From the NCBI GenBank assembly GCA_013265495.1, contig MU058059.1, positions 1,773,502 through 1,837,501 on the forward strand: 64,000 bases of DNA, in the 5' to 3' direction. Below are positions 1-64,000 of the stretch, piece by piece; within the stretch, counting starts at the first letter, position 1; each line of letters opens with the position of its first letter. The position numbers and the translations under genes were made by a program. The notes below the pieces were generated by a model. The model ran no database searches, had not been told where the DNA came from, and saw only the letters and a program-made list of their open reading frames with translations. Source of the DNA: Vicugna vicugna. Its lineage: Eukaryota.

Positions 1-1904
1 AATCTTGAGTAAAGATACCTGATTGTAATCCCCCTCCTCAGACTTCACCCTCATGTCCCATTTGACAAATAGCAGAACCTCTCTCAGGGACAGGCAGCAA
101 TCTGTGGAGTCAGGGTTGTCTGCTGAGCAGCAAATGCCGATGAGCGGCCAGGGCCCTGAAGACATGAAGGAGCTGATTTTTTTTCCAAAAGGAAATTCAC
201 AGGGGAAAAACCAACTGATGTATCTCATAAACGGTCTTTGGAATTAATTTCAATGCTTGTTAAAGAATCTAAATCTCCCTTTGATAAGATTCTCGCAGGA
301 GTTCCTAATTAGGCCCCCATCTTTTGTCACCTGTAAGCAACTCTCCTATTCAAGACTCTGCATATAAATAAAAGAACACAGATTCCAAATTATCCAAGCA
401 AAATTGGGGAACAATTTTTAAACCATTATGAATTTTTAAAAATATTGGCTTTAGGGCTATGAATATTGATCTAACCGTTCACTCAGTCATTCAAGAGGAC
501 CAGGTGTGTCACTCAGAAAGTACTCATTACCTGCAGTTTTGCTTCCTCTTCCTGGCACTAGAACTGAGTGATGGAGAAAAGGTGTCTTTATCATTCTGGA
601 TTCTTGAGCCTCAATTCCCCCTTCTTTGGCCCAGATGATACCTCAGACCAGTGGGTGTTGCTCCCTCCTTTCTGCCTGCCCTGCATGCAAGCAGCTGGAA
701 CTTGGATTAACTTGTAGGAATTGATGTCCTAATTGTGACTCTGTTACTCTTACCCACCCCAACCCCAGTGTGTCATAGTCCTTACCGTATGTCCCCACCT
801 TGTCCTCTGTGACCTTCCCTCCACATGCCCACCAGGATGCTGCCTTAGGGTAGCTGACCTCATTCTTCAAAACCATTATTCTAGAGTTCCTGAAAAATAA
901 TGTAAGATGGTGGCATTTAAAGTTTGCTTAAAAGGATTAAAATAAATTCTCCCCACAGCTAGGGCCACCATTCAAAGTTATTAAAAATTTGCTATTGGAA
1001 AATAAGTCCCTAAAATAGCAATTTTTCTTTTTAGACCTCAGTTTCTTAGCATAAAATTTTTTATTCCCCAGTTTTTTTTGCCTTTGGCCTAAAAATATCA
1101 AAATAGGATGTTGAAATATGTGATCATTTATTCAGATTTGAATTTTATATTGAAAATGTATTTTGAAAATAGAAGAAAATCAACTAAAAAAAAATCAGCA
1201 TTCCTTGACTGAAGAAATGTGTTTAAGCTACATTGTTATAATTTACCTTCCTTTGATTCTAAGAGTATATCATTTGCTGTCACTTTTTAGGAACCAAGTT
1301 AACGATGAAAATAATTATGAAGATACTCATTTTCTTCTAGGGATTCAATCTACAGCTGGGGAAAACTGTTTTCATGTAGATGACTGATTCTTAACAGTGG
1401 GAGCTTTTAAAGAAGACCGACCACTGGGCCCCATCCCTTACATTCCGACTCAGTTCATCTGGATGTGGTCCGGGCTTTAAGATTTTAAAAGCTGGGATGT
1501 GCAGACAAAGCAATGGTACCTTGAATATTAATTTGGTATCTTGGCCTTCTGTGGGTGTTCCCTTGGGTGTTTTATTTTACCGCTCAAAAACGCAGGTTTA
1601 ATTTGAAGTGTTAAACACATCTCTCAAAGACTTCTCTATTATAAATACATAGACACAAGGTTTTTTTAATGTAAAAGTTTAATTCATCTTTTCTAACACT
1701 CTCCAACAGTTATCAATCACTGCATAATCCAGCTGCCATTTTCTCTTAAATAACTTGACTTGACCAACTTAACTAACTTCATGTTCTTCTTTGGCATATT
1801 CTGGTTCTTCTTGCCTTTTGTCTTGTCAGAAACTTGGCTTCAGCTCCTCCAAGCCAGCTGGGTCTCGAGGTGCTTGATGCTTTTCTTCCTGCAGCTTTTG
1901 GCTG

Positions 1905-2560
1905 CATACGTTAATTTGGTCATTCATCAAATGCTTTCTGAGTGCTTGTTGTGTGCAGACTTGGTATCAGGGCTCAGGATGCAAAGATGACTAAGACACA
2001 TTGTTTTCCCAGGAAGAGGAACTCCTGTGGCCTTTTCTCTTTTACACCAAAAGATAAATGCTAAAGAGAGAATCCACAACAATATTGGGAGGAGAGTGTA
2101 AGTGGTTCCTAACTGTCAGGAAAAGCTTGGGGCGGTAATGGCATTTGAATTGAGTCTCAAAGGATAAATGTGTTACTTGACCTGGCAGCTTAAGGGAAAA
2201 AGAACATTCTTGTCAAAGAAAATAGCCTTGCAAAAAATGCCACAGTCCATAGCCTGTTCAGGCAAAAGTGGAAGGTCTGTTTGCTGGTGAGGAATTGCAG
2301 AGGATGCGGCTGAAAAAACGGACTTGATATAGAAGCTGTCCGGTCTTTTTATGACATGCGTGCACGTGTGTTCTTCGACCTTCCCACTGAAGGAAAGCTG
2401 AAATGGAACTCCATGGACGAACCTACACTTTGAAAAGATTCATCTGAAAACAGCATGGAAGAAGGATCGATGGGAAAAGTTTCAGGAAACAAGGAAAGTG
2501 TATTAGAAGGCTGTGACAATTGACGGAACTATGGTGCAGGCACTATTGACAAGACTTGAA
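1905..2560. mobile_element. Old L2 LINE fragment
   Basis: cattcatcaaatgctttctgagtgcttgttgtgtgcagac and gcatttgaattgagtctcaaaggat resemble the L2 3' region; approximate bounds. Confidence 0.55.
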
Positions 2561-3011
2561 AAGGACTCAAAATAATTACTTATAGGAAAAACATGAGCTT
2601 TGTGGAAACTCATGAAAATAACAGAAAAAAAAGCATTAAGAGGAAAGTACAAAGCATCTGTAATCCTTTCACCAGAGATAACCGCCATTAATGATTCATT
2701 CCAGTCATTTTTCCCTGCATAATTTATATGGCTAAGCTAATTTTAGATCCTGATTTTTCATTTAACACTGTGAGAAGCATTTCTCATTATAATAAAGACA
2801 TTCCATTACAATAATTCTAATGGTTACAAAATCACTTTTGTACAGATGCAGAGTAGAAATACCAAACCATTTCCCTATCTGGTTGTTTCCAAATTTTCAC
2901 CAATAACTTTATATTTAACATCTTTGTGGATAAAGTTGTATAAAATTATTTTTATAGGCTATATAACAAGTAAAATTAATGAGTTAAACCATAGTTAACA
3001 TTGAGACTTTA

Positions 3012-3156
3012 GTAGGGAGGGTATAGCTCAGTGGTGGAGTGCATGCTTAGCATGCACAAGGTCCTGGGTTCAATCTCCAGTACCTCTATTAAAAAAAATT
3101 ATAAATGAGTAAACCTAATTATCTCCCTATCTCCCCCCCAAAAAAAGTTTTTTTAA
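3012..3156 (+). mobile_element. tRNA(Ala)-derived SINE, vic-1-like (camelid)
   Basis: gggagggtatagctcagtggtggagtgcatgcttagcatgcacaaggtcctgggttcaatctccagtacctc with Pol III A/B boxes, A-rich spacer and aaacctaattatctccc tail; perfect 12-bp TSD ATTGAGACTTTA at 3000-3011 and 3157-3168. Confidence 0.85.
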
Positions 3157-3289
3157 ATTGAGACTTTAATTGTATTATCAGAAAAAGTACAAAAACATGT
3201 GCTCTAGATTTTAGAAATATTCAAGATATAGGGTCTTTTGTTTGGATTTGGTGAATAATTACTTTGGGAAAGTAAAAAATGATGAATTA

Positions 3290-3750
3290 GTCTAAAATGA
3301 TTCCACTTTTCCAATTTGGCAGACTTGGCAAATTATATCATCACTAACTAAGGAAAACAAGAATACAGAAGGAGCAGGCTTGTCAGGGATGCTAATGAGC
3401 AAGTTTGGATTTGCTGCATTTGAGACGCCGTGTTGGTGGGAAACTCAGGTGGTACACAGTGGGCAAGTGAAAATGTGGTGTGGAGTTCAGCAAAAGAAGT
3501 GGGAGACTCAGGGTCTAGATTTGAGAGCCATTTGGCAAATAAGCATTAGTCTGAGTTGTCAAAGTAAGCAGGAGAGAGAAATCAGTAAAAATAGAAGGGT
3601 GGGGATGAAACTGTGGAGAACACTGCAGCTTTTGAGAGGTGGGTATAGGAGGCAACAGTAAAACAGACTAAGAAAAGGGGTTCAGGAAAACCAGGAGACA
3701 GCATTTTCCCAGAAGCCAGGCGTAAGAGATTTTCCAGCAAAGAAAGAATG
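3290..3750. mobile_element. Old L2 LINE fragment (continuation)
   Basis: gagcaagtttggatttgctgcatttgag...tggagttcag...agatttgagagccat, L2-like purine-rich sequence. Confidence 0.5.
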
Positions 3751-6169
3751 GCCTAAGCCCTGGCTCTCCACTATATCAGACACATTGTCCCATTTACCAC
3801 CCCAAAGATGAAATTTAGAGATAATATATTCTCCTTGGGTACATAATTTTAAAAATCAACATAATGTCCCAACTGTAATATAAAAAAGGGAAAGTACATT
3901 TTATATAATAAGTATTTCAGTACGTAAACATTGGGATGCGACTCAGCCAGATGACACAGGAGTCAGATAGTTGCTCTTATGTGCAGAATCATCGTGGATG
4001 GGGCCCACGAGCTTATTGCTGCTTTGCTACACGCGACCTGAATTTCCAGAATGGTGACTATTCGAACAAAACAAAGTACAGTTTTCCCTCCACTCACACT
4101 GTAATTGTGTGGCTGGAAAATTATCTATATGTGAATAAATACTTTATATGAAGTCTAAAAGTAAACCAAGCCCTAGGTTCCAGTGATTACAAACACTGTG
4201 GTGGATGTCCACCAGGGTATTTCAAAGTCTTGTGTGACAGGATGGTTTTTTCTTGGTGCCGGACTCTCCTCTGCATTGTAGGGCTCCGAGCATTCCTGAC
4301 CCTGCTGATGAAGTACCAGCAAGGCCCCTAGAAGTTGCGGCATTCAGAAAGCTCTCCCATAGCATTCCAGACCACTCCCTGTGGAGTGACACGGTCCAAG
4401 AGAGAAGCAGGGGTTCCCAGTGTCAAATGCCCCTCCTTAGTCTTTAGAGTTCTGGCTAAGCAAGAAATGGAGGGGAAGCAACATAATGGTGTAGTAATCA
4501 TGACTTCTAGAATTCTGTGATTCTCCCCCCTTAATCAGATGATAGAATTTTCCCACTGTTTGTACATAAATTGCTCCAGTCCCTTCCTCTCTTAACTGTA
4601 GGTTCTTAGGTTAATTCATTAGATATACAAATAATGCACTTCCGCTTTGCAATGGCTCTGATTGACCCAGTTTCCAGCCCACGTACAAATAAAATCTGTT
4701 TCTGAAAGCTGCTTCCATGCCAGTGCTTTAAACGACTCGGTTCAAACTTGTACTTTAAACATTAAGCAGAACATAATGAGGCTCCTGAAAGAAAAACCTC
4801 AGTTTTCCTGGGTGATTTGAGTGGTCTCTATACTGATCCTATTGAGTACAAAAGCTTCCCACAGTTCTTCCCAAAAGACCATGCTGCTTTAAGTCTTGTA
4901 TCCTTGGGCAAGTCCCTTAACATCTGGAGCTTCCATTTCTTCGTAACTGGAATACTTATGAGATACGATAAATGTGAAACTATAAAATGCTATCAAGTAT
5001 CAGGTCCATCGTTGTTATGGACCATGATTGAATATAGAACACCTTGGCATGTCAGAGTGGGTAGAGTCTTCTTATTCTCAAAATAAGGACAAACGAAGAC
5101 ACTTGCTCCTTCATGTTTCCTTAAACTGTTATTTTAAGTATTCAGACCACAGACATTCTTCTTACATATACCTCTGTTTCATTTCATGTTTCATTTCTCC
5201 TCTTCTTTCTATCTCTGCATGCCCAAAGGGAATGGGCAGATTTGGGGTGGATAGAAACAGTATGGAAGAAAGGAATTGAATCTAGGCCTCTGGTGATTAT
5301 GTTCTGAGTGGCAGAGAATAAGGAATTGAAGTTAATTTTTTGGAAACCATTTAAATGTCTTTTTCTCCTCCCCTTCCTTGCCCCACCTCAGTTCCACGTG
5401 AGGCCATGCTGTGAATTGTAAACCACTGATGTGTGTCTGGGCAGTGACATTTGAAGGATGGTAGGTTACCCTCTGTTTGCTTTCATCAGTAGACATCACA
5501 TATTGTCTTCCAGTGTGTTCAGGGAGGTGCATGAAGGTTAAGAGTAGTCAAGAAGGGTATCAGAAAATATAGTTCACAAGGTGAATGGAAAATTTGACAC
5601 CCAGACTCATTTATCAATATGAGATTATCCTGGACTGCTTGCTCAAGGCTCTTTTAGATCATTCCTACAGTGTACAGTATGAAGAGGAGAGAGAGGTTAT
5701 ACTTTGTAAATTCTGTACAATGATGAAATTGATTATATTAATTATTTATTCATTTTCAGTTAAGAAAAATAAAAATATTAGATAACAAGCATTTTTAAGC
5801 TGTTTTTCCACTTCAAAATCAACAGTATTTTCTCTTTAAGAGAATGTGTATGGTGCACAATCTTTGACAGAAGGTGTTGCAAAATAGATACACAAGAAAT
5901 TGGTTATGCTTCAAATAGCTGCCAGGTTTGTTCTGTATTTTCTACAGTATATCTCACTAAACATGACGAAACTCCCCTCCCAACTCCTCTGAACCTCCCC
6001 ACAAACTCAGTTACATAATAGACGAGCAGATTTTGTTTAAATCCATTTTCTCGCCTTCATAATGTGGTAAGTAAATCATAGTCATTTTTGCCTGACTTCA
6101 GGCACTAGAGAAATTGTCACTTGAAAACTGGCTGGCTGACCTACGGTGTCTAATAGGAAGATGGGGCAG

Positions 6170-6360
6170 CAGCCCTGTGAATTGCAGACGGGTCAGCACG
6201 CTTGGTGTATGGAGTCACAGGTAAATATTTTCAGCTTTGTGGTCCATGGCACCTCTGTGGCCACTGTTCAGCTCTGCCATTGCAGCGTGGGTGCCAGCCG
6301 TGGACTGTCCTCTTGATAGTGGGAGAAGCTGCATGGCTGTAAAACCATCTTTTGTCCACA
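6170..6360. mobile_element. MER58-like hAT-Charlie DNA transposon relic
   Basis: gtaaatattttcagctttgtggtccatgg...actgttcagctctgccattgcagc...gctgtaaaacc. Confidence 0.55.
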
Positions 6361-8829
6361 TGGAGTATTGAGCCTCTTTCTTCCTGGGTGAGCTGAGTGT
6401 AGTCCGACTCTGAAGGTAGGAGGAGGCATTTGGAGGCCGGGTTCCCATCCACATTCAGGGCTTTCCAAAGCACTTGTATTCAGGCCACTGCTTGGGGCAT
6501 CCCATGGAAAATTTAAAAACATAGCCAAGTAACAACAGTTAGACCCATACATTTCATATATAACATTGGAGTCTAATTCAAACTGTAGCATGTGACACAA
6601 GGCAGACTGTCATATCTAAGGCCTGCAGGCTTCCTGTGTCTGGGGACAGTCTGGTGAATGGATGGATAGAAGTGCTTAAAATGTATAGAACATGCAAGGG
6701 TGATACTTTGAGTATTTAATAACTCTGAGGCCCGGGTACCAAGAGCAACATGCCCTAGTGTAGACAGCCAGCAAGGCTCTAGGGGCAAGAATTTACTGGA
6801 AAGAAGCTCTCAATAAATGGAAACAGTTTGAACATGCAAGCGTGCATACACGCAATGTACCTATCTATGTACACATAGGGATACACGCTCATACATACAT
6901 GTTTTCAGAGAACCTCGAGACCATGTGGACCTGCCTTTCTCCGTTACAGCTCTTCATCTTCCCTCTCTGTGTTCCTGGCTGAGAAAAATAGGGTTCTGCT
7001 AAGCTCAAACTGTGCCTTCCTGCCTCCTTGGCAGGCTTGCTCAGTCCCCGCAGCCCCTCTACCCCTTGCAGATCAATTTCTCCTTTTTTACAAGCTTCCT
7101 GCTCCTGCCTTCAAAGATGTACATATCATCCTCATTCTAAATCAGTAACCACGGTAATCAGTTGAATACAACGTTTTCTATCTGACACTTTAGTCATTTT
7201 CTTCAAAAAAGTTAGGTGGTCACGCAGGCTAAGAAATTCAGTAGCAGCCAATTCACTGCACTCTTTCTAAAGTTAATCTTTATGTGTCTCTGTCTCTTTT
7301 TCCCCCTGAATTCTTTTAAATTCAGCTTTGTTGTCACTTCCTAAAACAACTCATTATGACATCCTATAGGTCTTATAATTGGGACTTATTTATCAAAGTC
7401 CCAATTAAAGGAGCAAAGTCTTGTTAGTAAACTAAAACTACCAATTTGTGCTTTTCTTTTTCATGTGTGTATGTACACACACACACGCACACACACAGAC
7501 CTCTGGGATTTTATATTTCATTCAAAATTAATTTAAAAGTTTAATTTAGCAAATAACAAATGGAGAATAAGGAGCATTAGCCAGGGTGGCTGGTTGGTGC
7601 AGAGCTCTGGAAACTGATGATGGCAGTGAAAATAAGGTTTATCCAGGCAGGCTTCAGAACTTACTGGAGGTGGGGAGATTTATATGTCTATGTTTGATTA
7701 ATATTTATTGAAAGTAAACAGACTCTGGGGGTCTACTTGGTTCCTGCCTGTTGTGTGTTACCGCCCAGGTGTTATGTAAGGCAGGCTGGCTGTTTGTGGT
7801 TAGCTGTATCCACTTTCAAAATCCATCCTGGTTTATGGAAGATGGCCTTTTCTTTTTCTTTGGCATCTGTATGCCCCACCTGAAGCAAGACTTAGAAATG
7901 GAAAAACCTCGATCACTTTGATGCTTTTTGGAGTAGTTCTTTGTCATGCTGAGACTGGAAAAGAAAAGATGGTTGTCAACTCACAGATCCCTGCCCTCCA
8001 GAGGGAGGGTCTCATAGCCGAGGCATCCGCCTTTCTTCCCAACGGCATCTGAGGCCAGAATCATCCTGGCAGTTGTCTCTGGGACAGGAGTACAACTCAA
8101 GGACTCTGGGTTTCCATGAAGTTTTGTGTGATATTTCTTCCCCTCCCTCTCCCTAGTCTTCTGTTTCCTTTTTGCTTCCATAATAGCATAGCTCTGTTAT
8201 CTTTTAGGAGCTGGCACTGCCTGGAACCAATTTCTACAACTTGGAGGTCTGTGAGAGAAAGGAAATTAGAGAATAGTGATTAACTTCAGATAATGGTTTT
8301 TAAAAACAAGGTTTGTTTTTTTTTTAATGCAACCTTGAGTTTAAAGGAAAAGCCTTAAATTTGTAAGGTGGAGAAGATAGGTATTTATTTTTCTTAATAA
8401 AATTCAAAATTTTCTAGAGCTCATAAAAATTATAAAATGATTAAACTTAAATAATGTTATGAAACATGTTTTGTCAGTATAACATTCCCTTAATTAAAAA
8501 TATTTAAAAAACTAAAAAACGAAAAAAAAAACCCCAAAATAAACAGAAACATTCACTTAAAAAAGAATTTCCACGTTTACCTACAATTCATCCATCTTCA
8601 TGCACTTAATGAAGCAGGCGTCATGCCAGGACCTGTGATAGACTGAGGGATGTCAAAGTAAATCTGATATAATTTCCAATTTCAGGTTTAAAATCTAATA
8701 GTTGAGGTGAGTCATGTCTTCAAGTCAGTGCAATAAGGAAGGTAAGCAGCATTTGTTGGCAGATAATTTTCATCTGCTAAGATCAGGGATAATATCAGAG
8801 AGAGTGGTACTTCAATTCTTGGTTTATAT

Positions 8830-11580
8830 AGCATCTCATTTTTCTCTCAGCTGTGTACAGTTTTCTTTTTTGGTACTGTGTTCAAATCTTTAGCCCATTT
8901 TAAAGGTTTTATTATGACTGAATTTTGAAAGTTCTTTAAATATTCTTGATCTAAGTACATTATCAGATATGTGGTTTGCAAATAGTTTCTTGTTTATGAC
9001 TTACCCTTTTATCCTTTTAATGGTGTCTTTGAAGAGCAGATATTAAGTCCATTTTATAAATGTTTTATGGATTGTGCTTTTTGTGATCTTTGAAATCTTC
9101 ACCTACACCAAACAATAAGATTTTCTTATATTTCCTTCTAGAAACAAAAATTTCTAAAGGTTTTAAAATGTTTTAGGGTTTACATTTAGCTCTGTGACCC
9201 ATTTTGAATTAATTCCTAAGTATATAGTATAGAGGTATAGATGGAAGGTTTTGTTTTGCTTTTGTTTTGATTACGGTTCTTTAATTATTCCAGCACTATT
9301 TATTGAAAAAATTATTCTTTCACTGCTGAATTCCTTTGTACCTTTGTTGAAAATCAGTTGACAACATGCTTGTGAGTATATTTCAGACTCTGTTCTGTTT
9401 CATGGATCTGTGTCTGTTTGATGGCAATACTATATTGCTTTCTACTGTAGCTTTTATAAGTCTTGAATTTAGGTGAATTTAAGTGTTCTGATTTTTTTCC
9501 CCCAGAGTTGTTTTGGCTATTCCAGGTTTCCTATTCTTTCATATGAACTTTAGAAAGCTTGCCAATTTTACAAAGAAAAAATCTAGCTAGAATTTTGATT
9601 GAGATTGCATTAAGTCTATAGATCAGTTTGGGGGAGAACTGACATCTTAAAGTATGTCGAAATCTTCAAATCCATATGTATGTCATATCTCTCCTTTTGT
9701 TTAGGACTTTAATTTCTCTCAGCAGTGTTCGTAGTTTTCAGTGTACAGGTCCTGCCCATCTTTTCTCAGAATTATTCTACGTAGCTCACATTTTTTAATG
9801 CTATTATAGATGATACTGCTTTTAAATGTTGATTTCTAATTGCTCGCTGTTCATATGTAGAATTACAACTGCTTTTTGTGTATAGATATTGAGCTTAACC
9901 TTGTAACCTTGCTGAATTTATTTCAGTAGTTTTTTCTATATTCTCTTTCTGTATTTTCTACATAGACAGTTATGATATCTGCATATAAATACAGTTTACT
10001 TCTTTCTTTCAAATCTGGATACCTTTCTGCCTTTTTCTTGACTGATTGCACTGGTTGAATCTCCAGTACAATATTGAATAAAAATGGGGAGAGCAGTCAT
10101 CCAGATCTTGTTCTTGATCTCAGAGGGAAAACATTCAGTCTTTCACCATTAAACATGGTGTTAACTGTTTTTCTTAGATGCCCTTTACATATTGAGGTAG
10201 TTCTCTTCTATTCCTAATTTGCCAAGAGTTTTTTTTTTTTTACAAGAATGGATGCTGAATTTTGTGAAATAGTTTTTCTACATCTGTTATATGATCATAT
10301 TACTCTGTTAATACAATGAATTAAATGAATTAAAAGTTTTTAAATGATCATGATATGTGATCCTTTTTATATATCTTGAATTCTATTTGATAAAATTTTA
10401 TTAAGAATGTTTGCATCTGTGTCCATGGCTGAGGGTGCACTGGTCTATTTTCTCTTATAGTATTTGTCTTACTTACCAAAGCAAGTATTTGATGTTTAGG
10501 TAATGCTGGCGTTATACACTGAGTTAGTAAATGTTCCTCCTCTTTAATTTTCTGGAAAAGTTTGTATAGAATTGATATTGTTTCCTTTTTAAGTATTTGG
10601 TGGAATTCTTTGGTGAAGCCATATGAACCTGGAATTTTCTTTGGGAGAAGGTGTTTAACTACAAATTCAATTTCTTTAATAAATATAGGGCCACTGAGGA
10701 TATCTTATCTCTTCTCGAGTGAGCTTGGTAGGTTGTTATCTTACGAGAAATTTCTTTACATCTAAGTTGTTGAACTTACTGGCGTGAAGTTGTTTATGGT
10801 ATTCTGTACTATCTTGTTAATAGCTGTAAAACTTTCAATGATGTTACTCTTTCATTCCTGATATTGCTAATTTGTGACTTCTGTTTGTTCCCTAATCTGT
10901 CTGTGTTGAGGTTTATCAATTTAATTGATCTTTTAAAGAACAAACATTTGGTTTCATTGATTTGCTCTACTATTTTTATGTTTACTATTTCATTGTTTTT
11001 CGTTCTGTTATTATTTCCTCTTTTCTGCTTACTTTGCAATTAATTTGCTCATTTTCTAGTTCTTAAGGTAGAATCTGAAGCCATTGGTTGGATAGGTTTT
11101 TTCTTTTCTAATATAGATATTTAGTGCTATACATTTCCCTCCAGCCACTGTTTCAGCTATATTCCAAATCTTTTGTAATGCTTTATTTTTGAAACTTTCA
11201 GACTTTCTAATGTTATCTTGATTTCTGGTTTGGCCAATTGGTTATTTAGAAGTGTGTTACTTAGTTTCAAAAATTTTCATGATTTTCCACATATATTTTT
11301 GCTATAGATTTCTAATTTAAATCCACTATAGTCAAAGAACATGTTTGTATGACATGAATTCTTTTAAATTTATTGATATTCATTGTATGGACCAGATGTT
11401 ACCTATATTGGTAAATGTTCTGTGTACACTTGCAAAGAATATGTATTCTGCTTTTGGTGAGTGGAGTGTTCTATAAATGTCAATTAAGTCAGTTGTCTTT
11501 TTATCTACCTACTGAGTTACTGTCTACATATTCTATAAATTATCTAAAGAGGATTTTGAAATCTCTTACTATAATTGTAA
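8830..11580 (-). mobile_element. Old L1 (L1M-type) ORF2-region fragment, ~2.7 kb
   Basis: T-rich antisense L1 text; the minus-strand ORF 10809-11039 (INETKCLFFKRSIKLIN...ISNIRNER) is an L1 ORF2p remnant. Confidence 0.85.
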
Positions 11581-13199
11581 GCCTTTGTTGAATGCATAGA
11601 AAGATGCATTATAATGGGCTAGAAGGAACCCTGGTTGACTTTGATTTTGCAGCTCTGCTGAAATACAGACATTCTGGTAAGTAAAACCTGGGTAATTTTT
11701 GCTTTGAAGAAGGAATTTTTGCAATGGAAAATGGAAGCAAAAGTGAGAACTGTCTTACCCATTCATCAAAGAAAAAAAAAAGACAAATTTTAAGTGGCAG
11801 ATTCTCTTTTTAAGTGAATGAAAGTAAATACAGCGAAATACATGACCTAATTCCTTTGTGTCATTTGTATTTTTTTAAAAAGATAGTTGAAAGCTCAATG
11901 GAGTTGCTCAAAACAGAGTCTATTCAAGCAATTATTGACTATCATAATTAATCTTGGCCAGTGGTAAGGAAGAAGCTAACATTATTGGAAAATGAGTAGA
12001 CAGGAAGCATTAGAGGAGGGAAAACTTCCTGGTTGGTTTACTGCTTTTAGAAAGAAAACACTTCACCTGACTAAGATGATAGACTAGAAATCACTCTCCA
12101 GCCCCCACGGCATAAACTATTGATTGTGGTTTCTAGTTGCCTGTCTGCTGTCAGGGAGTAAAATTGTGAATAGTAAAGGGGTTCATCTCGAGTGTGGGGG
12201 AGCTTCTGCGGTATGGGCAGCAAGAGCCCCACCACATGAAGCCACTGCCAGTTGAAAGTATTATTGGTTGCTCTTTTGGCAAAACTCACAGCTCTTGTTT
12301 TTCCAAAGTTCACATTTAACGTGGTCTTTCAAGTTACCCGTCTATGCCTTTCTTTGTCATTCTGTGAGAGGGACTTTGAGGATCCTAATTCTGACAGTTG
12401 TTTTTGTGGCATTTAGAGTGTAAAGTGCTGGTTCTTTGATTGGCTGAAGGAATTTATCTGATGGTCAACAGTGTGTTGAGTAAATTGGAGAGGGTGAGGT
12501 AGAGAACTAATTTAAAATGCCTTCAACTGAGTGTTGGTGATGATGGTGATTACCCATAGTAACAATAATGGAAATGTGAATTTAGAATTTATTTTCTTTT
12601 AACCTGGCTATGATACCTGAGAATTGTCTCTGCATGCCACAAAAAAGTCTGAGTGAAATGGAAGTCTTAGCGTCTACTTCCTTGAATGGTTTTAAAATAG
12701 AATGAATTACTGACACGATTTCAAGAAATTCTAATATATTCTAATATACCAGCCAGTGGATAAATTCAAAATGTAATTTATGTTTAATAATAGTGCTGAT
12801 ATATTCCCTTTATATCAGGTATATATCAGTCATTTTTTAATGTGTGTTCTCTGTCTGTATTTTATATACAACTTAGTCTGTATTTGGTCTGCCACACTAG
12901 CCTTAGTTCACTTTCAAATTTTAGAGAACTTTTTTTAAAAATAAATCTTTATTTTGTAGGCAGGCCACTTTTACATATAGCTCTCTTTGTTATTTAATGA
13001 GAACTTTGACAGGGACATAATTTCCAACACATTTTATGATAAAAATATGATCCACTTGATTATTATGCTCTTTCAGAAATGCATAAGGAGAAAAAAAAAG
13101 AATCTCTAATGTGAAAGTGTGATGCTGTATTTATTTTGATGAGTGAGTGAAGAATAAAGTATAAATGAATTAGGAGACTAGTAACCACAGAGAAAGCAT

Positions 13200-13375
13200 G
13201 GAATGAGGCATCAGGAGGCCAGGCCTGTAGTTCTAGCTCTCAGTAATTAGCTGTGTGGTCTTGGGTGAGTTTCTTGACCTCTGTGAGCTTCATTTTTCTT
13301 GTCTGTAACATGTGGTGATTTATTTGAGAAATGTGGCATTTCTCAAATTCCCTCTCAGCTCTCCAGTTCTAGGAT
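13200..13375. mobile_element. MIR SINE
   Basis: tagctgtgtggtcttgggtgagtttcttgacctctgtgagcttcatttttcttgtctgtaa MIR core. Confidence 0.65.
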
Positions 13376-14889
13376 CTGCTGTTTCAGTGGAAACCCTGGT
13401 TATGGCTCTCCAGTGCAAAGCCATTTGTGGGGAAGTTAGGATGCAGCTATCTTAAAGTTAGATAATGAAAACAGATGGAACACAAAATACTTATTGCTCA
13501 CATGGACCCTATGGAATTAAATCCATCATAGAGTGAGTCTGAATATGGAAAAAAAGAGAAATCAAGGAATGTTGATAATTACTCATCCGGATGGTCAATT
13601 CTCCACTGTTGGAATATAATAAATTGTATTTATATTCTACTTTGGATTCTATACCAAATAGTTTAAAGCTAAACTGATCCCAGTGCCCCCATGAGGAAGA
13701 AGGCCTGGCCCACTTCAGGGAAAGCTTTGTCAGGATGGACCACAGAGCTCTGTAAGGCCCATCCATCCATGTGAGAATGACTATGTGGGACACCAGCCAG
13801 AAGACTGCCTGATAATCCTATACATCTTGTTTGTTATTCTGTCCTGCTATTGAATTTTTGGAGCTGGAGAGAGGCAACAGACAAGAGAAATTGGAAAACA
13901 GTACAAGAATGCAGTAGAATAACGTTTCCACATTTTGTGGCTGAGTGTTAATGACTAGGTAATAATGACAACAAATCAAGACCAGAGATGCAGAAGAAAC
14001 AAAGGTTGAGTGATTGCATTCCAGCAAATCTTCACAGCACCAGAGAGGTACGCAGGGAGCTGGAAAACAAAGGCAGGCCCTCAGAAGACACCAGAATGGG
14101 GGACTCATCTATTTAATTATTTTGAAAGTCATACATAGTAACACCAGCTGCAGCAGGCACCTCAAAACTGCATGATAAAAACGTAGACTACAGTTTGGTA
14201 CTGAAAAATAGGAAGGAGATATTTATAGATATAGCTTACTTTCGATACAAAAAGACAGTCTTTTAAAAATTATTCATCCAGATTACTTGGAGAAGGGTAA
14301 TTTCGGAAGCACAGAATATACAGCTCACCAAGACTCCTTACAGTGACATGTTGCTGAATGGACACAGAATAAAATTGTATTAGAGAGCAAGAGAAAGCTG
14401 CTTTTTGCCCACGTTCTGTTTTACAGATTCTTTCCTGGGTATCTCCTAATTGAATAAAAAATACGAGCCTCTGAGCAACAATTAGGTGTCACCAAGCTGG
14501 TTTTCCACTCATAATTTTAACCTGTCCTTGAGGATAATTTGATAAGAGTCACTCGTGGGATTGGCTGAGCTTCACCAAAATCAATATATACATCAAGCTC
14601 ATAAACTGCGTATTAGTTTTAAAACAGACAGAACATAAAACGTTCACACTCGGTAATTCCCTTCGCGTGCATAGCAGACATTTTAGCCTGTCACTTGTTG
14701 AGATGATTATTGGTTGAGCAGATAAGACTGTTGCTATTCTGTGTGTTAGCCTTTGCTCAGAGCAGCCAGCAACTTTTCAGCCAGAATTGTCTTTTCTTCT
14801 TTCTAAACCCATGACTCTTTCTGAAAATTTGATTTTTCCCCCTTTTCCTAAGTTTGCATTTAGTTTGAAATTTCCAAGTACTTAAAAAA

Positions 14890-15910
14890 AAATTTGTTTT
14901 AGAGCAATTTTAGGTTCACAGCAGAACTGAGGGGAAGGTCCAGAGATTTCCTGCCTACCTCTTGCCCCCATTAGCAATGCCACTATCGGAGTGGTGTGTT
15001 TGTTACAATTGATAAACCTGCGTTACACGTTATAATTCCCCCAAGTCCACAGTTTACATTCTGTGGGTTTGGACAAAAGTATGGTATCATACAGAGTAGT
15101 TTCTCTACCCTAAAAATCCTGTGTTCCATGTGTTCATCCCTCCTTCCCCCTTCCCACATCCCTGCCACCCCCGTGCCTTGGCAACCACTGATCTTTTTAC
15201 TGTCTTCATAGTTCCACCTTTTGCAGAATGTCACGCAGTTGGAGTCATCCAGTATCTAGTCTTTTCAGATTGTCTTCTTTCACTTAGTCATATGCATTCA
15301 AAGTATCTTTACATGGCTTGATAGATCATTTGTTTTTAGCGCTGAATAATATTCCATTATCTGCATGTACTGCTGTTTATCCACTCACTAAAGGAAATCT
15401 TGGTTGCTTCAGGGTTCTGTCATTTATGAATATAAAGCTGCTATAAATATCCATGTGCAGGTTTTTGTATGTACATTTAAGTTTTCAACTCCTAGAGGAA
15501 ATACTGAGGAGAGAGTGATTGCTGGATTGTACAATAAGAGTATGTTTAGGTTTATAAGAAACCACCAAACTGTCTTCCAGACTGGCTGTACCACTTTTTG
15601 CATTCCTATCAGCAATTGATGAGAATTCTTCTGGCTCTACGTCCTCACTGGAGTTTTGTATTGTCAGTGTCAAAGTACTTTTAATTATCAAAATTAAAAT
15701 AAATGAAAGGTAATTTTTCTCATAATTTAAAAAATTGAGATATAGTTCATATAACATAAAAATTCACCCTTATAAGGTGTACAATTCAGTGGTTTTTAGT
15801 ATATTCACAACGTTGTGACACCATCACCAGTGTCTAATTCCAGAACAAGTTCATCATTCCAAAAAGAAACCCCGCATCCATTAGCAATCACTCTCTACCT
15901 CCTCCTCCCC
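14890..15910 (-). mobile_element. L1 3'-end fragments (L1MB/MC-like, two adjacent pieces)
   Basis: ttttaggttcacagcagaactgag, ccttggcaaccactgatct; the minus ORF VQPVWKTVWWFL is an ORF2p C-terminal remnant; second 3' end at ~15730-15910. Confidence 0.8.
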
Positions 15911-17369
15911 TCAGGCGAAGCAGGGGAAATTTAAGAACCATTATATTTTGGTTTCGTCATGTGTATATTTATAATGCCTGTATAAGTGATGTAATTACAC
16001 GGTAACTCTATAAGCATTGATTTTATTTAGTGCCTTTTCTTGGTAGAGCAGTGGACAGAACATAGGAGGCTACTTTCCTTCAACGTCAAGCGTGCGGAAT
16101 TGCTTTACTTTCACATTAGAAGTACAGGAAAGTGTGCTGTCCTTCCCGCACTCCCAGGAAGAGATTCTGTCATTCTCTCTCACAGAAGAGCTTGTGGCCC
16201 CAGTTGAGCTCTATCCTTTGTAAATACTGGGATTCAGTGTATATTGGTTGGAAGTTGTCACTTCCTCATTGTCCCTTTTCCCATTTCTAGCCCAGAGCCT
16301 GTGTTCAGAGGTGATGCACAGGTATATAAGAATTTAATTGCTGCTGTGAACCTCAAGTGGTTAAAAATAATTCCAGCTTTTAAAACCATTTCAAATATTC
16401 CCTGCTGAGTGACTGAGATTTGTTTGCTGTTCTAAGCCTCCTCTTAATCTACAAACACATTTTTCTGTATCTTTTTTTCTGCCAACTGAGAGGTTCAGGC
16501 AGACCTGTTTACCTTTTGAGGAAATAGCTTCATCAGCTTTATCCTCATTCCCCTGAGAGGAGTGAGGCAGGCCAGGAGAGGGACAGAAAGCTGGGCTGGC
16601 AGGATGAGAAGGAGAGACAGGAGTCAGGGAGCCTGAGAAAGAGCGGGGACCTCCTTTGTATTCTTGCTTCTGTTACCCTGAAACTATAGCTTCTTTTTAT
16701 CACCATTTTCTTTCAAGGGTTTTTTCCAAAACATCCAAGTTTAGCTTGTTTATAAGCATGTTGGAATCCAAAGATGTTGAGGAGCCAGAGCCTGCAAACA
16801 GGGGATTTGTCCTCTTACTATATCATTCTGAATGGCCTCCCCAGAAAGCTAAGAGGGCAAACAGCTGCATTACTGGGACTGTGCCCAAGAGTGAGAGGTT
16901 TCTCTTGCGAGAACTCTGCTGCACAGGCCTGCTGCAGTCAGGATCCCAGGTGATTTCTGTAGATGGCCATGCTGTGCCACGACCAGCATCGTTCAATGCC
17001 AATGCCAATGGGAATTCAGTCCTCTTCTTTCAGAAGAAGGGGATATCTTTGATTTTGATATATTCTTCCTAAAAGTCTTGGAATATGTTTGATTTGAGAG
17101 CAATGTGAATATATTCCCTGTATATTTAGGCAAGAATGTCTTTAGCCATGATAAAGTTTAACTTCATAGTGTACTAATCAAGACCAGACCAAGACTTGGG
17201 GTTAGGCTCATAATTTGGCAATCCTTAGATGGAAAATGTTACGTTAGACCCCACCTTCCTTGATGAGGCAGGTTACTGTCTACTCTTACTTGAATATTCC
17301 CCTTAGTGGGCTGGAGATGGTGTCTCATCTCACCCCACCCAAAATGACTTATTAAAGTCTTCCTTCTAG

Positions 17370-17800
17370 TTGTATTAGTTAGGAATCACTTGGACTGCAA
17401 GTAACAATAACAACAACAGAGATTAGAGTGGCTTTTAAAAGTAGTAGTTTGTTGTTCTCACATTTCTGGAAATCCAGAGAATAGGCAGCATCTGATGTTA
17501 TTTCTGAGACTCAGTAATAGCAAGGCTGATCACTGCAGTTTTCATGACTTTTCTCTTATGGTTGCAAAATGGCTGCTGAGGCACCGGTCATCTTGTCTGC
17601 ATTCTAGTAAGCGAGAAGCTGGAAGAGAAGGGGATAGCATGTATATCAGGAAAACAAAGATTACATTGAAACCATGAAGAGGGATTTTTCTTATGTAAAT
17701 TTGGTCAGAATTATCAGATGGCCACTTCTGGCCTAAGGGAGTTGGAGAAATAAAGCTTGGGAATGGGGTTGGGTCAGAGATGAGTTCTGATAAATGCAGT
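17370..17800. mobile_element. MLT1-like (ERVL-MaLR) solo LTR
   Basis: tgtattagttaggaatcacttggactgcaagtaaca...ggttgcaaaatggctgctg...ttggtcagaattatcagatggccac. Confidence 0.6.
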
Positions 17801-17929
17801 TTTATTTATCTCATTCTATTCCTAGTGACACTTTAGTGCTCCTGTGATATTTTAACACCCATTTTAGTCTGACTTAGCCATAGGCATGCAAACAAACTAG
17901 TTAAATTAAAGTAATAAGTTAACACATGA

Positions 17930-18140
17930 GATTACTATGTGCCGTGCATTTTTCATATATTTACTCACGTAATAATATTTACTCTTCATAATAATGCAGG
18001 GCATGAATTTGATTAATATTCGCATTTTACAGATGAGAAAACAGAGGAGTAGAGGTTCAGTAGCTTGCTCAGGGTTGTAGATCTAGAAGGTGGCAGAGCC
18101 CACATTCAAACGTGGGCCAGGTGACTTCAGAATTTTTCTT
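17930..18140. mobile_element. MIR SINE
   Basis: cattttacagatgagaaaacagagg...gcttgctcagggttgtagatctagaaggtggcagagcc. Confidence 0.75.
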
Positions 18141-18289
18141 TAAATCACATTGTATTTCTTCTCTGGTCTAAAGATAAGTAGAGCTAAACACAGACACACA
18201 AATACCTACGGAGACTTTGAAATTAAGAAGGATTACTATAGGGAAAGCATTTGGACAGGTGTGAATTCATATCCTGGCTTTACTGTCAC

Positions 18290-18800
18290 TAGTCAGTCAT
18301 TCAGCAAATTGTTCTGAGTTCCTATTATTGGCCAGATACTGTGTAAATAGGACAGATACAGTTCCTCTGTATTCTAGTGGGGAGAATAGTTCCAAGAAAA
18401 TGAAACGGGTGAATAGATGAAGTGTACTTTGTTGAGTGAGAAGAAGGAAATGTGGAAAGCTGGGATGATGGGTAATTGGAAGAATGCCATGTTAGGGTGG
18501 CCCAGGAAAGGGTCCCTGAGGAGGTGGCATTTGCGTTAGGAGCTAAATGATGAGAAGCAACTTGCCATGGAAACAGACAGAGAATGTTCCAGGCAGAACA
18601 AAACAGTAAGAGAAAATTTCCTAAGGGAAGGAAGAGCTCAATTTTTAGAGAAACTGAGAAAAGATTAGCATGTTTGGTGCTAATGCCAAGGGAGAGTGAT
18701 CTAAGGTGAGACTGGATAAGAAGTTTGAGGACAGAACATGCTGGGCAGTGAGGTCATAGAAAAGAATTTGCATTTTATTGTAATTGCAATAGTAAGTTAA
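18290..18800. mobile_element. L2 fragment inserted in or adjacent to a MIR
   Basis: cagtcattcagcaaattgttctgagt...gaggaggtggcatttg...ttccaggcaga. Confidence 0.65.
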
Positions 18801-19119
18801 TGTGTCTTCACTTTCCTCTCAGTAGCTTTCCCTCAGTGTATAATGAAACATGTAATACTTGCTTTTGCTACTTCGTGAAGTTAATGTAAGGATCAAATGA
18901 TGTAATGTGTTTGATAGTAAATTATTACATGTAAAATTATTTATAAAATAAGAAATAATAAAGGCCATAGAGTATTTCTTAGCAAGATGTATCTCTTTTT
19001 AAAACTTTTTAAAACTGGAATATACTCAGAACTTGAACTTGTGGTTAAACAGAGCAAGCAGTTCATTAGAAAATGCAACGTTTAAAAAAAAACTCTGGTG
19101 TTTACAGTGTTCTGTGGGA

Positions 19120-21130
19120 GTTCCACTTCCAGTTAAAACACAGACGAGGTTGTGGCCGATTATCTGTCTTACTGTTGTAACTAGAGAAGAGAGAATGAAT
19201 ATAAAATCATGTTTTGAAAACTGTAATGGAGAGCTGTGATCAGAAAGAAGTCTAAAGGAACTAAATTGCAGGGAGGGAAGAGCTCTTCCTAGGTGAGCAG
19301 CGCCCAGCAGCCACTTTTCTCCTTGCATGTGTCTGTCTCCCTGAGCCTGTGCAGTGCTGGGCAGAAGATCACACCTGCCTTGCTAGGCAGAGGGACCCTG
19401 CTGGCGTGAGGAGATGCCCATGGAGCTTTCGATGACTGCCTGCATTGACACAAAAGGTTGGAATCTTTTGAAGCCCCAGACGCAGAGCTAGTTCTCCACA
19501 TCTGACAACTCTACCCTCTGGGATTTTTCTGAGAGCCCAATAACACAGGAGGCTGGGGGCCAGGCTCTAAAGCAGAGAGTGATTCCTGTAGTCCCATGGT
19601 GTTTATCACAAAGCTCTCTTGAGGGAGGGACCTGTAATACACACAGAATGGATCTCCCCCTCAAAAACACTTGGAACCAGAGGTAACCTAACACTGATTA
19701 CAGTTGCAGTTCAGCACAGACCCACCTCAGCTCCTGGTTGGATTGAAGTGATCTATATCTCACTTCAGTTACCAGACAGAGGAAAAGCTTTGCCCGTCTT
19801 GGGGAAATTGCTGTTTACTCCAGTTTACTAGAGCTCTTTTAAAAAAAAAATGTCTGCCATACAACAAAAATTTATGAGATTTGTAAAAGAAAAGGAAAAT
19901 GTGACTGATAAACAACTGACCGTTTTTGATCAATATTAGCAGATGCACTGAAAGCACAGATGTTGGCATTAAGAGATAAGAACTTTTAAATAACAGTAAT
20001 ACATACGTTAAAGAAAAGATAAATGAAATGTATAAAAGATGAATAATGTCAACAGAGGAATAGGATCTTTAAAAAGAATTAATTGGATATTTTTGATATG
20101 AAAAAACAGTATCAGAATCGAAGCATTCTTTGGATGGAGTTCACAACAGTCTGGACACATAGAAGAAAGGAAGAGTGAACCTGAAGACAGGCTGGTGGAA
20201 GTTCCCTAAACTGAAGCACAGAGGGCTGGCGGGTAGGGAGAAGCAGTGCATACTATGAAGGACATTTGGGACAACATCAAACGGTCATGTTATTGGAGTT
20301 CCAGAAGAAGAGAGGAGAGAGAATAAGACAGAAGAAATATCTGAAGAGAAAGTAGATAAGATTATCCCCAAAATGATGAAATACATTGATACATGGATTC
20401 AGGAAGCTCAGTAAATCTTAAGCAGAACAAATACAGAGAAAACCACAGTCTAGGCATTTCATAATTAAGCTGCTAAAAACAAAAGATAAAGAAGAAATCT
20501 ATTAAAAGTAGCTGGAGAGGAAAATCCTTATATTTAGAAGCTTATGAATAAGAATTATAGTTGACTTTTTATCAGAATCCAGAAAACAGAAGACAGTGGA
20601 ATGACGTCTTTAAAAGGATTGTAAAAACGGCAATAAAAACTGCTAGCCTAGAGTTCTATGCCCGGTAAACATATTCATCAAAAATGAAAATGAATTAAAG
20701 ACATGTTCAGAGAGAAATCTGAGGGAACTGGTCACCAGTAGATCCACCATACAAGAAATGCTAAAGAAAAAGAGAAGAAATACCAATGGAAGTTCTCAAA
20801 ACTGATTGGAAATGATCTGTTATGGGTACATAGACATGCAGGAAGGATGAAGAGCACCAGAAAGAATAAACATAAAAGACAACTTGTTTAATTTTTAAAA
20901 AGATTATTGACTTTTAAAAATAATAACTATTGTGGGGTGTAAACATGTGAAGGAGCACATGTATGACAGTAATATGATAAGGGGTGGAGGGAGAATTAAA
21001 CGTATGAATTATGTACATTGTTCTGAGGTTGTAAAATACTAATTCAAGACAGACAGTTATGTAAGTTATAGAGCTCCAGTAACCATTAAAATACATTGCT
21101 GAAAAAGTAATGGAGCGGAAAATGGAATGA
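19120..21130 (+). mobile_element. Old L1 (L1ME-like) 5' UTR and ORF1 remnant
   Basis: Starts acttccagttaaaa; A-rich ORF1-like tract (gaagaaaggaagagtgaacctgaagacag, attggagttccagaagaagag, caggaagctcag, ctagcctagagttctatgcccgg). Confidence 0.75.
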
Positions 21131-23769
21131 TACAATCTTTTTTTTTATTAGTGCCACTTTGAATTTATGGTAATTACCCATCCACTTAAAATCTAATTTT
21201 GAACCTAATAGTGTTTTCCCAACAAAAGTTGCTGTGTAATACAATTGCATTCTATTTTTCATATACTGTTTTCCTGGTATTTTTTTGGAATTAAAAAAAA
21301 ATACAAACAGCTGATGAAGCTTCAGCTCTACTTACCCTAATATGGTGAGGTATGGAGCTGCAGACGAAGGCTCGTCAGGGTCCAGGGAGCCTGAGCATCA
21401 CAGTTACGTAACACTCTGGAAGGTCATGGTGTGAACCCTGGGATGATGGGGGAAATATTTGGATCCCTAACTGAAAAAGTGAGGACTCTTCCAAATGTGC
21501 TTATCCCCAAAGTGCTGTCTGACTTCTTTGCCAAGAAAAATAGTTGACCATTGCAGTTAAAGGATTCTTTGGGTGGACTGTCTCAGATGAAACCAGCGTG
21601 TTACTCAGATGTTCATGACCTGTATTTCACGTCGGATCCTCCTGCTCCCAGCAGAAGTTTATGATGATCTCTTCTCTGGGATTCCATCAGTATACCCTTT
21701 GCATGAAACTGTACTATAACTAAAATAATCATTATTAGCCCTAAGTATATATGCTCTTCATCTCCTAAGATTCATTTATTATTTCCCAAACTTCACAATT
21801 CTTCAAACATTTTCAGTGCTTAGGTCTGTTTGCTTGTTTGCTTAATTTCCAAGATAAGTTATGCTACTCCATGCAGCGATTGAGGTGGTATATTTGTACT
21901 GGTGTGGAAAAGATATCTAGGACGTGGTTTGGAGGGGGTAAAGTAACGCAGCTTGCAGAGCAATGTGGTATGATACAGATGGGAAAAGACCTTCAGTTTC
22001 TGCTTTATAAATTGCATATTGTTTAAACTTTTATGTTTATAATATACTGCTTTATAATTTTCAAATACTTAGTCCATGTCTACCACTGATACTGGCCATT
22101 TAAAAACAGTCAATCATATTCATTTTTAAAGAAATAAACCTTAAAAAAACTAGAACTAGAGGAAGTTTGTGGGATCTATATACTGTTTTCTGAATATGGT
22201 ACACAGAGGGCAGTAGACTGTGTAAACAGTGGTGTTTGATTACAGTTTTACAGAAATAGAGGTTTATATACTAGAATTCTATGATTTGTTAGTGGTTTTT
22301 AGTATTGCTTTTGTTGCAAAAGAGAAAAGGCTTGAAAGCCTAAAAACCATAAAGGGAGCAATAACTGTCTTGATAACCTGTGTCAATTTTATATGTATTT
22401 CAGCCACTAGAATGTATCTGTTTTGTCAAACTATAAAGAATTCAGTGAAGAACTCTTGTCATCTAATCACCAAACAAAGCTACCTAAAATTATTTTTATC
22501 ATAGAGCACGACATAAAAAAATAAAAATGGATATTTAATATTTTCCTGAAATGCTTTGAGTTTTAAAAATAAATTGGCTAACTCACCACAAAACTAAAAA
22601 TACTAGTCTGGTACAGTCTCAGGATCAATGATAAAATTCTAGAAATTTCTACTAAAAATGATTGATAAATCTAGGATTCCTAGAGGTGTAGACAAAATGA
22701 CCACATAGAATTTTTTTCTTGTTCCCCTCTTTTTTTTTTTTGGTACTCTATGCATATTAGTGTGTTTGCATATGCTGTAGGACATGGCTAACTTTGGTAG
22801 CAATCCACTGCTGCTCTGAGAATCAAAATGTAATTGTCCTGAGTCATAATGCCACAGTTGAACATTATTCTGCCATTGCTTTTTCTACCTGGAGTTCTTG
22901 TTTTGGGCAAAACAGCTCTGATCACACATTGGCCTCAGCCTTTCGGTTCAAGTCCACTTGGACCCAAGGAGAAGGCGGCAGGTGTGGAGGAGTTCTTTGC
23001 AAAAGTTGCATACCAACTCCAAATGGAAAATTAAAGGAAAAAATCATGTAAAAATAGGAACAGAAGATCATACTGCATAAAGTAATTCAGTTATTCTTCC
23101 TGTTTGGGGACTGAAATGTTCTAGTTAATCAAATGTTCTTTTCATAAGAAGTGTAATACTTGTCAGTCGTATATCATTGAAGTCAAACTTTTTAACTTTT
23201 CCAGCTTTATTGAGACATAATTGACATGCTGAGTAAATTTAAGGTGTACAACCCGACGATTTGATACATGTACATGTTGCTAAATGATTACCACGGTAAC
23301 ACACCTCACTTAAAATGTTTTTGTTTTGTTTTTATGTAAATCCCCAAAATCTCTCAGAAACCCAGCATTTTGGCATCGATCTCCCCTACTATGTCTCTTG
23401 TTTTTTAAATTAACATTTGCTGGATGTTTTTATGTTCTGGGTACTCTATGTGTGCTGTTTCATTCAGTCCCGTGAGGAAAAGGTAACCCGGGGAAGCTGC
23501 TCCTTGTCTTGTTCAGCTGTTGTCCTTTAGGCTGACAGTGGTCCTGTTGGGTAGTGATAACCAGCGCCTACACTGCCCTCCTCTGCAGTTGGATCCACCC
23601 CTTAGTGGTGATCCAGTTCTCCCTGAACTGAGTGTGGGTGTCTATAGCCAAGGTCAGTGTCCCACTTCCCCATTCTCATATAGAGTTTTTCCATTTAATG
23701 TCATGGATTATTTCCTCTCACTAACTCATTATCTCAGCAACCAACTTAAAAAAAGTATCTTTAAATTAA

Positions 23770-24480
23770 AAAAAAAATCTTACAATTCTGGTAAAATACA
23801 TGTGAGATAAAATTGACTATATGAACCATTTAAAGCATACGGCTCGGTGGCACATTCACACTATTGTGCAGCCGGCTCCAGAACTCTTTCGTCTTGTAAA
23901 ACTGAAACTCTGTCCCCATTGAACAGCTCTCCATTCCTTCCTCCCCACAGACCCTGATAACCACTATTCTACTTTTGTCTCTGAATTTGGCTACTTTAGG
24001 TACCTCATATAAATGGAATCATACAGCATTTGTTTTTCTGAGACTGGCTTATTTCACTTAGCATGATGTCTTTGAGGTTCACCCATGTTGTAGCAGGTGT
24101 CAGATTTCCTTTCTTTTTAAGGCTAAATAATATTCCATTGTTTGTATATACTGTATTGTGCTTAGGCATTCGTCTGTCATGGGACATTTAAGTTGATTCT
24201 ACTTTGTTACTATTGTGAATAACACTGTTATGAACGTGTATGTACACGTATCCCATCAAGACCTTGCTTTTAGTTCCTTTGAGTGTATATCCAGAAGTGG
24301 AGTTGCTGGATTGTGTGGTAGTTCTATGTCTCATTTTCTGAGGGACTGCCATGATGTTTTGCACAGAGGCTGTACCATTTTCCATTTCCACCAGCAATGA
24401 ACAAAGGTTCCAGCTTCTCCACATCCTCACCATCGGTGGTTTTCTGTGTTTTTAATAGTAGCCATTCTATTAGATGTGAG
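23770..24480 (-). mobile_element. L1MB-like 3' end
   Basis: ccctgataaccactattctac, tacctcatataaatggaatcatacag, tagtagccattcta; minus ORF ATTWVNLKDIMLSEISQSQK. Confidence 0.85.
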
Positions 24481-24814
24481 CAGCCAGCTTTTTACACTCT
24501 TCTCTGACATCATCTTAGATACTTGACAGAGGCAAACTTGCTGTATATGTTTTGACTAATATATGCAACTTCCTTCTTTATAAGTGTGTGAAAATGATTA
24601 AAAGTATTTTCATGGTAATTCCTACATAGCCACAGGGTCATTATGAATTATAGAGAATGAAAAGGATAGGGCCGACACTGACCAGAGATTATTCCCTCAA
24701 ACCCGTCTCTAACACATTAACTCCATTTCTCCGTTGATTTCAGACCCAGATTTAAGTTTGTGATTTGCAACATGAGACACTAACTTTCACTGACAGATAC
24801 TATTCTTTCCTCAG

Positions 24815-25017
24815 AAAATCCATTCCTCGCTGCCGAAGAATTAACAGGATGCTATCCAATGAGTCCCTGCAGTCACCTGCATTCAGCCGCTCCAACTCAC
24901 AAGCCTCCGTAGACAGCGCCTCCATGGAGGATTTCTGGCGGGAAATAGAAAGTGCCAAAGAGAGCAGCATGGGGGCACTGGAAGAGCCCACGCCAGCCGA
25001 GGCCAAGCCCGTGGATG
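24815..25017 (+). CDS. ARHGAP28: ARHGAP28 exon 2
   Basis: Acceptor ttctttcctcag|A, donor G|gtaggg; encodes KSIPRCRRINRMLSNESLQSPAFSRSNSQASVDSASMEDFWREIESAKESSMGALEEPTPAEAKPVD. Confidence 0.95.
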
Positions 25018-25989
25018 GTAGGGTGCTGGGTCTGTTTTCCCATGTGCTGTCTGCCTTTGTATGCTCTCACTTGTTCTGTTGGCAAGTAGAAATCATTCCA
25101 CTAGCAGTGTGGCTCAGGGTGGCTTCTAGCCAAGGTTCCATGACCTGTAAGAGGGCCATCGACACTATCCACATTGGTCCCTTGTGTATCACTGCTTAGG
25201 GATGCTGTACCTGCCTGTTGATTCCATTCATAATCATCTAGCAGATTGAGTGATTCTAATTTTGGTGGCTTTTACATTTGTATACTTGACTACTAATTAC
25301 CAAAAAAGAGAGGCAGAAAAATAATTTGCCAGCATAATGCTGGAGAAAAAACATTTGACTTCAAAGCAATTCCTAGTATGCGTGCGCTTAGAGAATGGAT
25401 AATCTTGTACTTTACACCATAAAAGCCATGTTGAATACGTCAGTGATACTAGTTTCCAGTTAAATTAAACAGAAAAAGATTGAAGATCAAAAAAAAAGTA
25501 TGATTGTCCTTAATTTTCAAAAAGAGCAAAATTACTCATTTGGGATTAAAAGCATAGGTTGTCTCCTCCAGGTACGACCTATCAACAAGGAAATACATAG
25601 ACATTCAGGAAAGACTGAGGTAGTTTGCTAAGTATCCACATGAGAATGTTTTCATTAGCCAGTGATTAACCTCAAGACAACTATCAAGATAAACTGAAAC
25701 TTGGAAAAAAACTTCTTCATTCTTTATTCCCTTTTCTACAAATCTATCCTTCTTAAGTCTGAAAAACAGTAGTTTAGATGTGCCACAATTAGTATATTTC
25801 ACATAGCATGAGAAATACAAAGTCCCACCACACATTTAATGAGAATCCATTCAAGGAAACCATCCTCCATCCTTTAAATTACATGCTTACATTTTACCTT
25901 TTTGAATAGAGAAAAAGAAAGACACATACAGGAAAATACCTCCTTTTCCTTCCTAGCTAGCTAGCTGTATTAAAACTCATGCGCTCATA

Positions 25990-27955
25990 TGGATAACCTC
26001 CCAGTTCTGATCCAACACTGCAAAGTTTGTTGTTGTCTTCCCTTTGCCTGTGTTTATGACTCCCTTCTTCAAAAATAAGAAACCTGGTTCTTACTTTTCC
26101 TCAATATATTTTTTATTTCCTCAAGCCTAGAGTATACAGAAGATATTTTCAGGTTTGCTAACGTAAACTTCTATAAAAAGCATCCCTACTAACTAGAGTT
26201 TAATGTTTATTTACTGGTATTATTTTCCTTGAAGCGTATGCCCAGATCTTCAGTGTGCAATTCAGTGAGGTTTGATAAATGCTAACCTTGTAACCTCACA
26301 CTAATCAAGATAGGTAACATTTTAGTCAACTCAGAAAATTTCCTCATGTTTTTCCCCAGTCTCATCATTCTCATGACTCGCTGTCCCTAGCCAGAGGCAA
26401 CCACAGTTCTGATGGTTTTGCATCATGGTGTAGTTTTGGGTTTGGTTACTTTCACTGAACATAATTTTTTTGAGATTCACTTGGTGTATTCATAAATAGT
26501 TCATTGCTTTTTACTGTGAGATTGTTCGCATTTGTTTACTTGGGCTTCTTACTGCTTAACAAAGTACCACAAAAATAGGTGGCTTAAAACAATAGAAATT
26601 TGTTCTCTAGTGAGTCTGGAGACTAGCAGTCCAAAATCAAGGGGTCAGCACGGCCCTGCTCTCTCTGAAGATTCTGAGGAAGCATATATTCTACGCCTTT
26701 CTCTTAGCTTCTGGTGTTGTCAGCAATCTTTTCTGTTCCTTGGCTTATAGACAGCACGTTCTCTGCTTCTGTGGTCATGTGGCCTACTCCTTGTGCTTTT
26801 GTCTGTGTCTCTGCCTCCTCTTCATAAAAAGACAATAGTTACATGGGGTCAAGGGCCCTCTCTACTCCAGTATGACCTCATCTCAACTTAAATCTTAAGT
26901 ATACCTGCAAAGACCCTATTTCCAAGTAACATTACATTCACATGTATTGGTGGTTAGGACTTCAGTGTATCTTTCTGGGGTCCCAGTTCAACCTGTAACG
27001 GCAGTATTCCATTGTTTGAATATGCCATAATTTGTTTATCCATTTAACTGTTAGTGGACTTGTGGGTCATTTGCACCTTTGGCTATTGTGAATACAGCTG
27101 CTGTGAACCATCTTGTAAAAGTCTTCTGGTGGAGATAGTTTTATTTCTCTTGGATAAATGTATTTTTCATGGAATACATGTAATTGCATAAGAAACTGCC
27201 AGCATTTTCCCAAAGTAGTTGTACCATTTTCCACTCCCCCCAGGAGTGCCTGACAGACAAGTCCAGTTGTTTTACATCCTTGCAGCATTTGATGTTACAA
27301 GACTTGTTAATATATGATTCTAGGGATGTGAGGAGGTGAATCTTGATTTTTTTTAAATTGTCTTTCTATTATTGACTTGTATAAATTCTTCATATATTCT
27401 CGATATATCTTTTGTCAGATATGTGTATTGCAAATATTTTCTCACTTCCTGTAGCTTGCCGATTCCAATTCCTGATGGAGTCTCACTTGGGTATCTCTTG
27501 TTCTCTTGCCTCACTCTCATTTTTCAATTGTTTGCAACTGGTGTATAGAAATACAGTTGATTTTGTAACGTGACCCTGTATTTTACCACCTTTCTAAATT
27601 CACTTTCTAGTGGTTGTCTCCTGCTAGACTTCTTATGATTTTCTACGTAAACAAAGAGATCATTGTGAATATAGACAGTTTTACGTCTTCCTTTCTGATT
27701 TTTATGTTTTTTTTTTCTTTATCTTGTCTTATTGTGCTGGCAAGGCCTCCAGTACAAGCTGAATAAAAGTAACTGGTGACGGTTCATATCTTTGCTGTGT
27801 TCCCAATTTTGCAGGGAAAGGGTTGAATATCCCCATTAAAAATAATTGTAACTGTGAGTTTTTTGTAGATGTTCTTTATCAGATGGCCTTATATTCCTAG
27901 TTTTTCTGGGAGTATTTTGAATGGATGTTGAATTTTGTTACATGCTTTACCAACA
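25990..27955 (-). mobile_element. Old L1 fragments interrupted by an MLT1 LTR
   Basis: Antisense L1 3' text (ccagaggcaaccac, gctattgtgaata) resumes on both sides of the LTR. Confidence 0.7.
26523..27000. mobile_element. MLT1B/C-like solo LTR nested in L1
   Basis: aacaaagtaccacaaaaataggtggcttaaaacaatagaaattt...ccagtatgacctcatctcaact...gcaaagaccctatttccaa...ttcaacctgtaac. Confidence 0.85.
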
Positions 27956-28089
27956 TTTTGATTTCTCGGAAAAAATAAATGAAATCTGTATTTCCTGTGC
28001 CTGTAATTCATCATGATGAATTATAAGAGTTTTAACTGCCTTCTGAAAAACAGAAAGATTGCCTAATGTTCAGAATAAGGAGAAGCACT

Positions 28090-28800
28090 GAATGGCCAAT
28101 AATTAGGGAGTTAAATAGAAGGATTGGCACGTCTGAGTCCTTGTAACAAAACAGAGCATGGGGCTTTTGAGGAACCAAAAGTAGGCTGGTACTGCTAGAG
28201 GAGAGAGGGTGAGGAGAGCAGGGTACATGGCTGTGGCCAGAAAGGCCAGCAGGCTCATATCCTGTGGGCAGTGTCAGGGGTTTTTATTCTTAATCTTAAA
28301 AGCAAGGGAAGGTTGTGGCATTGTTTTCAAAATGGGTTTGTATTTGCATTTGGGAAGAATTAATTTAGTTACAATATGGGTAAATGGATTAGCAAGGGAA
28401 TCAAGAATGGGAAGGCCTGCAGGGAAGCTATTGCAGCAGTTCAGGTGAGAGATGGTGGTAACTTGGACCAGGGTCACAGCAGAGGAGATAAAGAAGGTGG
28501 GCATTTTCCAGAAATAATGAGATAATATCCAGAGAACTTGGGGGTGTGTTGGGTTTGATGTATAAAAGAGAGGGAGGTGTCCATCATGTCTCCTGGGTTA
28601 CTTGCTTGCCACATGGGATAGAGGGCGGGTTTCATGCCCTGGAATGTGGAACACTGAATTCAGAGGCCTGGGTTAGGAGTGAGTGTGGGCAGGTTTGGAC
28701 AGCTTGAGTTTGATGTACGATTGACAGAGCCAAGTAGGTATTGGGTCAGCAGTGGATAAGTGGGGCTGTGACATTCAAAGTTTCACATTTGGCAGCTGGA
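28090..28800. mobile_element. L2 fragment
   Basis: ggaagctattgcagcagttcaggtgagagatggtggtaacttggaccagggt. Confidence 0.7.
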
Positions 28801-30097
28801 GTAATGAACACAGGATCACACTGTTCATAATTCAGCAAGCAGGAATAGCACTGACCGCTCTGTCAGATGTTTCTTTCCTGTGGAAAAGACACACTGTAGA
28901 TGCAGTCTGAGTCCAGGGACTTTGCTCACCTGCACCTCTATCATGTGTTAGTTCTAACCATACCGCTTACTTCTTCCTCCCACTCTTTCATTACTGCTTA
29001 CGGAGTTGGAGAGAAAAAAAAATCCAAGTTTTAAACTTCAACATTAAACTATATTTGTAAATTTTGTCTTAAGCAAATGAAAATCTTATCTAAGGCTTAA
29101 GTAAAGGAATCCTTCCAAGTCATAACTGACTAATGTGAAAGGCTTGTTATTTTAGATTAGGGCCACTCAGCTAAGTTTACCTTTGCATTTTCTGTTAAAG
29201 GAACAGCTTATAAAGCAAATGAACAATAACAACAAGATAGCAAATAAAGAATTTGCCTAGCTCAGGAATTGGACCTTAAAAGCACAGGGAAGAGCTTTCT
29301 TCATGTACCAGTGATCAAGTGAGCAGAGCCCACTGCTCCTGGGCTGTTGATTTGACAGGTTATTTACAAATCCGTCTAATCTGCTCTCTTTTAGACAAAC
29401 TTTATTCAGATAATGCCTGTTTAGCACAGTTCCAAGAATGTGTGTATAGTGGATTTTCTGTTACAGGATGTTGTTACTCTGAATTCTTTATTATTTCTGC
29501 ACATTTAATTTACAGTAGCAATTGATTGTAATCATGGTGAACTTTGAGTGTTCTAACTGCCTTTTGAAAAAAAGGCAAGACTATCTAATATTCAGAATAA
29601 GGAGAGAAGAGATGAATGAATTTCTATTGAACACATCCTCTGTTCCAGATTTTTGCCATCTGTCATAAATCCATTGATAAACCAATCCTCTTAGCCACCT
29701 AATACTTTGCTTACTATTACTTCTATTTTGCCAAGAGGCACAAGACCTAGAGGTACTTAAAACTTTCCAAAGCCGTTCAGCTAGTTAAGTTGTGATTGGG
29801 ATTTGAACCTGCATTTGTGTGATTAAAAAATTCTTTTGTGTGCCATTAAAACACTTTTTTGTTGTGGTTTTTGTTTAAATATTCCTTTTTTAAAATCATT
29901 TTTTGAATTGGCTGTTCAGATAGGGATTATGTTTAACTCTCTGGTAAGGATAAGTACCTTACCAAATCTGCCAAATAACCTTACTCTGCTAGAAGATACT
30001 TTAAAATTTGACTTATTTAAAAAAATACAATACAGACTTTTCATTCATTCTTATAGACCTTTCCTATCATTACTGTGGAATAAAAGAAGGATCTTTT

Positions 30098-30570
30098 AAA
30101 AATTTTCTGAGGTAATTGGCATACAACATTTTGTTAGTTTCAGGTGTACAACATAATGATTTGATATCTGAGTACATTGTGAAACACTTAGCCAAAACAG
30201 GTGTAGTTAACATCCATCATCTTATATAGTTCAGAAAATTTTTTCTCAGAGTGAGAACTTTTAAGATCCTACTCTCCTAGCAACTTTCTGTTGTGCAATG
30301 GAGTATTACTAACTGTAGTCACCATACTGTATGTTACATCCCCCTGACGTACTGAAGACTGGAAGTTTGTGCCTTTCGATCCCTTTTACCCATTTTACCC
30401 AGTCCTAACCCCGTCTCTGGTAACCACCAATCTGTGCTCTGTATTATGAGCTCGGATTTTTGTTTGTTTGGTTTTTTAGATTCCACATATAATGGAATCA
30501 TATGTTTTTTCGTGCCTGTCTGTCTCTGTCTGACTTACTTCACTTGGCCTGATGTCCTTATGGTCCAGGA
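30098..30570 (-). mobile_element. L1MA-like 3' end just upstream of exon 3
   Basis: tagttttcaggtgtacaacataatgatttgata, ctctggtaaccaccaatctg, tttagattccacatat. Confidence 0.85.
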
Positions 30571-30687
30571 TGGTCTTAATATATTGTTTACTGATATTGC
30601 TTACTCACTGATGTGGACAGACTTACAGATCATACATGTCATCCAATCAAAATATTCTGACCTTATCTTGGTAATGTCACTTTACAG

Positions 30688-30905
30688 AAGGAGAGCTTGA
30701 AGCAGAGTGGTTGCAAGACGTGGGTTTGTCAGCCCTGATCTCAGGTGATGAAGAGGAGGACGGCAAAGCCTTGCTCTCTACGCTGACTCGAACCCAAGCG
30801 GCTGCAGTGAAGAAGAGATATAATACTTACACTCAGACCATGAGAAAAAAGAACAAGCACCCTGTCAGGGATGTCAGAGACATCTTTGGAGTCAGCGAGT
30901 CTCCT
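30688..30905 (+). CDS. ARHGAP28: ARHGAP28 exon 3
   Basis: Acceptor tttacag|AA, donor CCT|gtgagt; encodes (E)GELEAEWLQDVGLSALISGDEEEDGKALLSTLTRTQAAAVKKRYNTYTQTMRKKNKHPVRDVRDIFGVSESP. Confidence 0.96.
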
Positions 30906-31962
30906 GTGAGTCATGAACATGCCTCAGAAGGTTTCGTTTGATTGGAGGTGGGAGGGGAGCCTGGAAAAATGTCAGAAAAGGCTCGTCTAGCTGTAAGAGG
31001 AAACTAAAGCAGACAGCAAAGCACAAAATTTTACACATTTCATACTTAAGTGATTATTTCTTATTCTCCATACAGCAGTCTCCCTCCACACTAAATTTAT
31101 TCCCTTCTTTTGAGGCTGGAGGTTAACTTCTTTGGTAATGGAGCAGGTCTTTGTGGATGGGATACACAGAGCCTTTATGAAATTAACCACTGACTGGAAA
31201 CTGGGGACAGGCAAAGGAGTCCCAGAGAAATGGCCAAGTGCTATCAGCAAGTCTGGGTAGTTTGTTTTAAATGTGGCGAAGATGGGAGAGTGGTTAGGGT
31301 ACCCTTTACATTCAAATAAATTGAAATGGTAAAAAGTGAAAGATACAGCATTCATTAAGTGGGCCAGAGGATGATTCAAAAAACCAGAAGGGACACATTA
31401 CATGTTTTCTGAGAAGTGGCTGGTTGAAGTTTCCAGGGCACCCTTGGCAGTTCTGTGGCCACAGCGCTACTTCTGGGTTTGTGAGTCGTGTTCTGTTTCT
31501 GTGTTGGTTTTACTGCTCGCTCTGCCTTGCAGTTCATTTATTCATCCATTTATTGCATCATGACAATGCTGCATTGAGATAATCGCGTCATTGATGCAGC
31601 AAATACTTACTGGATGCATTATCTTCTTCTATCAGGTTCCATGCAGATAGGAGTTTTGGAACTTTGGGGTAATCAGTATGTAGGAAAAGAGGAACTTCAT
31701 ATTCTGCTGTAGCCACACATAGAGTTGCCTGGGGCAGGTTAGTTAATCACTTTGATTTAGGTTTCTCATCTGTTTAATTGTAGTAACAATAATGACATAA
31801 ATTAAAACTTTAAGGATAGCAAGCATGGTTGAAGTCAGTCTCCAATCTGAGTTACTTTAGCTTCTGTAAGTCATATCATCTCTGACATATATTAATCATA
31901 TGGGTTGATGCCAGGGCAGCTCACATACACAGAGTTACCCTTTGCATTTGTGTTAATAATGT

Positions 31963-32182
31963 CCTAGAATAGCATTATCCTTTAGAACTTTCTATATTGA
32001 TGGAAATGATCTATTTCTGTGCTGTCCAGTATGGTAGCCCCCAGTGACACGTGGCATTAGCACCTGATATGTAGCTATTATAAGTAAGGAACTGAAATTT
32101 TAATTGTATTTAATCTTAATCAATTTAAATCTAGGTTGTTACATGTAACTTGTAGCCAGGATATTGAACAACACAGTTCTAG
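31963..32182. mobile_element. MER3/MER33-like hAT-Charlie element
   Basis: ctagaatagcattatcc...tgtgctgtccagtatggtagccc...acgtggcattagcacc...gaacaacacagttctag. Confidence 0.7.
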
Positions 32183-33179
32183 TCTTCTGCTGTATATGAT
32201 ATACCTGCATTTTGAGTTCTGTGCTGTTTGAACTTTCTGTCTAGTTGAAACCTGTGTGTTCCTGGAAGGTGAGATTGTCTAGAACTGTAACTGAGGAAAG
32301 GTGATGCCCTTAACTTGAGGCCAGGGCTCCAGCCGCATGAGTCCTGGACAAGATGCCAAAAAAAAAAAAAGGGTTTACCTGCTGGTTTAAATTCCCCGGG
32401 TCATTTTTCAGTTATCTCCCAGGTCATCCTGAGAGAGTCTAAGAACTTGGCCTACATGCATCCTTTCCCATTTCTATTTCCAGCTACTTCAGACTTAGAT
32501 TTTTCCACTCCCCCAGCAAACTGCAAAATAGGGAAGGGTCTGTAGCTTCTCCTGAATCCTCCAGTTACTCAAGAAAATGCACAGCTAGCCGTTCTAGGTT
32601 TCTTAAAACTTGGAACTTCAGTCACATCAGAACAGTGCTCCTCCCTCTTTTCTCACTGAGACCTTGAAGGGAAACATAATGTGGGCACTTGCTCACCGGG
32701 GCTTCAGTGTGAAAGGAAATGAGGCGTCTTTGACTTTTCCACAACATGCAAGCACAAGAAGCTGCTCAGAGTTTAGCTCCCGCAAAGGCAGGGAGAGGGC
32801 CGCATGCGTGGTGGGCAAGGGGTGGCCCCGGGGCCCTTCCTCTCATCCGCCTTCCTCTTCTCCCCTCCCAGGCTTGCTCCTGAAGCCCCAGATCTAAAGA
32901 GGATGGGGAATGAGGCAGGGGAAGGAGGACCATATATTCCAAAGAGGAGAAGTTTTGTGCTATCCTGAAAAATGGGGCATCTGGAAGTCAGTGAAAGTCT
33001 GGCATTGTGTTATGCTGCTTAAAAATTCAGATTGTTCGTTGTCAAAAATGTAAAAAGCCATACAAAGCTAGCCTTTTAAAAATATGGTATATTTACAGTA
33101 TGTAAGACCTAATTAACATCTCCACAGATTTTTTTTTTCCTGAAAAATTCAGCATCTGTGTGTGCAAGTAAATAGACTT

Positions 33180-34510
33180 AGAAGTTCTTGGAACTGTATC
33201 TAAACTTTTAGCTTTCCTGTTTGAATCTGACAGCATGAATACCGATTCCTCCCTCCGGCCTTCTCTTCCTCCGAGTATTTGTAGCTCCTGATCAGTCTCT
33301 CTGAGTGTGTGTGCCTGTCTTCCCTCCTCCGCCTCCTCCTTCCTTGTATCTCTTCCTAAGTATCTCTTAAATGTTCTGTTGTATTTTCCAGGCTTTCAGT
33401 GTTCTGCATACCTGGCTATTTCTTCAGCTTTATCTTTTATATCATTTATTTGGCCTTGGTTGGTATTAACACTTTTGCCTTTCATTAATTTTCAAAACTT
33501 TAACAGTCATCTTATTTCCTGAAGCTTCTCCTTTCCCTTGATTTTTCCTTTATTTTGTGATCTGTTCTTGTTTCTTGGCTGCTGAAGCCTCTCAGAAGTC
33601 TGAAGTTACTAAATTAAACCTTAAATTCCAAGGCTCTCTTTTTCCCTCGAATTATCTCTTTCCTTCAAGGTCATCTGTTTAATTTTGGCTTCATTACATT
33701 GCTTTTGTTCAGCTGGTGTTGATCCTTGGATATTGATTCATATTCAGTGAGGAGAATTAGATTGATGGATTGATGGATTTGTACAGGTAGTCGTCATATA
33801 TCCTGTGCAGTTGTGCAGACCCATTTTCTCCCAAAAACTCTCCCCCGAAAATAGGAGTCTACGTGAGTGGTGAAGTGTGTCAGTGTCAACTGTCGCACTT
33901 CACTTTAAGACATATAAAAACAACATCAATGCCAAAGTAACAAGGGTCCTGCAGAATCGTAATTTTTTTCCTTTTCAGGCAAGCCTAGCTTCCCTTTTTA
34001 TATTCCTGTCTGTATCCTTTTAAAAAGCCCCAGTAAAGCGCAATTCAGTGTTCTTTCTGTCCAGGACCACCACACCCACGCTAGGACAGCCACTACCACT
34101 CCCAAGGCAGGTGGTCACTCTGTCACCAAGGGGACACTTGGGTTTTATCCTGGAATTACATTTAGCTGCTGCCTGCTGGTCTTCTGAACAGCTGGTGTCT
34201 TCTGAGTCAGGCAGTGCCTTTCTGTTCTTTTTATTTTCATTCTGGTTATGTGCTATTTCCAGATCAGTATTTACCTTCTACACATTTTTTCTCTTGTACC
34301 TACCTTTTTTAGGCTGAGGTTTTCCTCTACCCTTATCAAACCGTTCTTGCTTGCTTTTTATCTTCCAGGAACATCCGACAGTTTCTGTTCTGCTAATGGA
34401 AATGTCTAGTGGTTGCTAGGTCTACTTTTTGTAGAAGTTTTTCTCTCCCTTTTTGAGTGATTTGCAGGGGGAGGAGAAAGTGATACCTGCATTGTGCTGT
34501 GCTGATCCAG
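33180..34510 (-). mobile_element. Highly decayed L1ME-like 5' region
   Basis: T-rich antisense L1-like text; homologous to 38080-39720 (aattatctcttt...gatccttgg). Confidence 0.45.
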
Positions 34511-35029
34511 TTTCCTTATGCTAATTCTTCAGTAGTATTTGTTCCTTCCAAAAAATGTGTTTTTTTCCTTACTGTGAAAATAATACGTAAGCTTTACTGG
34601 AAACTTAGAAAATATGGACAAGCAAGGCAAAGAGTGAGTATTTCTATGGGCCCAAATACAATTTTATGATTTAATTAAGTATCCAGTAAATACAATTTTC
34701 AGTGTTCTAACCATGAAGGAACAGAATATTTCATCCTTGTTCTAGTAGAGCTATTAGACACTACAACACATATGTTAAATCAGACTCTGGATACATAGTA
34801 CATGGTCTGCAGTCCATCTCATTGTGAGCAGAAGTCCAGTGCCCAGACACATTTTTTTCTAATATTCAGAAGATGTATCAGTTATTCCTTTCAGTAACAC
34901 ATTTAATTAAGCAAAATAGTCAATCTAATCTATTTTCAACTTCATAATTGATAGATAGTTAAAGTTAGGACTAACTCCTAATTGACTATATAAATAAAGG
35001 TGTGCAATCATTTTAAAAAGTATTATTAT

Positions 35030-35505
35030 ATCACCTGTATATACATTTGACTGCATGTCACAGAAAACCCAAGAAATCATGAGTTATACAAAGATTTGTT
35101 TTTCTCTCTTTAAGAGGGAACTGAGGGTAGGTGTTCCTGTGTTTTAGCCCAGATCCAGCTTCCTTCTGTCTTTCTATTTTGTCTTTTACATGTGGCCATC
35201 ATTCTTTTGCTTCCCAAGGTGGCTGGGCCACTCCTGCCACCATGTCCATGTTCCTGGCTGTTCCCGGGACTTCTACCAACTGACTCCATCTCTCTGACTT
35301 TGGTTTCCCAGAATCCTTCCTTGGTACAATTCCAGTTACCTCTCATTGCCCAGAAATGTTACATGATCATCTTAGCTGCAAGAGAGCCTGAGAAGTTGAT
35401 TTTTTTTTTTTTGCACAAAGTTTTCTAGAAAAAACAAAAAATCAGGTCTTTTTAAGGAAGACAGACAACTGGGTTTTGGGTGGGCATTTGACAGTGTCTT
35501 CCACA
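35030..35505. mobile_element. Old MLT1-like LTR, copy in duplication unit A
   Basis: tttgactgcatgtcacagaaaaccc...cccaaggtggctg...tctcattgcccagaaatgttacatgatcatcttagctgcaagagagcctgag...cagtgtcttccaca. Confidence 0.65.
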
Positions 35506-35722
35506 GAGACCAGGGTTTATCCTGGTGCCTGGCATGCAGTGGGCGCGCAGTATTGACTTGAGACGGCCAGACGCAGTGACCGGCGCCCGGGCAGTCATGT
35601 CTGTGGCCATGTCAACAGAGCCGTGTGAGTGCACATCTCATGTGCCTGACACGTGACTGACTGCACAGTTACCCTTGGGAGGATACACCTGGATAAAAGT
35701 GCACTTTCATTTTTCTCAATAG

Positions 35723-35814
35723 CCAGGTGACTCTTGTTGTATCCCAGCTCCTCTTATGGACGTGACCCTGGGTGAAGAAGGGATCTCAGCAGTTCCCTGA
35801 GAAATGGTCAACTG
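35723..35814 (+). pseudogene. Pseudoexon paralogous to ARHGAP28 exons 4/5 (92 nt, frameshifted, splice sites intact)
   Basis: actttcatttttctcaatag|CCAGGTGAC...CTG|gtgaga; translates PGDSCCIPAPLMDVTLGEEGISAVP*, 10 of 25 residues identical to exon 5 without gaps; upstream flank is homologous to those of exons 4 and 5. Confidence 0.85.
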
Positions 35815-38800
35815 GTGAGATAATGCAAGGGGACACAAGAGCTTGGAGGTTAGGAAAAGGAGCTATTTCAGGGCAGCCAGGAAAATTTGAGGGGAAAAAA
35901 AAGCCTACTTACCTTATAATAATGAAGAAAAAAAAGACTCACTCAGGAATGAATAATTAAATAGTTAAATCCACAAATAACTATGTGGCCTACCTGTAAC
36001 TGCAGAACAAAAACAAGCAGAGCTGCAACCACAGCCGTGGCCAGAAGTCGGAACGTGGCACCAGTGCTCAGCTAGACTCTTGTCCCCTCTGCTGAGCACA
36101 TGATGGAAAATCTTACGCTACCATACATGTGTCTTTCAATATTAATTGAATTCCCACCATAAGAAATGTTTTGACATTTCAGTTGTTTTCTAAATGTAAA
36201 TATCTTGTGAGGAGCAGCAATGTAGCATCTTAAACATATAACAAGTGGGAAAAAGTGCACTGTCTTGCCAGGAGATATAAACACATTTCATTAAAGCCCA
36301 CGTTGTCCATTTTAGTACAGAATTTCAGAGAGTGCTGATCTGAGTTCAGAAATGCTAGTGAAGCTGTCTCAGTGAAAGAGGTGAATCCCACACTGATATG
36401 TACCTCTTGGCATGAAGCCAGGGTCCTCTTACTGAAGGTGCACCCTGAGTAGGAGACACAGAAGGACCTGGATTTACTGGCATCTGCCTCCACTTGGAGT
36501 CATGGCAACAGAAAATTTACAGTGAGAGACTTTCCTCTGTTATGTTTCTATGTGTGTCCTTCTCTTTAGTTCTTTATTTTTTGTCCTAGCAGAGGAAGAG
36601 GGATTTTTTTGTTGTTCTAAGAGTAACCCCTGTACCATTCTCGATCTAATGAAGATGAAGAGGAGGAGGAGGATGTTTAGATTCTATACAATTTCCTTTC
36701 TTCTTACATGTACTTTGTATGAGGCACTGTATCTGCATCTTACGATTGTCTTGATGCAGGCTAGCCCTTGGTCCCTTCCAAAATTCTGCTCAAGGGTTTG
36801 GATGTGGCGAGTTTGTGTTCTGGCCCCTCTTCTTCTGTTGCCTGAGGGTAGGTCAAGTTCTGGAGGTGAGGCTGTGAGCAATCCTGTTTTTGCCGATTTT
36901 GTCTCTGATTTCATTATATTTCTCATAAGAGTGTGAACTCCATCTTCACGTTTTCTTTTGAGTTGGCAGTAGGTGCCCTCAGGTTTTAGATTGTTCCCTC
37001 AGTGCAGGGAGTCTTCCATACCTTACTTCCAACCAGGACACTTAATCCGAGGTATTTGTTCCTCTGCCTGCCCCATGCCCTTTCACAGCAGCCCCTGCCT
37101 CTCCTCTAGGAGTAGACACGGGGTGTTTTCAAATGACAGGTGTCTATGAGCTTTTTACCCCCTCTGCCTTTACCTTCTGTTTTGATTGTCTGCTCCTCAC
37201 CCAAGGGTTGTAGGGTTGGCTCAACTCAGGACCCCTGACACTGGAGAGATGTGACAACAGTAGGTTATCTGCCACGTATTCTCATAGCCCAGTGGGGAGG
37301 ACACAAACACCACACAGAATCACACCTGGGGTGCACTTGGGAACAGAGTGAACAACCAGGGGTTACGAGAGCCAGGCTGTCTAGTATCAAGAGGGTGGGG
37401 TGCCCCCTGGTTCCCAGGGGAGGACGGGATTGGCTTGTTTGAATAATTCCAGGGGTGGACAGGGAACTGAAACCCACTGCTCAGGGATAAGCAGGAACTG
37501 CGTGTGTCTGGTCCCCTGAATAAGGTGGTTGTCTGGCTAGGGGCCTTAACTGGGGCAGGGTGAGCAGAGTGGGAGGGTACCTTGGGCTTAGATCACTTAC
37601 GGCCCTCTTTACCAGATGTCAAGGCAGCACATATGAGGGAGCCTTGTTTTAGATTGTGTTCCTCACCAACACTCACACCCAGCCTTGGGCTCCCATGGTG
37701 AGTCTAGGCTGGTTCTGTTTCTTTTCTCTTTTATCGCTATCTCTTTCATTAGTTTTTTTGAAGGTTTTGTCATCTTTTAAAAGTTAAAGGCAAGAGTGGT
37801 GCCAAACACGTGAGGAAATCTCCCACTGAGGTGGAAGAGAACAATTAGGTTTTTTTCCAGCCACACCCCTGAGCTACTCACCAGCTTGTAGAATGAGAAA
37901 GTAGTACTGTTCTTTATCAGCAGAGGAGGAGGAGGGCTAGCATAACAGAATGACCACAGGAATAGTAAAAATGTTAATGTGCGTAATCACGTCTGTTACA
38001 AAATGTCACATCTTCTTAGCAGATTGCATCTTTTATCCTTTGAGCAAATCTGGCAAGAAGTCTCTCTGGATACTAAATTTTCATATCCAAAAAGCTAAAT
38101 CCTAAACTGGTGAGTATCAAAATGCTAGGCCCTTAATCATTTTCTTTCAGAAATTTGTAAATAATCTGTTTACTTTTCCACATAATGTTAATGTTGAGAA
38201 ATCTGATACCTCTCTAAATCATTCCTTTATTCATATCCTGTTTTCATTTTTATATTTCTGGAAGCTTTTCAGGTTTATCTTTGTTGTTTGAGACCTAACC
38301 TGTCATCAGGATATGAAATCTTTTTTTTTATTATCATGATCAGTACTTAGCTTTTTGTTTCTAAAAAATGTTCCATTCCTTTCAGTTCTGAACATTTTTT
38401 CCTACTTTTATTTTATTGTAATCTCCATTTTCTCTATTCTAATTGCTTGCATTAAACTCACATATCTCTTCAAGTCACTTATATTTTCCATGCTCTTTTT
38501 CCTGTTTGTTCTGTATGCTAGCAGATTTTTGTCTGCATCATTTTGTAGAAAACTAATTCTGATTTTTGTCATGGGTGGCTGTAATCGGGTCCCTATTGAT
38601 TTTTAAAGTCAGCAATTATACTGTTAAGTCATAAGAACTACTCATTTTTTCACTGATTTCCCTTTAATGTTGTAGTTAGTCCTGATTTATGGTTGCAGTC
38701 GTCTCTCAAATCTAAAATTATTAAATCATTATAAGCCTTTTTCTCTTCCCCTAATTATCTCTTTCTCCCAGAATGTTTATCACCATACTTCTTTTTCAAA

Positions 38801-40259
38801 ATGTTGGTTTTGTCCATGGCTGACTTTTTTATGATGTTGACTTTCTCCAATGGCTGATCCTTGGTGATGGATTTATGTTTATTAATGGGGTGGATTGACT
38901 AATTAGTGACTTCTAGGATATGTCACTGCTGTATGATTTCTCTGCCGTTATATAGATATTTTCCCAAAGGACTCCTTATTGCGTAAGAGGGCTGACTTTG
39001 GGCCCTGTGTGAGTCCGCAAGATGTGTGAACAGTCTGTGAGTGGACATTATTTTAGTAGCACATACGGGTGAGTACATGGGTGTGTGTGTGTAGGCACAT
39101 GTATCCACACACAAATACACACAAGCACACCCCTTCAGTACCAAAGGGAGAGTGGCGAATGACATCATTCCCAGACAAAGCTGATGTTTTTCCCTTTTAT
39201 TCTCCTATCCACGTCTGTCATGAAGGTCCAGAGTGACCTGATGTTGAGGTCTCTTTTGATCCCAACTCTGGACATCTTCCCAAGGCAGGTAGTTTGCTTC
39301 ATTCAAAGTACTTTTCTTGGGTCCGTAATGGCTCCTGCCTGCTGTTCAGTGTAAAGGGAACTGCTGGGAGGTCTGTTGGGCCCCTCCATTGAGCAAGCAC
39401 CTTACAGTAAATTATCCTGACCATTGCTTGGGGCCCCTGCCTGTCCTTTGTAACTTTCTCTCTAAGCTTGGTTGTTTGTTTGCTTTTTGTGGATTTGTAC
39501 TTTCTTTGCCAGCAGTGTTGTCTAATGCTGTTCTGAGACTGAGAGTTTCTCTGCAACTATGAAATAAATTATTTACTTATAATTTTCCAGGAATTTCTAA
39601 CAATTTTTCATCTGTTAGTAGAACATTGCTCGTTTCTAGTGCCCTTCAGAGCTGTTCTTATAAAAATACGCCCTTTGTTTGCTTCTGAGTGGTAGGGAGT
39701 GGTACGCTGTCTGTCCTCCAGGAAAACTTAAGTTTTCTTGTACTGCCTCTTAAGCATTGTTTCCACTTCCAAATAGATGTGTTTTTCATATTAATGTAAT
39801 AATACACATTGGGGGAGAGTTAGAAAATTTGAAAAAGCAAGATGGAAAATAACAGTTTCTAAGGTCTCATGTAGAAGTTTATTTCATTAATACCGTGTGT
39901 GTTTAATTTTGCAAAAGGAGCTTTAATCATAGGAGAGAATATTTGCATATTATTTGGGGCAATGCCATTGTATGACAAAAGCTGCTCAAAATCTTAGCGC
40001 ATATGCACAAGGCCTACAGTACGGTACATCACAGTCAGAATAGTCTCCAAGTACACTTGCTGCATAATGGAAATCAGAGCTTTTCCAGTATTCTGGAATA
40101 CTTGATTCTATGGAATATTTGATTCTATCACATGTGTTTGTAAGACAACAATCTAATGAATTTCCAGTTTCATAATTGAAAAAAAACCTGACTACTCTTG
40201 CCTTTTATTTATAAATCATTGCAAAATACAGTCATAAAGTCAGATTTTGTAGTAGCATA

Positions 40260-40695
40260 ATTCTGTCAGTAAGCTGCATGATTTAGACAATTAGATGTTT
40301 ATTTCCCTTACAAAATAGGAAGTCTGAGTTTGGTATGACTGCTGTCCCCAGCATGGATCTACCTACTTTTTTGTCTTTCTCTTCTGCTCCACTTAGCATA
40401 CCGGCTAATGATTAATGCTTGTAGGATGTCCTGATATCACAGGTACCCTGTCCATGTATTGAAATAAGCATTGCCAGCTGATTCCATCCACTTCAACAAG
40501 AAAAATTAGCCCTCCTGGATGCTCTACCAAGTAGGATTCCACTCTTATCTATTGGACATAAGCATCACATGATCATACTTAGTCCTTTTAGATGGATGCA
40601 CAGCATCTGTCTAAAATCAGGTAAAATCAGGATATTCACATGTTAAGGGAGAAACAAAAAGTGGGTTTTGGCAGGCAGGTGGCCTTGTCTGCTTT
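40260..40695. mobile_element. Old MLT1-like LTR, copy in duplication unit B
   Basis: tctattggacataagcatcacatgatcatacttag...aaaatcaggatatt...gggttttggcaggcag. Confidence 0.55.
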
Positions 40696-40912
40696 TGAGA
40701 CCCATTTGTATTACAGTGCATGACGCTCATGAGGATCAACATTCTTATGGACTAATTGGTGAAAACTGTTAGCATTGCATTATAGTCATGAACTCTGTGT
40801 ATCTCCACATGGCTGCACATTTATACAGATTCTAGTGAAATGTGTAATTGAATAGACAGTCACATTGGGAAAGATATGCCTGGATAAAAACGACTTTCAT
40901 TTCTTTCCGTAG

Positions 40913-41005
40913 CCAGGTGATACCTGTGACAGCCATCCTAGTCAGTCGGATGACACCCGTGAGGAAAAAGAGCTGCCGGGAATTATCAAAACAGGTGGTT
41001 CCTTG
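40913..41005 (+). CDS. ARHGAP28: ARHGAP28 exon 4 (93 nt, phase 0-0)
   Basis: Acceptor ttctttccgtag|CCA, donor TTG|gtaagt; encodes PGDTCDSHPSQSDDTREEKELPGIIKTGGSL; absent from the ORF track and found by manual reading. Confidence 0.9.
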
Positions 41006-42924
41006 GTAAGTTACAGCAGAAGAATTGGGGGTAGGGGTGAAAAAAGAAGCCATTTCTTTAAGACAGTCATGCAAAACTCCAAAGCAATGAAATATAATTA
41101 AGATGGCTGGACACCCACAGCTGTCAACACACCTGTCTACCTTGAACAGATTTGTAGGAAGACATTTAGCAATTAATGAACTGAAGTGTAATAGTTAAAG
41201 CCACAAAAAACTACATGCTCTATAAAAGCAGATACTGCGCGGTGTACTGTTTACACGTATTTACATGCAATATAATGTGTATGCGCAGGTGGACAGTAAT
41301 CATTCTGCATAATAAAACTGGGGGAAAAGCAGGCCCTGTTATCAAACACATTTTGGAAATGCTGTATATCACATCTCCCTCTTACAGATTTAAAATGCTC
41401 ATCACTCTATTAATATCTGAAGGAAGAAGTCTCACGGTAAAGAAAAATTTTATTTCGTTGTTTGACCCTAAACTCCTTTTAAGAAGTAATTGTTAACGTC
41501 CTGTGTTACTGGTACACTTTGGAACCTGTGGAGCACTTTTTGATTAATGCTGCCGTAGGTGATATTGGCACCAGTTAAGATGCTTACCATGATAGGATCT
41601 GTCTTATCATTTTAGAGTGTAGTTTGATTACACAAGAATGGCTTTCTGGATAAAATGTCCAGTAATTCAGGCATCTACTCTGACCATAGTTTCATATTTG
41701 AATTTTAGAGGTACATATAATTTGTCAACAGTATAAAATGACGTAATTTATGTTCCTGGATAATAAGCCTATGTTTAGACAGCATTTGGGGCAAGAAATA
41801 AAGAAACATAGGGTTTTTAAAAAAAAGATACATACTTAGGAAACCAGTTATGGTAGGCATTTCTTTATGACATTTAGTTTCTTTACATTTTTATTTTATT
41901 TAAAAAAATTCTTGTAGAAATGTTGGCTCTGAATCACAGGTCCACAAGGTGTGGACCTCGAGTCACAGCACAGCTGTAGGTGTCCTCAGGTTGTCTGACC
42001 TTTTCCTGGTGCAGGGGGAACACCAGGCACCTTATTTCTGACCACACTCTTCACCCTTAGTGTCCAGTGCCCCTCCTGCTTCCCCATCCCCTGCTTTTTC
42101 CCAGAGCCCCCTCTACTCCCCATTTACCCAGAGGAGCGCGAGGTCAGGCAGGCCCTGGGGGAAAGATCGGGCTTCTGTCAGTTTACAGCTAGGAAAGATT
42201 GCTTTACTTACGGTTTAGCCAGAGCTTTTTCTTGCATCTGTCTTTACTTGCATTTCTGTCCTGAGCTGTCTCTTCTCTCTCGGTGGAGCTTGTGTACTCT
42301 GTTTTCCCCTTAATTTTTCCATCCTCACATTCCCTCTCCTAACTTCCTCCCGGGTAGAAAAATCAAAATGGTGAATCGCAGTAGGTTCCCTCCCCTGCTA
42401 CTGGGGATGGTACTGGGGAGAGACTTCGTTTAAAGGGCTATCTGCACATATTGAACCCAGATATGGTTACTCACACATTCAGTTGTTTTCTCTCATAATT
42501 TGAAGGAAATAGCAGTTGTCTATATCAAAAGTTCCTCCACTTGATGAGGAGGGAGGTGGATTTCGGAGAAGAATTTACTTCATTCCTAGAATACCTCCCC
42601 TCTACCACCGCTCGTGGGAATGCTGCTGGGATTCTTTTCCTATTTTTAGTTGTGTTTTGTTGACTCTACTAGGTTTTAGGAGAGAGAGACTTGGTCATCT
42701 GACTTAACTCTTGCATTATATCCTAGAATGTAATCCCTACTGTTTACAGAAATAACTCCTTTTTATATTAAAATTATCCACAATCTGCTCCCTGCTGATA
42801 TTTCCAACCTTTAGTTCCCTTGACTTAACTAACCGTCCTCTACTTTTGAAAACAAATGAACTTTCTCTTTCAAGAACATACTTTGAGTTTTCCAGCGGTA
42901 AAATTTTTTTAGTCTTTTCTCATC

Positions 42925-43730
42925 TTTTAAAATGGGCAAAAGGTTTAAATAGACACTTCAGCAAGGAAGACTCATGGATGAAAAACCATCTCATGGGAAG
43001 TGCTCAGTATCATTAGTGATTATGGAAACGCATATAAAGCCACAGTGAGATGTCTCTATAAACCTTGTCAAAGGGCTAAATTTACAAAGACTGACCATAT
43101 CGATTGGTACTAAGGATGCAGAGTAACTGGAACTCTCATACGTTGTTGGTGGGAACGTAAATGGCCCACACGCTTTGGAAAATAATTTGGTAGCTTCTTA
43201 AAATACTAAACCTGGGCCTACCACAGAGACCCAGCCATTCTACTCATAGATAATGTATATTCATACAAAGATCTATTCACAAATGTTTATAGCATAATAG
43301 CCCCAAGCTGGAAACAACCCAGTTTTATCTACAGGTAAATAGATGAACAAACTGTGATATATTCATACAATGGAATATTTTTCAGCAGTAGAAAGCAGTG
43401 ATACACACAACATGGATGGATCTCAAAACAAGCATACCATGTGAAAGAAGCCAGACAAAGAAAGATTTGACTTAGATGAAATTATAGGAAGTCTAAACTA
43501 ACCTATATCGAGGGAGAGGTCAGTGATTGCCTGGTGGGTGAGGAGGGGAAGGAAGCAGACATGACAGAGGGGCAGGAGGACATTTCAGAGTGCTGGCTTT
43601 GCTCATTGTCTTGACTGGCAATGGTTTCATAGGTCTAGATATTTTTCAAAACACATCAAATTGTATACTTTATACTCTTTAAATATGTGCAGTTAATTGT
43701 ATGCCAGTTATACCTCAAGAAACCTTTAAA
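42925..43730 (+). mobile_element. L1 3' end (L1ME/MB-like), sense orientation
   Basis: aaaatgggcaaaaggtttaaatagacacttca...aactggaactctcatacgttgttggtgggaa...aattgtatgccagttatacctcaa. Confidence 0.85.
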
Positions 43731-44139
43731 AAGAGTCCATATAATATTTTATGGTTTCATTACTATCCAACATACTTCTTTTGCAATAAGCTACTTATAA
43801 TAAAGGAATTGTCCATTCACGTATTATATGTGGTTGAGTCTTGACTGTAAATCACAAATGCCACAAAATCTGGGCATTTACAAAAGATTTATTTAGAAAA
43901 GGTATATAACCCAATCTACAGTCATCACAAACTATCCTACAAATCACTTGTATAGATAAAAGAAAACATTTCCCTATGTGTCATCAACATAAATGTTAGT
44001 CATTTGAGGTGTTAGTTTACTCAAAAGGCAAAGTAGTCGATCTAGTTTATTTCCAATGTCTTAAGTGAAAATCAAATAGCTATACTTACTATTGATTCAT
44101 AGTTCACTGCAAAATACAATCATACCATCTGTCAAAAAT

Positions 44140-44480
44140 TATCACTTACAGCTGTATTTGCTTTATAGAAAAGAAAATCTGGGAAACCATGATTTAAACA
44201 AGTAGGAGTTTGTTTTAATCACAAAACAAGCCAGGCTGGTACAAATGCAGTGGCAATCTTAGCATAAACATCTAACTTTCTCCTTTCATGCTGCCACCAT
44301 AGCATATGGATTTAATTCTTATACTTACAAGATGGTTAGCAAACTCTGGATACCATGCTGATGTTCCTGTTAGGGACATGTGCCAACTGACTGTTCATTA
44401 TTAATGGAAAACCTTAGCTCTCCTGAAAAACCTGTGCAGTAGAATTTCTCGTGTTGCTCATTGACCTACAGTTGCACTCT
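44140..44480. mobile_element. Old MLT1-like LTR, truncated copy in partial unit C
   Basis: Follows cactgcaaaatacaatcata as in the other units; gatttaaacaagtaggagtttg, caagatggttagc, gctcattgacc. Confidence 0.45.
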
Positions 44481-46211
44481 TAAATGACACTATTTGGGTT
44501 TCTTTTCTAATTTTGGTTGCCTGAATCTTACTCCTTTATAAGTAAGCTTTTTTTGTTTGCCCTCTCTGCACCGTTTTTTGAATTTTTGAATTTGAATTTT
44601 TTGCTGGAGTTCTGAACTTTTACAGGCATCTGCCTCTTGGTTCATTCATCTTGGTGACGGCTTAGTGAGTTCTTTCCTAAGAGCTGTTCTTTCTTTGACT
44701 TCTGGACATTGTCTTCTGTTATGTCTTAAATTATTTTTTTCTCTCTGTTTTCTATGCCCCCATTCTTCTAGAACATGTAGTAAATGGTTCTTGCTTTGCT
44801 TGAATTGAATTTCAGTATCCCCTACGTTTTTTTTTCATGTTAGTCTGTTTACTCTGATTTCTTCATCTTTATATTCCAGATTAGTAATTTTTTTTCTTGG
44901 TTATGATTCTGGTTTTTTTTTAGCTTGTCTCACTCCTTGTAAATTTCAGCAATGATATTTTTTTTTCCCAAAAACAACTTTTTTTCTCTCTGATTTACCG
45001 ACTATGGCAGCTGTAGTTTGTTGATTCATAGCAGCAATAGCCCCTTAAATCACTCGGAAGGTGAGAATTAAATTATTTTTAAGAAATCCAAATTACACAT
45101 TTGGATTGTTTCCAGTTTTGAGCTATTGTGAATAATGCTGCTGTGAACATTCCATGTAGTATAAAGGATGTGTATTCTCATTTCTTCTTGGTAAAGACGC
45201 AGCGTAGTTCAGATTGTTGGCAAACAAGCCACGTTCAGCCCTATCACCGATAGCTTTTAAACTCGGCAAGGAATAATTCGATAGGTAAATCAAAAATAGC
45301 TAAATTCTGTCTTTTAAAGAAGCATTTAACAGTAACAACAACAACAGAAACTTTTTTTTTAACATGTATCTTAAATGGAGGATGTTGTCAGTTAAGCTTG
45401 ATCCTTCTGGGTGAGCTTATACAGAAAAATAACAGACTACCATGTAAATCTTTTTTCAGTGTTTTCAGTATCAAGTAAGATACAAATATTTAGGTTTTTT
45501 CCTAGTACTTTCCAAATGTAAACGTCTTGTGTGGAGAACATGTTAACTTTGGGAATGTGTAGCAATAAGTGATAGAACAGTGGAGTTCTGCCTGAATGAA
45601 AGTACCATCTGACCAGGCCAGTGCACATCTCCCATTGGGCCGCAGCAGATGCCCGTGTTGTCTTCAGTACAGGGAGAGCTTCTGACTGAGACTGTGGATC
45701 CTCGGTGTTTTTTCCTGTCCGCCTTCTCAGTCCCTCCACCATACCCCGTCTGTCAGAATCCTGTCACAGCAGGAAGATGAGATGAGCCAGCAAAGGTTCC
45801 ATCTCAGGAAGCGCAGGGTGGGACGTGTTCATGAGGCAGGAGGTACCAGCACACTTTCAGGCAGAACTCCACCTTCCTGGGCCCCTACAGGTCTCTGCAG
45901 TCATGGGGCAAGTCTTCAGTGATTTTTGATTGATTACTGTAGGAAATTGCATAAGTTTCCTCTGCAATTGAGTAGATCAATTTTCCTAAAAGGCCAAAAT
46001 TGTTGATTGTGGTTTTGTGAGTGAGTGCCGTGTACTTAACTTTGAGGTGCGTAGAGGGGGAAGGTAGGTTAGTAAGCTCTCCTCACATGCAAAACAGTGA
46101 AGGGAATGAAGAGCTCTTCTTCATTCCAGGAAAAGCTAATGTCATTTTTCAGTCTCCCCTCCATGTCTTTGGTTGTGGTCTCCTGAGGTCCTTCTCTCTT
46201 AGACCTCTATA

Positions 46212-46499
46212 CAGTCCTCCCTCAGTATCCACAGGGGATTGGTTTCAGGACCCCCCAGGATACCAGAATCCATGGATGCCCAATCCCCTTATATAAATGG
46301 CATAATACTTGCATATAACCTACACACACCCTCCTCTATACTTTGTCATCTCAAGATTACTTCTCTGTAAATGGTTAAGGGCATGTGCAAAATTCAAGTT
46401 TTGTTTTGGGGAACTTTCTGGAATTTTTTTTTCAAATATTATCCATCCAGGTTGGTTGGATCTGCAAATGTAGAACCCAGGGAGGCAGAGGGTCAGCTG
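46212..46499 (+). mobile_element. MER2-like TcMar-Tigger element
   Basis: TA|cagtcctccctcagtatcc...gcagagggtcagctg|TA; terminal inverted repeats and TA target duplication. Confidence 0.85.
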
Positions 46500-47314
46500 T
46501 ACTCAAACTAGGAGTGCACATCCCCCCAAGGCAGTTAGTTCATTTCACTTAGACTGAATTTTGGTGGGGGGTTTCTAGGGTTGTATCTAGGGGCTGTCTG
46601 CATATTAAGGAGAGATGGTCCAGTTGGCTTCTAATTTGCAAACAAGTCTTAAAGCTGTTGCCTCTGGCCCTTTCCTGCTCTTTGTGCATCCTGTTACTTG
46701 TTTTTCTCTGCTTTCTCTAGAAATTTTCCTTTGTGCTGTTTCATGTAGAGGTTTTTATTTTACCAAACCAATTCTGTTTGCTTTTCATTCAGAAATTCCT
46801 AACAGTTGGTCTGCTGTGGAATTCTTTGCTTGTTTTTAGTGCTGTTAAAAATCTGTTCCTTTAAAAAATAAATGTTTTCTGCCATTTTTAGTGATTTGGG
46901 GTGGGAGGGGAGTTAGATGATTGTCAGGCTTGCCATCTTGACGTAAAACACAAGAAGTAGCACAGAAATTTATTTGTTCCTTTAAAGAAAAAAGAGTCCT
47001 TTGTTCATTTTATACAGTAATGCATACTGTTTATAGAAGATTTAGAAAATACGGTCAAGGAAGATGAGTGACAGTTTTTTAAAAGACAAAATTAATCAAA
47101 TTTAGTATCAGATATATTCAGTTTTGCAATAAGATTCCTTCAGTAAAGAAAAGAATATTCGTGTCTTAATTTCAGTAATGACATTTTGCACTAAAGCAGA
47201 AATCTTGTACTTCAAGCCTTATAAATGAAAAAAACTATTTGGTGCTATTGCTACTGAATTCTAATCACTGCAAAATACAGTTATAGGGTCTATTAAAAAA
47301 ATAAGATTAGACAA

Positions 47315-47761
47315 GTTAAGTATGTGTTTGGTTGCATGTAATAGAAAAGTAGGAGTTGCTTTGGTTCATATGGAGATGCTTAAGGGGGGTGGTCCAAGCC
47401 TGAGAGGGCAGCCACATGATGCACAGACCCAGCCATCTCTGCCATCCATCATCCTCATGGGAACAAGGAGCCTGCCAGCTCCAGGCTGTCATCTGTGCTG
47501 CTGTCATGAGCAGGTATGAGCTGACCCCATTCTTTTGGTCAGGAAAGCCATAACTTCTCTAGAAGCACTCTTGGTAAAATCACATTTCCACCTTGTTGAC
47601 CACACTTGTCACATGATCACTGTTAGCTGCACAGATCACTGTTAGCTGCACAGAAGCCTGGAAATCAAGTTCTTTGGTTGAACACCTAACTCCCTGAAAC
47701 AAAACCAAGATCTTTTTAAGGAAAATGGAGTTGCTGGCAGGCAGGAGCAGTGTCCGCCACA
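47315..47761. mobile_element. Old MLT1-like LTR, copy in duplication unit D
   Basis: tttggttgcatgtaatagaaaa...gctccagg...gtcacatgatcactgttagctgc...gcaggcaggagcagtgtccgccaca. Confidence 0.6.
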
Positions 47762-47930
47762 GAGGCCAGAGTCTAGCAGGGGGCTCACAATGATGATATC
47801 TGAAGGGCTGGTGCAGGTGCCCGTGATAACCTTGTATATTGCCACGCATATCTGAGTATATACACGAGGTGGCATACACAGGAGACAGCATTTGCCTGAA
47901 TAAGAATGGTACTTTCATTTCTCCATTTAG

Positions 47931-48020
47931 CCAGATGATGCTTCTCTCAACAGTACTACCTTGTCAGATGGGTCCCTGGATGAAGAAGAGGGTTTTGCAG
48001 TTCCGAGGAGTGGTTCCGTG
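47931..48020 (+). CDS. ARHGAP28: ARHGAP28 exon 5 (90 nt, phase 0-0)
   Basis: Acceptor ctccatttag|CCA, donor GTG|gtaagt; encodes PDDASLNSTTLSDGSLDEEEGFAVPRSGSV. Confidence 0.93.
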
Positions 48021-50739
48021 GTAAGTCATGCATGCCAAGACAGTTGCATGTCAGGACAAAACTGCAAGTTCAAGGCAAGAAGAAGCAGTTTCTTCAAAAC
48101 AGAGGAGAAAACATTGAACTAACATTGCAAGGTAAACCAAAGATACCAGTAGACCCACCAACCTTGTAACAGGAAGAAGGAGGCTTAAAACAGAATGAAT
48201 AGACTTCAGTTTAAAAGAGGACTGCATAAATTAATACCACTGCTACACTCAGAAACCAAAGGGTGTTCTCTAAAGCATCAAGCATGGTGGAATTTGTTAA
48301 CTTTGGTCCCCTTGGCTGAGTTCATGCAAAGGATCTGTACTAATTCTGCCATCTTAACTTAGAAGTCCTTTTACCTGCAGGATAAATTAAAATTTCCTCA
48401 TCCTGATATTGAAGGCTCTCCACTGTTGCCTACATACCCAGTGTTAGATCTCAGGACTCACTCATACAAACCCTCCACTTCAGACAAATTCACTCACTTG
48501 GCCTTGAGTAATGGAACTTCTACTTTTCTTTGTCTAAAACTGTCTTTTTCCCCCGTCTCCTCCCTTCCACTGGGCATCCCCACTTGGTGTCCCTGTGCAG
48601 AAGCTCTGCAGGGGTGACATAATGGACCATAAGTAAGAGACCCTGCTGGATGAGGTAGCGATTCTCCAATAAAAGGCGATGGAAGGGAGCAGATAGCAGG
48701 GCAGATGGGCAGATGGAGGGGGCACATTCAGTGTCCCAGGGGCAGTAGCTTCTCATCTGTTGTGCAGTTTGATAGACAGGGTAGGCGACATTCTCCCAGG
48801 ATAGCCCCACTGTTCAGGGAGAGAATGCTGTTAGCCCCATGTGAATGAGCTTTTCTGTTGTGTTTTCAAATTTTTGGTTATGAGGTTGTTTTGTTTGTCT
48901 CATGGTGATCATAGAAGAAGCATAAAATAATGTGAGTGACTTTTGTCAAAAGCACTACAGGTACAGCACACATAGGCTAAGAGTTACTCACAACTTCTGA
49001 CGTACTAGCCTTAAATTCAGCTGTCACTTCCTGGTTAAGACCACCCACTGGAATGCAGATGAGTGAGGATATCTCTGTTTTAGAGATAATCTCCAGTCCA
49101 CCCTCACTGATGAAAACAAAGTCAGTCAGTCACAAACTCTGGTAACTCCTAGAAATGAGGGGTTACCTGTAGTAGTCCTTACACGGTTGTGCTGTGCCCC
49201 TGTAATGAAGAACTCCTATTCTAAGTAAGGCCTGGCCCAGGAGCCTTCCTTTTCGGTCTCAGCTGGTGGTATCTGTGTCCAGGACTCAGCTCTAAGTGTT
49301 CTCCTCCCCTCCGCCTGGCTTCTCCCCTCTACGTGCCCATCTCTGAGACCTGTGGATTTCATCTCATCTGGTAAATAGTTCTAGAAAAGTTTTACTCCCC
49401 TCTTTTCCTGCAACTACTTCTTAGTGCAGAAACTCATCATCATCTTTCTGTGTTACTGAAGCAGCTGTCTAAGTGATCTCCCAGACTTTAGCTTATACCC
49501 TCCCATTTTACCCTCCTTGCAACTGCAAGTCATCCATCTGAAGTGTGAATCTTGCTTAATGCCTACAGCGTTTCCCCCAACACTTTCTAGTTAATGTGAG
49601 AGCTCCTGATGTAGTCTGACCCCTCGTCTGCCCCTAGCTGACTTTGCCTTTCATATAAGCAACAAGAAAGTACACTGAGTGGTTCCATGCACAGACAAAG
49701 CAGAACTTGAAGCAGGATGTCCGCACAGTTGAGCTACTAAGAAGAGGGGGTTGCGTAGGCCTGTTTTCTAGACTTTCCATGGCAGTTCCATGACTGCAGT
49801 TCCACTGCTAGTAGACCTTTGCTAGTCATGTTTTTCTATTTCTTCATTCTTTGCTGCTTGCTTCTCTATGTTACTGTTTCATTGATTCACTCATTTATTC
49901 AGTCACCAAATCCTCACAGAGCACACATTGTCTACAAATGGATTCTTGAAAGTTTAAGAGTGTATGAGAAAGAAAATGATCTTGGATGGCAGCTGTAGAT
50001 AGAGCTTCCTGGGGTAAATTAATCAGATTTCAATTTTGTTTTCATTTTGTTTTTCAGAAAACTGATTGAATGTTGATAATGACATAAGTAAAATTTCAGC
50101 AGTGTTGAGACTCAAAAAATTTTCATTGGTACCAGTCTCAAGTGTGACTTGCTTTGGATTGTTTGTTACTTAGAATATCTTTACTTAGAAATGTTTAAAA
50201 AATTGATTAGTTGCTGAAGTAGCCCACAGATGCCAATTCAAGCCTTTCTGCACATGTACTGAGAATCATTATGGAACTTCTTACCATGAGGTAGATACAG
50301 TTTGACTTCCTTGCTTCTCGGTTATAATGAGCCACCTCTGTTTGGTTCTCCAGTCTGTCCTAGATGGTGGATTTCCAGTAACTCAGTGAATGGTGGTGAG
50401 GGCTTCCAGGTTCTGGCTGTGATGCTCATAGAGGAAAACCCCACAGACAGTTTACTGTCGTCTCCGAGGCTCCAGAGGCTCCCAGCAACTTGCACTGTTA
50501 GAATTCATGTTGTGGAATAGGCAGTAGTAGGCAGCCTAACTTTATCTTTTCCAAGGGGTAACCTTGTCTTGACCAGTACCTTTCTTTTTCATCTTTTCTA
50601 CTTGTTTGATTTGCACTTTTATGATAAGTGGAATCTCTACATACACAGGGTCTATCTAAATGACTATGGCTCTATGGTTTGTTTATTTAAATCTGCTACA
50701 GTAAGTTCACCCTCACCGTTCTGAATCAAAATCTTCTTT

Positions 50740-52720
50740 CTTCTCAGAAATTTTTTCTTTCAGCTGAACCTTATAATAATGCTATCACTACCCATTAAAA
50801 AATCTTGGTAGGACTCCACTAAGAATTCTGTTGAATTTAAAGATTAATGTTGGGGAGGGAATTCGTATCTGAAAATATTGAGTCTTCCCATTGGGAAATA
50901 ATGATTGTGTCTTCCCACTTATTTGTATCTTCTGTGCTTCAATAAAATTCCATACTTTCCTTTCTTAACGTTTTTTCTTACATATTTTTTCATTGGTTAA
51001 TTACTAGGAACGTAATAGTTTCATTGGTGTTTTAAATGGTAGGAGTTTTTCATATCTTCCAGTTTGTTTTTGTGGGTACATAAGAAAGGCGTTTGTTTGT
51101 TTCTCACAAAAGTATCTCGTATCTTTCTTTCTGAAAATTTTTTTATCTCTTAGAATTTTTCATTTGATTTTATTCTTTGTGCAGAAATTGTCTAAAATAC
51201 TGAAAGTTTTGTTTGCACCAACTTTAAAATGCAGTTGGACCTCCTTATTTGTAGGTTCTGCACCCGTGGATTCAGATTGAATTGAAATTCAATTGAAAAT
51301 ATTTGGGGAAAAAATTTCAGAAAGTTCCAAAAAGCAAAACTTGAATTTGCTGTATACCAGCAACTATTTATATAACATTTACATTGTATTAGCTGTTATA
51401 CGTAATCTGGAGAGGCTTTAAAGTATACAGAAGGATGTGCATAGGTTACGTGCAAATACCACACCTTTTTATATAAGGAACTTGACTATTCATGGATTTT
51501 GGTATCCTTGGGGGTTCTGGAACAATCCCCCATGAATACCAAGGGACGATTGTAGTTATTCATCTTATTTACTTTCCTTATCTTATTAGACTGATCACAA
51601 TCACTTATAACATTGAATAATAACTGTGAGGATATTTTGATACATTTTTAATTGTCTCTGTTTCCTTGTGAGTTCTTCTAAGTTTCATTATTAAATAGAA
51701 TATTTGTTCTGGGTTTCTGAGCCTTGTAGTTGCTTTGATCAAGAATAGAGGTTGAATTATATCAAATGATTATTCATAATTTATTAAAATGAATATATTG
51801 GTTTTCATCTTTAAAAGGCAATTGCCTTAGGTGATTACATTGATAGGTTTTTCTAATGTGAACTGTAGTTTCGCTGCTTTGTTAAACCACACTTGTGTTA
51901 CATTATTCTTTTCTTACACTACTGAATATGATTCGCTACTGGTTTAGCATTTTAACCACTATTGTAATAGTGGATTAACCTATATATATATAATTTATTT
52001 TTGTTGTTACCAGAGTTATGCTAATCTTGGTACAAACATGTTGAGAACTTAGGATTTTTTCAGTATTTTGGAGCTGTTTATTAAACTTTGGTGTAAATAT
52101 ATAATCTGTAAAAACTGTTATGCATAATTTTATGCCAAGGTCTAGCATCATTGTAGGCCTAATGCTTTGGTTAATTTTTCAATGAATATGGCTTAAGGAT
52201 TATATTTCTTTGAGTCCCAACTTGTATGAATTTTGTTAGTGTGTATTTGTTTTAGTAAAATATCCAATTCATTTAGAGTTTCAATATGTGGTGTGTGTGT
52301 ACATATATACAAATACATGCACACACTTATTTAGGTGTATAATTTTAAAATTTTCTGTGAAGGTAACTATTATTCCTTTTTTGTTCCTAAAATTTATATC
52401 TTTTATCTCAGTCAGAACTGTAAATACTTGCCTGTGTTGGCAATAATTCTTTTAAAAAGTCACTACTTTTAACTAACTAGTCTACTTTTTCTATTGTGTT
52501 AACTTATTTAATTCTCCTTAATTTTTTTCATTCATTTTTGGATCTACTTGGATAATTTTTTCTTGTCTCTTGTATTATAAATATTTAATTTTAAACTTTG
52601 TTATTTGCATTTAAGATTAAGAAGTAATCTCTGAATAATACTTTGGCTATTCCCTTGGATTTTTGGAATTTATTGCTCTCATTGTCTTTAATGTTTTGTT
52701 TATAATTTCAGATATGATTC
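50740..52720 (-). mobile_element. Highly decayed L1 fragment with nested MER2
   Basis: gttgaatttaaagattaat...aatattgagtcttccca, gttgaattatatcaaatga antisense ORF2-like text. Confidence 0.6.
51232..51552 (-). mobile_element. MER2-like TcMar-Tigger element, inverted relative to the 46212 copy
   Basis: The reverse complement of its end (caatcgtcccttggtattcatgggggattgttccagaacccc) matches the start of the 46212 copy; aaagttccaaaaagcaaaacttgaatttgc core. Confidence 0.85.
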
Positions 52721-52848
52721 AGTTTTTAATCCAAGATAACATCACAATGCCTTTAGATTCACATTTGGATAGATGTAATTGTTATTATACTTTAAATTTC
52801 AAATTGATTGCAGATTTGTCAGTGAATGTGGCTTATTTAAGTTCATCT

Positions 52849-53072
52849 ATGGGGAATTTGGCACAGTGGTTGCAAGATGTGGGTTTATCTGTCCTGATCT
52901 CAGGTGCAGAAGAGGAATATGGGGAACCTTATCATCTGTATTGACTCAAGCACAGGCAGCTTTAGTATATAGAGTTATATATTATATAGCACATAGGTTC
53001 AAACCAGGAGGGAAAAACCAAACAGCCAGTAAGGAAGATCAGAAACACCTTTTGAGTCAGTGCATTTTTCCT
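52849..53072 (+). pseudogene. Degenerate duplicate of ARHGAP28 exon 3
   Basis: AQWLQDVGLSVLISGAEEEYG vs exon 3 AEWLQDVGLSALISGDEEEDG (40/45 nt identical over the first 15 codons); then indels and stops, with LTQAQAALV and QPVRKIRNTF*VS remnants; acceptor AG not retained. Confidence 0.92.
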
Positions 53073-54949
53073 GTTAAGTAGTGAACATGGAAAATATTTG
53101 ATATGATGTTTCTTTACTGTGAAGGAAATACCAGATTGTCAAAGTCTAGTTTTAGGAGAACTCAGTCATACAGTGCTAATAAACTACATTGTGGAATTTC
53201 AGGTAATAATCTCTCAACCTCGACTCTCCAATCCCAGTACAGTATGATGTGGGCGCTGGTGGCTCGGAGTCTGTGCTTCTCCTTAACCAGTTGAAGCCCC
53301 AGTGACACTCTTGTGCTTTGCTGTGTAGGGAGATGCTTTTCCCTTAAGGACAAGCAGGGAAGTTTGTCTTAAATGGGAGTGGTATTTATGTTTGAAATAC
53401 ATTAAAATCACTAGTAAAAATTTTTTAAAGGTTCTAATGTTAATGTGTGTAATGACAAATGGATCTTTTTAAACTATGAATACCAAGCAACTAGCCTTTT
53501 CACTCAACCTGTTTGAAAACTTGAGGTTTATTGGCAGAGAGATCTGCCTTTTCATTTTCACCCAGTCCTTCCCTGGCTTTAACACGTGCATGTTCTTTTG
53601 TTTGTTTTGTTGTGTTGCATTTTAACCCTTACAAATCTAAATCTGAACACCTGGCTTTCAAAACTTTCTTGACTAATGTATTTTTCTAATACCTTGTCTT
53701 AACTCCTGGCAAAGGAGGCTCTCTGATCCTCTTATGAAGCTGAAAGGCTTCAGATTTCCATACCTGACCTGTGTAATTCCGAGGCTAGCCTGAGTGCCTT
53801 GCCTGCCTTCTGTGCCTTCGAAAGTCGTTTTCATCATTCCTCGAGTTCTAGCACAAGGTCAGCCACCTCTTCCTCTTCATTACTCTCCAGTAAACGCTTA
53901 CAGGGGTATTGTAGAAGTTAGCTGTTATCAGTGGATTGTCCTCTAACCGTGTTCCGTAAATATCACTCTCTTCTCCTCATCATAAATAGCTGAAGAGCTA
54001 CTTATTCCTGCTTCCCCCTAAGAAAGTCCCAGGATAATCGTCATTACGAAGAGCCAGGCGCTCATTCAGCACTATAGGTCGGCTGGAGGCCAGTTAAACT
54101 AAGACAGCAGGTAACCCTTCTCCACTTTACAGATTAGGAAATGGACATTTAGTAGATTCAAGCATCCCAAACCATCGGCTTCAAGCCCTATTTGAATGTC
54201 TCTCAGTTTTCAAGAGTTCTCGCCCATAGATGAGTTATTGCAAAGTTTGATAAAGTATTTCTTTGTTGGAAAACTTAAGGAAACTACTGAAAAGAGTTCC
54301 GGGTCTTTTTTAAGGATTTTAGTATCCTATAGTGTTGGTTTTTCGAACTACCAGTTACATAATTGGGCATCTGTGTTTTAGTAATTGGCTATGTATTCAC
54401 ATCCTGTTTACACAGTAAGATGTGTCATCTCCTTTGGAATAAAATTGGGGAGAGAACCCAAAGCTCAGCATTCGAGATTCCCGTGTGCAATTTATATGCC
54501 ATGATAAAAGATCTTTCACGAGGCAGGTGTTCTGTTCATATTGCTAAATAAATATGAGAATAAAAGAAACAACACCAGGCTCTGGGGAAAAACAACAGGC
54601 CGACGTGTGAAGAGCATGTAGAAGATTCTTGGTGGAATGGCAGCTCTTCACCCTCACACATACACACAGCTGATAACTTCCACTCAGAAGTTTACATTGG
54701 TACAAACGGTAGGTTTTGTGTGTAAAGGTTTTACCAGTACCCATCCCACCTGAGCAGTATCTCACTTCACAGGGCCCTACAAAGATGGATACTCAGCTTC
54801 TGGTAACATCGCAGGGGAACACAGTGCTTTGGCAGGATTGCAGTGAGGAAAGTAACTAATTAAGAGAGGAAACTAAGCTAAAAAACATACTTACTGTTTG
54901 GTAGTTATCACTCTATTTCATAGCGAAGAGATTTATATATTAATACATT

Positions 54950-55170
54950 AATAGTAGCAACCCTCATGCAGTACTCACTGTACGCCAGATGTTGTTCCAT
55001 GTGACTTGTACAGTCATTTAAAATACATAATAACTCGTTGAAATATGTTCTGTTATCATCTTCATTTTGTAAATCCAGAGACTAAGCAGTGGCAAGTTCT
55101 GTAACGTGCTTGAAGTCACGCACCAAAGGGTAGAGCCAGGATTAGAACCCAAGCACTCTGGCTCCAGCAT
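54950..55170. mobile_element. MIR SINE
   Basis: ctcactgtacgccagatgttgttc...tgttatcatcttcattttgtaaat...gagactaag...agagccaggattagaacccaag. Confidence 0.7.
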
Positions 55171-55548
55171 CTCTGTTATTAACTATCTAGCTTTGTCATT
55201 CATGACTTCGAGTTTATGACCAGCTGCATCAGAAATAACAAATGTTATCATTGCCGAATTAAATGACATCAGGCATTGTAATTTCAACACGTTAGGAAAT
55301 GTCTGACAACACGCATTTAAGAAGACGTGGTTATTCTGACCTTGACTTAGTTCTCTCTTGAATGTACTGTGAGCTGTTACAGGGCTGACCTGAGTGGGCA
55401 AACAGAAGAAGTCAGTTGCAAGCCCTTTATGGGATCAAGAATTGCTTTTTGTGAAAAGAATTCTAGTATACTGCAGAACATGAATTGAGTTGAAATGTTG
55501 GGTATTTATGGTAAAATGCTTTTGTGTTCATCTTCCCTTGTTTCACAG

Positions 55549-55633
55549 TCTATCCTTGAGACTATTCCAGACACACCAGTTCACTCCAATGGATCAGCAG
55601 ACCCTGGACAGTCAGTTCAGAACGCAGTGAGTG
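55549..55633 (+). CDS. ARHGAP28: ARHGAP28 exon 6
   Basis: Acceptor tttcacag|TCT, donor G|gtgagt; encodes SILETIPDTPVHSNGSADPGQSVQNAVS; phase 1 fits the next exon. Confidence 0.92.
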
Positions 55634-57598
55634 GTGAGTCACACAGCCTCCTAGTGAACCCAAGCTGTGTCCGCTCGCTCTTGTGCTGGCACTCAATTCC
55701 ATTAGCAGGGAATTTCTAAAAGCAAAGTCTAAGTATGTTTTTCTCCCATGTTGATTCTGTCAGTCCAGACTTCTCCGCCCGTCCACCTCCAAACACCCCA
55801 TTCTGTCATGCCAGGTGAAGTTAATTGAGCCAAATTGGAAGCAGAATCTTTTACACCTTTATTCCCACCTTATCATTCAGAAACTACACACTTAGGTGGT
55901 GTCTTTGATTTGGGGCCTCTTTAAGAAGCAGTCTGGATCTGCTTAACAGCTGCAAGCAGGCCAGGAAGTGGACTACTTCCAAGAGTCTCTGATTATGCTC
56001 AAGTATATGCAGACCGGAGCAGCTTGTGATGTCAGAGTAACAGCTTTTAACTGGGCCTCTTCCCCTTGAGAGTTGGGTGCTCCACGGGGGCTCAGTATGG
56101 AATCTCAAATTCTACTTGTAGGAAGTAGGCCCGTTTAGGCCACACTTTTGTGATTCCTAAGTTTCCCATAAGTATGCACACTCTTGTATACAACAGAACC
56201 CCATACTTCCGGTGTTAGCTCCAAAATTCAAATAAGTTGGGGTGATGAAAATGTTGTAAGGTTGATTGATGGTTGCACAACTCTGCAAATATGCTGAAAA
56301 CCATTGACTTGTACACTTCAAATAGGTGAATTGTAGGCATGTGGATTACATTTTAATAAAGCTGTTACCGAAAAAAAATCAAACAGGATGGACTTGTTAT
56401 GAGTTATTCCGCATCATTCTGTTTGCTGCCATGTTGTTAATCAGTTCAGATCATACCACTAAGAGATGCCGGTCTACGTGGAGCAGTCTGGTGCTGTGGA
56501 GCGCTGACCTGTGTAGTCACCACTGTCCGAAGAATCTGCCCGTAGAAGTTAGAGTACTGTTTAACAATTAATCTTACTCTCACTTGAATGCACACCTCTG
56601 CATGATGAGTGAGAATCCTAATAACTGTGTTATTTTCTAAGTGCTTATCCATTTACTGTGTGTCCATGTACTGTATTTTTAATCAGTATTACTGCTTAAA
56701 ATTTTCAGTGTGTTGATTTACAAACTTCTCCATTCAATTTTCAATTAAGATGAATTACATCTTCTATCATATATGTCTTTTATTCCTTTTGTTCTATTTG
56801 GTTTTCTTTTAGTCACTGTCTATAGAAGAGGGTAAAATAGATGAATTTTTTTTAATCAAATAATTCTTTTTGTTATATATGAAAAATTTTGCCAGGCAAT
56901 GAAATAAGATGACGAGCCAAACTCTTAATCAAAAATCAGATTTAGGATTACTGAAATGATTTCACTTGTTTTTGGTAAAGAATCTATTAATTTCAACTTG
57001 AGAGAAACATGTATGTGGGATATACTTGTCACCCATTCAGCTCTTTCTTAATGTGCATCATCCAAGATCAGGTAACCAATACCAAACAGGAATTAGGATC
57101 AGTTCACCTCGACAAACCTAATAGTGAAGTCCACATTGAATTTGAACAAATCTTAAGAGGCACAGTTCCATAGTTTGGGGGAAAAACCAAGAGGAGTAAA
57201 AGTAGCCAGGAATTTCTGGTGAGGTCTCCACCCTTTCTCCTCTGCTTTAAACTGCTGTTTTCCCAAGAGCAGCAATGTTGGGTGTTGATGGACTTAATTT
57301 TAATATCATAAGAATATATAGAAATATTCCAATTTTGGACTTTCCTGTAACCTCCAATGCTTTTCATGAGACATAAATGTCTAAAATTAAAAACATCAGA
57401 TTAAATAGAAAGTTTGTTTGGATAATGATCATAGAAATGTGTTTATAAGGAAGTCTGGCGACTTGGCATTGTTTAACTGAAATCATTCTGAGTGAGTCTG
57501 ATGCTTTTCCTGGGATGTAAACATTTTGTGCTTATTTTACAGTAAATGGTTATTGATTAAATGGCATATTAAATATTCCACATCCTCTGTTCTTTTAG

Positions 57599-57741
57599 AT
57601 GATGACTATCTGGAAAAGAACATTTCATCGGAAACTGAAGAGCTGTCCTATGAAGTATCTTATTCAGAGATGGTTACAGAGGCTCCAAAAAGGAATAAAT
57701 TAAAGAAGTCAGATTTTAAGAAAGAAGACTATGTTCTACCT
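57599..57741 (+). CDS. ARHGAP28: ARHGAP28 exon 7
   Basis: Acceptor tcttttag|AT, donor CCT|gtaagt; encodes (D)DDYLEKNISSETEELSYEVSYSEMVTEAPKRNKLKKSDFKKEDYVLP. Confidence 0.95.
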
Positions 57742-58579
57742 GTAAGTAAAACCTTTTATGGTTATTACACTAACTTCCTGTGACTTCTCTGTGGGACAGA
57801 CTAGAGTTTTTTAAAAAATGTCTTTGTGCACAAGGGCATGGGGAGAGGCCAGGCACCAGGGTTGTATCACACTGAGGACACCACTTGTTGTGCAGTGCAC
57901 AACCTGCCTGACTGTACCTGGTAGCCCTGGGTTGAGGAAGAGTTGTGAGGGTATGTGTTTGAATACTGTTTATAGATGAAATTTCCACTTGGCTTGTGTG
58001 CTTTCATACACTTTATATCCTTATCTCACCTATGGGTTAATGTAGATTCTAACTGTACACCTACTTGAGCCTTTAGAAGCCACATATCAGAACAGAATGG
58101 GGATCTGCAGAAAGTCACGGTGATAACAAAAGAAATGAGAGCTTATAGGACAGACACTAAAAATTCATCAAAAATAAATTTAAGAACTGGTAATATTATT
58201 ATGGGATGGGAAAGTAAAGCTATGTACTTCATTATCCTGAAAGCCTCGTTGTATGTATCCAGGATACTATCTCCTGAAAGCCCAGTACAGGAGCTAAGTT
58301 ACATGGATCTATTTGCTACTCAATAAATGCATCGGGGAAGAATTCGTGATGTGGAATCCTGAATATTCTATGCTGATCAGGGCTAGAGGCATGATGAGCA
58401 GGGCTCAGGCAGCTTCCAAGCTAGAGGACTGAGTTATCTAGAATCACGCAGTCTTTGCCCCAGGCGCCTGCACCAGTCGCAAACAAACACCCCAGGATGG
58501 AGGGGAAGAGGACAAGGCAAGAAATATAAAACTCACCGATCACCCTCTGTGGGCTCAACACTGGACTAGGTCTAGTTGT

Positions 58580-58710
58580 CATCATCCTGGTGACTGTTCC
58601 CATTTTACAGTTCAGGAAACTGAGGCCCAAACAGCTAAGTAATATATCCCTATCACTACAGCTAGTAGGAGGTAGAAACAGGATTTAAACCTATCTGTAT
58701 ATGTCTCCAA
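58580..58710. mobile_element. MIR SINE fragment
   Basis: cccattttacagttcaggaaactgaggcccaaa...acagctagtagg...ggatttaaacc. Confidence 0.7.
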
Positions 58711-59294
58711 AACTGTTCCTGTTCCCTACGTAGCCTCTGTGTTGGAGGGCACAGTGGTGTTCTGGGGCAAAAGACCAGCAGGACTCTGGTTTTGGGGGAG
58801 CCCCTCTGAATCTTTAGAGAGAATTGTCCAAGAGAGGATACTGGTCTCCAGTGTCTCCTCATCCAAGCTGTTTGTCTCTTCCTGAGTTTTGGCTCACCTA
58901 GGGTGCAAGCAGCCTTCCGTGAAGAACTCTGCATAGGGTTTAGCACAGGGTAATTGCTCAATAATGATTGCAGGTCTTGTTTATATTGTTGTGGCTATGT
59001 GTTATGTTATGTGGCCATGGTCTCAGAGAGAAGATAAAATAACTAAGTGTTTTAGCACAAGGTATGCCTCAGACCACATCCCATATTTTGTTGTTTTGCT
59101 TTTAAATACGTAGAATTTCAAAGAACAGGTGTTGAATAAATGAATAAATGAGTGAATGAATGAGTTGGGAGATGATTTTAAAACTCCAAGGAAGCTCTAA
59201 TTTAGAGAACTCCTATGGAGAATGTGTACTTAAAACTTTCTACTTCAGCATTGTTTTTCAATACCAGGTTTTTTGAGAGCAAAATATTCTTATA

Positions 59295-59425
59295 TACTTT
59301 ATGTATGTACTAATATATAAAACTTATTTATATTTATTATATAGTTACATGTGTTATACTTAATGTATAATACTTATATTTTATTATTTATATGTAATAT
59401 TTTATTATTATTTATTTATTACATA
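59295..59425. repeat. AT-rich low-complexity tract
   Basis: Almost pure TA/TTA runs (tttattattatttatttatt). Confidence 0.8.
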
Positions 59426-60166
59426 GGTACAGTCTTTTTTTTTCAAGATTTTCTTATAGTTTTCACAATATTTCTGGATTGTTGAAGTTTTTTTTGTTGT
59501 TGGTCTAGCGTATTCTGTTTTCCAGTGTGGAAATGGAGAATATATAACAATATCATTGTCTTCAAAATGATAGTAGGACTATTTGGCATTTCCTATGCAT
59601 TTTTCTTTTTTAAGAATATTATGAATTATCTGAATTTGATTTTTAAAATAGAATAACTACTATCTCAGCAAGCATGTACAATCAGTTTCAACTGGGAAAT
59701 TATTTGCAGTTTTTTAAAATATGCAGAAGAGAATAAATAATGCCTGATTTAAGGATTGATGGTACCAAAAAGAGTCCAAAGCTCTCCTGGGAACACCAAG
59801 ATGTGGTGCCTTGTACACATGTCTCATATGTGACCATGGTGTGCACATTCCGTGTGACACCTGGGACATGTGCTGCTAACAGTATGGGACATTCCTTTAG
59901 AGGAAAACAGGTTTCACAGTTGGGATGGCAGTGTTACAGGATACTTCGCATCACTGTTTTGCTTCTAATTTAGTGTAGTAGTGATCTGCGAATGTTCTAG
60001 AAGTCTTACTCATAATCTTTCTATGTTGCAGTGTGCTCCTTAGAGGTTTTTTTTGCAAATAGCCTGCCTTGCTGTTCAGATTTAGATTGCCCAGGTGGCA
60101 TTTGAATGAAGGTATAATCATTTCCCCCTTTGCCATAAAAAATAAATATCCTCCTATGTATTTTAG

Positions 60167-60332
60167 AAATTTATTGTTCAGAAAACCAGATTTGGCCTCA
60201 CTGAAGCAGGAGATCTGTCTGCTGAAGATATGAAGAAAATCCGCCATCTCTCTCTGATTGAACTGACAGCCTTTTTTGATGCCTTTCGGATTCAACTGAA
60301 AAGGAACAAAACAGAGAAAGTAAAAGGACGAG
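60167..60332 (+). CDS. ARHGAP28: ARHGAP28 exon 8
   Basis: Acceptor ttttag|AAA, donor G|gtatta; encodes KFIVQKTRFGLTEAGDLSAEDMKKIRHLSLIELTAFFDAFRIQLKRNKTEKVKGR. Confidence 0.95.
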
Positions 60333-60430
60333 GTATTACAACTTTTTCTGATTTTAGCACTTTGACACGTTGGAATAGACAGTGCTTTTCTGATTCTTTC
60401 TTCTTTCTCCTTGACTGTTTCACAATGAAG

Positions 60431-60522
60431 ATAGTGGGATTTTTGGAGTTCCTCTTACAGTCCTGCTGGACAGTGACCGAAAGAAAGACCCTGGAGTGAA
60501 AGTTCCCCTCGTGTTACAAAAA
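60431..60522 (+). CDS. ARHGAP28: ARHGAP28 exon 9 (start of RhoGAP domain)
   Basis: Follows a 98-nt intron; acceptor aag|AT, donor AAA|gtgagt; encodes (D)SGIFGVPLTVLLDSDRKKDPGVKVPLVLQK with the FGVPL motif typical of RhoGAP starts. Confidence 0.95.
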
Positions 60523-60948
60523 GTGAGTAGATTGTGAACGAAGGGGAGTGAGTAGAGCCCTGTGCTTGCAATTTGTTATTTGTAAACCCACTGGTGAAAT
60601 TTCCCTTAGGTTTAAAGACACTAAAGCCCTGTTAGAGTTGGGCCTGGGTGATTTTCAGCTTTCTTCCATACGTCCACCTGACATCCACGAGCACTTGGAC
60701 CAGTTTGCCTTGCTGTGAACTTCTGGAGCCTGTTGCTTTGTCTGACCATAAAGCATCAGATGTGAACACAGATACTCTGTCACATGACTTCTTTCTGTTA
60801 TGTTTCTTCAAATATTTCTAGTATGCTATTTGTGCATATTTATGTGTTTGTATTTGATTATTCTCTTTGGGATAAAAGATGACTGTTAATTATCAGAAGT
60901 CCATTTACTAATCATACAAGTATTTGCTGAGATGTATCACAGGTTGAG

Positions 60949-61647
60949 GTTTTTTTTTCAATTGAAGTATAGTTGATTTATAATGTTGTGTTAGTTTCTG
61001 GTGTATAGCAAAGTAATTCAGTCATTTATATGTATATTATATATACTCTTTTTCAGATTCTTTTCCATTATAGGTTGTTATAAGATACTGAACATAGTTC
61101 CTTGTGCTATATAGTAGGACCTTGTTGTCTGTCTGTTTTGTAGTGTGTATCTGTTAATCCTAAACTCCTAATTTATCCCTCCCCCTTTTCCCCTTTGGTA
61201 ACCATCAGTTTGTTTTCTTTGTCTGTGAGTCTGTGTTTTATAAGTAAGTTCATTGGTATCATTTTTTTAGTTTCCACATATTAAGTGATATTATATTATA
61301 TTTGTCTTTGACTTACTTCATTTAGTATGATCACCTCTAGGTCCATCCACGTTGCTGCTAATGGCATTACTTCATTCTTTTTATGGCCGAGTAATACTCC
61401 ATTGTATATATTAACCACATCTTTTTTATTCATTCTTATGTTGATAGACACTTAGTTTGCTTCCATGTCTTGGCTATTGTAAATAGCACTGCTGTGAACA
61501 TTGAGGTGCATGTATCTTTTCAAATTAGAATTTCCTTTGGATATATGCCCAGGAGTGGGAGTGATGGATCATATGATAACTCTATTCTTAGTTTTTTAAG
61601 GAACCTCCATACGGTTCTCCATAGTGGCTGCACCAATTTACATTCCC
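60949..61647 (-). mobile_element. 5'-truncated, relatively young L1 3' end
   Basis: Poly-T then attgaagtatagttgatttataatgttgtgttagtttc...ggaacctccatacggttctccatagtggctgcaccaatttacattccc; flanked by direct repeat CAGGTTGAG (60940-60948, 61648-61656). Confidence 0.9.
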
Positions 61648-62829
61648 CAGGTTGAGTCTGTGTGTGTGTAATCATTTAAATGAATTTTCCAAACAAAGCT
61701 AAGTAAAGTCTAAAAATCAGCTAATTCTGGTGGAGTTTTAGATATGACTAGAAAGATATGATACATTTAGACAAAGAATTTTGGAAAATTTTGAAAATGA
61801 AATTATCTGAACTATCATACATGGTTACCTCTGTGACCATCATTGGTGAATGGCTCATTTGCTTTTAAGTCATGTTTTTCATAACCAACAGTTAACACTG
61901 ATTTACTTAACTATGCATTTATTCAACAGTGACATCCAGTGGCACAATTAAAATTCCAAGCCCTAAGCACCAATCTACTGAATTTTAAATTAAGTTTTTA
62001 AATGATATGTGAAAGTACTGACTGAGGAGACATACTTACTTTATTCACAGTAACAATTCTACATCTCTTTACTATGTTCCTAAACTTTGCTACCAAAACC
62101 TCAAACTGAGCTGCTCCTCAAATCAGGTGATTGGTTGGCTGCCCATAGGAGCAGGGAGGGCAGCAAGCAGAGAGCCAGAGGATGCTCCCAACCTCCCAAT
62201 GTGCACATCTGTAGGGCACCTCCCCTGCCCAGGGCCCCGCTGGGACATCTGTGTCCTGTCCTGTCTGGTCAGCACTGAGCGGACTCAGGAGATCAGTCTT
62301 ACCACCTCCTCCTACTGGTGAGGCAACTGAGGCAGCGTAGGGTGAGATAGCTTACCCAGAAACACACAACCAGCCAGAGGCAGATGCAAAAAGGAGCATA
62401 GCAGATATATATCCAAAGCCAAGTCCATGGTGACTAAGATTTCTTTCCTTCCTTGAATTAGAACCAGAATTATGCCCTTTGTCCTCTAGAAGAAAATGCA
62501 GACGAATCTGAGCTTCGACCGTGGATTAGTATTGTTGGCTAGGTGTGTAAACCTAGCAGATGGGAGGTGCTCGGTGCATGCCAGTCAGACGAAGTCTGGG
62601 TTTATCCCGCGTTGGCATCTCAGGAGAGGCCGGCTCTAGTTACTGCTAGTGTCAGTGCCCCTCACTGAGGGCAGCTGGAGGCCGACTCTTCCCCTCCTGT
62701 GGGACAGCCGTTTCTGAGGAGCATGTCTCTTCCTCCTAAGTCTCTACTTCTCTTCGTATCCATAGGAACTACCTTAGATGCTGCCACCATCATTCTTGAA
62801 GGGAAAAGAGCAGAGACTCTGGGTCCTGT

Positions 62830-63040
62830 TCTTGCTGTGTGAATGTGGGCAGATCATTTTCCCTTCCATGCCTCAGTGTCCTTGGCAGTGGAACGGGCAT
62901 ACTGCTTCCCCCTGCCTCATGGGATTACCGCGAGGATTGCATGAGTTAATGTCCGTAAGTGCTGAGAATGTTACCTGGCACAGAGTAACTGCACAGTCAA
63001 TGTTAGTGTTTATTACTATTTAATAACAGGCTGTCATCAT
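62830..63040. mobile_element. MIR SINE
   Basis: tgctgtgtgaatgtgggcagatcattttcccttccatgcctcagtgtcct...gtaagtgctgagaatgttacctggcacagagtaa. Confidence 0.7.
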
Positions 63041-63494
63041 TACTGTAAGAGCTATAAGCCTTTACAGTTTCTAATTCTTTGGTCAGATTTTGAGAATTCC
63101 CTGTATAGTTTCTTAGCCAGAGTGCTACAGCAAATGGTAGTAAATTTAGGATCTTTTCTTATCAGTCAGCCTGTAAGATACAGCAGTCAGATCACAGGAC
63201 AGTTAAGTGGCAGCATACTTTTGTGGTTAAGAGCACAAGCTTGAGAGGGTTGGTGCCATTGCTCCTGAGACTGATCCTAGGGAGCTGAAAACAGCTGTAA
63301 TTCTCCATTTCCTCATTTGCAAATCAGAGGCTAATGTTGACCTCGTGGGAAAGTGTGAACATTTTAACAAGGCATTCAGGTACCAGGCATGTATATGCTT
63401 GGGAATTTTTCAGTTGTTTCCATCATCATTATTTTTTCAGATGTGTGTAATCATTTGGAGATGTTTATTTTTGTAATGTGTCATTGCTTTCTAG

Positions 63495-63572
63495 TTCTTC
63501 GAGAAAGTTGAGGAATCGGGGCTGGAGTCGGAAGGGATTTTTCGACTTTCAGGATGTACTGCCAAAGTCAAG
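63495..63572 (+). CDS. ARHGAP28: ARHGAP28 exon 10 (RhoGAP arginine finger)
   Basis: Acceptor ctttctag|TTC, donor AAG|gtaccg; encodes FFEKVEESGLESEGIFRLSGCTAKVK containing the catalytic GIFRLSG motif. Confidence 0.95.
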
Positions 63573-64000
63573 GTACCGACGTTTTCTCTTCCTAGTTAGA
63601 CACCTCTGCTAGCTAGACCCAGTTTACACATAGGTGTCTAGTTGCTCGCTGCTGCTGCTGTGGTTGATACTAAGCTTGACTCCACCGAGCATTCCTCAGC
63701 ACCTCTGATGAAATGTTGCTCCATGATTCTGAGTCGTGTGGCCTTTTCAATTAAAACAACAACAATGAAACCGCATGTCAATTCGCCATCAAAGACTGCC
63801 GCTTGTCTTTGGTTTGGAAAAGTTGAAACGTCCCAGCACTGTTTTGGGGGTTAAATACTTTAGTTTTCTGTGTTCTTCACAGTCTTGGAATTCACTAAGC
63901 CAGCATTAGATGATCCCTGATTTCCATTACCAGTTGCTTTAAACTTAGACACATCCTTCAGCTCTGCTTTTAATGAAAGTCCTTATAACAATTTGTAGGA

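Follow-up and report, generated by a model that had tools for sequence, protein, structure and literature searches.

Exons A, B and C of the camelid ARHGAP28 gene are very probably paralogs. Each lies in a tandem copy of a single block of 2-3 kb, and their likely common source is one ancestor exon that was likely born in an intron and copied in the placental stem. ARHGAP28 is a RhoGAP gene with a role in cell shape. Its camelid copy is the gene in the analyzed window, a stretch of 64,000 nt from Vicugna vicugna (contig MU058059.1), to which all positions below refer; features lie on the + strand unless stated otherwise. Along the locus, we found the blocks in the order exon 3, S, A, B, X, C, S', exon-3 copy, exon 6. 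The ancient exon 3 (30688..30905, phase 0 at its 3' end) has a translation 100% identical to that of the Vicugna pacos ARHGAP28 protein P0001.

A first-pass annotation of this DNA had described one ordered unit recurring in three places, and all of its anchors were found where it had put them. The ttagaaaat...aag block lies at 34605, 39820 and 47042 in units A, B and C, and the acceptor block with tag|CCAG lies at 35723, 40913 and 47931. The three recurrences hold, but the lengths given for them do not, as the real starts are near 33.36, 38.46 and 45.9 kb. There are indeed three full units, but a fourth, partial one (X) had been missed. Unit A (33361..36320) consists of a repeat-like upstream part, an LTR-like segment, exon A and a downstream flank, and is collinear with B, C and X. 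Units B (38463..41245) and C (45926..48326) are likewise collinear with the other units.

Units A, B and C extend over 2-3 kb each, with 62-65% identity. Local HOXD70 alignment gave 1498/2396 identical positions for A versus B (33361-35992/38463-41222) and 998/1536 for A versus C (34064-35955/46491-48201). The collinear diagonals in the exon flanks, which the first-pass annotation had proposed as a test of its reading, were thus found by local alignment, far above shuffles. Over the stretch that opens at the LTR end and closes 300 nt beyond the exon, the scores were 5332-6060 versus shuffle maxima of 1775-2125 (z 25-32), and 0/200 shuffles reached the real score in each of the three unit pairs. 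The intron-only flanks of exons A, B and C scored 1923-3121 against one another. For the remaining 25 pairs among the eight exons, the flank score was at most 1360 on either side, so that the flanks of the five other exons had no match. The exon-flank profile matched only the A, B and C units within the 64-kb window. At the level of exon DNA, 0/200 shuffles reached the score for A-C and B-C, and the weakest pairwise support was that of exon A versus exon B alone (1/200). This homology around the exons, with the flanks of the other exons unmatched, argues that exons 4 and 5 are paralogs, a reading supported by the sequence comparison.

The LTR-like segments, presumably on the - strand, lie at 35025..35505 in unit A, 40240..40696 in unit B and 47295..47761 in unit C, each with an approximate left end; the segment of unit A is homologous to those of B, C and X. 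The junction between LTR and flank is common to the three units, reading ccaca|gagacc at 35505 (A), ctttt|gagacc at 40696 (B) and ccaca|gaggcc at 47761 (C), and LTR-like sequence stands at the same place in four. The right end is ccaca (antisense TG) in A and C and is altered in B. The match between the segments of C and X is weak (7/200 shuffles reach its score). A 5-bp target-site duplication would repeat the right flank on the left, but inspection by eye showed no clear repeat of it at the four approximate left ends. Elsewhere in the window, the LTR-like profile gave just one weak extra match (17647-17739, E 0.31). The upstream repeat-like parts of the units are presumably of LINE-1 nature, and a scan of nine translated frames found 0 Pfam families in them. 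We take the LTR-like segment to resemble an MLT1 (ERVL-MaLR) solo LTR in type and orientation. Most MLT1 families occur widely across eutherians and are lacking in opossum, according to the available part of PMC10735291. The dating of the array is independent of the MLT1 assignment.

Exon B is ARHGAP28 exon 4 (40913..41005, 93 nt) and exon C is exon 5 (47931..48020, 90 nt). Both are phase 0-0, as first described, and both are in P0001. In this camelid, exon A (35723..35814) is a pseudo-exon of 92 nt, with a frameshift and an in-frame TGA; its AG/GT splice sites are kept. Gene models of 12 further placental species, dugong among them, have exon A intact (93 nt, 31 codons) and coding, whereas it is missing from 17/17 camelid protein records. 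Exon A was probably lost in camelids. It was also found in none of the rodent, rabbit, primate and treeshrew records fetched. Mean pairwise identity across seven species was 0.82 for exon A, 0.71 for exon B and 0.84 for exon C. Comparison of the peptide profiles with hhalign gave E values of 1.4e-3 (A-B), 2.1e-4 (A-C) and 4.6e-4 (B-C), with matches that are individually weak (probability 18-46%) and each begin at the exon's first residue. Taken together, the DNA flanks and these in-register protein matches bear out the proposal that exons 4 and 5 are paralogs through duplication of a repeat-plus-exon block.

Could the likeness instead stem from repeats of the same families that inserted separately, together with generic splice consensus, the exons not being paralogs? 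Much of each unit looks repeat-derived to us, which we count for this explanation. Separate old repeats elsewhere in the window also align at 58-64%. However, order, orientation and junctions are common to the units, the homology does not stop at the LTR end but takes in the exon and the next 250 nt, in 64 kb the exon-flank profile picks out the three units alone, and the flanks of other exons do not match. We consider separate insertion highly improbable and already largely refuted. Alternatively, duplication came first and acted on an intron block that had only cryptic splice sites, and its copies became exons separately later. The exon pairs between units are 57-63% identical, no better conserved than their own flanks, which fits such late exonization. 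The three exons, however, agree in acceptor position and frame and very nearly in donor position, and their peptides are in register; choosing the same sites three times independently is less economical. This order of events is therefore quite unlikely in our judgment, and the copying of a block that already held one exon is preferred.

Unit X is preserved as two remnants. The first (43995..44466) contains the pre-LTR flank and part of the LTR-like segment, and matches A, B and C (profile match E 1.4e-11; 0/300 shuffles reach the score of the flank). The second (45261..45672) corresponds to the downstream flank and is identical to 35941-36320 at 227/359 positions. Its match is reached by 0/300 shuffles versus A, is weak versus C (1/300) and is not significant versus B (52/300). 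No exon was found between the remnants, the exon-flank profile matching only A, B and C.

Duplication at this locus also included sequences outside the units. The intronic block S (31430..32030) has a copy, S', at 49765..50322 (329/511 identical, 0/300 shuffles reach the score). A decayed, frameshifted copy of exon 3, with the donor site and some downstream intron, lies at 52826..53235 (254/361 identical; nhmmer E 8.6e-24), its intron-only part being weak (7/300 shuffles). At E < 0.02, the search for exon 3 and block S turned up no additional copies. The regions after unit C and after the exon-3 copy showed no significant match to the region after exon 3 (99/300 and 69/300 shuffles). A single simple tandem unit would account for the order of blocks only with extra deletions. 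Rough K2P distances from local alignments are 0.45-0.54 in all six unit pairs and 0.51 for S/S', and this similarity points to one time window for the duplications.

To date the array, we compared linkers in ARHGAP28 gene models, mostly predicted, calling an exon present at a score cut-off of 62 to A, B or C. The eutherian sample held 252 records from groups other than xenarthrans, 230 of them with a parsed linker; the other 22, in which no linker could be parsed because of regex misses or because they were fragments with intron read-through, and the platypus fragment P0560, which is missing the region, were left out of the counts. Among the 230 eutherian models, 138 have BC, 32 have C, 26 have ABC, 22 have B, eight have none, two have AC and two have AB. 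An A/B/C-type exon was found in 0/25 marsupial (nine genera), 0/5 monotreme (two genera) and 0/131 non-mammal gene models, where the best score to A, B or C was at most 36. In 30/30 marsupial and monotreme models, the linker has a length of 46 aa. Afrotherian and boreoeutherian models both have exons 4 and 5. Since dugong has A, B and C, all three exons predate the Afrotheria/Boreoeutheria split. The absence of such exons from the outgroup models suggests, in turn, that the founder exon was placental-born. Read from gene models, the array is thus likely older than the placental radiation and its founder likely placental-born; as absence is read the same way, marsupials may have an unannotated precursor. 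The earlier prediction of at most one such exon outside eutherians agrees with the zero found in marsupial, monotreme, bird, reptile and amphibian models. The related claim that exon duplication lengthened the linker can be refined: as outgroup models have zero such exons and not one, a new exon was likely born and then copied, which goes beyond the doubling of an old exon.

Marsupials and sauropsids have a single linker exon, to which exon 6 (55549..55633, phase 0-1) is orthologous (hhalign versus the outgroup exon: probability 93%, E 3.4e-7). Neither exon 6 nor exon 3 found support as the source of A, B and C. Against exon 6 of either group, A, B and C gave hhalign probabilities below 4%, and exon 6 of the window had no DNA match to them. 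The neighborhoods of exon 3 and exon 6 showed no DNA match to the units either, with 101-241/300 shuffles scoring as well. Still, the duplication could have run as described from a founder that was an older exon, such as a diverged exon 6 copy or an exon of another gene, or a transposon fragment. The nearby exon-3 copy shows that old exons were duplicated here, very fast ARHGAP28 change on the eutherian stem branch could mask homology, and exon A ends in a stretch that, judged by eye, looks like part of the linker exon of the outgroups. Against such an origin stand the hhalign and DNA results just given, and for exon 6 also its phase, 0-1 versus 0-0 in A, B and C. We regard an older founder as unlikely, and favor birth of the exon within the intron.

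We propose the following history for the intron-born exon. Old repeats, an LTR-like element among them, would have entered the ancestral intron 3, and a 90-93 nt phase 0-0 exon would have arisen 170-220 nt past the LTR end. The block may then have been copied by several rapid tandem duplications, probably through unequal crossing-over, with exon 3 and block S also copied by at least one duplication event. Because the exon is symmetric and the linker is predicted to be disordered, extra copies would have been frame-neutral and tolerated; the exon-3 copy, 218 nt and non-symmetric, would have decayed. As additive cassettes, the exons would lengthen the stretch that joins the N-terminal helical module to the RhoGAP region by 0 to 92 residues. 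Single copies were presumably lost later by lineage: A in camelids and, apparently, B in vesper bats.

Two or three copies occur together in 168/230 parsed eutherian models and are thus not mutually exclusive. As modelled in the annotations, the exons are additive cassettes in a linker predicted to be disordered. AlphaFold pLDDT is below 50 over residues 183-330 of the fox ABC isoform, in which A-C occupy residues 200-291. BC or C is spliced in in the curated mouse protein NP_766552.3 (P0523) and in the unnamed Logan-contig proteins P0545, P0555 and P0467; inclusion of exon A is seen only in annotation models. RNA runs containing exon 5 exist, as matches at the level of runs, not reads.

The GAP domain changed by about 40% on the same branch, the placental stem. 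We take PMC11350913 to be Katsura et al. 2024, and bioRxiv 10.1101/009282 to be Merkin et al. The acceleration of ARHGAP28 in the eutherian stem is already published, with dN/dS of 0.39 versus 0.10 and an amino-acid branch six times longer in the available part of PMC11350913. It is possible, though doubtful, that the placental ancestor rebuilt ARHGAP28 adaptively, by amplifying an intron-born exon to three cassettes and rewriting the GAP domain. The 0-3 cassettes would now tune where the RhoGAP acts, how actively or with which partners, and this range would be reset by lineage where a cassette was lost, as with A in camelids and probably Euarchontoglires and with B in vesper bats.

Judged by titles and abstract openings, no paper found on ARHGAP28 deals with the exon array, and the supplements of PMC9741552, PMC8373072 and PMC2592719 do not contain ARHGAP28; the exons might be listed in the query-target tables of PMC9013439 or in supplements to bioRxiv 10.1101/009282. 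The array is apparently an unreported, clean case of a known process. It offers an unusually well dated stepwise build of coding sequence, with likely exon birth, tandem amplification and lineage loss readable at 62-65% identity. It gives a structural side to the published ARHGAP28 acceleration in the placental ancestor, and draws attention to a conserved coding exon, A, that is missing in the rodent, rabbit, primate and treeshrew records.

Tandem exon and internal gene duplication are the subject of Kondrashov & Koonin 2001 and Gao & Lynch 2009, as cited in the available text of bioRxiv 10.1101/009282. The cases in the accessible part of PMC9013439 (Ivanov & Pervouchine 2022) are alike in having adjacent homologous exons of one gene, on the same strand and in the same phase, with copied intron flanks and an unannotated or decayed copy included. 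ARHGAP28 differs in that outgroup models have nothing corresponding to its founder exon, and its array is dated by common repeat junctions and by presence and absence, unlike the cases in that part of the paper. Its copies are near the detection limit; exonerate, as described there, gave nothing below 57%. Mutually exclusive tandem exons (Martinez Gomez et al.; PMC8373072, PMC9741552) are, in the portions available, also homologous cassettes from tandem duplication, but 168/230 ARHGAP28 models hold two or three copies, and these lie in a predicted disordered linker, not a domain. PMC11350913 concerns the same gene and branch; its main text, as available, does not describe the exon array, lacks the string 'duplicat' and confines 'exon' to the definitions of FPKM/RPKM. 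The new mammalian exons from unique intronic sequence in the available part of bioRxiv 10.1101/009282 share the likely intronic origin of an internal exon, but duplicated exons were excluded there and young exons were mostly non-coding, whereas those of ARHGAP28 are coding, conserved and amplified. NRK, a gene remodelled in the placental ancestor, likewise combines, in the accessible part of PMC8857918, eutherian-only exons with a burst of amino-acid substitution along the eutherian stem branch; it differs in that its new exons are not described there as mutual copies and a function has been shown for it.

We found that the translation of 30690-30905 was 100% identical to ARHGAP28 of the alpaca, Vicugna pacos (P0001), and 99% identical to that of the Bactrian camel. 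The exon 4 peptide agrees with alpaca records and not with camel ones, and these two matches identify the locus as camelid ARHGAP28. Residues 200-260 of P0001, in the linker that follows exon 3, come from exons 4 and 5; the RhoGAP domain spans residues 417-564 (Pfam), and its coding exons begin near 60168.

Self-comparison of the window by blastn, tiled nhmmer searches and local alignment under HOXD70 revealed three collinear units, each with a repeat-like part, an LTR-like segment, an exon and a downstream flank: unit A at about 33.36-36.32 kb, unit B at 38.46-41.25 kb and unit C at 45.9-48.33 kb. Exons B and C are ARHGAP28 exons 4 and 5. Local alignment gave 1498/2396 identities for A versus B and 998/1536 for A versus C. 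The cut-off of the tiled scan was 2300, with reversed-sequence controls (n=676) peaking at 1925. Twenty-two of 24 part-by-part comparisons scored above every one of 200 dinucleotide shuffles; the other two were exon A against exon B (1/200) and the LTR-like segment of C against that of a fourth, partial unit, X (7/200). Against such shuffles, z was 25-32 over the stretch that runs from the end of the LTR to 300 nt beyond the exon. This resemblance is limited to A, B and C: a comparison of intron-only flanks from eight exons gave scores of 1923-3121 among these three and of at most 1360 for the other 25 pairs, and an exon-plus-flank profile matched the same three places only in the 64 kb.

The first-pass annotation had proposed that exons 4 and 5 are paralogs derived from a duplicated unit of MLT1-like LTR plus exon. 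Its anchors, junctions, exon lengths and phases were all correct on checking, and the collinearity lies far above the shuffled and reversed controls. The observation is real, and its interpretation is right in the main. We take the LTR-like segment to be an old MLT1 LTR, and the upstream parts, with the ttagaaaat anchor, are presumably LINE-1 remnants; no Pfam family was found in nine translated frames of these repeat-like parts. A small tandem duplication of ~20 nt lies at 47613-47652, within the LTR-like segment of unit C.

All 25 marsupial (9 genera) and 5 monotreme (2 genera) records showed exon 3 directly followed by one linker exon, with a linker of 46 residues in 30/30. This exon matches eutherian exon 6 (hhalign 93%, E 3.4e-7), indicating orthology; it does not match A, B or C (under 4%). 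Among themselves, exons A, B and C do match, and in register, with probabilities of 18-46% (E 2e-4 to 1.4e-3). No A/B/C-type exon was found in the marsupial, monotreme and 131 non-mammal records (scores <=36, cut-off 62), where at most one had been predicted. Since the outgroup models have no such exon and those of both Afrotheria and Boreoeutheria do, the whole set likely arose on the placental stem, after the marsupial split and before these two groups parted. Most MaLR members that are not primate-specific occur widely among eutherians but are missing from opossum, according to the available text of PMC10735291. The date of the exon set agrees with the MLT1 label, yet is independent of it.

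The linker could be parsed in 230 of 252 eutherian records; it contained BC in 138, C in 32, ABC in 26, B in 22, none in 8, AC in 2 and AB in 2. All presence and absence calls, those for the outgroups included, are made at the gene-model level, in a species sample without xenarthrans. Elephants, sirenians, tenrecs and an elephant shrew carry B and C, the dugong A too, and B and C are present in curated mouse RefSeq and Logan-contig proteins. Exon B was absent from 17/17 vesper-bat records (among P0456-P0467 and P0550-P0555) and shortened in Miniopterus and Phyllostomus models; judging from these models, vesper bats have probably lost it.

Exon A of the window (35723-35814) is 92 nt long, has AG/GT sites and contains a stop in frame; it was absent from 17/17 camelid records. 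An intact 31-residue form occurs in 30 records from 12 species, its inclusion being given by annotation models: dog, two foxes, elephant seal, two pangolins, two horseshoe bats, little brown bat, black rhino, hippo and dugong, with no rodent, rabbit, primate or treeshrew among them. The seven species compared, which carry all three exons, had mean pairwise identities of 0.82 (A), 0.71 (B) and 0.84 (C), compared with 0.99 (exon 3).

We also identified further duplicated blocks. Unit X survives as two remnants and has no exon: one (43995-44466) spans the pre-LTR flank and some of the LTR-like segment, the other (45261-45672) a downstream flank. An intronic block at 31430-32030 (S) recurs at 49765-50322 (S'). 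Downstream of exon 5, at 52826-53235, lies a decayed copy of exon 3 (~70% identity), donor site included. From rough local alignments, K2P was 0.45-0.54 across all six unit pairs, 0.51 for S/S' and 0.39 for the exon 3 pair, the lower value being expected if one copy remained constrained. These distances point to several duplications within one time window. The block order would fit a single repeating unit only with extra deletions.

Other repeats were observed nearby. A short block common to 36966-37106 and 41973-42121, after units A and B (0/300 shuffles), may be another unit remnant or a separate repeat. In intron 2, an 85-nt direct repeat (28010-28094 and 29531-29618, about 80% identity) is closer than the array units, and is thus probably younger or constrained. 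An inverted pair at 46210-46504 and 51227-51554 (about 68-78% identity), the first member of which interrupts unit C, presumably represents two copies of one DNA-transposon-like repeat.

Because the exons are symmetric, inclusion or skipping preserves the frame, and gene models combine them additively, not as mutually exclusive exons. AlphaFold modelling of the fox ABC isoform, from a 32-row alignment, gave residues 183-330 a pLDDT below 50 and no secondary structure. Exons A-C (residues 200-291) follow an N-terminal helical module (residues ~127-182) and precede a folded C-terminal region, and each peptide carries 5-6 acidic and 1-2 basic residues. A-C most likely form a disordered spacer of variable length and charge, perhaps one with binding or phosphorylation sites. 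As far as the available text of PMC4161385 goes, mouse Arhgap28 inactivates RhoA, and the isoform difference given is C-terminal.

A 19-species tree of fixed topology gave, over 589 gap-free columns, 0.394 substitutions per site on the eutherian stem versus 0.033 on the marsupial stem, and a GAP-region cut (215 columns) gave 0.657 versus 0.016. GAP-region identity was 59% for alpaca/opossum, 87% for opossum/frog, 95% for alpaca/dugong and 94-95% among placentals, and eutherian sequences still nest within ARHGAP28. This pattern suggests a burst of change in the GAP region on the placental stem, followed by stasis. The acceleration is already published, as gene-wide; in the available text of PMC11350913 we found neither its concentration in the GAP domain nor mention of duplication. 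Exon array and acceleration share one long branch, but co-occurrence does not show a causal link.

The literature on ARHGAP28 evolution and splicing and related supplements, with subscription literature thinly covered, yielded no earlier report of the array, which is apparently unreported. The underlying process is known: tandem exon duplication is common, affecting about 10% of animal genes (figure cited in PMC9013439), and new exons from intron sequence have been described (bioRxiv 009282), to judge from the accessible portions of both sources. The array's extra interest lies in the likely new origin of its founder exon and in the third exon, A. A precedent is NRK, for which the accessible part of PMC8857918 describes eutherian-only exons together with a rate burst.

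Follow-up and report, generated by a model that had tools for sequence, protein, structure and literature searches.

A tandem array of duplicated exons in ARHGAP28 and the probable loss of one coding cassette in the camelid lineage

The DNA considered here is a 64,000-nucleotide stretch of the Vicugna vicugna genome (GCA_013265495.1, contig MU058059.1, positions 1,773,502 to 1,837,501), referred to as the window, and nucleotide coordinates are those of the window. The host gene, ARHGAP28, is identified by exon 3, which matches the Vicugna pacos isoform X1 (P0001, 747 aa) at 100% identity. Exons 2-10 of P0001 were placed on the window by tblastn. As described in the accessible part of PMC4161385, ARHGAP28 is a RhoA GAP with two C-terminal isoforms, and mouse knockouts are without an overt phenotype. 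The present study concerns a small exon between exons 3 and 4, termed exon X, and its paralogues. The features involved are the following.

30688-30905, + strand: exon 3, the upstream partner of exon X; ends in phase 0
34217-35992, + strand: duplication unit holding exon X together with intron on its flanks; the units of exons 4 and 5 are its homologues
35683-35722, + strand: acceptor region of exon X, with 13 of 16 pyrimidines and tag; 31 of 39 aligned bases are the same as in the exon 4 acceptor region
35723-35814, + strand: exon X, a cassette exon of ARHGAP28 that follows exon 3 and precedes exon 4; it has 92 nt, against 31 codons (93 nt) in its orthologues
35798-35800, + strand: premature TGA in exon X, at an apparent 1-nt deletion in codon 26; two bases remain at 35798-35799 and the orthologous frame is back from 35800
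35812-35822, + strand: donor of exon X, CTG/gtgaga; U1 duplex -8.1 kcal/mol
40913-41005, + strand: exon 4, 93 nt, paralogue of exon X; unit about 39436-41222
43731-45672, + strand: fourth duplication unit, exonless; both flanks retained, with unrelated T-rich DNA at the exon site (about 44.5-45.25 kb)
47931-48020, + strand: exon 5, 90 nt, paralogue of exon X; unit about 46491-48217
52851-53235, + strand: dead genomic copy, disrupted by stops and frameshifts, of exon 3 and some 180 nt of intron 3

Exons X, 4 and 5 each start and finish in phase 0. As the preliminary description of this DNA had reported, exon X is 92 nt long, with a pyrimidine tract and a tag/CCA acceptor on one side and a CTG/gtgaga donor on the other, and it reads as 25 open codons followed by the TGA. 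Its proposal that exon X is a third paralogue of exons 4 and 5 is borne out by global alignment, where z is 6.6 for exon 4 and 8.3 for exon 5 and none of 500 shuffles per comparison reached the real score.

The likeness extends into the introns. The units of exons X, 4 and 5 align pairwise at 62-65% over about 1.5-1.6 kb of exon and intron (scores 8496-14773; controls at most 3261). Adjacent homologous exons with homologous flanking introns, the mark of tandem exon duplication, are therefore present at the locus, and the alignments show that a unit of exon plus intron was duplicated in tandem to give exons X, 4 and 5. A fourth unit lies between exons 4 and 5. Its upstream flank is seen in the match of 34881-35351 to 43995-44466 (score 6781; controls at most 3261), and its downstream flank in that of 35941-36320 to 45261-45672 (score 3456; reversed control 2217). 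No exon remnant was found in it by nhmmer with a three-exon profile, and the T-rich DNA at its exon site appears L1-like by eye. For the dead copy of exon 3 further downstream, a retrocopy origin was rejected, as the copy extends into intron 3.

The exons of the array are 54-61% identical to each other. Their flanking introns are at least as alike (61-65%), which suggests that the exons diverged fast once they had been duplicated. The upstream introns of the three exon-bearing units are 61, 65 and 64% identical. Afrotheres have both exon 4 and exon 5, and divergence is about equal among the three units; exon X is therefore probably of the same age as its two paralogues and would have been lost more than once. 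Pfam holds no family for the X, 4 and 5 modules. It was also observed that an inverted pair (46210-46446 and 51292-51554, 68% over 264 nt), probably two old repeat copies, flanks exon 5; pairing of these repeats could favour exon 5 skipping.

It had been suggested that exon X might be coding in other mammals, and indeed 21 database proteins, drawn from 15 genera and five laurasiatherian orders, contain it in frame at a length of 31 residues. Among 120 listed of 1401 exon-3 matches, five proteins (dog, fox and two bats) were seen to have an extra segment after exon 3. An exon-directed search then gave 22 candidates, 21 of which contain exon X in frame, all at 31 residues. The bearers are canids, felids, Rhinolophus, Myotis, Molossus, a dolphin, red deer, black rhinoceros and a shrew, and their proteins are predicted annotations. 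They include fox X1 (P0066, residues 200-230), dolphin X1 (P0122), cheetah X1 (P0124), deer X1 (P0135) and shrew X2 (P0136). The fox exon X sequence is PDDFCCIPVPLLDVTLDEEGISAIPCRNGQL; by tblastn, residues 200-224 of P0066 match exon X of the window at 76% (E 1.7e-7) and exon 5 at 42% (E 0.63). Across seven taxa, the mean pairwise identity is 73% for both exon X and exon 4, and 76% for exon 5.

By its sequence, exon X of the window is orthologous to this laurasiatherian cassette, being in the same gene, position and phase, and nearer to it than to exon 4 or 5. Like the cassette, it lies between exons 3 and 4 in the same phase, with 18-24 of 30 residues identical. Unlike the cassette, it is one base shorter, stops at codon 26, differs by four private residues, and is skipped in the alpaca isoform X1. 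The exon had been called very diverged. This holds against the paralogues, and does not hold against the orthologues, where that range was obtained for 30 scorable residues in 13 taxa.

The nature of the lesion had to be revised. The preliminary description took the 90-nt exon 5 as a template and proposed a 2-nt insertion into a 90-nt exon, although exon 4 is 93 nt long. All 21 orthologous exons span 31 residues, so the intact length is 93 nt, and the 2-nt reading is rejected. The window has 92 nt with a TGA in this assembly in place of an open frame of 93 nt. It matches the orthologues codon for codon, save at codon 26, which has only two bases (TG at 35798-35799, with AGA from 35800). At this residue the orthologues have Cys (18 of 21), Ser (2 of 21) or Pro (1 of 21). 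The lesion is thus, in this assembly, a 1-nt deletion at codon 26 of a 93-nt exon, with the place of the missing base taken from protein orthologues and not from orthologous DNA.

How the modules are combined was counted in 123 proteins of 500 residues or more, of which 107 were drawn without regard to exon X. Exons 4 and 5 together occur in 62 proteins, exon 5 alone in 20, exon 4 alone in 14, X with 4 in nine, all three in nine, none in six, X with 5 in three, and X alone in none. Seven of the eight possible combinations hence occur among annotated isoforms; these are predicted annotations, not measured inclusion. The co-occurrence of exons 4 and 5 in 62 of 123 proteins, and of all three in 9 of 123, does not agree with a mutually exclusive cluster. 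Exon X itself is present in only 5 of the 107 proteins drawn without regard to it, and looks like the minor module of the array.

The spread of the modules is uneven. Exon 4 is absent from all seven named vespertilionid proteins (P0006, P0022, P0027, P0035, P0044, P0056 and P0132), a possible reciprocal exon loss, seen at the protein level. In Molossus P0133, a shortened exon 4 was noticed. Exon X was found in none of 33 named rodent, rabbit, tree-shrew, primate or afrotherian proteins by a word-based search, which may miss diverged copies and covers proteins, not genomes. Farther out, 145 of 147 new representatives in a 50% library are without any module, and the other two are close relatives of the mammalian protein. 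In the divergent homologue P0199, exon 3 passes directly into exon-6-like sequence. The array looks mammalian, in a sample that does not include marsupials.

The protein segment concerned was viewed in an AlphaFold2 model of the 778-aa dolphin isoform (60-row alignment, mean pLDDT 72.6). The pLDDT falls below 50 over residues 201-326, which may partly reflect a segment present in about a third of the alignment rows. The three modules occupy residues 200-291, between the helical N-terminal region and the GAP core. Exons X, 4 and 5 are accordingly predicted to encode disordered sequence that links the N-terminal helical domain to the GAP core, and the modules most likely act as an adjustable linker. 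Acylation of the cysteines of exon X is a speculation.

Apart from the missing base, exon X shows no excess of decay, in line with the earlier impression that it looks recently disabled. Private residues number 4 of 30, against 6 of 61 in exons 4 and 5 together (Fisher P = 0.72). With respect to 13 orthologues, they are at positions 2, 4, 12 and 17, at sites identical in 12 or 13 of the 13. With respect to seven taxa, the counts are 3 of 31 for exon 4, 3 of 30 for exon 5 and 4 of 30 for exon X, with no significant excess. The splice sites are similarly well kept. The donor duplex with U1 lies within the range of nine other window donors (-5.5 to -9.2 kcal/mol), and the 13 pyrimidines of the acceptor within that of seven others (10-14), a comparison made without exons 2 and 9. 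The likeness of the acceptor region to that of exon 4 is above all of 127 upstream 40-column windows; against exon 5 there is no special likeness, as 37 of 109 windows reach it. The lack of excess decay and the splice sites resembling those of real exons suit a recent loss, and fit equally an intact exon with a sequencing error.

Some further observations were made around these sites. No AG/GT pair that would rescue the frame passed the filters, set at 9 or more pyrimidines in 16 and a U1 duplex below -5, in about 35560-35990. Exon X (35723-35732) and exon 4 (40913-40922) both start with CCAGGTGA, which places a second AG four bases in, together with a donor-like GT; use of this AG in exon X would not restore the frame. 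Branch-point patterns 15-50 nt upstream were seen for none of exons X, 4 and 5, and are mostly present for the six other exons assessed.

Inclusion of the exon would have a clear outcome. When exon 3 is joined to exon X, a stop follows after 25 residues, whichever exon comes next. The product would end at 224 residues in P0001 numbering, against a RhoGAP start at 417, which upholds the earlier claim of an early stop before the GAP domain. By the established rule, a stop that precedes a later junction by more than 50 nt should lead to nonsense-mediated decay (NMD). Here, the exon 4/5 junction would come 107 nt after the stop and be followed by others. Because many junctions lie downstream, inclusion of exon X is expected, by this rule, to trigger NMD.

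Taken together, exon X is probably an old coding cassette exon of ARHGAP28 that has lost one base in the camelid lineage and is now a pseudoexon, that is, a lineage-specific loss of a dispensable cassette. Each module can seemingly be skipped independently, and so may serve as a dispensable length or motif unit of the linker. A frameshift in the least-used module could then be tolerated, since the mRNA that skips X would still yield the full 747-residue protein, and residual inclusion would be cleared passively by NMD. The splice sites may have escaped decay so far because little time has passed since the loss, or because the leak costs little. Other losses in the array, namely the exonless fourth unit and the missing exon 4 of vespertilionid proteins, are counted in favour of such a loss. 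The reading takes the deletion from one assembly and assumes that exon X is skipped in camelids.

It is also conceivable, though unlikely, that the missing base is an assembly error or one animal's allele, and that camelids keep a working 93-nt cassette exon. The single lesion, the intact splice sites and the lack of excess amino-acid change would all follow from this. The alpaca isoform X1 (747 aa), which skips exon X, may stem from the same assembly and would then not be independent, and a camelid 778-aa isoform bearing X could hide in the dolphin protein cluster (alpaca-dolphin identity 91.7%). However, the inferred missing base falls between G and A, not within a homopolymer, though it adjoins a CCC run, and the four private changes are at otherwise nearly invariant positions. 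No camelid protein was among the 21 bearers found by the exon-directed search, and the Camelus isoform P0002 skips exon X; both points weigh little. A search for short proteins containing exon X gave no candidate. In a search of sequencing runs, 20 of the 24 DNA runs listed contained all four sampled words, too small a sample (fewer than five words) to count as evidence; 15 of the exon's 62 31-mers cross the deletion point, and the chance that none of them was sampled is 0.32. These runs come from six studies under six organism labels, each flagged as a possible source of the window, and no RNA run was among the matches listed.

The preliminary description had also raised the possibility of a poison exon. 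The frameshifted exon would be kept for regulation, its inherited tissue-specific splicing now sending the mRNA to NMD, so that RhoA-GAP dosage would fall in places where a longer protein is made in other mammals. The splice sites that score like those of real exons, the acceptor nearer to that of exon 4 than any of the 127 windows, and the many junctions after the stop agree with it, and the accessible text of PMC2697156 supports regulation as viable for ancient NMD exons. Nevertheless, the stop is not conserved, every orthologue found (21 of 21) being in frame. The conservation of the acceptor is explained by the coding past of exon X, a caveat made in that part of PMC2697156 itself, and the likeness is not found against exon 5. 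This role is hence improbable. That exon X has been dead since its duplication, which its identity to exons 4 and 5, not above that of flanking intron, might suggest, is very improbable and largely refuted by the in-frame exon of 15 genera, conserved as well as exon 4.

A bolder version would join the poison role to the array. A mammal-specific set of skippable 30-31-residue modules would be in ongoing birth and death, and the camelid frameshifted X, if still regulated, would be a poison exon caught at birth. We regard this as a long shot. If true, the loss of a single base made an NMD switch out of a cassette that used to lengthen the protein.

For the loss of a dispensable cassette, the significance is modest: what is put on record is an array of duplicated exons and, probably, the loss of one of them in camelids. 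Exon X is already annotated in other mammals, and exon loss is an ordinary process. The organismal stakes look low because the mouse knockouts, in the accessible part of PMC4161385, are without an overt phenotype. The four-unit array with its apparent reciprocal losses is the more interesting part. According to the accessible text of PMC11350913, ARHGAP28 shows fast eutherian evolution, with a dN/dS of 0.39 on the eutherian stem, and testis expression; the array is a testable candidate for part of this fast evolution. The natural isoform series, from zero to three modules, could test whether linker length tunes RhoA-GAP activity or location. High ARHGAP28 in camel muscle stem cells is reported in the accessible part of bioRxiv 10.1101/2025.09.02.673668.

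The array was not found in the literature covered, which included few subscription papers and yielded none that links ARHGAP28 to the alpaca or to exon duplication; the supplements of PMC9013439, PMC11350913 and bioRxiv 10.1101/2025.09.02.673668 may list exon X. The main text of PMC9013439 does not mention ARHGAP28, and neither do one supplement of PMC8373072 and 10 supplements of PMC5740500. The string 'splic' is absent from the text of PMC4161385 that was accessible, as are 'insertion' and 'duplicat' from the main text of PMC11350913.

Several known systems resemble the locus in part. As in the tandem exon duplications of the accessible portions of PMC9013439 and PMC8373072, ARHGAP28 has adjacent homologous exons duplicated with their flanking introns. 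Unlike mutually exclusive tandem duplicates, its modules are additive cassettes, skipped independently and found all together in nine proteins. A poison exon such as that of Smndc1, as presented in the accessible part of PMC11357089, is conserved, and like it, inclusion of exon X would bring a premature stop upstream of many junctions. The frameshift of exon X, in contrast, is lineage-restricted, its orthologues are coding, its host gene is no splicing factor, and its inclusion is hypothetical. Closest to the preferred reading is the lineage-specific loss of minor cassette exons documented in the accessible part of PMC2231371. Similarly, exon X is minor, frame-preserving and conserved in some mammals, and is disabled in another. 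It differs from those cases in that the lost exon belongs to a paralogous array, of which other lineages appear to have lost other members.
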